Below are positions 1 to 64,000 of a stretch of DNA of 64,000 nucleotides, piece by piece. This stretch comes from an uncultured Chthonomonadaceae bacterium. Lineage in GTDB: Bacteria; Armatimonadota; Chthonomonadetes; Chthonomonadales; Chthonomonadaceae. Position numbers and translations under genes: made by a program. Every line of letters begins with the position of its first letter. Within the stretch, counting starts at the first letter, position 1. Where the stretch lies: NCBI GenBank assembly GCA_963835065.1, contig CAWIEK010000016.1, positions 96,001 through 160,000 on the forward strand, in the 5' to 3' direction. The notes beneath the pieces were generated by a model that was given only the letters and a program-made list of their open reading frames with translations, searched no databases and had not been told where the DNA came from.

Positions 1-108
1 TTGACGCTCTTTTACTTCCAAGTTGCCTGTCAGAGTTGCTTGCTCAACGTCTGTTTGCTGCTCATTTTTAAGCATGAATCCAGGCTCCCATACAAGCGTA
101 AAATCCAA

Positions 109-3100
109 TCACCCGGAAATGTTTACAGATAGGGAGGAACCCTCCTGTTCGGATAGCGCTTTATCATTCGGCAAAATACTACAAGTTTGCCGAAGCGGAC
201 GGATGCCGCGCTCGAATAAGGCGGGCGTGACGTAGCGCGTATGGTAGATTTGCCAGTCTTCGGCATGGCGGCAATAGACCGGATCGTCTTCCAGATTTCC
301 CGGCGGCGTGTCATAATCGGGCAGGTCGTGGGCGGGAAGCGGCAGCACGGTTTTGCTGAAGGTCGTGTTGATGTTGCCGTCCTTGACCCAACCGTCGCCT
401 ATCAGGACAAAATCGCGCGTCCAGCCGTCGCGGGGCGGGGGAAGCGCGGCAAAGGTCAGGCGCATCTCGTCACCCGCGTTCATAATCACGTACCGGTCGT
501 CTACGGTTTGCAGCAGTTCGCGCACATCGCCGAAGCGCGTGTGAAAGCCCGTCAGGTCGCGCCAGGGTTGCCCCTGTCGTTCTACGGGTTCATAGGCGCA
601 TGGAAGTTCCGGGGAACTGGCGTCGGCAGCCTCAATTTTGGAAAAGCCGCGATATTGCAAATCCGCCGTTAATGCGGGCAGGCGCGTGGTTTCGGTTTCC
701 ACATCCGGTAGCTCCAGCGCCCATTGCAGCGCGTCCCAATACACTTCCAGATTGGTGCACAGTCGCAAACGCCGGGGCGCATCCGCTTGAAAACATCATC
801 AATGCGTAATACGATGGTCTTTAGTTTCCCTTCCGGGAAGCCTAAATCCTGCTTGCGCGTTACCCAATTTCCGTCCGCGTCCTGCGTTTCGATGGAAAGG
901 CCGACCGGAACCGGATGATTACCCTGTGACAAGGCGACATTGATGCTGCTGTTTGTCGGCATCACCCACCCATGCGCGATCAGGTACAGCGTTCCTTCAC
1001 GGGGAACTTCGTCTCCAAATTCCAGTTCTACCCAGTGGTCGCGGGTCACGCCCCGATACGCGCCGGGAGGGAAATTGCACACATGCCTGCCATCGCGTTC
1101 GCGTACAATGTCGGTCACATCATTGCCGTCATCGTCCCACGCCCGCGTCACCGGCAGGGGCGGCGTGGTCACATACACGCGCAGGGGCGGAGCCGGAACC
1201 GCAAACCGCTCATCACAAAAAATGTCTGTGCCAACCGGATGGTCTACCGCCATCAGCGACAAATGATCAAAGAAATGCGTTTCCCACAATTCGGCGGTAA
1301 TACGCAAGTCATAGATCAGAGGGAACAGGGAACAGGAAACAGGGAACAGGGAAGAATGTTGCGTACTGTTCCCTGTTTCCTGTTCCCTGTTCCCTACTCG
1401 TGGTACAAGCTGCTCCCCCCGTATCTTGACCCAATCTTCCGTCATTTGGATGCCCGCTGTCTCCTGCGCGTTGATTTTCAGGCCCAGGGGCGAGCGCCAG
1501 ATGCAGTCGGTGACGAACTCCATCTCCTCGCCGTTCCAGGTGAACAGGAAGGGACAGGAGTTGTTGAGGCGGTGGTTGAGGCTGAGAATGGCATTGGCTT
1601 TCAATTCAAATTCGCCACGAACGTCGCCGTTGGGCCACAGGATGCGAACCGCGTCCAGGTTGGGATACGCGCCCAGGCCGAAATGAACGGAAGGACTTGT
1701 AATCAGTTGTTTCTGGTAGATCAAGCCGGCGCGGGCTTCCAATTCGCCGCCGATGCCGAAACTGTTGATGCGCTTGTTAAGTTCCGCCGCGATTTTACCG
1801 GCGCGATGCTGAGAAGCGAAGACTTCCTTTATTTCGTCGGCGCGGGGGCGCAGGGTTTGCCAGAAATAGTTTTGCGTTCCCTTGTTGGTCAGGATGACAG
1901 CCTGCCCCTGCGCGTTGACGCCGAGCAGATCGAGCCGTCCATTCCCGTCCACATCCGCAACCGCGCCAATACCGGCGGGGATAGGGGAGGGGAGGGGCGT
2001 AAACGAGCGGCCATCGCCCATCCACACCTGCGCAATTGTGGGCGAGGAAGCGATCAGATCGGGAGCGCCGTTATTGTCCACATCGGCCACGAACAGGGCC
2101 GCTCTGCCGGGTGTTAGATCGTGGGGCGGATTGCTCCATGCGGCCAGGGGCGCGATTTCCCACTGGCCGCTGTTCTTAGGGTCGCCGCTCCGCTTGTCGG
2201 ACAGGCGTACAAGGCTGCCGTCCTGCCGCAGCAGCAGGAAATCCAGCCTGCCGTCGTGGTCGGGATCGCCAACAGCAAGCGCGGCCACCGTTCCGACTTC
2301 GGACGGAAGTTTTCTTTCCGTGAACTTGCCCCAACGCTCGTTCCTGAAAATGCGCAATTTGCCCTTATCATCCACAAGGGCGGCATCGGGAGCGCCGTCG
2401 CCGTTCACGTCCGCCCACGCGAACGCGCGCAGATTGTGAACGGTGGAAAACAGTTCCACGGGCTTGAACGTGCCGTCGCCATTGCAGCGTAAAATCAGGG
2501 GCGGGCCGGATACGCGGGCGAGCAGTATATCCAAATCGCCGTCCCCGTCATAATCCAATCCCCACGCGCCGCTATACGCGCCATTCAGTACAACGGCAGG
2601 CAGTTTCATTTGCGCGGTAGCGTCCGTAAACTTGCCATCTGCGCCCTGCGTGTAGTAGCGCATGCCGCCCGCGCCCGCCATAAAAATGTCGGAGCGCAAA
2701 TCATAGTTAAAATCCAGCGCGAGTACGCCATTCGAGCCTGGAGCAATCGAAATCGCGCCCCCGGTAATCGAAATCGCGCTGCCGGGAAACGGCAGCGTAA
2801 CCCCCGCATACGCCGGAGCCTCAATATGCAATGCCCGCCCATCCGCCCACATCGGAAACGGAGCCATCAGGGTCGTCGGCGTACCTTCGTTGGACAGCCA
2901 TAAAGCGCCTGTGTAGATTGAGGGTTGAGGGTTGAGGGTTGAGGGATCTCACTTGTGGATTGTGTCTCCTTTTCTCCTTTTCTCCTTTTCTCCTTTTCTT
3001 CTGTTCCCTGTTGCTCCGCGAACGTGACCGTCATATCCGGGGGAGCGGGGGTGTCGGCGATGTTGGGGAGGACGAGAAACTGTTCCAGGGGCGTACCGAC

Positions 3101-3940
3101 GACAGCGTTTCCATTTTTGTCCTCTGGGGGCGTCAGAAGGGCGTGGCTTTGGCGATATGCGGAATCCTGCTTCAGCACATTGGTGAGATACTGCGCGGTG
3201 ATGGCGGCGCGTTGCACTTTGCCGCTTTGCGCGGCGGCTTTCATTTGGACAAGATAATCTTTCGCCTGAGCAGACCAGGCGCTGCTAAACGATTTTAAAC
3301 TGGTAAGTGCGGCGGTAAATACGGCAACATTGTTCTGCTTGGCGGCCATGCGGGCGGTTTGCAGCAGGGCTTCGATGTTATCCGGGTGATCGTGGACAAT
3401 GGCCTGCATGGTTGCCAGCGCGCCGGGGTCGTCCTGCGCTTTTTCCTGCTGCAAGGACAGCGCGTACCGATTGAGCAAATCTTCGGGATTGAGGCTAACC
3501 GCCGTTTTGAGATGCGTGGCCGCGCCCGCCACATCGCCCTTGCTGTCGGCGACAAGGGCCAGCATAGACTCGATAGAAGCGCGGGCGGCAGGCGGCGTAT
3601 TGGGCGGCAGCAGGGAGTTGGCCTTGTCCAGATCAGTGGCGGCTTCGTCATTCTGCCCCGCGCGCAAGTGCAGCAGTCCCAGATTGGCCCAAATCGCCGG
3701 TTCCTGCGGCGCAAGCCGGACGGCTTCGTTCAGTTTGTCCAGCGCGCGCGGGTCGGTGGTTTGCAGCGCAATCGTGCCGACGGTGAAAACAGACGCGATC
3801 TGCGCCGGAGTCGCGGCGGGCGGCGGCTGCGAGGCAGGGCGCGGGCAGCCGGCAAGCCCCAGCGCGGTGGCAAGGCTAATGCCCGCAATGGCAGCGCGGG
3901 CTGCAAATATACGCGAATAGGGTGATAGTCGTGGTGGCAT
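109..3940 (-). CDS. Lipoprotein with TPR, FG-GAP/VCBS repeats and ASPIC/UnbV (CRTAC1-like) domain; split into three ORFs by frameshifts at ~787 and ~2918-2945
   Basis: Lipobox LAGC; TPR helices; repeated DxDGDGxxD motifs; GIGGELEARAG...VHFGLG...ILWPNG (ASPIC-like); SCPFLFTWNG C-terminal region. ORFs 2867..3940, 669..2867 and 109..768 join by single frame changes. Confidence 0.85.
1320..1395. repeat. Intragenic heptamer palindrome (GGGAACA)n/(TGTTCCC)n with 30 bp perfect arms and a 16 nt loop
   Basis: 1320-1349 is the exact reverse complement of 1366-1395, including the variant unit GGAAACA/TGTTTCC. Confidence 0.95.
2918..3010 (-). repeat. Intragenic composite repeat cassette: (GAAAAGGA)n followed by (CCCTCAA)x4
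   Basis: Read directly; encodes QGTEEKEKRRKGEKET...PQPSTLNPQ. Confidence 0.9.
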
Positions 3941-3996
3941 GTCAGGACAATTATACATTGTTTTGCCGTTTCCGACAAGAGGCAAGAGCAAGAGGA

Positions 3997-4053
3997 AGTG
4001 ATGAGTGATGAATCAGAATCCCATTCATCACTCATCACTCATCACTCATCATT
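3997..4053. repeat. Intergenic heptamer hairpin (GTGATGA)n/(TCATCAC)n
   Basis: Same module as 5220-5290 and 7698-7770. Confidence 0.9.
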
Positions 4054-4071
4054 TTCCTACCCCTCCATAGA

Positions 4072-4101
4072 TTGATTTCTGCTTGAAAAGTATGTTATAC
4101 T
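4072..4101 (+). promoter_or_regulatory. Probable sigma70 promoter (TTGATT-N18-TATACT, extended TG), probably giving a leaderless mRNA
   Basis: The -10 ends 6 nt before ATG 4108 and no SD sequence is present. Confidence 0.45.
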
Positions 4102-4107
4102 GCTCGC

Positions 4108-4881
4108 ATGACTGAGGAGAATTCGCGCGGCAGAGCCGTATTGTATCCTTTTGGGCTGGCAATCGTGTTGCTGGTGGTGTGGCATACGCTTTCGGGAAGC
4201 GGCAGGCTGCCGCAAACGATTTTCCCCACGCCGTTTCAAGTGTGGCAGGGGTTTGTGGCGCAGTGCCGCAATGGGCTTTTGTTTGAAGACATTACCACGT
4301 CGCTGTTTCGCGTTGCGATGGGGTTTGTGCTGGCCGTTACGCTTGGCGTCCCGCTCGGCCTGCTGATGGGAAACGTTGTCGGCGCGCGTCTGACCCTGCT
4401 GCCGTATGTCAACTTTTTCCGCAGCATTTCGGCTATTGCCTGGCTGGGATTTGCCATTGCCTGGTTTCCTCTTGGCGACCCGGCGACCATTTTCCTGATT
4501 TTCCAATCCGCGTTCTGGCCGCTGGCGTTGGGAACTCTGGCGGCGGCATCCGGCGTTCCCTCCATTTATTACCGCGTCGCCCGCGATTACGGGTTTACGC
4601 CCTTCCAGAAGGTGACGCGCATTACCTTTCCCGCCATTCTGCCGCAACTCCTTTCCAACCTGCGCATTACGATGGGATTGGTATGGACAGTAATAGTTCC
4701 CGCTGAAATGGTGGCCGGGCGAAGCGGGCTTGGCTTCCGCATACAGGATGACCGCAACGGCCTGCGCGTGGATTTGCTCGTGGTTCACATGATTGTCATT
4801 GGCATTATCGGCGTGATTTTGGATCGCCTGCTGGTACGCCTGACGCGCCTGCCGAACGTGAGGTGGGGCTATGAGCGCTAA
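4108..4881 (+). CDS. ABC transporter permease, SsuC/TauC (nitrate/sulfonate) family
   Basis: TM pattern; [31 protein letters not shown] motifs. Confidence 0.9.
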
Positions 4882-5702
4882 GGCATTGCGCGTAGAACAG
4901 GTATCCCGCGTTTTCGGCAAACTGTCCGTGCTGGAAGACATCTCCCTGACCGTCGCGCCCGGCGAGTTCGTGGCTCTCGTCGGTCCGTCCGGCTGCGGCA
5001 AAACCACGCTGCTCAACCTGCTGTCGGGCTACGACCTGCCCTCTTCCGGCAAAATCGAACGCCCGCCCAACGTCCGCATGGTCTACCAACAGGACGGCCT
5101 TCTCCCCTGGCTGACCGTGCGGCAGAATGTGGAGCTAGGGGAGGGGGAAGAAAAGAAGAAGAGAAGAAGAGAAGAAGAGAAGACGGAGAAGCAGGGAACA
5201 GAAAGAAATGCTGAACGCGGAATGATGAATGATGAATACAATGCAGCATCCCATTCATCACTCATCACTCATCACTCATCATTATCTGTCCCCCCAACAC
5301 CCAACACCCTCCTTTCCCTTGTCGGCCTGGAGGAGTTTGCGGACTCGTATCCGTATCAGCTTTCGGGGGGGATGCGGCAGCGGGCGGAACTGGCGCGGGC
5401 ATTGGGCGGGTGATACCGACCTGCTGCTGCTGGACGAGCCGTTTTCCGCGCTGGATTACCTGAACCGGCTGCGCCTGCGGCATGAACTCGCCCTGATTTT
5501 GCAGCAGCGTCCTACCCAAACCGTTCTGGTGACGCACGATATTGAGGAAGCCTGCCAACTCGCGGATCGCGTGTTGGTGTTGTCCGCGCGCCCCGCCCGT
5601 ATCCAATGTGAAATACCGATTGGATTGCCCCGCCCGCGCCCGCCTCTGCATCCTTTAGTAGTGGAGGCCAATCAGCGCGTGTTGGTGGAAATGGGGTTGT
5701 GA
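4871..5702 (+). CDS. ABC transporter ATP-binding protein, SsuB/TauB family, with a repeat-derived in-frame segment; frameshift ~5405
   Basis: Walker A GPSGCGKT, signature LSGGMRQR, Walker [13 protein letters not shown]. Confidence 0.9.
5138..5309 (+). repeat. Intragenic composite repeat cassette: (GAAGAGAA)n - GGGAACA - (GAATGAT)n - (TCATCAC)n - (CCCAACA)n
   Basis: Encodes [22 protein letters not shown]...MMNDE...[19 protein letters not shown] in-frame. Confidence 0.92.
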
Positions 5703-5812
5703 AGATATGAGATATAGAGATAAGAGATAAGAGGCACAGGCTTGTCAAGACGCCAGCCATTCGCACTAGCGCAACTCTTATCTCTTATATCTTATCTCTT
5801 GTATCTCTATAT
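5703..5812. repeat. Intergenic heptamer hairpin (GAGATAA)n/(TTATCTC)n
   Basis: Imperfect inverted arrays between the ATPase and the tnpB-like gene. Confidence 0.85.
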
Positions 5813-5817
5813 CTATC

Positions 5818-6325
5818 ATGAAACAAGTAATCGTGCTGAAATTAGAACCGACAGCGGCGCAGCAGCAGTCGTTATTGACGACGATGCAGGCGTTCAATCA
5901 GGGCTGTCAGTATGTGGGCGAACTGGCCTTTGCGCATCGGCTCGCCAACAAAATCGCGCTTCAGCCGATGGTGTACCACGAACTGCGCGACCGTTTTGGA
6001 CTGTCTTCGCAAATGGCCGTGCGGGCGATCAGCAGCGCGTGTGAAGCGTACAAGACGGATCGAGACGCCGCGCCGCAGTTCGATGCCTATGCGCCCATGA
6101 TTCTGGATGCCCGCCTGCTGTCCATCAAAGGCTTGACGGATGTATCGCTGTTGTGTTTGACCGGGACGGCAATTGATTCCCTTTCGATTTGTGCGCTATG
6201 CGCCTGCCCGCCCGGATCGTATCGCGGGGCAGGCGGATTTAGAGGCTGTGGAAGGCGCGTTTTATCTGTACGTGCATATTGATTTGCCGTCCGCGCCGCC
6301 GGTAAGCGATGCGGAAATTATATAG
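5818..6325 (+). CDS. TnpB (IS200/IS605)-derived protein: N-terminal WED/REC portion only, no RuvC or Zn finger; frameshift ~6165
   Basis: KLEPTAAQQQSLLTTMQAFNQGC...VYHELRDRFGLSSQMAVRAI is typical of the TnpB N-terminus. The corrected frame reads GQADL...FYLYVHIDLPSAPPVSDAEII* and stops where GxDxG would follow. Confidence 0.75.
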
Positions 6326-6336
6326 AAGGAAAAAAT

Positions 6337-7708
6337 ATGCGAATCAAGAAGAGGCTGTCAGCGCTGCTGCTGTGCGGACTTTGCATCGGCGTGACGCGGG
6401 CACAGGGGCAATCCGCGTTGAAGACAACAGAAGCCGATGCGAACCGCGTGGCTGCCGATGTTCAGGCGGAGGCGATTTGGGACGGGCGCAAGATGGTTCC
6501 ATTTCACGCGCTGGACAATCCCAAAATGGTGAAAGCGGAACAGGCCGACTTTCTGGACGATGGCGAGTACGTGCTTGCCATGACCATCAATGGCGAAGCG
6601 AGGGCGTATCCCACGCGCTTTGTCTGGTGGCATCATTTCGTCAACGACCATACGGACAAAACCGGGCTGGACTATCCCGCGTTTGTCGTGACCTATTGCA
6701 GCGTGTGCAATACGGGCGTTCGCTTCGATCCCCGCGTGGACGGGAAGCCGCTCCTGTTCGACTTCTATGGCCTGTACAACGGCGTGGCCGTGATGAGTGA
6801 CCGCGATACGGGAAGCGTGTGGACGATTGTGGAAGGCCGGGCGATAAAGGGCGCTCGCGCCAATCAGCGTATGAAGACGGCTCCTTTACTCGATACGACA
6901 TGGGGCGAGTGGAAGCGCCTGCACCCGGATACTCTCGTGATGTCGCCGGACAACGAGTACAAGCGCTGTTTATCGCGGCAAAGACAAGCCGGAGCCGCGC
7001 GACTACGATCAGTTTCCCGCGCCCTTTTTCGAGCCGACCCTGACGCGCCGCGACAAGCGCCTGCCTCCCTTTGAAAAAGTGCTGGCGGTTCGACTGGCGC
7101 AGACGGAACCAACAACGGATCAGAAACCGGTTCCGAACGGGGATGCCGCCGCTAAAGACACTGCCAACAAAGATACGGACGCTGCCGACAAGAACGCGGG
7201 CGTGAAGGATACCAGTGGCAAAGATGCCAATGCCGCCGGTAAGGATGCCCTTGCCAAAGATGCCGGCGACAAGAACCAGTCGGCGCAGTCCACAGCCCCG
7301 CCGGAAAAATGGCTAACTCGCGCCTATCCCATTGCCGCGCTGAAAGCCGCCAAAAGCGTTGTCAACGATATGCTGGGAAACACGCCCGTTGCCGTCTTTC
7401 TGGAACCCAATTCCACAACCGCAAACGCGGTATCAAGAGTTTTGGACGGCAAAACGCTGACGTTCGAGTCCCGCGAAGAAAACGGCAAAACATTTATCGT
7501 GGATAAAGAAACGGGAACGCGCTGGAGCATCGAAGGGGTGGGGGAAACCGGCCCACTCGCCGGCAAGTCCCTGCCGCGCCTCGACTGCCACCTCAGCCAG
7601 TGGTACGGCTGGGCCGCCTACTATCCTGACACCACCATCTTCGGGCGTACCGACCCGCCGCAAACGGAGAAGGCAGGAAGACAGAAGACAGAAGGAAATG
7701 ATGAGTGA
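6337..7708 (+). CDS. Secreted DUF3179-family protein; frameshift ~6970
   Basis: Signal peptide; GEARAYP, TYCSVCNTG, DRDTGSVW, TTWGEWKRLHPDT, WYGWAAYYPDT motifs. Confidence 0.85.
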
Positions 7709-7794
7709 TGAGTGATGAATGATGAACAGAATCCTCATTCATCACTCATCACTCATCACTCATCATTATCTGTTCCCCCAACACCCATCACCCA
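7676..7794 (+). repeat. Composite repeat cassette overlapping the DUF3179 stop codon
   Basis: (GAAGACA)n-(GATGAGT)n-(TCATCAC)n-CCCAACA; its tail is nearly identical to 5251-5309. Confidence 0.9.
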
Positions 7795-7810
7795 TTTATG
7801 GAGCCGCCGC

Positions 7811-8110
7811 ATGTCCGACGAACTCGCCATTCTTAACCAGCAGATGGCTATCAGCAACCAGCAGACTATTCTTGCCAACCAGCAGACCATTTTCGCCACC
7901 CAGCAGAACATCATCGGGACGCTGGAACAAATCCAGTCTACGCAGGCGACCCTGGAAGTGGTGCTGTCCAATCAGGATCGCATCATTACCAACCAGGAGC
8001 GCATCGTTGCCAATCAGGAAACGATTCAGGCCAATCAGGAGCATATCCTGTCCAACCAGGAGAAGTTGCTGGAAGGCCAGGAGCAACTGCTGGCAGGCAA
8101 AGGAACATAA
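7811..8110 (+). CDS. Small Gln/Asn-rich heptad-repeat (coiled-coil) protein
   Basis: GGAG before ATG; about 12 NQxxIxx-type heptads. Confidence 0.75.
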   Translation: MSDELAILNQQMAISNQQTILANQQTIFATQQNIIGTLEQIQSTQATLEVVLSNQDRIITNQERIVANQETIQANQEHILSNQEKLLEGQEQLLAGKGT

Positions 8111-8150
8111 CCGTTCCGAATGATTCGGAAATGGGGAGAGGAGAAGACCT

Positions 8151-8801
8151 ATGCCGGAGATTTCCTTCCTTGCAGGAGAAAACACTCGAACAGGCTATCT
8201 CGCGGTGCCCGAAGGGGGCAGCGGAGCGGGCGTTCTGATGCTGCACGCCTGGTGGGGGCTGACGCCCTTCTTTACACAGGTCTGCGACCGCATGGCGGAA
8301 GCAGGCTTTGTCGCTTTCGCGCCGGACTTGCATCACGGCAAAACCGCCGCCACCATAGAAGAAGCAAAGCAGATTCTTGCCCGGAGCGACTCTCAATCCG
8401 TTCATGCGACCGCTCTGGCCGCCCTTGACTTCCTGCGCCGGCATCCCACTGTGAGCAGCAGCCGGTTGGGAGCCATTGGGTTTTCCATGGGAGCCGCTTT
8501 TGCTTTAGATCTCCACTCCGATGTTCCCGATGCCTTTGCCGCAGTCGTCCTGTTTTACGGACTGCCGGATGCCGATCTCACCCACCTCCCGACACCCGTT
8601 TTAGGACATTTCGGCGAAGAGGATGAATGGGAACCGATAGAGCAGGTAAAGCAAATACAGGGCGACAACGTGACCATCCACCTCTACTCCGGGGCAGGGC
8701 ATTGGTTTTTTGAAGAGGATCGCCCGGAACACTTCCGCCCGGAAGCCGCTGCGCTTGCCTGGGAGCGCACCCTGTCTTTTCTTCACGCGAAGGTGAGTTA
8801 A
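8151..8801 (+). CDS. Dienelactone hydrolase family protein
   Basis: HAWWGL, APDL, GFSMG nucleophile elbow, AGHWF. Confidence 0.92.
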   Translation: MPEISFLAGENTRTGYLAVPEGGSGAGVLMLHAWWGLTPFFTQVCDRMAEAGFVAFAPDLHHGKTAATIEEAKQILARSDSQSVHATALAALDFLRRHPTVSSSRLGAIGFSMGAAFALDLHSDVPDAFAAVVLFYGLPDADLTHLPTPVLGHFGEEDEWEPIEQVKQIQGDNVTIHLYSGAGHWFFEEDRPEHFRPEAAALAWERTLSFLHAKVS

Positions 8802-8817
8802 TCTTCGGCTGAAAGCG

Positions 8818-8927
8818 TCTCCCAACAGGCGCAGCATTTGCGTCTTGCGGATGCGGCAATCTTCCTACAGAGTTGCGTCCGCAGGATGCTTGTACTTTCC
8901 TGCCGGGTACTTTCAGTACCCGGCCAA
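8818..8927. repeat. REP-like dispersed repeat family A, 110 bp copy
   Basis: Near-identical to 16963-17072; shorter copies at 50850 and 59161; contains internal hairpins. Confidence 0.9.
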
Positions 8928-8962
8928 TTGGAATTTAAGTGGCATGGACAGGCTCCTACGAG

Positions 8963-9316
8963 TTATGTTTGTCCCGTATAAAACCGCAGGATGGCGGCGC
9001 GTATCATTTCCGGGTCGGCCAGTACTGGCTTTATGGTGCAGCGGCTGGCGAGACGAACCTCATCCATTGCTGCTGTGTCACCGGGGTCGGCTACTGCGAG
9101 CCAAAGTATGGTGGCCTGGCGGCGCAGAGGCAGCACGTTATGGCGGGCGGCGATGTCATGTGGAATGCTCGCCAACGCCGCCGCTTCCGGCTTGAACTTG
9201 GTCAGATTGGCAAAGGGAACACCTAATTCCTTCGCCTTTTCCTCATAATAGGCTGTACCATATTCCTCGCGCGCGCGTTTCAGAAAATTGTCGTAGTTGT
9301 TGTCTTCATCGTCCAT
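8963..9316 (-). CDS. Stand-alone GspE/PilB N-terminal (T2SSE_N) domain protein
   Basis: AKELGVPFANL...IPHDIAARHNVLPL...LAVADPGD. Confidence 0.8.
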   Translation of the reverse strand: MDDEDNNYDNFLKRAREEYGTAYYEEKAKELGVPFANLTKFKPEAAALASIPHDIAARHNVLPLRRQATILWLAVADPGDTAAMDEVRLASRCTIKPVLADPEMIRAAILRFYTGQT

Positions 9317-9380
9317 GATATGGCCTCCGCGCCGCCCGCTTCCACGCCGTTTTTTGCCGACACTTCAGACTAACTACCGA

Positions 9381-11519
9381 TTACGCGCCGAAAAAGTTGT
9401 AGGTGGGCGTGTTGAAAATCAGGCCGAACAACGCCCATACGCTGCCCATGACGCAATCGCCCAGGATCAAGCCTAAAAAGAACGGCAGAAACCACTTGTA
9501 CAGGCGCAGTCCACCGTAGCGCATGGTGACGCCCTTGACAACCCACGCAATCAACAGGGGCAGCCACACCAGATGAATCGCCCACGAGGACGCAAGCGCG
9601 TATCCAATGGGATGGAACGGAAAGCCGTAAAAGCGCACGCGCATGGCGAACAGTCCTAATGTGGTTGCCAGGCCGACGCCCATTGCCGCAGCCGCGCCGG
9701 TGTTAGGACGGCTGTCCAGAGTTCCGCCGGTCCAGCTTGCGGTTCGGGTAAACGCCTGCTGCGCGTGTCCGAACCCCTGCGCGAACTTGGCCGAAGTTCC
9801 CAGCGCGTACGCCTGATGCTCGAACGCCCAAAACGCGCTGAAACTTCCAATCACGGTTGCCAGCATAATCGCCACAAGCATCCGGCGCGAGTTCATGCGC
9901 TTTAGATGCGCCATTTGCAGAGCTTCCAGATCAACGGGCATCGTATCGCTGCGATGGGCGCGCGTCAGCGCGAAACTGAACGTAAAGAACGCCAAATCCG
10001 GCTGCCGAAAACTGTTTGCCGACAGCAGGCGCGGCAGCATGGCATCCGGCCCCATAAAGTGAAAATCGTGCAGGGGAGCGCCCAATTCCGCCCGGATGCG
10101 CGTAATCACCGTGATGGTAGGCAGGTAAATGGCAAAAAACAAACACGCCACCCACCACGCCACCTGCGCCGCCAAACAAAACGCCACCAGCCCCAAAAGC
10201 CCTCCGAACAACCCCAGCAGCGCGGCGCGATCCGTAAGGGCTTCAGTTGATAGTTGATAGTTGATAGTTGATAGATGGCTGTCTTCTGTCTTCTCTTCTT
10301 CTCTTCTCCTTTTCTCCTTTTCTTCCCCTCTCCATGCCCTGCGCCAGATCGCCGCATACGTGCGCCTGCCCGTGTACAGGTAGAAGGCGAACAGGCCCAA
10401 AATACTGCCGAAACCCTGCTCCTTGATATACGGAAAATCGGGTGTGGCGTCCCAGGCCATTGCGCTGGAAATGACCACCTGCGCCTTCCAGAACAGGAAG
10501 AAGAACCAGCAGGAAAACAGCAGGTCGAGCGGCAGCAGGTAGCCTAATCCAATGACGAGCGGGTAGAACGTGACGGGGAACCAGTCAATCGCGCTCCAGG
10601 GCTTGGCGGTGAACAGCGGTTTCAAGTCGGTCACGCCCAGGGGAAGCATGGGCAGGGAGGGGTACAGGTACGCCAAACCGTTCCACAGGCTGAGAAGGGC
10701 GGAAATGGCAAACCCGGCCCACATCAGGCGATTGGCAAAGAAGGCAGGTTCGCGTGGAGTGTTTGCGGCGTTCGATGCGAGCGCGTTCGATGCGAGCGCG
10801 TTAGAAGCGGGCGAGTTGGAAGCGGGCGCGTTGGAAGAGGATGATTTGGAAGCGGGAAGAGTAGGGGAGGAATGGAACGCGGGTGGTGGATCGGTCATTT
10901 GCAGGGGAAGCCAGATGATGGGAAACGTGAGGCGCTCCTGATCCGCCCATTGACGCCGCACCAGAACGTTGATGCAGTTAGCCGTCCACAACAGCAGCGT
11001 GAGAAACCCCGTCCACGCCAGCATGGGAACGATCCAGGCGCGCAGAACAGCGGCCTGATAGAACGTGGAATTGCCCAAATAATGCCCGCGCAGAATGTCC
11101 CGATCCCGCACTACAAGCCAGCCGGGAAAAGCGTCGAGAAAATCCGTCCAATGGTTTGTTTTGCCGAACCACGCGCCATGCGGAATAATCTGGCTGAGAA
11201 TGCCCGCGCCGTCCAGCCCCGCCAATCCCGTCGAAATGGCAAGCATGGTATAAACAGTGAGAAGTTCGGCCTGTACCAACGCCCATTTCGGCGCGACCTT
11301 GCGGCAAATGGCGTTCAATCCGATAAGCACGAACAGCGCGAAAACTACGTTTGCGAACAACGAAAGGGTGGATGGATACGGCCCGAACATCACGCGCTCC
11401 TGCCGCACCATCCAAAACGCATTGAACGGAATCATTACCGCGCCAAGCAAAACGGCGCGAAACGTGATTTGCCCGCTTGAGTGTTCTGCTACATTTTCTA
11501 ATGAAGATGTTGCCGTCAA
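9381..11519 (-). CDS. Polytopic membrane protein (DUF6785/DUF6784-like putative transporter)
   Basis: Many TM segments; RRQWADQERLTFPI, TRIRAELG, FPFHPIGY, RYGG...PFFLGLILGD motifs. Confidence 0.8.
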   Translation of the reverse strand: MTATSSLENVAEHSSGQITFRAVLLGAVMIPFNAFWMVRQERVMFGPYPSTLSLFANVVFALFVLIGLNAICRKVAPKWALVQAELLTVYTMLAISTGLAGLDGAGILSQIIPHGAWFGKTNHWTDFLDAFPGWLVVRDRDILRGHYLGNSTFYQAAVLRAWIVPMLAWTGFLTLLLWTANCINVLVRRQWADQERLTFPIIWLPLQMTDPPPAFHSSPTLPASKSSSSNAPASNSPASNALASNALASNAANTPREPAFFANRLMWAGFAISALLSLWNGLAYLYPSLPMLPLGVTDLKPLFTAKPWSAIDWFPVTFYPLVIGLGYLLPLDLLFSCWFFFLFWKAQVVISSAMAWDATPDFPYIKEQGFGSILGLFAFYLYTGRRTYAAIWRRAWRGEEKEKRRREEEKTEDSHLSTINYQLSTEALTDRAALLGLFGGLLGLVAFCLAAQVAWWVACLFFAIYLPTITVITRIRAELGAPLHDFHFMGPDAMLPRLLSANSFRQPDLAFFTFSFALTRAHRSDTMPVDLEALQMAHLKRMNSRRMLVAIMLATVIGSFSAFWAFEHQAYALGTSAKFAQGFGHAQQAFTRTASWTGGTLDSRPNTGAAAAMGVGLATTLGLFAMRVRFYGFPFHPIGYALASSWAIHLVWLPLLIAWVVKGVTMRYGGLRLYKWFLPFFLGLILGDCVMGSVWALFGLIFNTPTYNFFGA
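10245..10331 (-). repeat. Intragenic composite repeat cassette (GAAGAGAA/GAAAAGGA)n-(CTATCAA)x4
   Basis: In-frame [29 protein letters not shown]. Confidence 0.92.
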
Positions 11520-11612
11520 TTGCTTCCGCCTTGTGGATTAACCGGCGCGAGTGTGTAACGTTGAGGTGATAGCAACGCGCTGACAAGTATCTTAACCCTC
11601 AACCCTCAACAA

Positions 11613-12315
11613 TTAAATTTCTGTCCAAACGCCGTCCGTTCCCAAAACTTCGCAGGGGTGAAAGCGGCGCTTGTAGTTCATGCTTGGGCAGTCGGCTACG
11701 TAATAGCCCAGGTAGCAGTAGGCTTTGCCCATTTGCTGCGCCAACAGCAGCGTTTGCAGAATTAAAAACGTTCCCAGGCTGCGTTCGCGGGCGTCGGGGT
11801 CGTGGTAATGGTAGATGCCCGAAACCACGTTGGGCGTAATGTCGCACAGCATCACGCCGCGCAGAATATCGCCCTCCCAAACCGAAATCTCCACGCCGGG
11901 AAGCGGCCCTTCCACAAACTGCATCGCATAATCTTCCAGGCTGCGCTCACCCTCCGGCCAGCCTTTGCGCTCGGCCTGCGCGTCGTGGTAGCGGTGGTAC
12001 AAATCAAGGTGGGCATTGTCGGCGGCAGGGAGTATATAGCGAACGGTCAGGTCAGCGTTTTGCTTCAAGGCGCGTTTCTGGCTTCTGTCCGGCGCGAAAG
12101 CGCGCGACGGGAATACGTATCGGGCGACACTCCCGGCAATCGGCGCAGACCGGATGAAACACAATGGCTCCAAATTTGCGCCAGCCCTGATTCATGCGCG
12201 TTTCGTATTCTTCGGGCGACAGCCGCGCCACGATCTCATAATCCAGCGTGGCCTGCTGCTCCGGCAGGTACATGCAGGGGTTCGGCCCTTCCGTAAAATG
12301 GTGAAAAACAATCAT
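11613..12315 (-). CDS. Arginyl-tRNA-protein transferase family (bacterial Ate/Bpt); frameshift ~12100
   Basis: CMYLPE, GWRKFG, PVCADCRECRPIR, SLGTFLIL, YLGYYVADCPSMNYK. Confidence 0.9.
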
Positions 12316-12465
12316 GGTAATTTGATAATGACACAAAAATCGCGCTTTCACAAGGCGCGGCTAAACCTCCTGCGCGAAAAAAAATGCTTCTGTATAAAAG
12401 AAAGCAGGAATTTGTACGGGGGCATGGAAATTAAGGATGTAACTTGTTTGAAAGGGAGGATTGAC

Positions 12466-13056
12466 ATGACAACAACATCTCACACTGCCGCGCCGGCTCG
12501 CGTGACCGGCGCGCAACTCGCTCCGAAAGCGCTGGAAGTGGCGCATGGGTTTGCCGCCTCCGGGCTGCGCGAAGCCACCGGGCACAACGACGGGACGCAA
12601 ATTGACAAAATTGAGAAGTTTTTCGGCCTGCAGGGGGAACCGTACTGCGCGATGGGCGTGGCGTTCTGCTACATGAAAGCGTATGCATTCCTGAGCGGAA
12701 AGCCCACCGATGATGCCACGCTGCGCGCCATCTTGGAACACGACATTCCGAATTACTTCTTCCCCTCGCCGTCCTGCGGTTCCCTGATGGATCACGCCAA
12801 AGATCACGGCATCTGGAAGAAATTCACGAGCGCCTCCGGCATCCATCCGGGCGACCTCGTGCTGTTCGCGTTTAAGGAAGGCGCGACCCGCCCGCAGCAC
12901 GTCGGCATTTTCGACCATGCCGAAGACGGGCACGTTGTCTGCGTGGAATTCAACACGGGCGCGGGCGCGGAAGGCAACCAGGCCGACGGGCAGGGCTGCT
13001 TCGTGCGCAACCGCAGCGGGAGCGTGGTGTTGGGCAGCATCAGCGTGAATAAGTAG
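12466..13056 (+). CDS. CHAP/NlpC-P60-like peptidoglycan hydrolase
   Basis: SD GGGAGG; PYCAMGV (catalytic Cys), PGDLVLF, HVGIF, VEFNT. Confidence 0.8.
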   Translation: MTTTSHTAAPARVTGAQLAPKALEVAHGFAASGLREATGHNDGTQIDKIEKFFGLQGEPYCAMGVAFCYMKAYAFLSGKPTDDATLRAILEHDIPNYFFPSPSCGSLMDHAKDHGIWKKFTSASGIHPGDLVLFAFKEGATRPQHVGIFDHAEDGHVVCVEFNTGAGAEGNQADGQGCFVRNRSGSVVLGSISVNK

Positions 13057-13201
13057 GTGTTCGGTGGTTGGGTGTCGGGTATCGGGTGTCGGGTGTTCTA
13101 GCAGTGGGGGAGCGGCGCATATTCCGGCAGGTTTTAATATGCCGCAAGCCTTCCCATACGAACACCCGACACCTGAAACCTGAAACCCGACACCTGAAAC
13201 C
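13056..13201. repeat. Intergenic heptamer inverted arrays (GGGTGTC)n/(CCTGAAA, CCCGACA)n between convergent genes
   Basis: Read directly. Confidence 0.8.
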
Positions 13202-13207
13202 TACTTA

Positions 13208-14903
13208 TTAACGCACCGCAATGCTTTCGGGCCCCTGGAATTGTCCGGGGCCACCGCCGGCGGTTCCAAAGGCGATAAAGTTGGTTCCGGCCATATCATC
13301 TATGCGGACAACTCGAAAATTCAGGTCGTCCACAATGTAAATGCGGTTCTGAGCGTCAACAGCAATGCCTTCGGGCGAATTGAATTGCCCGACGCCGTTC
13401 CCGGAAGTGCCATAGGCGATAAAGTTGGTTCCGCTCATGTCATCTATGCGAACGATGCGGTTGTTGAATTCATCCGCAATATAGATGCGGTCTTGAGAAT
13501 CCAGCGCGATGGCGTAGGGCCGGTTAAACTGTCCCACGCCACTGCCTGCCGTGCCATAAGTGGTGATGTTAGCGCCGGTGATGTTGTCTACGCGCACTAT
13601 TCGGTTGTTGAGTGCGTCCGTGATATAAATACGGTTGCGAGAGTCCAGCGTAACGGTGTTGGGTACGTTGAATTGCCCGCTGCCGCTGCCTGTACTTCCA
13701 AACGATTGGAAGTTGCTCCCGGTCAGATCGTCAATACGCGCCACGCGATTGTTGCCGCTGTCCGCAATATAGATTTGATTCAGCGCATCCACTCCCACGC
13801 CGGAGGGTTGGTTCAATTGCCCGCTTCCACTGCCTGGCGTTCCAAACGTAGTGAAATTGGTTCCACTGATATCGTCCATACGCGCAATGCGGGCGTTGAC
13901 ATTGTCCGCGACATAGATGCGGTTCTGGCTGTCAACGGCAATCTGGCGGGGGAACTGAAATTGTCCGGGTCCGCTGCCCTGCGTTCCAAAGGCAGTGAAG
14001 CTGGTTCCCGTCATATCGTCCATGCGTACAATCGCGGTGATTGAACACATCGGTAATGTAAATAGCGGGCAGAAAGGTGAGGGAGAAACTCTGCGCGACG
14101 CCCGATTCCGGCTCTTTGACAGTGACGGTGACGGTTCCCAACTTACCCGCATTGCGCACTCCAAAGGTACTGCCCGTCTGCGCAAGGGCGGCAATGGCAC
14201 TGTCGGAAACGGTGATTTGCAGGGAATCCAAAGGATAAAGCACAAAATTGCCATCTTTATCCCGCACAGCCGGAGTACCGAAGTATTGCGCAAAACGCCC
14301 GATGGTTCGGTTACTGCCTGGTGGCACATCGAGAGGCAGCACCTGCGTGATGGTGGTTCCCATCGTCAGGCTGCTTTGCGTGGTTTGTCCGTCGGCAATG
14401 GTGAGCGGCACAGTGGCCGTTGCCTGCGCAGGCGTTTGCACGGGCAGGCTCTCGTTGGGCGTGTTCTGCGGTGGAATGTAGTCGGGGTACGCGCTTGCCG
14501 TCGCGTTGTACTGGCCGGGCGGCAGGTTGGCAAACGTCAGCGTGGTCAGCAGCGGGCCGGTGCCAGGGCGTACCGTGTCGCGCGTTGCATACAGGGTCGC
14601 ATTAACATCCGTTCCCCGTATCTGGATGCGGATCACGTTGGCAGCGGCAGGGATCAGGCGCGTACTCTTGCGGGCGGACGGCCACTTGATCGTGAACACG
14701 GCTGCGCCCTTGCCGCTCTTCTTGCTCACAGGCGGCGAACCGCCCCCGCACCCGCACAACAGCAACGACAGCAATAAAGCGATAAGTATACTGACCAGAA
14801 GTCGCGCCTCAACGGAAGACGCCCCCTGCATTTCAACAGACTGCGCCCTCCCTTTGCCTGTTTGTCTCAGCCCCAACATTCTACAACCAATTCTCAAGCG
14901 CAT
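13208..14903 (-). CDS. Lipoprotein with Ig-like domains and NHL beta-propeller (paralog 1); frameshift ~14035
   Basis: LCGC lipobox; six GQFxxPxxIAVDxQNRIYIAD repeats. Confidence 0.85.
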
Positions 14904-15005
14904 TATCTTCTCCAGGCAAAAGCCCATAAGACAAGGAATAAGGGTTAAGGGATAAGGAAAGAAAAAAGAAGAGAATAATTCATCGTTCATCCTTGCTTTT
15001 CAACC

Positions 15006-16613
15006 TTAGCGTACTGCAACGTATTCAGGACCGTTGAACTGCCCGCTTCCGAAGGCGATGAAGCCCGTTCCCGTCATATCATCTATGCGGACAATCCGAT
15101 TGTTGTTGAAATCGGCAATGTAAATGCGGTTTTGGGCGTCGAAAGCAATGCCTACAGGAGTATTCAAGCGTCCTGCGCCGCTGCCGGAAGCGTCGTAGCT
15201 GGTAAAGTTCGTGCCGTTCATATCGTCTATACGCACAATCCGATTGTTACTGCTATCCCCGATGTAGATACGATCCAGAGCATCCACTGCCACTCCGAAC
15301 GGCGCGTTAAACTGTCCCCTGCCACTGCCGGAAGCATCGTAACTGGTAAAATTGGCGCCGGTGATGTTGTCAATGCGGACAATTCGGTTGTTAGCATAAT
15401 CCGCAATATAAATGCGATTCAGAGAATCCAGAGCGACGTCAACGGGATCGTGAAACTGTCCACTCATGCTGCCCCCGGAGCCGAATGTCTGGAAGTTAAT
15501 CCCGGTGAAATCGTCAATTCGTACCATGCGACTGTTGCTGGTATCCCCAATGTAGATGTGGTTCTGCGGGTCTACGGCGACGCCGTAGGGATTGCGAAGC
15601 TGTCCTGGCGCGCTGCCTAGCGTTCCATACGTGGTGAAATTGGTTCCACTGATGTTGTCCATGCGGACGATGCGGTTGCTGTCATTGTCCGCAACATAAA
15701 TGCGGTTCTGGCCGTCAATGGCAAGCTGTCGCGGGGTTTGGATTTGTCCGGTCCCGCTGCCGACATTTTGATACGCGGTGAAGTTGGTTCCAATCATGTC
15801 GTCCATGCGGACAAGGCGGTGGTTGTTCCTGTCGGAGATATAAATGGCGGACAGAAAGGTGAGGGAGAAACTCTGTGTTACGCCCGACTCCGGCTCTTTG
15901 ACAGTGACGGTGACGGTTCCGAGTTTACCCGCATTGCTGATGGCGAACGTTCCGCTGCCGCTGACACTGGCGATGTTGCTGTCGGATACGGTGACTTGCA
16001 GCGAACCGACAAGCACCATATTGCCGACGTTGTCTCTGGCAATCGGCGTCAGGCTAAACGGCGTAAAACGCCCGATTGTCTGGCTGCTGTTGGCCGGTAT
16101 GGCAGAAGGAAGCACCTGCGTGATGGTGGTTCCCATTGTCAGGCTGCTTTGCGTGGTCTGTCCGTCGGCAATGGTGAGCGGCACAGTGGCCGTTGCCTGC
16201 GCAGGCGTTTGCACGGGCAGGCTCTCGTTGGGCGTGTTCTGCGGTGGAATGTAGTCGGGGTACGCGCTTGCCGTCGCGTTGTACTGGCCGGGCGGCAGGT
16301 TGGCAAACGTCAGCGTGGTCAGCAGCGGGCCGGTGCCAGGGCGTACCGTGTCGCGCGTTGCATACAGGGTCGCATTAACATCCGTTCCCCGTATCTGGAT
16401 GCGGATCACGTTGGCAGCGGCAGGGATCAGGCGCGTACTCTTGCGGGCGGACGGCCACTTGATCGTGAACACGGCTGCGCCCTTGCCGCTCTTCTTGCTC
16501 ACAGGCGGCGAACCGCCCCCGCACCCGCACAACAGCAACGACACCAGCAACAGCAGCGTCAGCGGTACGCCCAAAAACAGTCGCGCCCGCATGTAAATTG
16601 TACAAAGACGCAT
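15006..16613 (-). CDS. Lipoprotein with Ig-like domains and NHL beta-propeller (paralog 2)
   Basis: LCGC lipobox; NHL repeats; N-terminal domain identical to paralog 1. Confidence 0.9.
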   Translation of the reverse strand: MRLCTIYMRARLFLGVPLTLLLLVSLLLCGCGGGSPPVSKKSGKGAAVFTIKWPSARKSTRLIPAAANVIRIQIRGTDVNATLYATRDTVRPGTGPLLTTLTFANLPPGQYNATASAYPDYIPPQNTPNESLPVQTPAQATATVPLTIADGQTTQSSLTMGTTITQVLPSAIPANSSQTIGRFTPFSLTPIARDNVGNMVLVGSLQVTVSDSNIASVSGSGTFAISNAGKLGTVTVTVKEPESGVTQSFSLTFLSAIYISDRNNHRLVRMDDMIGTNFTAYQNVGSGTGQIQTPRQLAIDGQNRIYVADNDSNRIVRMDNISGTNFTTYGTLGSAPGQLRNPYGVAVDPQNHIYIGDTSNSRMVRIDDFTGINFQTFGSGGSMSGQFHDPVDVALDSLNRIYIADYANNRIVRIDNITGANFTSYDASGSGRGQFNAPFGVAVDALDRIYIGDSSNNRIVRIDDMNGTNFTSYDASGSGAGRLNTPVGIAFDAQNRIYIADFNNNRIVRIDDMTGTGFIAFGSGQFNGPEYVAVR

Positions 16614-16652
16614 GATCTCCTCCAGAAAGCTGCTTTAGAAAAAAAGAGACAG

Positions 16653-16951
16653 AAAAAAGAGCAAAACAACGCCAAAAACGTGAACCTTTTGCCCAACTGG
16701 CGCTGTCTAAACAGTAATACAAACGTCTACTATACAGAGACGAAGGTTGAACGTTGGTAGTTCCTATCAACTATCAACTATCAACTATCAACTCAGGAAG
16801 GGAGGTGCCAGTCCTATGTTTCACCCCTCCCGTTCGCCTTGATGCTGCTGAGGCCACGACGCCTCACTCCTACAACCTGACACAACGAGACATCGGGCTG
16901 GAAGCGCTGCATTGCCAAGATTTCGACGATGACTCTACATACTCTTTTTCT
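16653..16951 (+). repeat. ~300 bp duplicated unit, copy 1: ECF-like promoter, (CTATCAA)x4, SD and small ORF(s)
   Basis: Homologous to 50907-51203; 69 bp core 16725-16793 identical. Confidence 0.9.
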
Positions 16952-16962
16952 ACCTGAGAGCC

Positions 16963-17072
16963 TCTCCCAACAGGCGCAGCATTTGCGTCTTGCGGACGCG
17001 GCAATCTTCCTACAGAGTTGCGTCCGCAGGACGCTTGTACTTTCCTGCCGGGGATTGAAAATCCCCGGCCAA
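16963..17072. repeat. REP-like family A, 110 bp copy
   Basis: Matches 8818-8927. Confidence 0.9.
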
Positions 17073-17123
17073 CAGGTGTACTTCCTGCCGGGAATTTCAA
17101 TCACCAACCACCAGCCACCAATC

Positions 17124-18257
17124 CTAGTTCACGTTGATACTCGCGTTGCCGCCCAGCACCTGTATGGTTGCGTCGGCATGTTGCGTACTGTCAAATTTGC
17201 TCGAGACGCGCACATGAAACGTGCCGCGCGCAGTCGGCGGCGTATAAAGGCCGCCGTATCGGCCTGTAGAGGGATCGCTCAAAACTTGCGTAATGGTTCC
17301 TCCGTCAGCGCTCCATGTCACGCCTCCAGCGCTGCCGGCGGCGTCGCCTTGCAGCTGTACCGCAAAGTTAATCTGGGGCGGGGGGTTGGGGGGCGAATAT
17401 ACCGGAGTGGTCGCAGATGTTGGACTCAAGGTAATACCTGGAACCACGTGAACCAATCCCGTGATACTAAAAGTCGGATCACTGCTGTTGGTGGAGAGTG
17501 TTAGCAGCGCAGTAATGGTAACATCCCCGGCATGAACAGGAACGAGAGTAGCCACATTATGGAGCGTGGTGACATTGACAGCATCACTGCCGGACGGGGT
17601 GAAGGTAAAAGCGCCATCCGCTACCGGAACCACGCTCGTGCCTGCCGCGTCGCTATACGCGGCTGCCGTGACACTCCCGTTGCTTCCCCCCACAACCAGG
17701 CCCGGCTGGTTCGAAAATGATTTAATTTGGACAATGTTGGTTTGCGGCGTAATGGAGAACTTTGTGTCCATGTCTGCCTGGATTGTCTTTTTAAGTTGGG
17801 CCTGCAGCGTCACCGGGGAGTTACCGTCGTATTCCGTTACAAACACCATTGTATCCCCCGTAGGCAGTACAAAGGTGTGGGCAGGATTTTGCCGGGTCAC
17901 GCTGAACATTTGCTGACCGCCCTGTGAGTCCTGAACGGCAATATCAATGTGGGTGGCATTGACCGGGATCAAGCGCCCGCCGGACGCCCCTGCTTGTTTG
18001 GAGGCGGCGCTGCTGCCGACGCCAACGGAGGGTTGGTAAGCGGGCCAATTCACCACCACTTGCAGCCTGCCGGTTTGCCGCGTGGAACTGGCGGCAGAGT
18101 TCGCGCCCCCGCCGCAGCCGCTCACAAGCGTCATCGGCAGCAGCAGCAGTCCGCAGCGCGGCAAAATGGAAGCGCGGGAACGGCGAACGCGGCGGAACCT
18201 GCCCGCAGGGATGGAAGGCAAAAACCGGGCAGACGAAAGAACAGCATTGAAGTTCAT
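17124..18257 (-). CDS. Ig-like domain lipoprotein
   Basis: VSGC lipobox; VNWP...RLIP motif; C-terminal VTWS...GLYTPP Ig domain. Confidence 0.8.
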   Translation of the reverse strand: MNFNAVLSSARFLPSIPAGRFRRVRRSRASILPRCGLLLLPMTLVSGCGGGANSAASSTRQTGRLQVVVNWPAYQPSVGVGSSAASKQAGASGGRLIPVNATHIDIAVQDSQGGQQMFSVTRQNPAHTFVLPTGDTMVFVTEYDGNSPVTLQAQLKKTIQADMDTKFSITPQTNIVQIKSFSNQPGLVVGGSNGSVTAAAYSDAAGTSVVPVADGAFTFTPSGSDAVNVTTLHNVATLVPVHAGDVTITALLTLSTNSSDPTFSITGLVHVVPGITLSPTSATTPVYSPPNPPPQINFAVQLQGDAAGSAGGVTWSADGGTITQVLSDPSTGRYGGLYTPPTARGTFHVRVSSKFDSTQHADATIQVLGGNASINVN

Positions 18258-18536
18258 GGCGATCAGGACACCCTTCCGGCATTGACATGCCCACAAACAT
18301 TTCGGAAGACAAAAAATCGCAGGACGAAAAAAAGAGGGAACCGGAAAATAATTCACCTGTATTTTATACCGTTTTCCTCGTTTTTACGCTATAATGGAAA
18401 AAATTATTTTCTGATGTCTACCCAATGCCTCCTGTTTTTTACTGCGTCGTTGCGGTTTTTGACGCAGTACGACAGTTTTGACCCATTTCCGCACTGCTTT
18501 CGCCCTCCCATCCATCCGGCGAGGCTGGAGAACAAG

Positions 18537-19598
18537 ATGCGCCCTGCGTTTCGACTTCTGCTTTTGTTAAACATGATTTGCTTCGGCGTCGCAGCGCTGT
18601 CGGGCTGCACCAACGACACCAGTTCGTCCGCCGGGCTTGTGACCCGCGCCGTCACCTTTCGAATCCAGTGGGGAGCCACGCCTTCCCTTGATCAGACCGG
18701 TCCGGCTGGCGTTCTGACCGCTCCCTCGCAAGCGCGTTCCGCCTCGCTGAAGTTGCTGCAAGCCAACCCCGATCTTTCGGATCTCACTTTTTCCGCCGAG
18801 CGCGACCTGACGCCGGCGACGCTGAATCAAACCCCCCCACAAAATTATCAGGTTCCTTCGGCTGTTCGGGTCGGGTCGCTGGTGTTGGTTGCCACTTTCT
18901 ACGAAAAGCCTGACCCCACCGCGCCCGGCAATACGCCCATCGGCATGCTGACCACCACGCATACCGTGATGGCAAACACGTCCAACACCATTGTCATCAA
19001 TACGATCAATCCGCCTGCCAGCATTGTAATCGCGAAAAACCAGAGCGTCCTTGCCAATGGCAAGCCGAACGCGCTGATGTTCACCCCATTTAATATGGAC
19101 GGTGAACCCGCTCCCCTGAACCTGCTTTCGGATGCGGTCAATATCGCGGTCACGGCGGGCAATGGCTATCTGAGCGTGGACTCGAACAATATGATTTTAG
19201 GGCTGTCTTCCGGCGTCGCCACCGTGGTTGTCACCGTGACAACCACGACGGCATCGGGGAAAGTTCCCTTGTCCAGTACGCCTGAACTCGTGACGGTCAA
19301 CCCGAACATTGTCGTCAGCATTGACCCGCCGCCCGGACCGATTCCCGTGAAAATCGGCACTTACCAGTTCACAGCCCACGTAACCACAGTGGATAAAACC
19401 CCTCCCTCCAAAACCAATGTGACCTGGTCGGTGCAAGGGGGATCGCTCGGCACGATTGACCTGAATTCCGGCTTGTATACGGCCCCGGCCACAGCGGGCA
19501 AATATACTGTCATCGCCACAAGCCAGGCCGATACGGGGCAGACCGCAACGGCAGCCATTACAGTCGAGGGAGGAAGCGGCAATGTCATCATTCAGTAA
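18537..19598 (+). CDS. Ig-like domain lipoprotein
   Basis: LSGC lipobox; VTWSV...GLYTAP Ig domain. Confidence 0.8.
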   Translation: MRPAFRLLLLLNMICFGVAALSGCTNDTSSSAGLVTRAVTFRIQWGATPSLDQTGPAGVLTAPSQARSASLKLLQANPDLSDLTFSAERDLTPATLNQTPPQNYQVPSAVRVGSLVLVATFYEKPDPTAPGNTPIGMLTTTHTVMANTSNTIVINTINPPASIVIAKNQSVLANGKPNALMFTPFNMDGEPAPLNLLSDAVNIAVTAGNGYLSVDSNNMILGLSSGVATVVVTVTTTTASGKVPLSSTPELVTVNPNIVVSIDPPPGPIPVKIGTYQFTAHVTTVDKTPPSKTNVTWSVQGGSLGTIDLNSGLYTAPATAGKYTVIATSQADTGQTATAAITVEGGSGNVIIQ

Positions 19599-21189
19599 AA
19601 CACTCAGGGCGCTGGGGCTTTTCCTTCCGGCCCTGCTGGCGCTTGCTCTGCTGGCGCTGTCAGGCTGTGGCGGGGGTGGGGGAGTCGGCGTCAAAAACAC
19701 GAAGGGCAGCGGCAAAGTGACCTTTACCGTGACCTGGCCGCAAACGGGAGCCGACAGAAACACCCGCGTGATCCCCATAGACACCCAGAGCATTGTCGTT
19801 TCGCTGAAGACAACCGGCAGTTCGCCGGTGGAGGTTGGAAACGTCGCAATCACAAGGCCGGCGCAGGGCTATTCCACAACCACCACTACCTCGCTGAGCG
19901 ATTTGCCGGCAGGAAAACTGGACGTCACCGTGAAAGCCTATGCGGCAGCCAAGCCGCAGCCGGATGCGGTTCCCCTGGCTGTCAATGCGCCCTTTCAAAT
20001 TGAAATCACCGCCAATGCCAGCAAAGACATTCCGATTACTCTGAACAGTACGGTCACGGAAGTGGATATCAACGCGGTTGCGTCCGCCTCCTTAATCCCC
20101 GGCCAGACCCTCCAACTGAGCGCCACCGCCTACGATAAAAGCGGCGGCGGCAGCAGCATTGTTCCGGTCGGTTCCTTTGCCTGGTCTTCCAGTAACTCCA
20201 ACGTCGTTACCATAGACGCCGCCACCGGGCTTGCCACCGCCGTCGGCCTGGGACAAGCCACCATCACCGTTACCGAAAGCGCTTCGGGGCAAACCAATCC
20301 GCTGACCCTGACAATCACGACGGGCGACATTTTCAGTATCGCCATTCACGGCGCTTCGCCCCTGCGGTTGTCCGCGAACCAGGCGGTCACTCTCACCGCG
20401 GACGTCCTTGACAAGAACAAGTATCCCATTCAGCTGAATAACCTGCAATGGAGTTCCGACACGCCGGGCGTGGTGGACGTTCAAAGCGATACCAGCACGA
20501 CAAATACGCATAGCATCCGAGGACTGAATCCGGGAACCGCCCGCATTACGGTGTCCGTCACGACGGGAACGGGAGTACACAACAGCCTGCCCCTGGTCAT
20601 CAACGTCGGACCGGGCGGACTGGCAACATTGTCCATTGCCCCTGCCGCGCCAAATCAGTCCGGCACTATCAATGCCAATACCAATCTCACCTTAACGGCA
20701 ACAGGGGCGGACGCGGGCGGCAATCCGGTCGTCCTGTCACCGGGCAATCTGACCTGGGATTCTACCAATAAGAGCGTGGCGACGGTGACAACAGATGCCA
20801 ACGGCAATGGAGTGGTTCATGCGCTGCTGAAAGGGCAAACCAATATCACGGTGACGGAAACGAGTTCCCAGATTACATCAAAGAACCCGTTTACGGTAAC
20901 GGTGCGCCTGGTGGTCAGCGTCAATCCCATTGCGGCCATTACTTTCGGCCAAACGGTTCAATGCAAGGCTGTGGTGACGGGAAGCAGCGTACAGGACGTA
21001 ACGTGGGCGCTGCAGCCGGGGTCGCTTGGAACCATTAACGCCACTACCGGCGTGTACCAGGCTCCGAGTACGCCGACGAGTTCCGTAACCTACTATGTGA
21101 TCGCAACGAGCAAGGACGATCCCAATCAAAAATCTGATCCTGCGCCAATCGTCGTGCAGGGGGGAACAGGCACAATTACGGTTCAGTAA
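19582..21189 (+). CDS. Multi-Big_2 Ig-like domain lipoprotein
   Basis: LSGC lipobox; repeated WSSSNxxVxTID...GxATITVT units. Confidence 0.88.
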   Translation: MSSFSKTLRALGLFLPALLALALLALSGCGGGGGVGVKNTKGSGKVTFTVTWPQTGADRNTRVIPIDTQSIVVSLKTTGSSPVEVGNVAITRPAQGYSTTTTTSLSDLPAGKLDVTVKAYAAAKPQPDAVPLAVNAPFQIEITANASKDIPITLNSTVTEVDINAVASASLIPGQTLQLSATAYDKSGGGSSIVPVGSFAWSSSNSNVVTIDAATGLATAVGLGQATITVTESASGQTNPLTLTITTGDIFSIAIHGASPLRLSANQAVTLTADVLDKNKYPIQLNNLQWSSDTPGVVDVQSDTSTTNTHSIRGLNPGTARITVSVTTGTGVHNSLPLVINVGPGGLATLSIAPAAPNQSGTINANTNLTLTATGADAGGNPVVLSPGNLTWDSTNKSVATVTTDANGNGVVHALLKGQTNITVTETSSQITSKNPFTVTVRLVVSVNPIAAITFGQTVQCKAVVTGSSVQDVTWALQPGSLGTINATTGVYQAPSTPTSSVTYYVIATSKDDPNQKSDPAPIVVQGGTGTITVQ

Positions 21190-21204
21190 ACAAAGGAGCC
21201 ACAC

Positions 21205-21888
21205 GTGAAGTTTTCGCATGGAGCCGCTCCCCTGCTGCTGCTGACGGCAGGGGTGACTTCGATTTCTCCAGCACGGGCGCAATTCGCAGGCTTCACCGGC
21301 AATGCGCGCTACGATGCTTCCGCAAAACAGGGCGCGGTTCCTTATGGCTCCCTTTCCATCTACCCGGTCGCCATTTTTGCAACCGCGGGACGCAACATCG
21401 TCAGTAACGCCAACGGCAATGATGTTTCGGGCGCGGTTTCCGTAGGTGGTACGCTGATTTCGGGCGACGTGGGCGTGAAACTGCCCCGCTCGCGCAGCGC
21501 GCTGGAACTCGGCGGCTGGTATTGGGCCAATGGCGACACAGGACTGTATCAGGCGCAGGGACGTTTTTTCTTCACGCCGCAATTGGGCGTACAGCTGGCC
21601 TATCTCGGCGCGACGCGGGTAGCCGGGAGCGCCTACAGCGGCTTTGTGGTCTACGATCTGACGTCGCGGCAGTTTGCGCGCCGCTTACGTCCGCGCTGGT
21701 CTGCGGAACTCGGTCTGGGGCTGCTGCGCGATACGAGCGGCGGGCAGGACACGACGGATTTCTCGCTGTTCCTGTCAGCCTCGGTGGAAATCGCCCCGCG
21801 CATCAGTATCAACGCCAGCCAATGGTTCTTGCGCGACCGCTCCTCCGACCTGAACCGCTTCGCGCTAGGCGTCGGCTTTTCGTTTTAG
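21205..21888 (+). CDS. Secreted protein, probable small outer-membrane beta-barrel
   Basis: Signal peptide, alternating amphipathic strands, C-terminal GVGFSF. Confidence 0.7.
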   Translation: MKFSHGAAPLLLLTAGVTSISPARAQFAGFTGNARYDASAKQGAVPYGSLSIYPVAIFATAGRNIVSNANGNDVSGAVSVGGTLISGDVGVKLPRSRSALELGGWYWANGDTGLYQAQGRFFFTPQLGVQLAYLGATRVAGSAYSGFVVYDLTSRQFARRLRPRWSAELGLGLLRDTSGGQDTTDFSLFLSASVEIAPRISINASQWFLRDRSSDLNRFALGVGFSF

Positions 21889-21921
21889 ATTCAATACCGT
21901 TCAAATAAGACGCTACTCACC

Positions 21922-22075
21922 TCAAAAAAGTTTGTAGGGGCACAACATGTTGTGCCCTCTTCCGGCGGTGTTGTGCCCTCTTCCGGCGGTGTTGTGCCCT
22001 CTTCCGGTATTGCGGCGGGAGGGCACGGCTTGGAAGCGCGGGCACAACATGTTGTGCCCCTACAAACTTTTTTGA
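21922..22075. mobile_element. GTAG-type REP doublet / MITE-like element with 36 bp perfect terminal inverted repeats
   Basis: 21922-21957 is the reverse complement of 22040-22075; internal 21 bp tandem x3. Confidence 0.8.
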
Positions 22076-22133
22076 TTGATATTGGTTTCAGAGTTGGTTT
22101 GTGTATGGAATTTGGAAAGAAGGAGAGGTCAGG

Positions 22134-25100
22134 ATGTTGTACGCTGACAAAAGGCTTTGGAATGTGGCGCGGAAGACCATTCTTGGCGGGGTTCTTGCAA
22201 TCCTTGCCGGACGCGGGGGGGCGCAGATACCTGCGCAGCCGCCGCTGACAACGATGGAAACGCCCCGCCTGCGCATGGAAACGGGCGGGCATATCGGCGC
22301 GGTTCACAGCCTGCTGTTTACGCCTGCCGATGCCGCGCATCCTGAAAACGTGAAGTTGATTTCCTGCGGCGCAGATAAGGTGGCGCGCGTTCATAAGCCG
22401 GCGCAGGACGATGCCGACGCGCTGCGCTTCCAGATCGGGGAAGGGACCGGCGGGCAGTTTTATGCGGCTGCGCTTAATCCCATGCAGCCCAACCAACTCG
22501 CGTTGGGTTCCAGCGGCGGGGACATCAAAGCTGACAGCGACATTCTGCTCACGGATATCAACACGGGCAAGCTCCTCGTGGATGGCGCAACGGGCAAGAC
22601 CATCGGGCGGCTGACAGGACACAAGGACACAATCACCGGCCTGGCATACTCCCCGGACGGCAGCCTGCTCGCGTCATGCGGCGCGGACGGCAGGCTCCTG
22701 CTGTGGAACTTCAACATCCCCGTTAAAACGGCGGGGAAAACGACAGGCAAAACCGCCGCCAGAACAAAGGTCCCTGCATCCGCCGGAACCTTCTCGCCCA
22801 CTGCCGCCCTGATGTTCGGCAAGCCCACGTCGCAGCCTCTCCTAGAGAAGGGCGAGTACATGTCGGGCGTGGCGTTTGCCTCTAATGGCGGTTATCTTGC
22901 CGCCACGAGCTGGCGCCTGGAAGACGACGAGCATCGTGGAGTCCTGCGCATCTGGCAAGTGGATGCCGCCCATCATCTGACGCTTTCCCACACGTTTGAA
23001 TGGGGCAGCGATGTGTTGTGCGTGGCCTGGGCGCGGCCTTCCAGCCGCTATCCGCAGGGACTGCTGGCGTATGGCTCGGAAGACGGTGTGATCCACCTGC
23101 GCGACCCCGGACAAAAATTCGCCGAACAGCCGCCGCTCACAATCCCGAACGACAGCATCACTTGCCTTGCCTTCAACTACGACGGCACGCGCCTGTTGAG
23201 CGGCAGCGGCAGCCGGGGCCATGATGTGACGGTCAGGGTCTGGTCGCTGGAAAACAACAGCCAGATTCAAGCCTTTGACCGGCACGTCACGACGGTTCAC
23301 AGCGTGGCGTTCGCGCCGGACGGCAAAACGGCGGCAAGCGGCGATGCGTTCGGCATGGTGTACCTGTGGAACGCGGAAACCGGCAAGCAGATACGCGCGT
23401 TCAAAGGACCGGGCAATCCCGTTTTCACGGTGGCGTGGCTGGACGGCAACCACGTGGCGTGGGGCAACACTTACGGGCGCGAAAGGCTGGAACATGCGTT
23501 TGATTTGAGCGCGGGCAATCCGATTCCGCGTTTCAAGCCACAGGGGTATGGAGGAACCAGAGCGCAGTCTACGTGGATGGCAGCCGCTCATCCCACTCCC
23601 GGCAAAAACAAGCCGATGCCGTTTATGGCTTTGTCCGCCCTGCCCGATGATTCCGGCGTGATTGTCCGGGATAGCAAGGGGCGCGAAACGCAGCGCATCA
23701 AACTGGGGATTACGGATCACCTGCGCTGTTTCAGTTTCCTGCCGAACGGCAAGGTGGCTGTCGGCTCCGATCTCGATCTGGCCGTGTACAACGTCAGCGG
23801 CAGATACGTCCACAGGGAAGTGAGTTTTGAGGGGCACGAAGGCCCGGTTCTCGCCCTTGCCGTAGACCCGACAGGACAGTATCTCCTGTCAGGGGGCGTG
23901 GATCAAACGGTTCGGCTGTGGAGCCTCAAAGACGCCGAACGCGCCCGCTCCACGAGGCCCGAAGACATGGGCGCGGCGAGTCCGAACGGCGCAAGCGGCA
24001 GCCGCGTGACCGCAAACGCCGCAAATGCCGCAAATGGAAATGGCGCGGACGCGAACAAGCCCCGCCTGACTGCCCAAAGCCGCGCCATTCAACAGTTGGA
24101 CGAGTCCAACCTGGCAATGCCGCGCCCGCAGCCAAAACCCGCGCCTGCCATCACATCTCTGCTTGGCGTTTTCGAGGGCGACGGCGGCGTGTGGGTGGCG
24201 TGGGCGCAAAACGGCTACTATGCCGCGTCCCCGTCGGGCGAAGACGTGCTGGGCTGGCACATCAATCAGGGCGCGGACATGCCCGCCGAGTTTCTGACCT
24301 CGTACCGGTGTCCGCAGTTTTATCAGCCCGAAGTGATCGCGCAGGTATGGCAAAAGGGCGACTTAAACCGCGCGCTGGCCGCCGTGTTTCCCAACAACAG
24401 CCGCCCCGACCTGAACACGCCCCTGCCGCAGCAAATCGCTGGCGTTCCTATTCTGGAGTCCGCGACGGTATGGGTGGGCGACAACCGATTGGAACCTGAC
24501 GCCACCGGCGTGTATCACACCGACGCCAAGCAGGTCAGTCTGAAATGCGCCTTCCGCCCGTCGAGTTCGCCAATCACCGCGCAGGCAGCGCTTAACCATG
24601 CCAATGGCAAGCCGTTTGCGCTTGTTATCAGAAAAAGTTTAGAGCAGGGACTCATCCCCCGGCAATCTACGGAACAGACGCTGGATGTTCCCAGTCTGGA
24701 TGCCGGCCTGAACACCATTCGCATCTATGCGCAGAACGACAGCGGCATCAGCGATAATTCAGTGCGCGTGGAGCGCATCGCTTCTGCGCAACCGCAAACC
24801 CTGCGCGTACTGGCGGTAGGCATCAGCGAGTACAACGACCCCGGTCTGCGCCTGCAGTACGCCCATAAGGACGCGGAGGCAATACGGGACTTTTTCCAAA
24901 GCAATGCGCAAGCCGGCGGCAAAAAGCTGTTCGATGACGTGAAAACCGTTCTGGTAACAAATCAGGACGCCACGCGGAAAAACATCGAAAGCAAAATGGA
25001 AGATTTGCTGAAAGATGAGAAGCCGGAGGATACCGTTCTGCTGTACTTTTCCTGTCATGGCTTTGACGCGGAGGGCAGGGAGGGCAAGACCTACTACCTG

Positions 25101-25604
25101 GCTCCCGCCGATGTCGCGGTCAAGCATACGCAGGGCGGCAGGAACACGATTCAAAACGGCTACGCCTGGAAGGACATTCTGGCGCGGCTGGCGAATGTGA
25201 AGGCGAAGCACATCATTGTGATGGTGGACCATTGCTTTGCCGGCGGCGTCAGCGAAACCCTGAATGACCCGCGCTTCCTCCTGGACAATGAGGACTTCAA
25301 GGATCAGAACGAAACCTTGCGCGAACTGCGGCAAAACAACATCCTGGTTTTCACCGCGTCTGCGGCCACAGAGTACAGTTACGAAGACAAAAATCGCGAA
25401 CACGGCGCGTTCACGGCTTCCGTTCTGGACGCCCTGCAAGGCAAGATGGATGCGGTTCTGTACCCAGACAATCTAGCACAGTTGAACGCGCTGGACTTCT
25501 GGGTTCCGCAGCAGGTGTCCGCCAACTTCAGTTCGCAGCATCCCGGCCTGTTCGCCCTGCCGAATGCCGACAAAGCGGTTCCACTGGCAGTGATTAGGCA
25601 TTAG
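22134..25604 (+). CDS. WD40-repeat protein with C-terminal caspase-like peptidase C14 domain
   Basis: GH...WD-type repeats; LAVGISEY, YFSCHG and MVDHCFAG (His/Cys dyad), HGAFT; probable signal peptide. Confidence 0.92.
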   Translation: MLYADKRLWNVARKTILGGVLAILAGRGGAQIPAQPPLTTMETPRLRMETGGHIGAVHSLLFTPADAAHPENVKLISCGADKVARVHKPAQDDADALRFQIGEGTGGQFYAAALNPMQPNQLALGSSGGDIKADSDILLTDINTGKLLVDGATGKTIGRLTGHKDTITGLAYSPDGSLLASCGADGRLLLWNFNIPVKTAGKTTGKTAARTKVPASAGTFSPTAALMFGKPTSQPLLEKGEYMSGVAFASNGGYLAATSWRLEDDEHRGVLRIWQVDAAHHLTLSHTFEWGSDVLCVAWARPSSRYPQGLLAYGSEDGVIHLRDPGQKFAEQPPLTIPNDSITCLAFNYDGTRLLSGSGSRGHDVTVRVWSLENNSQIQAFDRHVTTVHSVAFAPDGKTAASGDAFGMVYLWNAETGKQIRAFKGPGNPVFTVAWLDGNHVAWGNTYGRERLEHAFDLSAGNPIPRFKPQGYGGTRAQSTWMAAAHPTPGKNKPMPFMALSALPDDSGVIVRDSKGRETQRIKLGITDHLRCFSFLPNGKVAVGSDLDLAVYNVSGRYVHREVSFEGHEGPVLALAVDPTGQYLLSGGVDQTVRLWSLKDAERARSTRPEDMGAASPNGASGSRVTANAANAANGNGADANKPRLTAQSRAIQQLDESNLAMPRPQPKPAPAITSLLGVFEGDGGVWVAWAQNGYYAASPSGEDVLGWHINQGADMPAEFLTSYRCPQFYQPEVIAQVWQKGDLNRALAAVFPNNSRPDLNTPLPQQIAGVPILESATVWVGDNRLEPDATGVYHTDAKQVSLKCAFRPSSSPITAQAALNHANGKPFALVIRKSLEQGLIPRQSTEQTLDVPSLDAGLNTIRIYAQNDSGISDNSVRVERIASAQPQTLRVLAVGISEYNDPGLRLQYAHKDAEAIRDFFQSNAQAGGKKLFDDVKTVLVTNQDATRKNIESKMEDLLKDEKPEDTVLLYFSCHGFDAEGREGKTYYLAPADVAVKHTQGGRNTIQNGYAWKDILARLANVKAKHIIVMVDHCFAGGVSETLNDPRFLLDNEDFKDQNETLRELRQNNILVFTASAATEYSYEDKNREHGAFTASVLDALQGKMDAVLYPDNLAQLNALDFWVPQQVSANFSSQHPGLFALPNADKAVPLAVIRH

Positions 25605-25690
25605 GCATTAGGCATTAGGCATTAGAGAAGAGAGAAGAGATATTCAGCTAGGTATAAGGGTACATCACCTAATGCCTAATGCCTAATGCC
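25593..25690. repeat. Heptamer hairpin (GGCATTA)n/(TAATGCC)n overlapping the caspase stop codon
   Basis: The gene ends ...VIRH* inside the array. Confidence 0.92.
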
Positions 25691-25707
25691 TTCCCGAAGG
25701 AGTACCA

Positions 25708-28326
25708 ATGGCATTTCCGGGCAAAGCGACCAAAGATTTTTTTATCAGTTACAACCAGAAAGATCAGCACTGGGCTGAATGGGTTGCCTGGGAACTGGAA
25801 GAAGCGGGCTATACGGCGATTGTGCAGGCGTGGGACTTTGGGGCGGGCAGCAACTTCGTCGTGGAAATGGATGAGGCCGCCAAAAACGCCGAACGGACGC
25901 TGGCGCTGTTGTCGCCGACGTATATCGCCTCCATTTTCACGCGCCCCGAATGGGCGGCGGCATTTGCGGACGACCCGACCAGCGTGAATCGCAAACTGAT
26001 CCCCATTCGCGTGGAAGAGTGCGAACTGACCGGGCTGCTGCGGCAGATCGTGTACATTGATCTTGTCGGCAAGGAGGAGCAGGACGCCCGCGAAATCCTA
26101 CTGGCGCAGATCAAGGTCACGGAACGCGCCAAGCCGGCCACGCGCCCCTCATTCATGGGCAGCCGCAAGCCGGAAGTACAGGCGGTTGTTGCCGTAACCC
26201 CGTCCGCGCCCGGCGCGGAAAGTTCCCGCCCCGGTTTCCCGACCGCCAATGCGCCGTTTCAAGTGCCGTATCCGCGCCTCGCCTTTTTCACGGGGCGAGA
26301 CGATCAACTGAATGCGCTGCATCAGGCGCTTATCGGGGGCGGGCGTACCACCGCGATACAGGCGCTTACCGGATTGGGTGGCATCGGCAAAACGCAAATG
26401 GCCGTTGAGTATGCGTACCAGTACCGGGAAGAATACAGCGCGATCTTATGGGCGCGGGCCGAAAACGAGCAGCAATTAAAGACGGACTTTGTTGGTATCG
26501 CCAAATTGCTGGACCTGCCGGAGCAGGACGCGCCGGATCAGGACGAAACCCGCGATGCGGTGAAGCAGTGGCTTGCCTGCAACGAAAAGTGGCTGCTGAT
26601 ACTGGATAACGTGGACGCGCCGGCTGCCGTGAAACCGTTTCTGCCCGTGATTCACAGTGGCTGCGTACTGCTGACAACGCGCTCACAGGACGTACGCGCG
26701 CTGGGGATCGCCATGCCGCTGACCTTGCCGGAACTGTCGCCGAACGAAGCGCAAGCCTTTCTGCTGAAAAGCACCGGGCGCGAAAACGCCGAGCCGCAAG
26801 AGTGCGCGGCGGCAAAACAATTAGGCGTGGAATTGGGCGGGCTGCCACTCGCGCTGGAACAGGCGGCGGCATACGTCGGGCAAAACGACACGCCGTTTCA
26901 AAGCTACCTCAAATCTTTTAAGAAGCGCCGCCTGGCCCTCCTTAATGCGCAGGACCCCGTACAGGGCGATTATGCCCATTCGGTCGCTACGACATGGGAC
27001 ATCAATTTTCAGGTCATACAGCGCAAATCCCCGGCATCGGTAGAACTGCTCAACCTGAGCGCGTTTCTTGCCCCGGAACGGATTCCGCTGGAACTGCTCA
27101 TCAAATCTGCTGCGCTGCTTGGGCCTAAACTGGAAGACGCGCTGGATGGAGCCGAAGAAGACGAACTGGTTCTGGACGATCTGCTGCTGCCCCTGACGCG
27201 CTACTCGTTGGCGCATCGTCAGCGTCAGTCCAACAGCTACGACGTTCACCGGCTGGTGCAGGCCGTGACGCGCCAGAATATGGACGACGCGCAGCGCGAA
27301 TTGTGGACGGAGCGGGCCGTGTGTGCGGTCAGCCAATCGTTCCCCGAAGCGACGGTTGAAAATTGGCCGGCTTGCGAGCGGCTGTTGTCCCACGCCCTGA
27401 TTTGCGCCGACCACATTGCGGCGGAAGGGTATGAATTTGAACCCGCTGTAGCGCTGCTGATTCAACTGGGCAATTATCTGTATGACCGCGCGCACTACGC
27501 CCTTGCCGAACCACTGATGGCGCGGGCGTTGGCCCTGCGGGAAAAAACGCTGCCCGCCAACGATCCCCAAATCGCCGAGCGCTGCATCAATCTGGCGGTG
27601 GTGTATTACCGTCAGCAGCGGTATGCGGAAGCGGAAGACTTGTACACTCGCGCGCTTCATATTTCGGAGGAGCATTACGGCCCAGAACATCCCGATGTTG
27701 CGTACTGCTTGAACAATCTGGCCGTGCTTTACATGGATCAGAATCGGTACGAGGAAGCGGAACCTTTATATCTTCGCGCCCTACACATACACGAAACCGC
27801 GCTCGGCCCCAATCATCAGCATACTGCCACAAGTCTGAATAATCTGGCGCTGCTGCTGCAGCATCAGGGACGCTTGCGGGAAATGGAGCCGCTGTACCGC
27901 CGCGCCTATCGCATCGTGGACAAGACGCTCGGCCCCGAACACCCGGATACCGCCATGATCCTGAATAATCTGGCCGAACTTTACGAGCAGTTGAACCGCT
28001 ATGTGGAAGCGGGGATGCTGTACCGCAGAGCGCTTGGCATTTTAGAAAAAGTATGTGGCGCGGAGCATCCCTTTGTCGCCTACGTGGTGGCGCATCTGGC
28101 CGGGCTGTATGATGAGCAGGGGAAGTACGATGAATCGGAAGCGCACTACTGCCGCGCCCTGTCCATTTTCACCAACATTCTGGGCTGTGACCACAAGGAA
28201 ACCTCGCAGTGCCGCGACAAGTACACGGCCCTGCTGCGCTCCCTGGGGCGCGACGACGAGGCCGACACGCTCACGCAAAACGCGCAAATCGTGGTGCAGA
28301 CGCGAGAAAGCGCAGTGCGGCGATAG
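25708..28326 (+). CDS. TIR - NB-ARC (STAND NTPase) - TPR protein (bacterial NLR-like)
   Basis: TIR DFFISY...LSPTY...TRPEW; Walker A GLGGIGKT; Walker B WLLILDNVD; GLPLAL; about seven LGPEHPxxAxxLNNLA TPRs. Confidence 0.95.
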   Translation: MAFPGKATKDFFISYNQKDQHWAEWVAWELEEAGYTAIVQAWDFGAGSNFVVEMDEAAKNAERTLALLSPTYIASIFTRPEWAAAFADDPTSVNRKLIPIRVEECELTGLLRQIVYIDLVGKEEQDAREILLAQIKVTERAKPATRPSFMGSRKPEVQAVVAVTPSAPGAESSRPGFPTANAPFQVPYPRLAFFTGRDDQLNALHQALIGGGRTTAIQALTGLGGIGKTQMAVEYAYQYREEYSAILWARAENEQQLKTDFVGIAKLLDLPEQDAPDQDETRDAVKQWLACNEKWLLILDNVDAPAAVKPFLPVIHSGCVLLTTRSQDVRALGIAMPLTLPELSPNEAQAFLLKSTGRENAEPQECAAAKQLGVELGGLPLALEQAAAYVGQNDTPFQSYLKSFKKRRLALLNAQDPVQGDYAHSVATTWDINFQVIQRKSPASVELLNLSAFLAPERIPLELLIKSAALLGPKLEDALDGAEEDELVLDDLLLPLTRYSLAHRQRQSNSYDVHRLVQAVTRQNMDDAQRELWTERAVCAVSQSFPEATVENWPACERLLSHALICADHIAAEGYEFEPAVALLIQLGNYLYDRAHYALAEPLMARALALREKTLPANDPQIAERCINLAVVYYRQQRYAEAEDLYTRALHISEEHYGPEHPDVAYCLNNLAVLYMDQNRYEEAEPLYLRALHIHETALGPNHQHTATSLNNLALLLQHQGRLREMEPLYRRAYRIVDKTLGPEHPDTAMILNNLAELYEQLNRYVEAGMLYRRALGILEKVCGAEHPFVAYVVAHLAGLYDEQGKYDESEAHYCRALSIFTNILGCDHKETSQCRDKYTALLRSLGRDDEADTLTQNAQIVVQTRESAVRR

Positions 28327-28486
28327 GCAGGGAATTAGCCGCGAATGAACGCGAATGAACGCGAATGGTTCATCATGAGGAAACCCCCGTAATGTGAGTA
28401 TCTCGTCACCGGTGAGTTGTCCTACGACGCTCACCGGAAAACCAGTCAAAGAATATAATTGGTTCAAGCGGGGTTTTAGAAAGATA

Positions 28487-29290
28487 ATGCGAATGGCGTT
28501 GATGGCGGCGCAGGCAATTGATTTTGGCGGGGAATGGCACACGCGTATGGTGGTTGCTTCCGATGCTGCCGATGCCGGGGCTATTCTGGATGCGCTTGGT
28601 TTGGAGTTGCCGGACGCCGTACTGATGATTTTTGGCGGCGCGGCCCACATGGAAACGGGATTGGAAACGGAGATTGCGGCGGCGTTTCGCAATTCTATTT
28701 TGCCCATTGTCGCCGCCTGCAACGCCCTGATTATAGATGGCGGGACGCAGGCGGGCATTATGGAGATCGTAGGCGCATTGGGCGCGGAAGGTACGCCGCG
28801 CCCGATTATGCTTGGCGTGGCTCCCCTGGGCGCGGTGACGTTTCCCGGCAAGGCGCAAATGGCGGACGTTCATGGTTTTGCCGCTGTGCCGGAAGCGGAA
28901 ATCGGTGGTCTTGCCCCACTCGATCCCAATCATTCCCACTTCGCGCTGACGCCCACAACCGAATGGGGCAGCGAAACGGCAACCATGTTCCAACTGGCCG
29001 TCGCGCTTTCAAAGCGGGAAGCCAAACCGCGCCCCCTCGCCGCGCTGCTGTTTAACGGCGGCATGATCGCCAAACAGGAAGCCCTGCAATGTATACGGCA
29101 GGGCTGGCCCCTCATCGCGCTGCAGGGAACCGGGCGGCTGGCCGACCAGATCGCGCAGGCCAAATCACAGCAACCCCTCACGCCCGAAGATACCGAACTG
29201 GCCGAAATCGTCACAAGCGATAGGCTGAAGGTGGTTTCCCTTGCCGATGTTGCCGACGCGCTGGGGGAGGCATTAGATATTAGATATTAG
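28487..29290 (+). CDS. TRPM-like SLOG (LSDAT-type) domain protein
   Basis: IFGGAA, IIDGGTQAGIM, LGVAP, LDPNHSHF, WGSET, NGGMIA, GTGRLAD. Start codon uncertain. Confidence 0.88.
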   Translation: MRMALMAAQAIDFGGEWHTRMVVASDAADAGAILDALGLELPDAVLMIFGGAAHMETGLETEIAAAFRNSILPIVAACNALIIDGGTQAGIMEIVGALGAEGTPRPIMLGVAPLGAVTFPGKAQMADVHGFAAVPEAEIGGLAPLDPNHSHFALTPTTEWGSETATMFQLAVALSKREAKPRPLAALLFNGGMIAKQEALQCIRQGWPLIALQGTGRLADQIAQAKSQQPLTPEDTELAEIVTSDRLKVVSLADVADALGEALDIRY

Positions 29291-29387
29291 GCAGAAGAGG
29301 GAACAGGGAACAGGAGAGGATGCCCTATCAACTATCATCTATCAACTATCAACTCCTGATTCATCCTTCATCCCTCATCCTCATCCC
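29269..29387 (+). repeat. Composite repeat cassette between the SLOG and SLATT ORFs
   Basis: (GGCATTA/GATATTA)-(GGGAACA)-(CTATCAA)-(TTCATCC); linkers shared with 56193-56341. Confidence 0.9.
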
Positions 29388-29401
29388 GGAAGGTCACTGC
29401 G

Positions 29402-30431
29402 ATGCTCACGGACGCCTGGAAGCTGTATGCGAGTTATGATTACAACGCGCAGCTTCAACAGAAAAACTTTCGCCGCTATCAGGGTACGCTGCTGCTGCTT
29501 GGATTGGCGGCAACGCTGCTGGCAACGCTGCTGGCCGGACGGCAGATGGGCCAGATGAGCGGCTTTTGGAAGCTGTCGTTCGTGCCAAATGATAATATCT
29601 TTACGACGGCGATTGTGCTGATAACCGCCGCCACGTCCGGCCTGTTAAGCGCTCTGAGCCGCTACAAGCCGGGAGAAAAATGGCTGGCCCTGCGCGCGTC
29701 GGCGCAATCGGTGCAGCGGGAGATTTATGGCTATCTGATGCAGGCGGGCGAATACCGCGATCATCCTGAACCCGCGCTGTTGTACCACCGATTAAACGCG
29801 ATTTCTACGGGATTGGCCGACATCATTCTGCACGAGCCGATGGCGGCAAGCGCGCAGCCTGCCGATATGGAGCAAGCCGGTAGTTGAAACCTTTCCCATG
29901 ACGCCGGAGCATTATGTCGCGCTGCGCCTGACCGATCAGGCCGCGTACTATCACCGCAAGGTTGGCAAACTGAACCGGCAGGCGCAATGGCTGCACGGAG
30001 CCAGTATTGTGGCCGGCACGGCGGGAACCATCCTTGCCCTGCTCAACCACCCCCTGTGGGTTCCCTTTACGGCGGCGGTAACGACAGCCTGCATCAGCTA
30101 CCTGCAGCAGCGGCAAATCGAAGTGACGCTGGCGCAGTACAATCAAAGCGGCAACAGCCTGGAGCGTATTGATCGCTGGTGGCGCAACGAACTGACCGAG
30201 ACCGAGCGCGCGCTGCCGGAAAACCGGGATAAGCTCGTCAGCTTCACCGAAGACATTCTCGCGGCGGAACTGACCAGTTGGACGCAAAAACTCAGCGAAG
30301 CGATGGCGAAGATGGCGACTCCCCCGACGGGAGAGGCAAAAGGAACTTTGACCGCTCCCAATCCTGTCGCGCCTGCTCATGCTGCGCCCGGCCCCGCGCT
30401 CCCTCCCATTGTAAATCAAAAAATAATATGA
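29402..30431 (+). CDS. SLATT/DUF4231 double 2-TM effector protein; frameshift ~29880
   Basis: Two TM pairs; KWLALRASAQSVQREIY; MTPEHYVALRLTDQAAYY; LVSFTEDILAAELTSW. Confidence 0.85.
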
Positions 30432-30499
30432 CTCTCACTTCCGATACCGTTATAGTATCGGAAGTGAGGTCCGTTATACCCTGTATGGAGGCAAGTTGG

Positions 30500-31531
30500 A
30501 TGCGCAAAGTTCGTTGTGCCTTTGTTTTGTTGCTGGCGGCGCTTCTCGCGCCTGTCGGTCTGCAGGCGCAGTCTGTTGCGCCGCCCAAACCCATTCGTTA
30601 CCACCTGGCGGACTGCCATCTGCATCTGGTGGACTTTTTGCAGCATACCGATGGCATCAAGGCGCTGCTGAAGGCAATGGATCGCAGCGGCGTAGACGAA
30701 GCCATGCTCTGCGGGATGCCTCTTGTTAAGGAGTGGTCGCTTTCGGAACCAACCCCGCCCCAGTATTATCTGGACGACGACAGCCGCTGCTACTGGTACT
30801 CCGCGACGGACATTCTGGTCGCTCGCCAGATCGAATCGCTGTCGCCCAACGAGCGGAAGCGCTTCCATCCCTTCATCTGTGGGTTCAACAGTCAGGATCG
30901 CAACGCCATCGAGCATGTAAAGCGTATGCTGGAATGGTATCCGAACGTGTGGCAGGGTATCGGCGAAGTGATGACCCGCCACGACGATCTGAGCGCCCTC
31001 ACGTATGGGGATGCGGCGCATGCGGACAGCGTTTCGCTGGACCCGCTCTACGAACTGGCGGCGCAGTACGACATGCCCGTATCGGTGCATAGCGATGTGA
31101 GTTCCGTGTGGAAGCGTGAGCCGCTTTATCTTCACGAAATCGAAAATGCGGTCAAGAAGCACCCGCATACGCGCATCATCTGGTGTCACGCGGGCGTGAG
31201 TCGGCGCATTGACGTGCCCACACTGGCCGGGGAAGTCCGCCGGCTTCTCGCCACCTATCCCAATGTGTATGTGGATCTGTCCTGGGTCGTCTTTGAAACG
31301 TACCTCACCAAAGATAATCAGCCCGTCAACGATTGGGTCAGCCTCATCGAAGCATTCCCGACACGCTTTATGATCGGTTCGGACAAGGTAGGCAAGTTCG
31401 ACGACTACCATAAGGAGATGCAGAAATACTACGTTTTACTCGACGCCCTCAAGCCTGACACAGCCCGCAAAGTGGCCCGCGACAACTTCCTGGCCCTCCT
31501 TCCGCGCGCGCAGCAAGCGGCGGGGCATTAA
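30500..31531 (+). CDS. Secreted amidohydrolase-2 family metallo-hydrolase
   Basis: SD GGAGG; signal peptide; DCHLH, GIGE, WCHAG, GSD. Confidence 0.9.
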   Translation: MRKVRCAFVLLLAALLAPVGLQAQSVAPPKPIRYHLADCHLHLVDFLQHTDGIKALLKAMDRSGVDEAMLCGMPLVKEWSLSEPTPPQYYLDDDSRCYWYSATDILVARQIESLSPNERKRFHPFICGFNSQDRNAIEHVKRMLEWYPNVWQGIGEVMTRHDDLSALTYGDAAHADSVSLDPLYELAAQYDMPVSVHSDVSSVWKREPLYLHEIENAVKKHPHTRIIWCHAGVSRRIDVPTLAGEVRRLLATYPNVYVDLSWVVFETYLTKDNQPVNDWVSLIEAFPTRFMIGSDKVGKFDDYHKEMQKYYVLLDALKPDTARKVARDNFLALLPRAQQAAGH

Positions 31532-31556
31532 CGGCCCTTAAAGTCGCGCAGTTCCC

Positions 31557-32063
31557 TCACGGCGTCGCCTTTGCGAAGACGATAAACGGGACCAAACTGG
31601 AAATGTTGTTGATCGTCGGGACGATCTCGAAGAGGTCCGGTTTGATGAGCAGCACATTGCCCGACAGCAATACCTGCCCTTTGGAGGTTAAGGTCAGAAA
31701 GCCCTGCGGGTTGCTGAAGGGCTGGGGTTTCGTCGCTGGTCCCAGCGTCCAGCTGCCCTGCGTCGTTGTGGTCGTCGTTATCCCGGCGTTAGCGCTGCTG
31801 TCGGTTAACGTAAAGGAGCCGTTGGCACTCAATGTCATTTTGACAAACGTATTTGTCGTCGGACCCGCTTGCCAGATATCGGTTAGCAGGCCGGCAAGGG
31901 AAATGCCAGGGTTGCCTCCCCCGCCTCCATTACCGCCGCCCCCGCCGCCTCCATTACCTCCCCCGCCTCCCGGCCCTCCCTGAGCCAGTGCCGAGCCTGC
32001 AAGACAGGAAAGCAGCAAGCAGAAGGCGGCAAACCTCGCCAAGTAAAATCGCTTTGTACCCAT
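31557..32063 (-). CDS. Secreted protein with Gly-rich linker
   Basis: Signal peptide ending ALA; GGGGGN repeats. Confidence 0.65.
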   Translation of the reverse strand: MGTKRFYLARFAAFCLLLSCLAGSALAQGGPGGGGGNGGGGGGGNGGGGGNPGISLAGLLTDIWQAGPTTNTFVKMTLSANGSFTLTDSSANAGITTTTTTQGSWTLGPATKPQPFSNPQGFLTLTSKGQVLLSGNVLLIKPDLFEIVPTINNISSLVPFIVFAKATP

Positions 32064-32317
32064 CGGAACGCTGCCTTTCTCCCACAAACCTGTGGGATAC
32101 GATGTCACGAAGTCCTCATTATCATGGTGATGTGATTTGGACTGCAGGACCTAATGATCCATGCGCAATAAGGAGAGGCCCGCCGACGCCTGAAAATACA
32201 ATGGGGATGGAAAAAAGCCTCTCGTCGGCAAACATTTAGATGCGCCGACCCTATTGAGTGACAAATCACGCGAAAAATGGCATACTGTGCAAACAAAATG
32301 GATGCTGAAAACTACAA

Positions 32318-33265
32318 ATGAGGAGGCGCGTGGTGATCTTTGCGCTAAGTTGTTTATGGCTGGCTGTTGCCGGCAGATTGTGTGGGCAGGAGGAGCAAGC
32401 GGGCGCGGGTAAGACTGCGCCTTCGGTTGAAGTTACTCGCGCAATGGCGGGAGAAACGTATCGCGTTCCTTATCGCCTGAGCGACACCAAGCATATCTTG
32501 ATACGCGCCCGAATCAATGGCAAAGGGCCGTTTACGTTTATACTGGATACGGGCGCTCCCGCCATCTATGTGGCAAGCGACGCGGCCAAACAGATTGGCT
32601 TGAAGGCCGCGAAAAACGGGTGGGCAAATATAACGCGCATGGAAGTGGAAGGCGGCGCAGTTGTCGAAAACGTGGCCGCGCGGCTGGAAGACCCGACGCC
32701 CCTCAAAGGCATGAACGCGCTCGGAATGGAAGGTACGCATATTGACGGCATTTTGGGTTACAACCTGCTGGCCCGCTTTGCGATAGACATTGACTTGTCC
32801 CGCCCGCGCCTGCTCTGGACGCGGCAGGAAGCGTTTGCGGATGACGTGCCGGACATGCAGGCGCTCACGGGTGGCAAGCCGATCACACTGCCCAAAAGCA
32901 TGGCGCAAATGGACAGCATGGCGGCCAATCTGCCCAAGATGATGGCGAAATTAAAGACCGATACCCTTATACGCGGGTTTGTGGGCATTGAACTGCTGCC
33001 TGACAACGGGGCGGGCAATGTGGCGGGACAGGTACGCATTGCCCGCGTCCTTGCCGATAGCCCTGCTGCCCGCGCCGGGCTGCGGGAGGGAGATATTATT
33101 CGCGCTCTGGCTTTGGGTACGTCGCCGTTTCAGCCGGTGACGCATGCTGCCGACGCGCTGCGTTTGGCGCGCGATTGGGAAGCCGGCAAGCCGGGACGGT
33201 TGCAAATACTTCGGAATGGCGGCAAGCGCGAAGTCGTGGTGACAGCCGGGGCGGGAGGGTTTTAA
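32318..33265 (+). CDS. Secreted retropepsin-like aspartyl protease with PDZ domain
   Basis: FILDTGA, DGILG, SPAARAGLREGD. Confidence 0.9.
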   Translation: MRRRVVIFALSCLWLAVAGRLCGQEEQAGAGKTAPSVEVTRAMAGETYRVPYRLSDTKHILIRARINGKGPFTFILDTGAPAIYVASDAAKQIGLKAAKNGWANITRMEVEGGAVVENVAARLEDPTPLKGMNALGMEGTHIDGILGYNLLARFAIDIDLSRPRLLWTRQEAFADDVPDMQALTGGKPITLPKSMAQMDSMAANLPKMMAKLKTDTLIRGFVGIELLPDNGAGNVAGQVRIARVLADSPAARAGLREGDIIRALALGTSPFQPVTHAADALRLARDWEAGKPGRLQILRNGGKREVVVTAGAGGF

Positions 33266-34329
33266 TGGCAGCAGGGAGACGCTATTTAAATAGGAAGGGA
33301 ATTCGGTGTTTTGCGAGCCGCGTTCCCGCGCAAAATGCCGGGGCGTTGCGTAATCGGCTCCTCTTCATGAGCATAATGGCGTGGCTTGGAATCGGCTGCG
33401 GCAGCGTCAAAGCGCAGGAGCGAACCAACACTACAAACGCTGCTAAATCCGTGTTCACACAGGCGCAACCGGGGCAGTCCATACAGGCAGCGACGGCGGA
33501 GACGAAAGCAAGTCATCCCGTTGTAAGAGTAACCGGACATGAAACACTGGAAATTTTACCGTCTCGGCATCTTGCGCTGCGGGTAATCCTCAATGGAAAA
33601 GGGCCGTTCCGCATGATCTTGGATACCGGATCGCCCATTACCTTCATTACCAACGCCGCCGCTCTGAAAAGCGGGCTGCTGAAAGCGCAGCAGGCCAATC
33701 AGCCCGCGCTGTTCGGGATGCGCGGGCAGGTGATAGCGAAAACAATCGGTGTCGGCAAAACCTTGCTGAACGACTTTCCTTTACTGGTGCTGGATCATCC
33801 CGTAATCGAAACCTTGCAGCAGGTGGAAGGCCCGCTTGACGGCATTTTAGGGTTTTCCTTTTTCGCGCGCTACCGCACGGTGATTGATTATGTCCATAAA
33901 AGCGCGCAGTTTACGCCCAACGGTTATCAGCCGGAAGATTTGTTAGGCAGTTTGATGACGCGGCTGATGAGCAATCAGGCCAGCCATCGGAATCTGGCTT
34001 CTCTGGGATTGTGGGGAATGGAAGTGGCGCAAGCCGCCGCGCCAAAAGCCTCACCGACACCAAAATTCTCACAGCCCGGGCAAAAGGCGGAGCAAAACGA
34101 TCCACAGCCGGGCATTATAATTACCCGCGTGTATGCCGATAGCGCCGCCGCGCAGAGTGGATTGCAAGCGGGAGATCGCCTGCTGTCTGTTGAGGAACAT
34201 TGGACGGACACGCTGGAAGATTGCCTGGACGCGGCAGGTCAGATCAAGCCGGGAGAAAAAACCACGTTGCATATTCTACGCGATGGTAAGCCTCTGGATA
34301 TTGTGATTACCCCGCGCATCGGGCTGTAA
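33265..34329 (+). CDS. Secreted retropepsin-like aspartyl protease with PDZ domain (paralog)
   Basis: MILDTGS, DGILG, SAAAQSGLQAGD; TAATG stop/start coupling with the upstream gene. Confidence 0.88.
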   Translation: MAAGRRYLNRKGIRCFASRVPAQNAGALRNRLLFMSIMAWLGIGCGSVKAQERTNTTNAAKSVFTQAQPGQSIQAATAETKASHPVVRVTGHETLEILPSRHLALRVILNGKGPFRMILDTGSPITFITNAAALKSGLLKAQQANQPALFGMRGQVIAKTIGVGKTLLNDFPLLVLDHPVIETLQQVEGPLDGILGFSFFARYRTVIDYVHKSAQFTPNGYQPEDLLGSLMTRLMSNQASHRNLASLGLWGMEVAQAAAPKASPTPKFSQPGQKAEQNDPQPGIIITRVYADSAAAQSGLQAGDRLLSVEEHWTDTLEDCLDAAGQIKPGEKTTLHILRDGKPLDIVITPRIGL

Positions 34330-34382
34330 TCAGTGGGTGTTGGGTATCGTGTGTCGTGTGTTGGGGCAGAAGGCCACGCCGC

Positions 34383-34426
34383 GGCCAAATTTTTAGGAGG
34401 GGCATGCCCCTCCTAAAAATTTGGCC
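34383..34426. repeat. 44 bp perfect palindrome with core AGGAGGGGCATGCCCCTCCT
   Basis: Checked base by base; lies between convergent genes. Confidence 0.92.
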
Positions 34427-34544
34427 TTTGTTTTCTCAAATTGCCTGTCAGGTTCAAAATGTCGTGACATTATCGGACGTTTTTTGTATATCTTTTGTCT
34501 TCGTTCTCCTTTACGTGTTGCCTGTTGCCTTTTCTCAGTTTCGC

Positions 34545-35895
34545 TCAGGTAATAAAAGCGGCGTAGATAGCGCGTAAGGCTGTTTCATAATCCTCGTTGG
34601 ACACACCCACGATAATGTTGATTTCCGATGCGCCTTGATTGATCATGCGGACATTGACATTCGCCTGCGCCAACGCCTGAAATACCCGGCTTGCCACTCC
34701 GATGCGATGGCTCATGCCCTGCCCGACGGTAGCAATCAGCGCCAGGCCGTGCATTACTTCCATGCGCTCCGGCTTTAAGACGCGCTCCAAGGCGGCCAGA
34801 ACGCTTTGATGCTGATGCGCCAGTTCCTCGTCGCGCACGATTACGGACATGGAATCAATCCCGGTCGGCGCGTGTTCCCACGAGATGTTATGCTCTTCCA
34901 GCACCTGCAGCATCCGCCGCCCGAACCCTAATTCCTGATTCATCAGTGATTTTTCCACCAGGATGCCTGTAAACCCCTTGCGCCCCGCAACGCCGACAAT
35001 AGCCTCCTCCCCGTCAGGACGTGAAGGCCGTATCCATGTGCCCGGCAGTTCGGGGTGGTTGGTGTCGCGGATGTGTATAGGGATTCCGGCTTCCCGAACC
35101 GGGAAAATGGCTTCGTCATGCAGCACGGAAGCGCCCATATACGCCAGTTCGCGCAATTCCTGATACGTGACTTCCCGTATGGGCTGGGCATACGCGATCA
35201 GGCGCGGGTCGGCCATACGCAGGCCGTCCACATCCGTCCAGTTCTCATAGACTGCCGCAGATATAGCGCGGGCGACAATCGCCCCGGTCACATCCGAGCC
35301 GCCCCGCGAAAATGTTTTCACCTCGCCCTGCGCGTCCCGCCCATAAAAACCGGGTATCACTGCCAGCGCGTTGCCGTCCAGCAGTTCGCGCAGACCTTGA
35401 TACGTGTGCATGGCATCGAAGCGGCCCTCCGGCCCGAAAACAATTCCGTCCGCCGCGTCCACGAACCGCGCTTTTAAGTAGGACGCAATTAAGCGCGCGT
35501 TGAGATACTCTCCTCTTGACGCGGTCCAATCTTCGCTTTGCCCCGCCTGTAATCCCGCTTCCGTTTCATCCAGCCATTCCGCAGCGTTGGTTACGCCCAA
35601 ATCCTGCGCAATCTCTGCATAGCGCATTCGAATGGCGGCAAAGGCGACAGCGGCATTTGCGCCATCACAAATCGCGCGGTGGCATTGATACAGCTGATCC
35701 GTAATCTTCTTATCCGCCCCGAACCGCTTGCCGGGCGCAGACACGACGACAAAGCGCCGCCGCGCGTCCGCCAAAACCAGAGTCACACGCCTGCCGGATG
35801 TGCGCGGCATCAGCCAAGGACGTGCCTCCAAACTTGCAAACCAGTAGTTCCGCCGCCGATGGCGTCGCATTCAGCCTTGAAGATTCGATTGCCAT
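34545..35895 (-). CDS. lysC: Aspartate kinase; frameshift ~35790
   Basis: VCKFGGTSLA, VVVSAPGK, SRGGSDVTGA, WTDVDG, two ACT domains. Confidence 0.93.
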
Positions 35896-36066
35896 ACCGA
35901 TTATTCAGCGTCTCCTTCACAGATGTAGGCAGGATTTATAACCCTGCCTACAAACTGTACCCCTAATCCCGGCAATTCCGAACACGCTAACCTTTCTATT
36001 TCATAAACAGGCGCGCAAGGCGCAAAGGCGGCAGTTACGCGGCAACAGGAGCTTTTTTGCTTGTCT

Positions 36067-36261
36067 TCAACGCTCGCGCTTTCCGCGCGCCGACACTTGA
36101 TTTCTGTCAGGGTAATGTTTCGCTTCATACGCCTGTACCAGCGTTGCGAGGACATCCAGCCGATCTTCTTCGGCAGAACCAGGTGTGGCGTCCATCAGCA
36201 TTTCGATTTCGCGCAGCATGGCGCGATAGTCCTCTTCGGTTTTAATGGGGCGGATTTCCAT
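36067..36261 (-). pseudogene. Truncated HigA-type antitoxin (N-terminal half, no HTH)
   Basis: MEIRPIKTEEDYRAML...DRLDVLATLVQAYEAKHYP followed by an early stop; no toxin partner. Confidence 0.75.
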
Positions 36262-36287
36262 AGTCCTGAACTTTCTAAGCGGATGGT

Positions 36288-36650
36288 TCAGTGCTTGTCG
36301 TCGGCCTGCTTGCTGGACTTTGCCCAATCGGAGGCATCGAAGGAAATGATTTCAATCCATTGTCCGCCGGGCGCTTCCAGGTAGAAGCTGCGAGTTTTAT
36401 CGCGATGGGTGGCAATGGGTTGCTGAAACTTGCTCGCCAACTCTTCCAACTCGGCATCGTTGACGCGCCAGGCGATATGATTGGGATGCTGATCCTGTTT
36501 CACGAACGCGAGTTTGACGCCGTTCACCTCAATAAACGCCCAACTGTCATCTTGGTATAGCACTTTGGTGCCGGAAATCAGCGTCTGATACCAGGTGACG
36601 GCGGCGGCAATGTCGGGAACCTGTTGCGCGATATGATCAAAGGTAAACAT
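36288..36650 (-). CDS. VOC/glyoxalase family protein
   Basis: FDHIAQQVPD, HIAW, YLEAPGGQWIE. Confidence 0.88.
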   Translation of the reverse strand: MFTFDHIAQQVPDIAAAVTWYQTLISGTKVLYQDDSWAFIEVNGVKLAFVKQDQHPNHIAWRVNDAELEELASKFQQPIATHRDKTRSFYLEAPGGQWIEIISFDASDWAKSSKQADDKH

Positions 36651-36972
36651 GCAAAATTTTCTCCAGAAAGCGTTTGAAATGAGCGGGCGCGAAGCTACCA
36701 ACGCGCAAAAGGGCAGATGATTTCCTAAAACTACGAACCGGAGTTGTAAAGGGTTTGCAGGGTTCAGAGGGAGATAAGTACAATCGGAAAAAAGGTAAGA
36801 AAAGTTCAAAATTAGAAAATGAAAACGTCCGATAATATCAGGGCAATTTTTCTAAACAGACCTACGGAAATGAAGAGGAAACTTTGTTCTGCTCAACCAT
36901 TCCCTCATTGCTTCGTTCAACTGATCTATGTTTTGCTCGCTTGTCGTGTAAGCAAAATTCATTGCACACAGA

Positions 36973-37018
36973 CAAAATTTCAGGCAGGAGGGGCATGCCC
37001 CTCCTGCCTGAAATTTTG
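36973..37018. repeat. 46 bp perfect palindrome with core AGGAGGGGCATGCCCCTCCT
   Basis: Same 20 bp core as 34383-34426 with different outer arms. Confidence 0.92.
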
Positions 37019-37086
37019 CTCAAGCCACCTGTCTCCTCACATGCGCCAGGCGTGTGCGGTCAATTTCCAACGTATAACGTATGCCG

Positions 37087-37314
37087 CTACTTCTTACCGC
37101 GCCCGCCGCCCATGCCTGTAGCTCCCGCCGTGGGATTGATGCCTGCGGGAAGATCGCCCTTCGGGTTCGTCTTGTTGATTTCATCCACAAGAGTTTTGGG
37201 ATCGCCGGAGTCACTGCCCGTCGCCTTGCCGGCGCTGCGGAAAAGCATAAACACCGTCACGAGAATAACACCTACGAGGCAGGCGACGGCTACCGGTGTC
37301 GGTATTTTTTTCAT
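37087..37314 (-). CDS. Small single-TM protein downstream of the DUF1559 gene
   Basis: N-terminal TM segment; SD-like GGAG. Confidence 0.7.
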   Translation of the reverse strand: MKKIPTPVAVACLVGVILVTVFMLFRSAGKATGSDSGDPKTLVDEINKTNPKGDLPAGINPTAGATGMGGGRGKK

Positions 37315-37468
37315 CCTGTTCTCCCCTCTAATTCAGGATTTAACGCACAAGCGCGTTAAATCCTGAACAGTAAACGCGAAACTTCAAGCCGCATCCTGAC
37401 AGCGCCAAGCAATTAATAGTTGATAGAGGCGCAGAGACTATCAACTATCAACCATCAACTGCTTGAAA

Positions 37469-38314
37469 TTACTGCAGGTCCCATAGGTACGCGCTTTTGT
37501 CAACGATGGCGCCACCCCAGGCATCCTTAACGTTGCAGCCCGCCGAAAGCGCGTTGATCTTCATTGCTTTCACATGTCCATCGCAGAAAGCCGTGTTGAC
37601 AAACTCGGTGTGCCAGGCCCACACGCCGCCGAACACGTTCCAGGCGAGTGGTTGACTCGGATTCCACGCCCCGTACCAGTAGTAGCTGCTATAGCTACTC
37701 TGCACCGGGAAGCTGTCCTTGCCGTCCGAGTAATAACGGCAGGGCGGGTCCACTGCCGAGTTGCCGCCGCCCACCGGGTTTCCGCTGGCATCGCGATCCC
37801 AAAGACAGTCTACGGCGAGAACCGTCTGCGCGGGAGCGTTTATCTGGGCGAGAGCCGTAGGAATGGGTTTGTAGGGAATGACAATCGGGCACAGATACTG
37901 CCAGTTGATGCCGAAGTCGTTCTTTGTCGCCAGGTTGAAAAGGCGCTGCTGATCCGTCGTTGGCGGGTAAGAAACTTCAACGGAGGCGCGCGCCGTATCG
38001 TTTGCGGGATCGCTCGGGCAATCGTAAATCTGGTAATTTTTCAGATACGGCTGAATGATCTGCCCCATCACCATATCCGGTGGAGACTTGTAACTCCCCT
38101 CCGTCTGCATCAGCGGCATCAGCTCGTCATAGTCCTGCTGGTACATGTTCACGCCCAGAGCCTGCTGCCGGAAGTTGGAAAGACAGCTTGCCTGCCGCGC
38201 TTTGGCGCGCGCCTGCGCAAAGACGGGGAACAGAATGGCGGCCAGAATCGCGATGATGGCGATCACCACGAGCAGTTCGATGAGGGTAAAACCTCGTTTT
38301 TGATGAGAATGCAT
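37469..38314 (-). CDS. Prepilin-type N-methylation / DUF1559 / H-X9-DG protein
   Basis: [46 protein letters not shown]. Confidence 0.95.
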
Positions 38315-38813
38315 TCCTTTTCTCCTTGCTTAGATATTAAGAAAGAGGACAGGCCCGGCCAATGGCCGCGCCACGACACGATGTTGTGTCGTAAACTAAC
38401 GCCTTCTAAAAGGCCCAAGTTTCTTTGATAGGTTTTCGCGCAAAGCAACCAAAAACAAAAATCCGCCGCGCCGTGTTTTTCTGAGCAATCCTCTAATTAT
38501 AGGGACTTACAGAAAGCGGGCGGGCAGACATCATTGTTGCCCCGGAACAATCACCAGGAAGCAGTCACGTCGGTGTGGCGTCCAAATGCCATTATGAGGA
38601 TTGGATATTGTAACCGATTATCATAAGTTAAGCAACCTTTTTCCAGAAATTTTTGCGAAAATAACGAACTTTCGTTCGCTTTTTCAACGTCTCAGACAAA
38701 ATAACTATGTTTATGTCTGCTAAAATCCAATCTGCAAGACTGTTTCAAACCGACTCGGCATCCTGCCCCGCATGGTGAATGCGGGGCAGGATGTAAAACG
38801 CTCGGCGTCCGTA

Positions 38814-41800
38814 TCAGCGCGCTTCTTCCTTTGTTTCCTCATCCCGGATACTGATGCGCTCCTCGTTGGACAGCGCGCGAACGTCCGGCGCGTACATGGC
38901 GTAGCTGTTGGCGGGCAGGGCATGGAACGCGCCCGGAGTTTCCGCCCGCAGCCGGTACGTCAGCACGCGCCTTCCCTGCGGCAGTTGCGAGATGAAAAAC
39001 GCCACTTTCTGATCCCGCAATTCCATATTCGCGTACAGCCCCTGCCCCGCGTGTTCCCCGCTGCGCACTTCTACGGGTTCGCATCCCGCCGGCTTGATGT
39101 CTTCCAGCAGCACGTAATCATAATCGTTCTTAGCCTCCAGCCCCAACTCCACTTCCAGCAGGTCGCCACTGTTCAGCAGTTCTCCCGGCGCAAGCGCAAC
39201 CCGCGTATACACCGGCCCCTGCTCCGTCCCTTCCTCCCGCACAACCACAATCCCCGCGTCCAGCAACGCATAATCTCCGGTGAGGAAAGCGTTAAGTGTT
39301 GAGCGTTGAGCGTTGAGGGAATTGCCGATTGCCGATTGGGGTTTTACTGTTCCCTGTTCCCTGTTCCCTGTTCCCTGTTCTGTCTCCTCTTCTCCTTTTC
39401 TTCTCTTCTTCTCTTCTTCCCCTCCCCCCGCCGTGCCCGCAATCAGGCGGAAGTAGCGGCGCGATACGGCGATTTCGTTGCCGGCTGCCGGAATGGGTTC
39501 TTCCTGTGAGAAGGTGCGCGTGGTCGCCGTGTAGTAACAGGTTCCGGCTCCCTGCCGCGTAATGGTCACGGTTTGGTCACCGGTTTGCAGCAGCGCGTCG
39601 GGTACAACGAAAGTATTGTCGAAGAACAGCGCGTTGGCATGGTTGACGCGGTACGTCCGCTTGATTTTGTCGCCCATGCTGACCGTCAGCGTGTAATCGG
39701 GAGCCAGTTCCTTTTTAACACGCATCCAATCGGCCAGCGCGTTCACGGCAAGGGCGGTATCCCGCGTGTCGCGCCAGATGCTCCCCTGCCGGTTGTTGAC
39801 CAGCCACTTGACCAGCATCGGCGGCAGTCGCGCCATTGGGCGCAATCGCCATGTACGCCTGCAAAATCGTCGCGTTGGTTTCGATCTTGTTGTTGTACCA
39901 GCGCCACCACTGCCCCTCGCTGTCGTCCCAATTGGCCGTGCCGTTCGCCGCGTCCGTATGCACGGTGTTTTCCAGATTGCGCAGCACGATCCGCGCCTGC
40001 TCGTCCTTGCCCGTGTCGTGCAGGGCAAGCGCTAGCAGCGCCTTGCCATACGCGCTGCAGTTTTTCGCGCTGCGGGAACAGTTTGCCTTGAACGCGGTTC
40101 TTCAACGCAGGCCGCATTTCAGGAATCAACGCAAGCACCCGCGCCTGATACGCCATCTGGTGCAGATCGGTTTCCTCCAAAAACCGCGCCTTCAAGTACG
40201 TTTCGCCACGTTCGAGTTCATTCCCCGGCGTCACATAGCCCGCCTTCTGCCCCATCAGCAGCCCGTACACGACATACGCGGTCATGTAGGCGTCACTGGT
40301 ATCGTCCTTCCACCAGCCCCAGCCGCCGTCCCGGTGCTGCATATCGCGCAGCCGCGCCAGCCCGTCCTTCACCATGCGGTTCAGTTCCGCGCCGTTGAAA
40401 ACCGGATTGTTCAGGCGGGGCGCGGCGTAGTACGCATACTGTGTCGTGTTCAGGTTCGGCTTGCCGGTCGGATTGGCTGTGGGATAGGTGTACGGGCTGT
40501 TTTCCGTTACCTGCTTCGGGCCGTTCGCCGCGTTTGCCAATGCCGCTTTCCGCCGCGCCGTCGCTCCCTTTTCCAGATCGCTCAGATTATAACCCGTGTC
40601 TTTCAGCGTTTGCGCCACGATCACCGATGGTATGAACCGCGACAGGGTTTGCTCCACGCAGCCATACGGATAATCCGCCAGATACGGCAGGGCGTCCAGC
40701 ATCACGCCCGCAAGCGAGGGATTGAGCGTCACGACAACCTGCGAACTGCCCGCCTTCCGCGCTTCCGGCAGGTTAATCGTCACCTGCGCGGGCAGCGTAT
40801 TCCCCGCTTTCATCACGCCGCTTTGCTGCGTCTGCCGCTCCACGCCATGCACAAGGACGGGTATAACCGTTTCCGTCGCATCCCCCTGCGTGGTAGACTG
40901 CGCCGTCATCTGCGCATGAATGACGCCCTCCATCTTGGGCCGAACCAGCCAATCCACGCGCTGCTGTCCGTTCTTCGGGATCGTCACCCAGGTCTCATTG
41001 GTACGCGGGTGTCGGGTGTTGGGTGTTGGGTGTTGGGTGTTAGGCAAATCCGCCAACGTTTGTGTCTGCTGCGAACCCGCCTGCTGAACGTCAGTCTTCC
41101 CCAACACCCCATCCCCAACACCCGACACCCCTTCCTTATCCTCCCCCACCACATCCGCGTTATCCAGATCGAGTTTCACGCGGATACGGGCGTCCTGCTC
41201 CGTGTCGTTGTGAACAACCGCGCTCAGGGTGGCGATGTCGCGCTCCACGAGGAAACGGGGCGCTTCCAACTGTACCAGCACGTCCTTCTTCGTCGTCACC
41301 CGCGTTTCGCCCGTGCCAACCTGCGCGGCCTGCGTACTGCCGATTGCCACCGCCCGCCACTGCGTCAGGTTGTCCGGCCATTTTACGCTCACAGTTGCCT
41401 GTCCCTGCGCATCCGTCACCACCGCCGGCGTCCAAAACGCCGTATCCCGGAAGTTGGAGCGCATCGTCGCCTGAGCCAGTTCCCCACTCGCCAGCCGTAT
41501 TGGTTGAACGCTGTCAAACACATGGGGATCTGGAACCTTCCTCCAAGTTACTTTGGATGGATCGAGCGCGCGTTTGCCCGTAGCCGTGACCATCCCTGCC
41601 GCATCCACATACATCGCGCCTTTTTCATCGACCGCCCCGTTATGGGAAATGTTAATGTTGCCGTTCACGAACATGCGCCCTCCCGAACCCGGCATACCGG
41701 ACGGCGCGGAGAAAGCAGGCGTTAAGCGACTTTCATACACGCCTGCGGACATGCCGCCGGCGTCCACTTCATAATACAGGTTGTTGCCACCGAGTCCGCC

Positions 41801-44800
41801 CTTACCTCCGCCTCCCACACTTCTTCTTGCGAGGAACCGTTCATGTCCGTGATGTACCCCGTAGCCGAACAGTCCGTACATCGCTTCGGGTGAAACCGGG
41901 ATTTGCCCCATGTCTTGTGGGAGCGGGAGCGGATGACGCGCATATTCCTTGAACGGCTGCGCCCATCCCTCAATGGTTTCAAAGCCATTGTCAAACGAGC
42001 CGTTCATCTGGATGCTGTTGCTGCGCTGGCTGCCGTAGAACGTTGTCCGTATGTCGGGCGCGTAATCTTTCTGGATGTAGCTCAAGGCGGCGTCGGCAAT
42101 GGCAAGGCTGAATTGCGCGCGCAGAGGTTTGCCCCGGTAGTCCAGCGCCTGCACGTTCAGTTTGGCTGTTTCGCCGGGCTGATAACGCGCCTTGTCCGCC
42201 GTCACCTTGACCAGCGCCGTCTGCTGCACGGGCGGCACGAACAACTCCTGCGACGCCTGAAACATCGCTCCATCCCGCACCATCACGGCGGACACGAACA
42301 CATTGGGCGCGTCCCGGCGCGTCAGGGGAATGGGCAGTTCCAGACTGCGACCCGCCACCCGGACAACGCGCTTGTCGAGTATCTGCCCTTCCACTTCCCG
42401 CGTCAGCAGCACGGCGCAATTGGGCTGCGGGCGTGACCAGCAGGACGCGGGCGGTTTGCCCTGCCGCATAGTACGGATTCTTTATCGCCAGAAACACGCC
42501 CTGAAACAAAAACCGCTTTTCGCGCAGTTCCGGCCCGTCCACCCACACATCTTCGCCCTTCGACACCAATTTGCCATCCCCATCCGTCGTTTCATACGCG
42601 ATGCGGAAAAACCCGGACGTGTTCGCCTTCCATTCGATCATCGCCCGTCCCTGCGCGTCCGTGTTCAGGGGAAAGGACGTGACGAGTGTTTCCTTGCCGT
42701 TCGGATCGTTGGGCTTGCGGAAGACCCGCGCCGTGCCATGCGCGGCAACCGGCTGATCGGACGGGTTGAGCGTTTTCACTTCCACGTCTACCCGGTCGCC
42801 CTGCGTGGCATAGCCATGCGCGAAGTTGAGGAACACGGCCACGTCATGCTCGGTTGCTTTCAGCGCCCCCGATCCCGAAATAGTCCGGCGGCTCTGATCC
42901 TGCACATCCGCTTCCACCGTAAAACTCAGGTCGCTGCTTCCCCCGTTCGCCGCGTTCGTTTTCGTCTCAAACGTGACCGTCGCATCCCCCTTTGCGTCCA
43001 AAACAGCCTTGCCCTGCGTAATCACCTCGCCATTGCGGTAGTTCGTGTCATAACTGCCCGCATTATCCCCCGCATGGTACAGGTAATCGTAAGGCTCCGG
43101 GAACCGATAGGAGGGGCTGTACGCCGTCCGATACACCCGGTACGTCACCTTCGCGCCCGGAACCGGCCCGCCGAAGTAGTACGCCGCATGGATTTTCGCG
43201 CTCGTCGGCTGCCCCAACTTCACCCGCTCCGCAGACGGCGTGACCGTCACCTCGAACTCCGGCTTCTTATACTCCTCCACCCGAAACCAACTCCCCGCCG
43301 TCTCAACCCCAACCTCTTCTCTCTTCCTGTTCCCTGTCCCCTGTCCCCTGTCCCCTGTCCCCTGTCCCCTGTTCCCTGTCCCCTGTTCCCTGTCCCCTGT
43401 TCCCTCCCCTGATGAGCGTTACCGCCATCGAATACTCGCCCAAAGCCGCATGAACGGGCAGAATGAACGAGCCGGACACGCTGCCAAATTCCGAGCAGGG
43501 CGTCCGCTGCTTGTAAATCAGATTGCCCTGCGGGTCCGTCACCACAACGCGGGCAATGGCATCCGTGACGGGTTTCAAGTCGCCGATGTTGCCCTTAGCG
43601 GCGTTTTCGCGCCGCATCAGCAATTGCCGGAAATGCACGGCCTGCGCCGGTCGGTAAACCGTTCTGTCCGTGACTCCATACCCCTGATAGCCCGCCTGCC
43701 CGAAGTAGCCGCTTGCATTGGTATAGGTGAGCGGCGTCACGGCGTACTGATTGCCCCGGCTGCCGAGCGCGGCGATTTGAACCTGCCCTTCATTGGGCGC
43801 GCGATGCAGGGGAATGGAAACCACGCCGTTCGCGTCGGTCACGCCCCTTACCAGCGCGGAGAACTCTTTCTCGCCCTCCGACCACCATTGCTTTGTCAGC
43901 ACCCCGATGCCCGCAAGCGGCTTGCCCGAAATGGCATCGGCGGCGTAATACAGTGTGCGGCCCCGATCCATCTTCTGCACCAGCGCGAGATCGGAAACCG
44001 TGACCACCGCGCCCGTCGTCATTCCCGGCACAGACGCCACTACGACATACGCGCCCGCGTCATGCAGGGGCGTGACGATGTTTTGGGCATGGCCGCGCAG
44101 GGGCGTCACATCTTTGGGCGTAGTCGTCCATGCCGCAACGCGAACCGCGCCAAGTGCCCTTAGCGCCTGCTGTTGCGTTTTGGTGTTTTGAAGCAGCGAG
44201 GAAACCCGCAGCCATTGGCTGTTATCGGCGTTGCTGACCGGTTTTCCTGCCGGGGCGTCGCTGCGCCATATTGCAGCAGATCAAAGCGGTATGCCTCGAA
44301 CCGAATTTTCGTCACGTTGCCGTAATTAACCGCCAGCTTGAGGGCATTGCCCGGACGCGGCGTTCCCACAGCCGACAGCGACACGGACGGACGGCGCAGA
44401 TCGGCAAGCTGCCCCCGCGCATCCGAAACCCACTTGCTGTGCGGGCGAGCCGCAATCAACTGCTGTAATGCCGCGATCCCCTGTTCTAATTTGCCTTCCT
44501 GCATCAGCCAGGTCGCGCGTAAATACTGCGCTTCATCGCGCAGGCTGTCGTTGGGATAGGCGCGAACCAGCGCGTCCAGCATACTCCCCGGTTTCAATTC
44601 CTGATACGGAAACGGGATACGAACGGGCTTGTCATGCTCGAACTTCACGGCAATGTTCGTCATTTGGGCCTGATACTGCCGCAGCCACAGCGCCTGCGCA
44701 AACAGCGCGACGGCATGAGGATGCGCCGATTGCGCGGCCAGTTTCCCGATATGCGCGTAAAGATACAGCGTCTTTTTCGGCCCCGCCCACTGCAAATCGT

Positions 44801-45515
44801 AAGGCTGCGCGGCGTCAATGCGCCAACTTGCATCCCCCGGCGGCAGCCAATTCTTATTCGCCATCCACGCCGCGTTACGCGGGTTTTGCTGAAGCAGATG
44901 AATCAGGTCGAAATCCAGTTGGATGCGCTCATTGGCGGTCAGGCGATTGGCGTTTTGCGGGTCGGCTTCCGCGTACCGGACATGCGCGGCTTCCAGAGCA
45001 TCCAGCGCGTTACGCGAATCCGCCGCCTGTAATTGCACGGCAACGGGCTTGTCGTTGCCCGTCGTGGCGGGAACATCACTGCCGCGATGAATGGTTGTGC
45101 CGACGCGGTAGCCGGAATGGGGCGCGTTCAGGTACATGCGGCCCAGCCAGTACAGCCCCCGCGCTTCCCAAACCGTATGCTGCCGCGTTTTCACAAAATC
45201 CAGCCCACCCGCGAACATCTTATCCCACTGCTCGGTTTTGCCAAGCGAAACCACCACGCGGTACGCGATCTCATCCCGGCGCTCCGGCGGTATCTGCCCC
45301 GCGTTTTGCAGAACCGTGTAGGCTTGCAGCGCCCGCTTGTAACTCTTCTGCGCGTACTGCTTATCCGCGTTCCGCAGCGCAACGGAACCGGCCTGCGTAC
45401 CGGCATCCATCTGCCACGCCCACGCCGATCTGCCGCAAGCCAGCATCAGCGCCGCTCCAAAAACCATTCGCCGCGCCGCTCTGCCGACTGAATTCTCTCT
45501 GTTCCCCGTTGCCAT
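38814..45515 (-). CDS. Bacterial alpha-2-macroglobulin, read across about five frameshifts, with three repeat-derived segments
   Basis: TDRTVYRP, FRVEEYKKPEF, MRSNFRDTAFW, WPDNLTQW, thioester YPYGCVEQT, QHRDGGWGWW, LEDIKPAGCE, MYAPD. Confidence 0.92.
39289..39429 (-). repeat. Intragenic composite cassette (GAAGAGAA)n-(GGGAACA)n-(CAATCGG)n-(CTCAACG)n
   Basis: In-frame GGGEEEKKRRKGEEETEQGTGNREQGTVKPQSAIGNSLNAQRSTLNA. Confidence 0.92.
41007..41147. repeat. Intragenic heptamer inverted arrays (GGGTGTT)n/(CCCAACA)n
   Basis: 41007-41023 pairs perfectly with 41114-41130; in-frame. Confidence 0.9.
43328..43404 (-). repeat. Intragenic tandem array (GGGRACA)x11 at a frame break
   Basis: Counted 11 heptamers. 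Confidence 0.92.
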
Positions 45516-45783
45516 GTCGTCTCCTGAAGGTTTTGCATGCTTCCGTATGTCACTTTGAAAGTTGGACGTGTTTTCCTGCCGCCTCGTTACTTTTACGCTA
45601 TTGCAATGTTGGTTCCAAAAGCCGCGCAAAAGGTTCAGAGCTAATGATAAAAATCCAACAAGCAGTAACACAAATAGCCCCTCCCCTGGCGAAGGAAGCG
45701 CGTTTACTGCGCTTACAACGCGCTCATTTGAAAGCGCGGCCAGGAGAGGGGTATGTCCACAGTTGGACGCCCGTGAGGTAACT

Positions 45784-46309
45784 CTACTTCGAGAGATGGC
45801 GCGATTTAGGCTTTGAATGCATGGGAACGGCGGGCGCAGGCTTCTTGCCCGCCGGATACCAGAACACATTCTTTGCGTCTTCGGGCGTCAGCAGTTTGGC
45901 GTGGCCGTCCGTAAAAGTTACCGCCGCGCGTCCGCTATGCCTGAAAGCGAACTGCATGTTTTTGCCCTCATAAAAGAGGACGGTTTGCGCGGGGAACTTC
46001 AAGGCCGCGAGCGTCGCCCCCTGCATATTGGGATTCATCACGTAGCTGATGGTTCCCTTCGCGTCCAGCGGGCATTGAAATACCGCGTTGTTCTTGACAT
46101 AGGGAAAAATCACTCTGTTGTACGGCGCTTTCTTGCGCGGAAACACCTCATCGTAATCCTGCACGTACATCAGGACGCCGAGCGCAAGTTGCTTTTCATT
46201 TGATAAGGCAGGCAGCGTCGGACGGCGTGAGTTGCGGAGTCTGGTGTCGGAAGCCGAACCAGCTTACACTGGCGCACAGAAGCGCGAACAGCGGTAGTAA
46301 TTTTTTCAT
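45784..46309 (-). CDS. Short secreted H-X9-DG domain protein; frameshift ~46203
   Basis: Signal MKKLLPLFALL; CL(S)NEKQLALG.LMYVQDYDE; RHSGRAAVTFTDGH. Confidence 0.8.
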
Positions 46310-46429
46310 CGGTAAACTCCTATGCGAACCAGAAGAGAAGGGATCAGGAACCTTCACGGAAATACGAATTGCTTTCGCAGATCGATTTACTGTCAGTCGG
46401 ACAGACGGATCGTTCACGACACGGCGCTC

Positions 46430-47435
46430 TCATCGCGACGGTTTGCGCTTGCCGGCAGCGTTCGGTTTCGTCTGCGGATGCGCCGGTTTGGGCGGCGGCG
46501 GATTTTTGCCGGACGGATACCAGAACACGTTCTTCGCTTCTTCGGGCGTCAGCAGCTTGGCGTGGCCGTCCGCAAACGCCACTGCGGTACGTCCGTCGTG
46601 CTTGAAATCAAACTGCATGTTCTTGCCTTCATACAGCAGGACCGTTTGCGCGGGCGCTTCCATAGCCGCGAGCGCTCGCCCCCTGCATGTTGGGATTCAT
46701 CGTATAGCTGATGGTTCCTTTGGCGTCGGAAGGACAGGTAAAAATCGCGTCGTTCTTAACGTAAGGGAAAATCAACTCTTTGTACGCCGCCTTTTTGCGT
46801 GGAAACTGCTCATCATAATCCTGCACGTACATCAACATGCCCAGCGCAAGCTGCTTTTCATTCGAAAGGCACGACACCGATTTCGCCTTTTCCCGCGCCG
46901 CGTTGATGTTCCGAATAGCGACGGCGGGACTTGCCACCAAAGCGGCCATGCTCGCCATCGGGCGCAGGTCGTAGCGAACCGTAAACTGCGTGAGATCAGC
47001 CAACTGCTTCATCAAAACTTCGTCCGGCACGATTACCCACCGGTCATTCTGCCGCCGTACCTGAAACAGTTCCACCAGCGATAGCGTGACTTTGGGGGCA
47101 TCCCGATCCTGTGACGAAGGCGCTTGCAGCGTAACCTCCACCGCTACTTTGGCCTGATCTCCGGTGGCCTCGGCAATAATGTCTTTCACTTCAATGCCGT
47201 TCACTTGCGCCGTCAATCCCGTATCATTGCGCAACAGGTCTTTGACTTGGTCGCTCGCCGTCGCGCCCTGTACACAGGCGGCCAGCGCATCGGTATCCTT
47301 GGCAATCAGCGCGGCCACAAACGCCCGCACCGTAGATTTGGGCGTACTCAAATCCGGCGGAGCCGCATGTCGCCGAAACCCAAACCAGCCCACACTCGCG
47401 CACAGCAGCGCGAGCAAAGGAAGCAATTTCTTCAT
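46430..47435 (-). CDS. Secreted protein with an extra (NTF2-like?) domain plus H-X9-DG domain; frameshift ~46675
   Basis: STPKSTVRAFVAAL...WVIV; SCLSNEKQLALGMLMYVQDYDE; KHDGRTAVAFADGH. Confidence 0.82.
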
Positions 47436-47456
47436 GGTGTTCTCCTGTGAGGGGGA

Positions 47457-47564
47457 GGCATTAGGCATTAGGCATTAGTAAGAAAATTAATTGCGCAAGC
47501 TGTTCCACATCAGAGTAGGGTTTTGTCTTCTTCCCTAATGCCTAATGCCTAATGCCTAATGCCT
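47457..47564. repeat. Heptamer hairpin (GGCATTA)n/(TAATGCC)n overlapping the rhamnosidase stop codon
   Basis: The gene ends ...AGIRH* inside the array. Confidence 0.92.
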
Positions 47565-50008
47565 GCCTCCACTTCCTGCCTGCCGGAACGCAACGGTATC
47601 AGCGTTCCCGCGCAGGCGAATGAGCCTTTCAAGCCTTGTGGCAGCGTGATAATGCCGCGCAGTTTGTCGTTTTCTTGATGCAGTTCTACTTCGATGTCGC
47701 CGAGGGGATGGGCGAGACTGCCGCTTGCCCATTCCAACGCGCCGAGATCGGGCGAGATGCGAACGGTTCGGAAACCCCAACTTGCGGGGCGTATGCCTAA
47801 AATGCTCGTAAAATAGTGGTACAGCGGGTGCGCGCCCCACGCATGGCAGTCGGAACGGGTCGGTTCGGGCATTTCGACGGTTGTTTTCAAGCCCCGCGCC
47901 TTCAAGTCGAACCACAAATCCATGCGCTCCAGCATCTTATCGGTACGTTTCAAAATATGAAGCGTTTCAAATAAATAATGCGAAAAGTAGATGGTGGCGC
48001 GGGCCAGGTCCGGGGCGTTCAGCAATCCGGCTGCCATGCGCTCTTTGTGCTGTGGGTCGAGCAGCCCGCCTAAGAGCGCGAGACATTGCGAATGTTCGGA
48101 AAAGTGTTGGTGTTCCCGGTCATCCGCGAACAGGCCGCGCTCCTCGTCCCAAAAGTCCTCGGCTGCCCGCGCGGCCAGCAGTCCCGCCGCGCGCTGCATC
48201 CTTGCCGACATTTCCCGCTCCCCTGCCCACGTTTCCAGTTCGCCCATCAGCCGCAGAACATAAATCATTGTCCACGTCAGCGGCCCGGACACGCCCGCGT
48301 GACCGTCCGGCGGCGTACCGTCCTTCCAACTTGGAACCCAATCGAAGCAGTTCCAGCCGTCCGCCGCCCATAGCCTGCCGTCGCTATCCACGCGCCCCAA
48401 AAAGTGTTCCACAACGCCCCGCGCCCCCGGTAATAAACTCCGAACAAACGCGGCATCATCCCGCCAGCGCGCGAAATCGTGCAGCATCGCCACCCACCAC
48501 AGCGAAAACGGCGGTATGGATTGGAACACCCGCGTCGGATACCGCGACTGCGTCAGGCCGTTCAATTGCCGCGAAATGTCGAACATGCGCAGCGCTTTGC
48601 GCGGCAGGCGCGTGTCCCGCGTGAGCGTGTATGTCGTCAGAACTTCCAATCGCGTGTCGCCAACATACATCAATTGCTCATAATAAGGGCAGTCCATATA
48701 CGTCTCATGCGAACACATCTGCAAACCGCGCAGCATCAGCCCGGACACGTCCGTAAGCCGCGCATCGCTGCTATTGAAAACACTCTCCATTTCAAGCGGA
48801 TAGCGGGTTTCGCGCAGCGTAAAGGAATGAATAGTAAGCGGTTCCTCCCACGTTTGCGCCACGATTTCCACGTACCGCCCGCACTGCCACCACAGGGTTT
48901 CAAAACGCCGATTTGTGCCGCCATCCGGCAAAAACGCATCGCCGATACCGTCCGTCCTGTGCCAGATAGTGACAAAGTATTTGCCCTCGATTGCGTTGCG
49001 ATTGCCTTTGTTCTTGGTTTCGGGTTCTTCAAACAGCGCTTCCTGCCAGTGTACCCGAACCACGCCCCCCATGCCCCCGCTCGTCACCAGTTCCGGGTAC
49101 GCGCAGACATAATCGTCCAGATCAATCAGGACGCGGCGGCACGTATGCGGCGGCAGGGTTACGCTGCCTTCCCCGCGCCATAACTGCGTCCACTGCGCGG
49201 CTTCGGCGGGCAGATTGTCCGCGTCTCGTATCGGCAGGCCACACGTAAACCGCTTTTCCTTGCCGTCCAGACTGACAATTTCATTAATGGGCGCAGTCGG
49301 CAATTCGCCCACATACCGAACGGTTCCCTTGTTCCAGACTTCCTCTCGCATGGCGGGAAGCGTGGCCGGTTCCAGAACATGCGTCACCGGGCGGTCATTG
49401 CGGCGAAACGTGGAACCTTCTCCCAGCGCGACAACCGGCTGCCAATCCTCCCCTGCCCCATTTTCAAAATCCCACGCAAAATCGCAGCCATCCACAATCA
49501 CATTCGCGCCCGTGCCCCACGCCGCGCTCGGACGAATAAACCGATACCCCCACAACCGCATCGCTTCCCACGCCGCAACCCCGGTTCCCAATTGCGCAAT
49601 ATCCGCTTCCTCCTGCGGCGACAGGAGAAAGCCGGGATGCACGGTCATTTGCGCGAACGGAGCCATGTCGCCAAGCGACCACACCCGCGCCACAAGGGTA
49701 TGCGCCCCCGCCGTCAATTCCAGATCGTAGGTCTCGAAAAACCAGTGGTTTCCATCCCCGCGCTCACTGCCCCTGCCGATCCGCGCCCCATCCAAAAACA
49801 ACTCATACCGCTCATCCGCGGTGACATGAACCCGAACCGTTCCGGCCTGTTCCCGGTCAAAGCGCAGCCGGTACGCGGCCACAAACGGCGCTTCCCCCAC
49901 CCCTGCCCCCTCGCAGCCCACCCACCGGCACGGCCAAATCCCCTGCTTGTTCCAAGCCGCGCCCGCATCCCGTTGCCGATAGGGGTCTTCAGTAATCAAC
50001 GTTCGCAT
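47549..50008 (-). CDS. Alpha-L-rhamnosidase (GH78-like)
   Basis: TADERYEL, ETYMDCPYYEQLMYVGD, RSDCHAWGAHP. Confidence 0.92.
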   Translation of the reverse strand: MRTLITEDPYRQRDAGAAWNKQGIWPCRWVGCEGAGVGEAPFVAAYRLRFDREQAGTVRVHVTADERYELFLDGARIGRGSERGDGNHWFFETYDLELTAGAHTLVARVWSLGDMAPFAQMTVHPGFLLSPQEEADIAQLGTGVAAWEAMRLWGYRFIRPSAAWGTGANVIVDGCDFAWDFENGAGEDWQPVVALGEGSTFRRNDRPVTHVLEPATLPAMREEVWNKGTVRYVGELPTAPINEIVSLDGKEKRFTCGLPIRDADNLPAEAAQWTQLWRGEGSVTLPPHTCRRVLIDLDDYVCAYPELVTSGGMGGVVRVHWQEALFEEPETKNKGNRNAIEGKYFVTIWHRTDGIGDAFLPDGGTNRRFETLWWQCGRYVEIVAQTWEEPLTIHSFTLRETRYPLEMESVFNSSDARLTDVSGLMLRGLQMCSHETYMDCPYYEQLMYVGDTRLEVLTTYTLTRDTRLPRKALRMFDISRQLNGLTQSRYPTRVFQSIPPFSLWWVAMLHDFARWRDDAAFVRSLLPGARGVVEHFLGRVDSDGRLWAADGWNCFDWVPSWKDGTPPDGHAGVSGPLTWTMIYVLRLMGELETWAGEREMSARMQRAAGLLAARAAEDFWDEERGLFADDREHQHFSEHSQCLALLGGLLDPQHKERMAAGLLNAPDLARATIYFSHYLFETLHILKRTDKMLERMDLWFDLKARGLKTTVEMPEPTRSDCHAWGAHPLYHYFTSILGIRPASWGFRTVRISPDLGALEWASGSLAHPLGDIEVELHQENDKLRGIITLPQGLKGSFACAGTLIPLRSGRQEVEAGIRH

Positions 50009-50288
50009 ACGAAAATATCCTCACCCTCAAATCTGCGGACTAACGCTGTCCGCAGCAGAACCAACCAGAATGTCCTTCGTACTATATTCCCATTTGTCTG
50101 CTGTTTTAGCCGGAACACTGATACTTTCATGCAGTCTCTCCTTTTGTTTCCGTCCTTTGATGAGTCAAACCTAAAATTGTGTTTTTTTCTACTCCTGCCG
50201 GGAACGTCGCGCTTTCATGGAATGGTGTGCCTCCTGCCGGAGTGTATCCGGCTTCGTACCGGTTTGCCCCGTTTGCCGCAAGCCTTCG

Positions 50289-50481
50289 ACCCTCATCCGG
50301 CCTTCGGCCACCTTCTCCCTGCAAGGGAGAAGGCCAATGTGTTCAATGGGCAAGTTGAACAAGAGATAAGGGAGCCGATAAACAAGCGCTACGCATAAAA
50401 CAAACCCTTAACAAACGCACCCGATGAACAGTTTAGCCTTCTCCCTTGCAGGGAGAAGGTGGCCGAAGGCCGGATGAGGGT
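50289..50481. mobile_element. MITE/RIME-like element with 46 bp perfect inverted repeats
   Basis: 50289-50334 is the reverse complement of 50436-50481. Confidence 0.8.
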
Positions 50482-50849
50482 AGAACCTTCCGTTTCCCCC
50501 GCAGCAACCCCACCTTCAAGTACAATGCCAGAACTCCCACCACAAACTTTTTGTCGCGGCAACCTGCTTCATCGCTTCCCACTCTTGGCGTTTTTGCGTT
50601 CTCCTCGCTTTTCGTTCCGCTATGAGCCTCGTCTTGCCGCTTATGCCTATTGCTCTTCCCTATCCGAGTTTCCGGCGCTCAGGGCAATCCCCTCCTCATG
50701 TTCGCCATTCCTGACCGTCACTCCTGCCAACACCGCGCGAGGCATTTTAAATTCAAGGCAGTTATGCGATTGAGTGCCGCCAAAAATTGAAAATCCCCAT
50801 TTGAACATAACAAGCGTCCTCCAAACGCGCTATTCTAATCAAAATTTTC

Positions 50850-50898
50850 GCGTCCGCAGGACGCTTGCACTTTCCTGCCGGGGATTTTCAATCCCCGG
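50850..50898. repeat. REP-like family A, short copy
   Basis: GCGTCCGCAGGACGC...CCGGGGATTTTCAATCCCCGG. Confidence 0.88.
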
Positions 50899-50906
50899 AA
50901 CCATCT

Positions 50907-51203
50907 AAAAAAGAGCCAGACAACGCGAAAAAAGCGAAACCTTTGCCCTCTTCACTCTGTCTATACAGTACAAATGTCTACTATACAGAGACGAAGGTTG
51001 AACGTTGGTAGTTCCTATCAACTATCAACTATCAACTATCAACTTAAGAAGGGAGGTGCCAGTCCTATGTTTCACCCCTCCCGTCCGCCCTGACGCTGCC
51101 GAGGTCACGACGCCTCTCTCCTACAATTTGACACAACGAGACATCGGGCTGGAAGCGCTGTATTGCCAAGATTTCGACGATGCCTCTACATACCCTTTTT
51201 CTT
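50907..51203 (+). repeat. ~300 bp duplicated unit, copy 2
   Basis: Homologous to 16653-16951. Confidence 0.9.
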
Positions 51204-51352
51204 TTCCCATTTCGAGGTCCCGGCTCTGAACATAGTACGGAAAACTTACTTGTATGGGGTATGTTAAATATGTTCAATAATGTTTATTTACTCGCGCAAA
51301 GATACGCTGTCCAGGGATGCAGGTACAAGCCTGTCAAGGGAGGAGTGAGATC

Positions 51353-51568
51353 ATGCCTATTATCGTCAGTGTCATTGCCGCTCTGACTGCGGGAAGTTTG
51401 GTGTTGTTATGCCTGGTTGGGGATTATCCATGGGAATGGCTGATCATGAATCCCTTTACCGGCGCTGTGGGCGGATACATTGCCAGCGTACTGTTGACAT
51501 GGACGCGCGAAAGCCGCAACGCGGCAAGTCACTCCCGGCCGAAAACAGGATCGCAACCAGCAGACTGA
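51353..51568 (+). CDS. Small 2-TM hypothetical protein
   Basis: Strong SD GGGAGGAG; two hydrophobic segments. Confidence 0.6.
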   Translation: MPIIVSVIAALTAGSLVLLCLVGDYPWEWLIMNPFTGAVGGYIASVLLTWTRESRNAASHSRPKTGSQPAD

Positions 51569-51613
51569 GGAGAACGCAACGATGCGGAGCCTCCAGATCA
51601 GGAGAACACTACA

Positions 51614-51859
51614 ATGTACGTAGTTTCACGGTTTACCGGCGTACTGTTTCTATTTTTTGCCGGGTATATGGCCCTACATTCTTTGCGTCTGCTCAAATTA
51701 CAGCAGGCGTTTCTCAGCACAAACCTGCATCAGCCGGTAGATAATCACACTCGTATAATCTGGGGCTGTGAGTGCCTGCTCATAACCTTCGGCTTGCTGG
51801 CCTTCGGACTTCGCCTGATCCTCAAGCCTGTGCGATTAGACCAGCAAATATCCTGGTAG
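51614..51859 (+). CDS. Small 2-TM hypothetical protein
   Basis: SD AGGAG; two hydrophobic segments. Confidence 0.6.
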   Translation: MYVVSRFTGVLFLFFAGYMALHSLRLLKLQQAFLSTNLHQPVDNHTRIIWGCECLLITFGLLAFGLRLILKPVRLDQQISW

Positions 51860-51871
51860 AGAAAGAACCCT

Positions 51872-51924
51872 GCCGCTGCGCCGGAACCTGCCCAAACAGC
51901 CCGACGTATCCTAACCACAGGAGG
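51872..51924 (+). promoter_or_regulatory. ECF-sigma-like promoter plus SD (direct repeat copy 1)
   Basis: GGAACC...CGTATC...CAGGAGG; 49/53 identical to 52911-52963. Confidence 0.65.
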
Positions 51925-51933
51925 AAAGCAGAT

Positions 51934-52467
51934 ATGTTCCGTGAAGACAAAACCACACAGATGGCCGCGCGCTTCCTGCAATTAGCCGGAAAACGACTTC
52001 CGTACATCCAATTGCTGAAACTGCTTTACCTTGCGGATAAGCAAATGCTCACTCAGCACGGAAAACCAATCACATACGACCGTTGGTATGCGATGAAATA
52101 CGGCCCGGTGCTGAGTTCGACCTATGATCTCATTAAGGGAAATAATCAATCCGAATACTGGTCAGATTACATCCAAACTGCGAACTATGACGTGGTACTT
52201 TGCAGCGACCCCGGCTCTGATGCTCTCTCGGTAACAGAAGACCGCATTATCGAAGCAGTGTTTGAAGAATACAAAGATCGCAACTGGCAGCAGATGGTTG
52301 ATGTTACGCATCAATTGCCTGAGTGGGAGAATTCAGGCAGCGCCTCGAAGGAAATAACCTACGAGGAAGTGCTTCAGATAGAAGGTTTCGACAAAGAAGA
52401 CATTGACAACATTCTGGACAATATACGTGTTCAAAATGATGTACATCTTGTTCTGGAGACGTTGTAA
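51934..52467 (+). CDS. Panacea (DUF4065/SocA-like) antitoxin
   Basis: LLKLLYLADK...GKPITYD...AMKYGPV...THQLPEW. Confidence 0.9.
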   Translation: MFREDKTTQMAARFLQLAGKRLPYIQLLKLLYLADKQMLTQHGKPITYDRWYAMKYGPVLSSTYDLIKGNNQSEYWSDYIQTANYDVVLCSDPGSDALSVTEDRIIEAVFEEYKDRNWQQMVDVTHQLPEWENSGSASKEITYEEVLQIEGFDKEDIDNILDNIRVQNDVHLVLETL

Positions 52468-52877
52468 TGGCGTCTTTTCAGGCAGGCGACACTTTCCTTC
52501 TTGGTGGGTTGGGCGGATTGGATGCAAAACTGCACTTGTTCGTCGTGGTTTGTGACCCCGCCGGAAACCCGTTGACGATCCTTGCCGTTCCATTCAACAC
52601 TGTTACCTCCACTACGGACACAACACTAATTCTTGAACCTGGGGAACATCCCTTCATCAACCGCAAAACGGCAGTAAGCTTCGACCTCCTGATGGAAATT
52701 GAGGTTGATAAGCTGGCTAAACTAGAACAACTGTCTGCGTCTGGTCAGGCTAACAAGTTTCAGCGCCATTCCCCCGCCTCGGATGATCTTCTCAAACGCA
52801 TTATTGAGGGTGCCTTGACTTCTGATCTCACGCCTAAAGCGATGGTGAAAGCTCTGAAAGCAAGACTCGAATTGTAG
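52467..52877 (+). CDS. Putative PemK/MazF-like toxin
   Basis: Coupled (TAATG) to Panacea; GDTF...HLFVVV...VPFNT...LEPGEHPFINRKTAV pattern. Confidence 0.65.
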   Translation: MASFQAGDTFLLGGLGGLDAKLHLFVVVCDPAGNPLTILAVPFNTVTSTTDTTLILEPGEHPFINRKTAVSFDLLMEIEVDKLAKLEQLSASGQANKFQRHSPASDDLLKRIIEGALTSDLTPKAMVKALKARLEL

Positions 52878-52910
52878 CGCATACTTCAGTACCTTGTTCT
52901 TTGACTCGCA

Positions 52911-52963
52911 GCCGCTTCGCCGGAACCTGCCCAAACCGCGCGGCGTATCCTAACCACAGGAGG
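52911..52963 (+). promoter_or_regulatory. ECF-sigma-like promoter plus SD (direct repeat copy 2)
   Basis: Directly precedes the quinone oxidoreductase ATG. Confidence 0.65.
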
Positions 52964-52974
52964 CATTACGACTT

Positions 52975-53937
52975 ATGAAAGCGATTCGCGTAGAGCAGTT
53001 TGGCGGGCCGGAAGCGTTGAAGTGGCAGGATGTGCCGGATTTGCAGCCCGAAGCGGGGCAAGTGGTGGTGCGGATCGGGGCGGCGGGCGTCAATCCGGTG
53101 GAAACGTATGTGCGGGCGGGCAAGTACGCGCGTCTGCCGCAGTTGCCCTATACCCCCGGTTCCGATGGCGCGGGAGCCGTGGAAACCGTTGGCGCAGATG
53201 TCAACGATGTGAAACCCGGCGACCGGGTATACCTTTTTGGCTCCGTTTCCGGCGCGTATGCCGAATACGCGCTGTGCGAACGGACGCAGGTATATCCTCT
53301 TGCCGACAGCCTTTCCTTTGCGCAGGGCGCGGCGATTGGCGTTCCCTATGGCACGGCGTGGCGGGCATTATTTACGCGGGGGCAGGCGCAGGCGGGGGAA
53401 ACCGTCCTGGTGCATGGCGCAACGGGCGGCGTGGGCATTGCCGCTATTCAAATTGCCAGAGCCGCCGGCCTGACCGTTATCGGCACGGCAGGGAGCGAGG
53501 CTGGCAGGCAATTGGCGCTGGCACAGGGCGCAGCCCATGTCCTGCCCCATGAACAGGGCAGCGATCCCGAACACATCAAAGCCTTGACAGACGGTAAGGG
53601 CGTCAACTTAATCTTGGAAATGCTCGCCAACGTCAACCTCAACAATGATTTCAAAGTATGCGCCCCGCATGGCCGCGTCGTCATCATCGGCAGCCGGGGA
53701 ACCGTAGAAATAGACCCCCGCCTGACCATGACAACCGAACTCGACATACGCGGCATGACCCTGATGGCCGCCACGCCCCACGAACTCGCCGATATGCACC
53801 GCGAATTGGGCAAAGGCTTTGCAGACGGTACGTTGCGTCCGATTATACAGCAGGAATTCCCCTTCACTGAAGCCGCCCATGCCCACGAACTCGTGATGCA
53901 GAACAACTCCGGCGGCAAAATCGTCCTCACGCCCTAA
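52975..53937 (+). CDS. qor: NADPH:quinone oxidoreductase (zeta-crystallin/MDR family)
   Basis: GVNPVE, PGSDGAG, VHGATGGVG, GKIVL. Confidence 0.92.
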   Translation: MKAIRVEQFGGPEALKWQDVPDLQPEAGQVVVRIGAAGVNPVETYVRAGKYARLPQLPYTPGSDGAGAVETVGADVNDVKPGDRVYLFGSVSGAYAEYALCERTQVYPLADSLSFAQGAAIGVPYGTAWRALFTRGQAQAGETVLVHGATGGVGIAAIQIARAAGLTVIGTAGSEAGRQLALAQGAAHVLPHEQGSDPEHIKALTDGKGVNLILEMLANVNLNNDFKVCAPHGRVVIIGSRGTVEIDPRLTMTTELDIRGMTLMAATPHELADMHRELGKGFADGTLRPIIQQEFPFTEAAHAHELVMQNNSGGKIVLTP

Positions 53938-54021
53938 ATAACACCCTTTTGCCTGCCCACCATCATGCAAACAAAAGAGTGATACGCGCCGCCCCACTAA
54001 ATCATGGATGGAGCCACCCCT

Positions 54022-54393
54022 TCAGACGTGCTGATCCACCAGAATCGAGTTCCCGTCCGGGTCTACGGCAATAAAGCTGCCCGGCCCGGTCGTATTCTCA
54101 TCGGCCTCCTGCATCAGCGTTACGCCTTCCCCTTTCAACCGGCGCTGCAATTCGCGAACGTCGGTGAAGGCAGTCAGCGCTTGCGCGTTGCTGTCCCATC
54201 CGGGGTTGAACGTGAGGATATTCTTCTCGAACATGCCTTGAAACAGGCCAATGACGTGAGTGCCGTTCTTCAAGATTAGCCAGTTCTGCGCCTCCTCCCC
54301 GGCAAAGACCGTGAAGCCAAATTTCTCGTAAAACGTCCGTGAAGCCTCAATATCCTTGACGGCCAAACTGATAGAAAACGCGCCGAGTTCCAT
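54022..54393 (-). CDS. VOC/glyoxalase family protein
   Basis: MELGAFSISLAVKDI...DPDGNSILVDQHV. Confidence 0.92.
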   Translation of the reverse strand: MELGAFSISLAVKDIEASRTFYEKFGFTVFAGEEAQNWLILKNGTHVIGLFQGMFEKNILTFNPGWDSNAQALTAFTDVRELQRRLKGEGVTLMQEADENTTGPGSFIAVDPDGNSILVDQHV

Positions 54394-54557
54394 AACCACG
54401 CTCCTTTCGTGTGTCAAGCAGTGCGATGCCGACCCTCGTTGTCGGATTATGGACTCACTCCACACACGGGAAAGAAAGCGGAATGTCAGTCAATTCGAGT
54501 TTCTATGTAGGTCTGAACGTCGCCGAAGGGTTGGCTGAAAAGCGTGAAGCCGTTCAG

Positions 54558-55501
54558 TCAAACCTTCGGAAATGTGTTGCAGAAAATGATGCGAAAGAAG
54601 TTCCGCAGGTCTACTGCTCGTAAACGCCCCGGTCCACATAGCCTCCCGGCGGGCTGAAACTTGCCTGCCCCAACCGGTTTCAGCGTGGAAAGGTCCAGGG
54701 CGTAGCGCTGAAAGAAATCCGGGGCGGCAGGGTAAATCAGGCCGGACAGTTCGCCGGTACGGCGTTTCGCGGCGTTGAAAAACTCGACGCGAACGGCAAC
54801 AGGTTTCGCCAGGGAAGCGGACAGGCTGAAACTCAGAGTGAGTTTGCCGAGGTTTGTTTCGGCATTGTTCACGGGCAAAAGCCCGCTGACCAGCGTCACG
54901 CGCCATTTGCCTGGCGTGGCGGGGATGTTACGCGCAATCAGCAGCAACCCGCCTGAAGCCTGCGTGGTATTCGCCACATCCACAGTTCCGGCCAGCTGGC
55001 GCCGCCCGCCCACGAACGCGATCCGGCGATGCCCCACTCCAATGGCGGAACATTGTCAATCAGCGCCACCGGAATTTTATTTTCATAAAAGGCAACGTTC
55101 AAGCGGCTGTGCGCTTCTTCGCTCAGGCCCACGATCAGCGCGCCCGCCAGTCGCCAGGCCAGGCAGCGCGCAATCGTGGCGTCGTCTACTCCATCGTAAG
55201 AAAGATGCAGGACTTTGTGCAGATAATCGTTTTGGCTGGTGGCTTCCATGGCCCCGGTCAGGATGTTGATGATGTTCTCGCCGGAATGGGGCGCGGTCAG
55301 AACGCCGATGATACGGCTTTTCCCCGTCACCATCGCGCGGGCAAACTGATTGCGCTGGTACCCAAGTTCCCGCGCCACCTCCAAAACCCGCTCCCGTGTC
55401 TGCGGGGAGATTTTGAGTTTGTCGGAAGTGCCGCCCAAAACAAACGAGACGGTAGCCTGCGAAACCCCCGCTCGCGCCGCGACATCACCCATCGTCACCA
55501 T
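54558..55501 (-). pseudogene. LacI-family regulator remnant with an internal deletion, fused to an unrelated gene fragment
   Basis: HTH DVAARAGVSQATVS; the sensor domain jumps from PPLEWG to GHRRIAF (frame change) and then into unrelated sequence. Confidence 0.7.
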
Positions 55502-55808
55502 GAACTTTACCGCTTTCTCTAAGTTAAACCTATTAGTTATACGTTTTAGTCGTTATGGCGTACAGTACAACCTACTTTATCCGGGAGCGCAAGGCCCTGC
55601 GGGAAAAATACCGGAAAATTGTTTCCAAACGTCTTCGATACTGTTCCGCAAGAATAAAGGAGGTTCCAAAATGGCAGACTCGCAGCCGCCTTGTAGAGGT
55701 ACACTAATCAAAAAGGGAAGAAAAGAAAGCAGAAGATTGAAGATAGAAGATAGAAGATAGAAGATAGAAGATAGAAGCCCAATACCCTGAACCTAAAACC
55801 CTACCATC

Positions 55809-57101
55809 ATGCACATCGCCTTTATCAGCTACGAATATCCACCCGAAACGCCCAACGGCGGCATTGCCACGTATGTCCAGCAGGCCGCGCGCATGTTGGC
55901 GGCGCGTGGGCATGACGTGGAAGTGTTTGCCGGCAGCCCCACCCGTGACGCCACGCTCCCCACCGACGGCCTGCTGATTCACCGCATCCATGTGGCGCAG
56001 CGCCCCGACTTCGCGGCCCGCGTCGCGCCCGCCTTTGCCCGCCGTCACCAGGCCGCGCCCTTTGACGTGATGGAAGGCCCCGACTACGACGCCGACGCCC
56101 GCTTCGCAGCCCAACAAGTCCCCGACCTGCCCTATGTCGTCCGCCTGCACACGCCGCGCTATCTTGCTGAGATTCTGAACACGCCGTTGCAAGAGGGGGA
56201 GAAGAGGAGAGAGGGTGAAGAGGAGACGCAGGAGGGAACAGGAAACAGGGAACAGGGAACAGAAGGAGCGGATGTCCTATCAACGATCAACGATCAACGA
56301 TCAACTACTGATTCATCCTTCATCCTTCATCCTTCATCCTTGTTTGACTATGCATACCGGCATGTCATAAAGGCAGACGGCATTACGGCTCCGTCGCAGG
56401 CTATGCGCGAGATTGTTGCGCGAGACTGGCAGATACCATTAGAACGCATTACGGTGTTCCCGAACGTGTACCGGCCTTCTCCGGCCCTGCTGCAATTACC
56501 GCCCGCGCCGGACTCGCGCATTGTTACCTACTTCGGACGCCTGGAACAGCGTAAGGGCGTGATTACCCTGGCCCGCGCCATTCCCGCCATTCTGCGGGCC
56601 TGCCCCGACGCTCGGTTTCGCTTCGTAGGCCGAACGCTCGAATCGCCGGAACCGGGTATAACCATGCGCGATTACCTTGCGCGGCTGCTCGCCCCCTGCG
56701 CCCATGCCGTCACCCTGTCCGGCCATATCTCGCTGGAAGAGATTCCCGCATTGCTTTCGGACACGGCTATCTGTGTTTTTCCAAGCCGATGGGAGAACTT
56801 TCCCGGTGTGTGCTTGGAAGCGATGGCGGCAGGCCGCGCGATTGTCGGCAGCGAAGCGGGCGGCATGGCCGATATGCTACAGGAAGACACGGGCGTTCTG
56901 ATCCCTCCCGACAACCCGCAACGCATTGCCGATGCCGTAATTAGTTTACTGTCTGATCCCGAACGTAGAGAACAAATAGGACAAAGGGCGCGGGGTCGCG
57001 TTCAGACCGTTTACAGCCCAACTCAATTGGCTCCTCTACAGGAAGCAGGTTATGAGGCAGCTATCCGACAGAAGCGGGAGAGGGATAAATGGCTACTGTG
57101 A
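55809..57101 (+). CDS. GT4 family glycosyltransferase with a repeat-derived in-frame segment
   Basis: EYPP...GGIATY, GRLEQRKG, ENFPGVCLEAMAAG. Confidence 0.93.
   Translation: MHIAFISYEYPPETPNGGIATYVQQAARMLAARGHDVEVFAGSPTRDATLPTDGLLIHRIHVAQRPDFAARVAPAFARRHQAAPFDVMEGPDYDADARFAAQQVPDLPYVVRLHTPRYLAEILNTPLQEGEKRREGEEETQEGTGNREQGTEGADVLSTINDQRSTTDSSFILHPSSLFDYAYRHVIKADGITAPSQAMREIVARDWQIPLERITVFPNVYRPSPALLQLPPAPDSRIVTYFGRLEQRKGVITLARAIPAILRACPDARFRFVGRTLESPEPGITMRDYLARLLAPCAHAVTLSGHISLEEIPALLSDTAICVFPSRWENFPGVCLEAMAAGRAIVGSEAGGMADMLQEDTGVLIPPDNPQRIADAVISLLSDPERREQIGQRARGRVQTVYSPTQLAPLQEAGYEAAIRQKRERDKWLL
56193..56341 (+). repeat. Intragenic composite cassette: purine 8-mer - (GGGAACA)n - (CGATCAA)n - (TTCATCC)x4
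   Basis: In-frame EGEKRREGEEETQEGTGNREQGTE...LSTINDQRST..SSFILHPSSL. Confidence 0.92.
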
Positions 57102-57120
57102 AGACACAGGATGTTGTGCC

Positions 57121-57654
57121 CTACGAATTTTGTTCTGTATGGTATTGACCCTTACCCTCTGATTGATTAGTATGCCCAACCTCGGCAGGGGCGTAGTGGA
57201 AAACCATATCCAGCAAGGCAGGAATGTTTTGCCAGCTATAGTCCTGAACGCGCAACAACTTTGTCTTGCTTCGGATCACGGCCTGCTTATGGCCGCGTGC
57301 TTGCGGCTGGATGGACACTTCTGTAATCTCATCCCACCCAAGCATTTGCCACTTTCCCAGATCCCGCCAGCGCAGGCTTGTTGCATCAGCAAGAATGCAG
57401 GCCCGCAACTCATGGGCGGCTCCCCAAACCGCAAGGCTCCACAAGCCGGCCACTATCACGCCCAACAAGCGCCAGGTGGAAACATCTGTTGGCGGTATCG
57501 GATGAGCGGGCGTCTGCGCGGAACGGACGATAACAGGCAGCAGCAGAAATCCACACCCACATACAAAGAAGATACCCGCGTACGCCCATCCTAATCCACC
57601 TGCGGGGCGGCACGTCACTAAAGGCGGCTGTTCCATCTTAATTTCTTTTCGCAT
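57121..57654 (-). CDS. 2-TM membrane protein with possible bacterial PH-like domain
   Basis: Two TM segments then LRWR...LGWDEITEV pattern. Confidence 0.6.
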   Translation of the reverse strand: MRKEIKMEQPPLVTCRPAGGLGWAYAGIFFVCGCGFLLLPVIVRSAQTPAHPIPPTDVSTWRLLGVIVAGLWSLAVWGAAHELRACILADATSLRWRDLGKWQMLGWDEITEVSIQPQARGHKQAVIRSKTKLLRVQDYSWQNIPALLDMVFHYAPAEVGHTNQSEGKGQYHTEQNS

Positions 57655-57686
57655 TGTTTGGAAAATTGCGCGTCTGACAGCGCATT

Positions 57687-58985
57687 TTACAAATTTTTGC
57701 CCAGCATGGAATCAAACAAGGGCTGCATCGCATCTGCCCATACCTGATAGCCTGCCCCAACCAGATGCAGTTGATCGGCGTTGTACAGTTTCGGCATCAC
57801 CACGCCGGGCGCGGACATAAACTGCGGCCCCAAATCCAGAAACCGTACCTGTCGGTTCCGGCCCGCCAGTTTGGAAATTGTGAGATTGATGTTGGCGATG
57901 CGCTGGCAAAAGTATTCGTTCTGGCGCGGCAGCAATCCCATCAGCAGCACTCTCACGTTGGGCAGTTTTTGGCGCAACTCGTCCACGATCAGCCCGATGC
58001 CATCCGCGATTTCCCCATCCGTGCCCGCGTTGAAGTCGCTGTACAGGTTGTTCGTGCCAATCATCAGCACCACCAGTTTCGGATGCAGGCCGTCCAGTTC
58101 GCCATGCGTGATACGCCACAAGACCTGCCGCGTACTGTCGCCGCCCATGCCGAAATTGACAGCTTTGTAGGGCGCGTAACGCTTGTCCCAGATCGCTTTG
58201 CCATCAATCCCCCACCCCTGCGTGATGCTGTCTCCATAAAAAATCACGTCTATGTCGCCCCGTTTCGCCCGCTCCACAAAACCTTGGTGCGTGGCAAGCC
58301 AGGCGTTGGGAAACTGCGGGTAAAAGCCCCATCCCGGCACAGCAGGCTTGTCTTTTTCAGGCGGGCCGCTTGTCATTGCATCGCCGGACGTTCCCTTATC
58401 TATGGCAGTGGAGGCTTCATGTACTTCGTCCAGCCACGCGCTGCCATTGCCTTCCACCAGCAGCCCGATGTTGAAAGAAGCTGTCCAGGGCGGCAAGGTG
58501 ATTTCTTTCGCAAACGCGATCCAGTCCGTTTCGCCCTGCGCGTACTTGACCTGTATGAATTGGTTCTGCTTGTTTCCCTCGGCAAACGCCTGCACCATCA
58601 CCTGCGCCTTCACCGCCCCGGACGTCTTGAACCATCCGGCCAGGGTAAACTTCGCCCCCGCGCCGCCCGTGATTGTCTGGAAACCCGACCCGCTTTTGCC
58701 GCCCGACACGGAAACGCGAAACGAAGCCGGCCCGGTTTTGAAAACCCGCGTATCCCGCGCCAACTGCGCATCCCCGAATTTGCCGTTCCACGCGGCGGGC
58801 ACATCCCCGCCCTGCGTCATTCCGCCGTTCTTAATGACAAGTTTGAACGCGGCAGCCGAACTGCCCGCATTGCCCGGTTTCGCCTGAGCCAATGCCTGCA
58901 TCCCTGCCTGATTCAGCAGGAGAAACAGGAACAGGCCCGCCGCGCCTATTTGGTAGAACCTTTGAAAAGTTGTGTTTGTTTGCAT
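57687..58985 (-). CDS. Secreted SGNH/GDSL esterase with N-terminal CBM-like domain
   Basis: GDSITQG, GMGGD, IGTNN, DQLH. Confidence 0.92.
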   Translation of the reverse strand: MQTNTTFQRFYQIGAAGLFLFLLLNQAGMQALAQAKPGNAGSSAAAFKLVIKNGGMTQGGDVPAAWNGKFGDAQLARDTRVFKTGPASFRVSVSGGKSGSGFQTITGGAGAKFTLAGWFKTSGAVKAQVMVQAFAEGNKQNQFIQVKYAQGETDWIAFAKEITLPPWTASFNIGLLVEGNGSAWLDEVHEASTAIDKGTSGDAMTSGPPEKDKPAVPGWGFYPQFPNAWLATHQGFVERAKRGDIDVIFYGDSITQGWGIDGKAIWDKRYAPYKAVNFGMGGDSTRQVLWRITHGELDGLHPKLVVLMIGTNNLYSDFNAGTDGEIADGIGLIVDELRQKLPNVRVLLMGLLPRQNEYFCQRIANINLTISKLAGRNRQVRFLDLGPQFMSAPGVVMPKLYNADQLHLVGAGYQVWADAMQPLFDSMLGKNL

Positions 58986-59160
58986 TGCAGGTCATCCTCG
59001 CTTCTGCTGGAGTTTTTGGAAACATACATGCAGAGCGTTCTCTGTATGTTGGCTTAATTCCTGCATGAAATATAGTTTAGGGGAATGGATACCGGAGATT
59101 GAAAATTCCCGTCTGAACAAAACAAACGTCATGAGGACGCGATTGTGTTATTTTGAATTG

Positions 59161-59213
59161 TGCGTCCGCAGGACGCTTGCACTTTCCTGCCGGGGATTTT
59201 CAATCCCCGGCCA
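59161..59213. repeat. REP-like family A, short copy
   Basis: Core identical to 50850-50898. Confidence 0.88.
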
Positions 59214-59343
59214 GTATTTCACAGCAAGCGTTTTCAACACCTGGCGCGAGGCTACAATTTTGTTGAGCAGGAAATCGGCGGCGACACGGCGAAAAGAATA
59301 CAAGATACGCGAAATTTCTCTGCCCGAAGGAGGGTCTTGAATC

Positions 59344-60900
59344 ATGTTGTTCGTACTTGCGCTGGCCGCGCTGCTCCATACCGCGCCGCGCCTGCAAGCG
59401 CCCGCCATTCACTTTACCATTGATGAGTCAAGCCGTCGCGCACCCATTTCCCCTTACATTTATGGAACCAATCAGCCCGAATGGGAAGGAGCCGCGCATG
59501 GCCTGACGCTCACGCGCATCGGCGGCAACCGCTGGACAGCCTACAATTGGGAAACCAACGCTTCCAACGCGGGCAACGACTACATGCACCAGAACGATGG
59601 CTATTTGGGTGGCGGGGATACGCCGGGCGAGGCTGTTCGTCCCGCCATCGCCGCCGCCTTGAAAGCGGGCGCGGCGGTTATCGTCACCGTACCGATAGCC
59701 GGTTACGTGTCCGCCGACAAACGGGGCGACGGCGACGTGAACAAAACGCCGGATTACCTGCATACCCGCTTTCTCAAATCCCTGCCGCGCAAGCCGACGC
59801 CGTTCGTTTACCCGCCCGATACCCACGACAACGTGGTGTATCAGGACGAGTTTGTATCCTGGCTGGAAAAAACCTTCCCGACGCAGAACGGACAACATCA
59901 GTTGTTCTACTCGCTGGACAACGAACCGGATTTATGGGACAACACCCATGCGCGGCTGCGAACCCAAAAACTGACGTATGCGGAAATGCTGCAAAGGTCG
60001 GTAGAGTATGGACGCGCCATCAAGGCGGCAGCGCCCGGCAGCCTTATTTTCGGACCGGCCAGTTATGGCTGGAACGGATTTCAAACGCTGTCAAACGCGA
60101 CGGACGCGAACGGACGCAATTTCCTCGACTTCTATCTGGCGGGCATGAGGGACGCCGACAAAACAGGCGGAACGCGCCTCCTGGACGCCCTGGACGTGCA
60201 TTGGTACCCGGAAGCGCAGGGTGGCGGCAAGCGCATCACGGAAGGCGGCAACGGCGAAGAGGTTGTCCGCGCCCGCTTGCAGGCTCCCCGTTCGCTGTGG
60301 GATGCCGCGTATACGGAAGACTCGTGGATCACGCGCGACGCTATTCACGCGCCCATCCGCCTGCTGCCGCGCTTGAAGGAGCAGATCGCCAAGAACTATC
60401 CCGGCACGAAACTTGCCATCACGGAATACAACTACGGCGGCGGCAACCACATCTCCGGCGCAATTGCTGAAGCGGACGCGCTGGGCATTTTCGGGCGCGA
60501 AGGCGTGTTTGCCGCCGCCTTGTGGCAGTTGGCAAAGGACGAGAGTTTCCTTTATGGCGCGTTTGCCATGTACCGCAATTTCGACGGCAAGGATGGGCGC
60601 TTCGGGAACATCATGGTCGCCGCCGACACCAACGACATAGAGAAAACTTCCGTGTACGCCAGCGTGGACACCGCGCATCCGGGCCGCATGGTCATTGTCG
60701 CGCTGAACAAAACGCAAAGCCCGCTGTCCACAGAGTGGACGATTAACTCCAAAACAGCGTATCGCGCGATGAAACGGTATCACTTAACCGACGTATCCCC
60801 ACGCCCCCGGCCTTTCGGCGAGTCCAAGCTGCTCGAAGGCAAAAAACTGTTCTTTGCCCTGGAGCCGATGAGCGTCACGACCCTGCTTCTGGAGCAATAG
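59344..60900 (+). CDS. Glycoside hydrolase family 44 endoglucanase/xyloglucanase
   Basis: ISPYIYG, GGNRWTAYNWE, LDNEP (acid/base), DVHWYPE, AITEY (nucleophile). Confidence 0.95.
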   Translation: MLFVLALAALLHTAPRLQAPAIHFTIDESSRRAPISPYIYGTNQPEWEGAAHGLTLTRIGGNRWTAYNWETNASNAGNDYMHQNDGYLGGGDTPGEAVRPAIAAALKAGAAVIVTVPIAGYVSADKRGDGDVNKTPDYLHTRFLKSLPRKPTPFVYPPDTHDNVVYQDEFVSWLEKTFPTQNGQHQLFYSLDNEPDLWDNTHARLRTQKLTYAEMLQRSVEYGRAIKAAAPGSLIFGPASYGWNGFQTLSNATDANGRNFLDFYLAGMRDADKTGGTRLLDALDVHWYPEAQGGGKRITEGGNGEEVVRARLQAPRSLWDAAYTEDSWITRDAIHAPIRLLPRLKEQIAKNYPGTKLAITEYNYGGGNHISGAIAEADALGIFGREGVFAAALWQLAKDESFLYGAFAMYRNFDGKDGRFGNIMVAADTNDIEKTSVYASVDTAHPGRMVIVALNKTQSPLSTEWTINSKTAYRAMKRYHLTDVSPRPRPFGESKLLEGKKLFFALEPMSVTTLLLEQ

Positions 60901-61017
60901 GAGCGCGATATACAAAGCGGCCAGGAGCATAAAACTACTTTTGGGATTGGGCGCAAATATCTGTCTTGTGCCCTACAGGGCGTCAGGCGGCGTTCCTGGC
61001 AGCTTTTTCTAATTCTC

Positions 61018-61047
61018 TTGACAATGAACCGTTGATTGCGTTATACT
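61018..61047 (+). promoter_or_regulatory. sigma70-type promoter TTGACA-N18-TATACT
   Basis: Near-consensus match. Confidence 0.55.
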
Positions 61048-61630
61048 TGTTTTTGTAGTTTCTTCAACATTCAGACACGCTTCTGTTGCGGCAGCAGTCC
61101 CACTTATGCCGCAGAAAGGACATGCGCAACCGACGTTTTCAGCAAAATGCGCGGCTACAGCGAATTTCGCGCCCGACCCAAAGGCGCGTTCCGTCTGCGT
61201 ATCCTCTTTACCGCTTTAAATGTTCGCTCGCCGTGTCCTCTGCTGTCCATTCGGGCTGCGTTCACTTCTGCCGCAGCCACTTCCCAAACGACTTTTCGCT
61301 CCATTTCCGCGCCGGCCTTCTGACTGTTCCCGTTTGCGCCAACCCAATCGCTTTCTGTAACTGCCGAGCTATGCGCTTAACACGCTGTCTCGGCGCGTTT
61401 GCGTTTGGCCGTCAAACAGGTGACGGTTCAGTAACTGTTCCCTGCGCAGAAACGCTACGCGCAAAGTTGCGGGCCTGCAATGGCTCCAAATCCATGACAA
61501 CATTCGTCAACACATCCAACAGCAGCAAGCCTGCCAACACCCACCCGTCCAAGCGACCAACACCCAACACCGAAGCCCCAATACCGAATACCTGAACACC
61601 CGAACCCCCAACCCTCTCCTCAACAAGCCG

Positions 61631-62470
61631 CGCATCATCTACAGCCGCAACAACATCCTCATCCGCCGCATCCGCGCGTTGCAGCAACGGGAGGAACGGG
61701 AACGCACCGGCAAGTTTTTCGTGACCGGCCTGCGCTTCATAATACAGGCGCATCAGCAGGGGGCACACATCGAGTCGCTTTTTGTGTCGCCTCCACTGCT
61801 CGTCAGTGTGCCGGGACAGCGCCTTGTCCGCAAATTGCGAATGGCAGGAACGCCCGTTTACGAAGTGCCTCCCGAAGTGCTGCACAGTATCTCGCTCGTG
61901 GACGATCCGCAGGGATTGGGAGCCGTCATCCGGCAGCAATGGCAAACATTGGACACCCTGCGCCCCGGCAAAGAACTATGTTGGCTCGCCCTCGACACCG
62001 TGCAGTCTCCCGGCAATCTCGGAACAATTCTCCGCTCCTGTGACGCGGTCGGTTGCGCGGGCGTGATTTTGTTGGGCGAGGCCACTGACCCTTATGAGCC
62101 GTGCGCGGTGCGGGCAAGCATGGGCGCTTGCTTCGCGCAGAAATTCATCCGCGCCACTCCCGCCGACTTTCTGGCGTGGAAACAAAAACACAAATGTACT
62201 CTCGTTGGAACGTCGCCGCATACCGGTGAGGATTACCAGCAGGCCGCGTACCCTGCGCCCGTCGTGCTGTTCATGGGCAGTGAGCGCAAGGGCCTGTCTT
62301 CGGAACTCCAAGATCTGTGTGACGGCATGGTGAAAATCCCTATGGTCGGAACCAGCGACTCGCTCAACCTCGCCATCGCCACCAGCGTCCTGCTGTACGA
62401 AGTGTTCAACCAGAGGCGCGGGGAGAAACCAGACAGGGAGAAGAGGAGACAGGGAGACAAGGAGATGTAG
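61631..62470 (+). CDS. TrmH/SpoU family RNA 2'-O-methyltransferase (true start unresolved)
   Basis: IYSRNNILIRRIRAL, PGNLGTILR, GSERKGL, IPMVG..DSLNLA. Confidence 0.92.
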   Translation, partial: RIIYSRNNILIRRIRALQQREERERTGKFFVTGLRFIIQAHQQGAHIESLFVSPPLLVSVPGQRLVRKLRMAGTPVYEVPPEVLHSISLVDDPQGLGAVIRQQWQTLDTLRPGKELCWLALDTVQSPGNLGTILRSCDAVGCAGVILLGEATDPYEPCAVRASMGACFAQKFIRATPADFLAWKQKHKCTLVGTSPHTGEDYQQAAYPAPVVLFMGSERKGLSSELQDLCDGMVKIPMVGTSDSLNLAIATSVLLYEVFNQRRGEKPDREKRRQGDKEM

Positions 62471-62595
62471 AAACCGCCAAAGACGCTAAATAAACGAAAA
62501 ACAAAAAAGAGTAGGGAAGAAATTGAATAGAGGGGGCGTCTAAGGGGTGAAGGACTGCTGGAAATGCTGATGCCTGGCTGGTGTTGAGGATGGGG

Positions 62596-63180
62596 ATGGA
62601 TGCTTGCGCGGTGACTGTCAATGTCGAACGAACGCCTTTTCTGGATGACCGGACATTTGCCGCGTGTCGGCAAGGCGACCGGGCGGCTTTTCGCTGTCTC
62701 TTCGAGGCGTACAAAGATCGCATTTTCAGTGTTGCGGTCTACTTCCTTGATGGCGATGTGGCAATGGCCGAAGACATTTCACAGGATGTGTTTGTGCGGG
62801 TATACACGCGCCTGGCGCAGTTTCGCTGCGAGGCGGAGTTCACCACCTGGCTGTACCGCCTGACGGCAAACGCCTGCATGGACGAGTTCCGCAGACGCAA
62901 GCGGCGTCCGGTCACGACCGCTTTGGAGGAAGGCGCTTGCGTGACGGGAGAAAGCCCCTGTTCCGCGTTTGCGCAGCTGGAAATCAGCGCCACCATCCGC
63001 GACGCGCTGAATGAACTGCCGCCGGACATGCGCCTGACCGTGCTGCTGCGCTACTTTGAAGATATGTCGTATGAGGACATCGCCGACGCGCTGCACTGTT
63101 CCCAGGGAACCGTCGCGTCGCGTCTGAACCGCAGCCTGAAAGCATTAGCCCGCAAGCTGGCACATTTACGGGAGGAGTAA
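62596..63180 (+). CDS. ECF RNA polymerase sigma factor
   Basis: AEDISQDVF, FTTWLYRLTAN, SYEDIA...GTVASRLNR. Confidence 0.95.
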   Translation: MDACAVTVNVERTPFLDDRTFAACRQGDRAAFRCLFEAYKDRIFSVAVYFLDGDVAMAEDISQDVFVRVYTRLAQFRCEAEFTTWLYRLTANACMDEFRRRKRRPVTTALEEGACVTGESPCSAFAQLEISATIRDALNELPPDMRLTVLLRYFEDMSYEDIADALHCSQGTVASRLNRSLKALARKLAHLREE

Positions 63181-63189
63181 GGGTTCAGA

Positions 63190-63302
63190 GGTGTTCAGGT
63201 ATTCAGGTATTCGGATATTCAGGTGTTCTGTATTGATATGACTTGGTAATAGTCTACAGTGTGTAGAAAATAACTATTCCTGAACACCCGAACACCTGAA
63301 TA
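63190..63302. repeat. Octamer inverted arrays (GTATTCAG)n/(CTGAACAC)n
   Basis: Lies between the sigma and anti-sigma genes. Confidence 0.8.
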
Positions 63303-63324
63303 CCAACACAAAAGAGGAGTTGTG

Positions 63325-64000
63325 GTGGGAAGTCGGTTGAGGGAAAAGCATGTGACGCGACGGCTGCCGGTCTATCTGGAAGGGACGCTTGCGCCCGATC
63401 AACAGGCGCGCGTGGAACGCCATCTGGCGCGGTGCGCGTCGTGTCGGCAAAGACTAAAGGCGCTGCAATCCGCGCGTATCGCCCTGGCAGACGCAGCCGT
63501 TGTTCCTGCCCCGGAAACGCTCTGGAGCGGCATCGAATCGCGCCTGCCTGCCGCTTCCGTTCCTGAATCCAGTAAAATTCCCCGGCCCAATCCTTCCTTT
63601 TTCATTTGGAAGCGACATTCCAGAAGTCGGTTTAACCGGGTGACGCTTTCACTGGCAGGCGCATTGCTGATAACATGTATGGCAGGAGACTTAATGCCGG
63701 GCAAACGATTTCAGCGCGAAAGCGCCGACGCGCGGCCTCCTCTAACCGTCTCATGGAAAGCCAATTCGTGGCAAGTCAGTCGCCTGCGGGGAGCGCCGAT
63801 TGTGGGCCGCGCGATTGTTGCCGGTGTCGCGCGCCTCCAGGAAGGCGAAAGCTTGGTGACAGGAGCAGGGGACAGCGCCCGCGTTCAGGTGGCCGACATT
63901 GGGCAGGTGGACGTTGCGCCCAACTCGCGCCTGCGCCTGGTACGCGCGCAGAACAATCTGCACCGTCTCGCTCTGGATCGGGGCCAACTCAGCGCGCATG
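63325..64000 (+). CDS. Anti-sigma factor (zf-HC2, TM, FecR-like), runs off the window end
   Basis: Own translation: HLARCASC, LWSGIE, a TM segment, then LVTGAGDSARVQVADIGQVDVAPNSRLRL; SD GAGGAG. Confidence 0.85.
   Translation, partial: MGSRLREKHVTRRLPVYLEGTLAPDQQARVERHLARCASCRQRLKALQSARIALADAAVVPAPETLWSGIESRLPAASVPESSKIPRPNPSFFIWKRHSRSRFNRVTLSLAGALLITCMAGDLMPGKRFQRESADARPPLTVSWKANSWQVSRLRGAPIVGRAIVAGVARLQEGESLVTGAGDSARVQVADIGQVDVAPNSRLRLVRAQNNLHRLALDRGQLSAH

What the first reader, a model, noticed from the sequence alone, without database searches (positions are those of the whole stretch)
22134..31531. Candidate NLR-triggered, Thoeris-like immune locus: caspase-WD40 / TIR-STAND-TPR / TRPM-SLOG / SLATT / amidohydrolase
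Seen: five co-oriented genes. The TIR keeps a Glu at the expected catalytic position (TRPEW), the STAND Walker A/B motifs are intact, the caspase has its His/Cys dyad, and a SLOG domain is followed by a 4-TM SLATT. Known: TIRs cleave NAD+ into ADPR-derived signals; the Thoeris ThsA SLOG binds such a signal; the SLOG-like MHR1/2 region of TRPM2 binds ADPR; SLATTs are predicted membrane effectors; STAND-TPR proteins (Avs) sense phage proteins. Inference: TPR sensing drives STAND oligomerisation and a TIR signal that gates a SLOG-controlled SLATT pore, a prokaryotic parallel to TIR-NLR-to-channel signalling. I do not recall this combination as a named system. The caspase and amidohydrolase appear secreted and may be bystanders.
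Basis: partly seen in the sequence, partly recalled or inferred. Interest (0 to 1): 0.82.

Follow-up and report, generated by a model that had tools for sequence, protein, structure and literature searches.

The report
NLR-TIR beside TRPM2-like sensor and pore
This bacterium carries three neighbouring genes (an NLR-type receptor with an NAD-cleaving head, a stand-alone copy of the ADP-ribose-binding domain of the human TRPM2 channel, and a four-helix membrane protein) that likely form an untested alarm relay related to the Thoeris anti-phage systems, while the two flanking genes are probably bystanders.

Summary
The core is three genes: TIR-NB-ARC-TPR, a TRPM-clade SLOG (Pfam LSDAT_prok, far closer to TRPM2 than to ThsA), and a double SLATT. 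The SLATT is frameshifted in this assembly but whole in near relatives.

SLOG and SLATT are one module: fused in 43 of 80 related genome loci. A TIR or DrHyd domain lies within 2.5 kb in 23 of 53 loci with full flanks. A TIR-type STAND protein sits one or two genes away in 6 of 80, but this exact order was seen only in one congener. The NLR is therefore one of several interchangeable partners, and it also occurs without SLOG.

The SLOG keeps two of three TRPM2 ADPR-contact positions. The TIR is nearly invariant while the TPR sensor varies. The amidohydrolase is unlinked in relatives, and the caspase looks secreted.

Best reading (0.5): TIR-made ADPR-type signal, SLOG reader, SLATT membrane effector; nothing is tested. 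This is a new variant of Thoeris-like signalling, not a member of any type. The scan noted the same trio, and TIR plus SLOG-SLATT generally, before on other genomes.

The parts
25708..28326 (+). TIR-NB-ARC(STAND)-TPR protein, 872 aa; predicted sensor and signal maker. TIR Glu81 kept; TPR region variable between strains.
   Evidence: Pfam TIR_2, NB-ARC, DUF7779, TPR_10/12; NCBIfam NF040586 389 bits, cut-off 300; motifs; 32 of 41 differences to P0121 lie in the TPR
28487..29290 (+). Stand-alone TRPM-clade SLOG (LSDAT_prok), 267 aa; predicted ADPR-type ligand reader
   Evidence: Pfam PF18171 E 2e-39; profile best hit TRPM2 E 2e-26; model pLDDT 91, TM 0.71-0.80 to TRPM chains; W160 = TRPM2 Y295, R217 = R358, M167 at R302
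29402..30431 (+). Double SLATT (DUF4231/SLATT_3 + SLATT_1), 4 TM; predicted membrane effector. Frameshifted near 29883 in this assembly.
   Evidence: Pfam and NCBIfam; whole in L007, P0244, P0245, P0247 and across the junction in P0246; one-base difference in two runs; hydropathy
22134..25604 (+). WD40-caspase (C14) with signal-peptide-like N-terminus; adjacent in the congener too, probably the end of the upstream cluster of secreted proteins rather than part of the relay
   Evidence: paralogs with signal-like N-termini in the same genome; no caspase within 2.5 kb in any of 53 SLOG loci; more distant caspases in L007, L036, L038
30488..31531 (+). Amidohydro_2 protein with hydrophobic N-terminus; bystander
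   Evidence: Not found in G002 (80% complete) or G001 (97% complete); different context in G011; in run X1 its contig has 869 unrelated letters upstream

Best explanation
The TIR-STAND-TPR, TRPM-type SLOG and double-SLATT genes likely form a three-part alarm relay in which the TPR array would recognise an invader protein, the STAND domain would cluster the TIR heads so that they cut NAD+ into an ADP-ribose-type signal, and the free SLOG would bind that signal and switch on the predicted SLATT membrane effector. Shown: domain anatomy, intact catalytic motifs, the SLOG's TRPM2-clade fold with two of three ligand-contact positions kept, the SLOG-SLATT link and TIR enrichment around such SLOGs. 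Inferred: every functional step. My best guess for the signal is ADPR or canonical cADPR rather than 3'cADPR. The NLR is a local, exchangeable trigger on a wider TIR-coupled SLOG-SLATT module that is split into two genes in this lineage. The caspase and amidohydrolase are not part of it.
For: - SLOG and both SLATT domains share one ORF in 43 of 80 genome loci. The split pair recurs in L007 and, by matching contig lengths, on four more contigs.
- TIR/DrHyd domains: 17.3 per 100 kb within 1 kb of the SLOG ORF, 2.1 at 7-10 kb, about 0.1 in the own genome; within 2.5 kb in 23 of 53 loci. TIR-type domains lie near 28 of 80 loci from 11 phyla.
- TIR- or DUF4062-STAND proteins lie one or two genes from the SLOG in L007, L014, L015, L022, L039 (an archaeon) and L072, and in metagenome locus L131.
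- The neighbouring TIRs keep the catalytic Glu (14 of 14).
- TRPM2 Y295 and R358 positions are W and R in 49 of 49 stand-alone SLOGs.
- TIR under purifying selection (24 synonymous vs 2 non-synonymous codon differences to L007) while the TPR varies.
- TIR plus SLATT is a proven signalling pair using cADPR (type VII Thoeris; Shaseng).
- TRPM2 MHR1/2 binds ADPR and 8-Br-cADPR.
Against: - The exact order was found in 1 of 160 loci, a congener.
- 30 of 53 loci have no TIR/DrHyd within 2.5 kb, and a 17-member clade has none.
- Similar NLR proteins occur in 12 of 24 other family members; only G002 among them has the SLOG. G019 (75% complete) has a TIR-NB-ARC-TPR between a tricorn protease and a helicase.
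- TIRs on Avs-type proteins are treated as NAD-depleting effectors in the Thoeris survey.
- The R302 position is not conserved, and R358 is Gly in 17 of 41 fused homologues.
- No defence island surrounds the locus, and no PADLOC model covers the SLOG or SLATT.
- My TIR and DrHyd profiles were seeded from the neighbours themselves, so the distance gradient is somewhat inflated, and kin are not independent.
Confidence: 0.5

Rival explanations
1. The TIR-STAND-TPR is a self-sufficient Avs-like NAD-depleting effector. SLOG-SLATT is a separate module that settled next to it and answers to another of the genome's TIRs or to stray ADPR.
For: NLR homologues number in the thousands and occur without SLOG. 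The genome has 7 other TIR hits. The genes are separated by 103-160 bp gaps, two of which hold repeats found 21 and 66 times in the genome. Many fused SLOG-SLATT genes have no TIR nearby.
Against: The only SLOG and the only SLATT in 8 Mb follow a TIR gene directly, and the order is kept in a congener at about 70-90% DNA identity. TIR-STAND neighbours recur in five other phyla.
Confidence: 0.25
2. The TIR signal acts on the SLATT directly, as proposed for ThsH, and the free SLOG is a buffer or degrading enzyme that sets the threshold.
For: Type VII and Shaseng SLATTs work without a SLOG. Stand-alone SLOGs also sit beside other candidate effectors: DrHyd-TPR-S, patatin, TrkA-RyR. Some SLOG clades are enzymes (PMC9503650).
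Against: In 43 of 80 loci the SLOG is fused to the SLATT pair, and the model of one fusion joins them through a continuous helix (residues 245-314), as expected of a gating domain.
Confidence: 0.15
3. The module serves non-viral stress or envelope signalling, possibly together with the secreted caspase-WD40, rather than anti-phage defence.
For: The surroundings are secreted Ig-like and NHL proteins and housekeeping genes. Caspase-NLR adjacency is kept in L007 and in a contig of run X1. Many SLOG-neighbour TIRs carry WD40, YARHG, FGE-sulfatase or PDZ domains. Earlier scan notes report two-component-linked versions (unchecked here).
Against: Patchy distribution (2 of 61 relatives) and a fast-changing TPR on a frozen TIR fit conflict genes. 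No caspase lies within 2.5 kb in any of 53 loci.
Confidence: 0.1

Closest known systems
Prokaryotic LSDAT (TRPM-like) SLOG-SLATT conflict module (Pfam PF18171 + PF14015/PF18184 + PF18181; Burroughs et al. 2015, recalled, paper not held)
   Same: Same SLOG family next to the same SLATT pair.
   Different: Here SLOG and double SLATT are separate genes, and the upstream partner is an NLR-type TIR. In the searches run I found no experimental study of this module.
Type VII Thoeris (ThsB + ThsH; bioRxiv 10.64898/2025.12.03.692087) and Shaseng (bioRxiv 10.1101/2024.12.27.630466)
   Same: Catalytic TIR gene beside a SLATT membrane effector.
   Different: Those have plain TIRs and no SLOG reader; the survey removed Avs-type TIRs.
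Type I Thoeris (ThsB + SIR2-SLOG ThsA)
   Same: TIR signal read by a SLOG.
   Different: No SIR2. The SLOG is TRPM-clade: a fused homologue's model scores Z 26.0 (rmsd 4.0, 253 aligned) to a TRPM2 domain against Z 12.5 (rmsd 3.4, 166 aligned) to BcThsA SLOG.
Avs / bacterial NLRs, and TIR-AP-ATPase-TPR proteins of FxSxx-COOH systems (PMC7159879)
   Same: TIR-STAND-TPR layout; passes NF040586.
   Different: No Avs-named PADLOC hit; no radical SAM or zincin peptidase among the scanned window proteins; separate reader and membrane genes follow.
Animal TRPM2 MHR1/2 domain
   Same: Same fold and two of three ADPR-contact positions.
   Different: Free-standing protein; the partner membrane part is a SLATT, not a TRP pore; Met at the R302 position.

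Membership tests
LSDAT SLOG-SLATT module | LSDAT_prok SLOG above the Pfam cut-off | tested here: met
   135 bits, cut-off 25.4
LSDAT SLOG-SLATT module | Fused or adjacent SLATT_3/DUF4231 + SLATT_1 membrane protein | tested here: met
   Next gene, 111 bp downstream; four hydrophobic peaks
Type I Thoeris | SIR2-SLOG effector ThsA | tested here: not met
   No SIR2 domain on any of the five genes; SLOG is TRPM-clade
Type I Thoeris | ThsB-type TIR without an NTPase | tested here: not met
   TIR_2 fused to NB-ARC; no ThsB_TIR hit among the 21 families listed
Type VII Thoeris / Shaseng | Catalytic TIR gene in the same cluster as a SLATT gene | tested here: met
Type VII Thoeris / Shaseng | Plain TIR(s) plus SLATT, no SLOG reader | tested here: not met
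   A SLOG gene lies between them and the TIR is on a STAND; definitions
Type VII Thoeris / Shaseng | SLATT belongs to the ThsH sequence family | not tested
   No ThsH sequence was available; the preprint's tables were not seen
Type VII Thoeris / Shaseng | Phage-triggered canonical cADPR activates the effector | not testable with these tools
   Needs LC-MS and toxicity assays
Type IV Thoeris | Cytoplasmic caspase-like effector responding to N7-cADPR | tested here: inconclusive
   The caspase is WD40-fused with a hydrophobic N-terminal stretch and has signal-bearing paralogs elsewhere; no signal-peptide predictor was available
Avs (AVAST) | Effector-STAND-TPR architecture | tested here: met
Avs (AVAST) | Match to an Avs profile | tested here: inconclusive
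   No Avs-named model among the 5 PADLOC hits; that the library holds such models is recalled, not checked
Avs (AVAST) | Recognises a phage protein and defends alone | not testable with these tools
   Needs expression and phage challenge
FxSxx-COOH system | TPR-STAND protein above the NF040586 cut-off | tested here: met
   389 vs 300 bits
FxSxx-COOH system | Adjacent radical SAM/SPASM enzyme, zincin peptidase and precursor peptide (PMC7159879) | tested here: not met
   Neither enzyme among the 54 window ORFs scanned with Pfam; small precursor ORFs were not searched

The most novel reading that the evidence does not exclude
A bacterial NLR makes ADPR or canonical cADPR that is read by a free TRPM2-type MHR1/2 domain, which opens a separate SLATT channel in trans. 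This would be a bacterial NLR-to-second-messenger-to-channel pathway using the same ligand pocket as animal TRPM2, and a minimal system for asking which NAD-derived ligand that domain first evolved to read.
Probability: 0.35. Interest if true: 0.8.

Novelty: new variant of a known kind. Interest (0 to 1): 0.5.

Why it matters
The TRPM-clade SLOG is a close bacterial relative of the ADPR-gating domain of TRPM2, and I found no experimental work on it in nine literature searches. This locus offers it as a small, soluble, stand-alone protein beside a candidate signal maker and a candidate effector, so ligand identity and gating can be tested directly. If the relay holds, a bacterial STAND-TIR would be acting as a signal maker as plant TIR-NLRs do, a class the Thoeris survey set aside. 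The interest is tempered because the SLOG-SLATT pairing was predicted years ago (recalled), TIR-SLATT signalling is already proven, and the NLR link is local.

Tried and rejected
- Complex prediction of the congener's SLOG with its double SLATT: no verdict (score 0.00, mark 0.32). Not used as evidence either way.
- No solved relative of the double SLATT by sequence. The structure search with the fused model gave only TRPM/SLOG matches above Z 12 and generic helical matches for the SLATT part; the SLATT was not folded alone.
- No RNA holder listed.
- Promoter and terminator scan at chance level.
- SLOG not found in 50,697 phage records; 2 plasmid records, both annotated DUF4231 proteins.
- The SLOG query was out of frame; repeated correctly.
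- Read-through from SLOG into SLATT rejected: two stops in frame.
- A five-gene system rejected: the amidohydrolase is unlinked, and no caspase lies within 2.5 kb of 53 SLOG loci.
- The SLOG tree is the quick tree only. It shows the split forms as one clade (SH-aLRT 99) but does not resolve whether they arose by fission.
- Close SLOG/SLATT contigs of 519,480, 13,922 and 114,662 bases have no NLR among the top 120 hits. Uninformative, because frameshifted pieces under 479 aa could not appear.
- Burroughs 2015 and Burroughs & Aravind 2020 are not held.
- The Thoeris preprint's supplementary list of 29 putative types was not seen and might include this SLOG-SLATT effector.
Full report
Source. The genome has 8.0 Mb in 71 contigs. 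The closest locus, L007, comes from a record titled uncultured Chthonomonadaceae (Armatimonadota), so the window is probably from that family. The assembly carries indels: the alpha-2-macroglobulin gene is in several pieces.

Observation. Pfam confirms WD40-caspase, TIR_2-NB-ARC-TPR, LSDAT_prok SLOG, DUF4231/SLATT_3, SLATT_1 and Amidohydro_2 in that order on the + strand. The caspase dyad motifs, Walker A and B and TIR Glu81 are present. The SLATT is split by a frameshift. Contigs of near relatives in runs X1 and X2 lack one base at 29883 (depths 7.2 and 4.6, one contig each). P0246 reads across the junction, and L007, P0244, P0245 and P0247 are single 342-386 aa proteins. An alignment of 45 homologues gives four hydrophobic peaks.

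The SLOG. A 49-sequence profile matches 59 PDB sequences, 58 named TRPM and one 'cation channel family protein', with TRPM2 best and no ThsA. The model (pLDDT 91) matches TRPM chains at TM 0.71-0.80. Human TRPM2 holds ADPR with Y295, R302 and R358 (PMC6759353, passages). These align to W160, M167 and R217. W and R are kept in 49 of 49 stand-alone homologues; in 41 fused ones the Arg is kept in 21 and is Gly in 17. The pocket looks usable but not identical, so the ligand may differ from ADPR.

Distribution. PF18171 occurs in 2 of 61 relatives and 4 of 401 phylum genomes. L007 keeps the order barrel-like gene, caspase-WD40, TIR-STAND-TPR, SLOG, SLATT, and then diverges; the 'barrel-like' label is my reading of the sequence, with no Pfam hit. 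G001 (97% complete) has neither the SLOG nor SLATT_1.

Neighbourhoods. I fetched the best 80 of 181 genome matches and the best 80 of 536 metagenome matches; counts below use the genome set. Forty-five SLOG ORFs exceed 400 aa and 43 hold both SLATT domains; four more have a SLATT gene pair alongside. After dropping 27 loci with under 2.5 kb of flank, 23 of 53 have a TIR or DrHyd domain within 2.5 kb (11 of 34 long ORFs, 12 of 19 stand-alone), 4 a STAND and 0 a caspase. Density falls from 17.3 to 2.1 per 100 kb with distance, against 8 TIR hits in the whole own genome. The profiles were seeded from Pfam-verified neighbours, which favours nearby hits. Without the flank filter, 28 of 80 loci in 11 phyla have a TIR-type domain nearby, but 0 of 17 in one well-supported clade.

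The TIR partners vary: TIR-WD40, TIR-YARHG, TIR-TPR-S, TIR-PDZ, TIR-FGE-sulfatase and DUF4062. DUF4062 is a TIR-like NADase (10.64898/2026.05.01.722283, listing abstract and passages). TIR-type STAND proteins lie one or two genes away in 6 of 80: L007, L014, L015, L022, L039 and L072, plus metagenome locus L131. A TIR-NB-ARC-TPR like the window's appears only in L007 and, 4.3 kb from the SLOG ORF, in L039. Stand-alone SLOGs commonly abut a DrHyd-like/TPR-S protein, patatin or TrkA-RyR; the 'DrHyd' name for that N-terminal domain is recalled. That protein resembles in layout the cADPR-responsive ThsI (hydrolase plus TPR); I did not test homology. With the SLATT link, this is why I favour ADPR or canonical cADPR as the signal (inference).

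The NLR. It passes NF040586 and has at least 4,915 relatives among 7,999 candidates scored. It matches 13 of 41 relatives, of which only G000 and G002 have the SLOG. Against P0121 the TIR is 139/140 identical and the TPR 243/275; against L007 the TIR is 138/140 and the TPR piece 137/194. A variable sensor on a conserved enzyme fits an immune receptor, but not specifically a signalling one.

Flanking genes. The amidohydrolase was not found in G001, G002 or G019, and follows a D-Ala-D-Ala carboxypeptidase in G011. In X1 its contig is unlike the window upstream; in X3 a short identical contig bridges the SLATT end and its start. The caspase has a hydrophobic N-terminus and signal-bearing paralogs. 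In X1 and X2 only 13 letters replace the 220-base gap to the upstream gene, tying it to the secreted-protein cluster. It does stay next to the NLR in L007 and X1, so a role is not excluded. No defence island surrounds the locus (54 window ORFs scanned). PADLOC gave only weak domain-level hits on 2 of 6 ORFs.

Mechanism. The most likely reading is TPR sensing, STAND clustering, a TIR-made ADPR-type signal, SLOG binding and SLATT activation (0.5). Rivals: an autonomous NAD-depleting NLR beside an independent module (0.25); direct SLATT gating with the SLOG as buffer (0.15); non-viral signalling (0.1). All functional steps are inferred.

Literature. Seen: 10.64898/2025.12.03.692087 (passages and sections 5, 8, 10; supplements not seen). 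Passages only: 10.1101/2021.01.06.425286 (47), PMC9503650, PMC7159879, 10.1101/2024.12.27.630466 (107), 10.1101/2023.05.26.542521 (109, which names LSDAT beside a TPR core). Burroughs 2015 and Burroughs & Aravind 2020 are recalled only. Searches listed no experimental study of an LSDAT SLOG-SLATT system or of an NLR-triggered one; subscription journals are largely outside that library. The scan's own notes hold the same trio on another genome and eight related TIR/SLOG/SLATT loci; these are unchecked AI notes, not support.

Verdict. A real, probably functional three-gene variant of TIR-coupled SLOG-SLATT signalling. It works like Thoeris by inference and is a member of no described type. Interest 0.5.

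Noticed in passing
window 38817-45869 (-): Bacterial alpha-2-macroglobulin gene in at least four ORFs, probably assembly indels.
   Followed up: no
window 13211-21888: Cluster of lipoprotein-like genes with Ig-like (Big_2) or NHL repeats, ending in a barrel-like gene without a Pfam hit, just upstream of the caspase.
   Followed up: partly
window 25600-25700, 28335-28368, 29298-29381: Short simple intergenic repeats; two of them have 66 and 21 exact 24-base copies in the genome. A longer dispersed element near 16650-16970 has dozens of matches in G002.
   Followed up: partly
window 51772-52467 (+): SocA/Panacea antitoxin-domain gene in a lower-GC stretch (about 50%); partner toxin not looked for.
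   Followed up: no
L039 1053-12905: Archaeal (Candidatus Nitrosocosmicus) locus: DUF4062-STAND, fused SLOG-SLATT-SLATT, TIR-NACHT-pentapeptide and TIR-NB-ARC-TPR in a row.
   Followed up: partly
L014 4916-10741: One 1,668-aa TIR-nSTAND1-TPR-S-patatin protein directly upstream of a stand-alone TRPM-type SLOG.
   Followed up: partly
L022 3012-12250: TIR-nSTAND1-WD40, RyR-TPR-S-cyclase, fused SLOG-SLATT and a TIR gene in one run; RyR domains also flank the SLOG in L031 and L040.
   Followed up: partly
L095-L108, L158: Recurrent Verrucomicrobia-like cassette: TPR-S-trypsin, DUF4231 SLATT, DrHyd-like/TPR-S, SLOG, patatin, with an endonuclease upstream.
   Followed up: partly
window 32318-34329 (+): Tandem secreted aspartyl protease-PDZ genes.
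   Followed up: no
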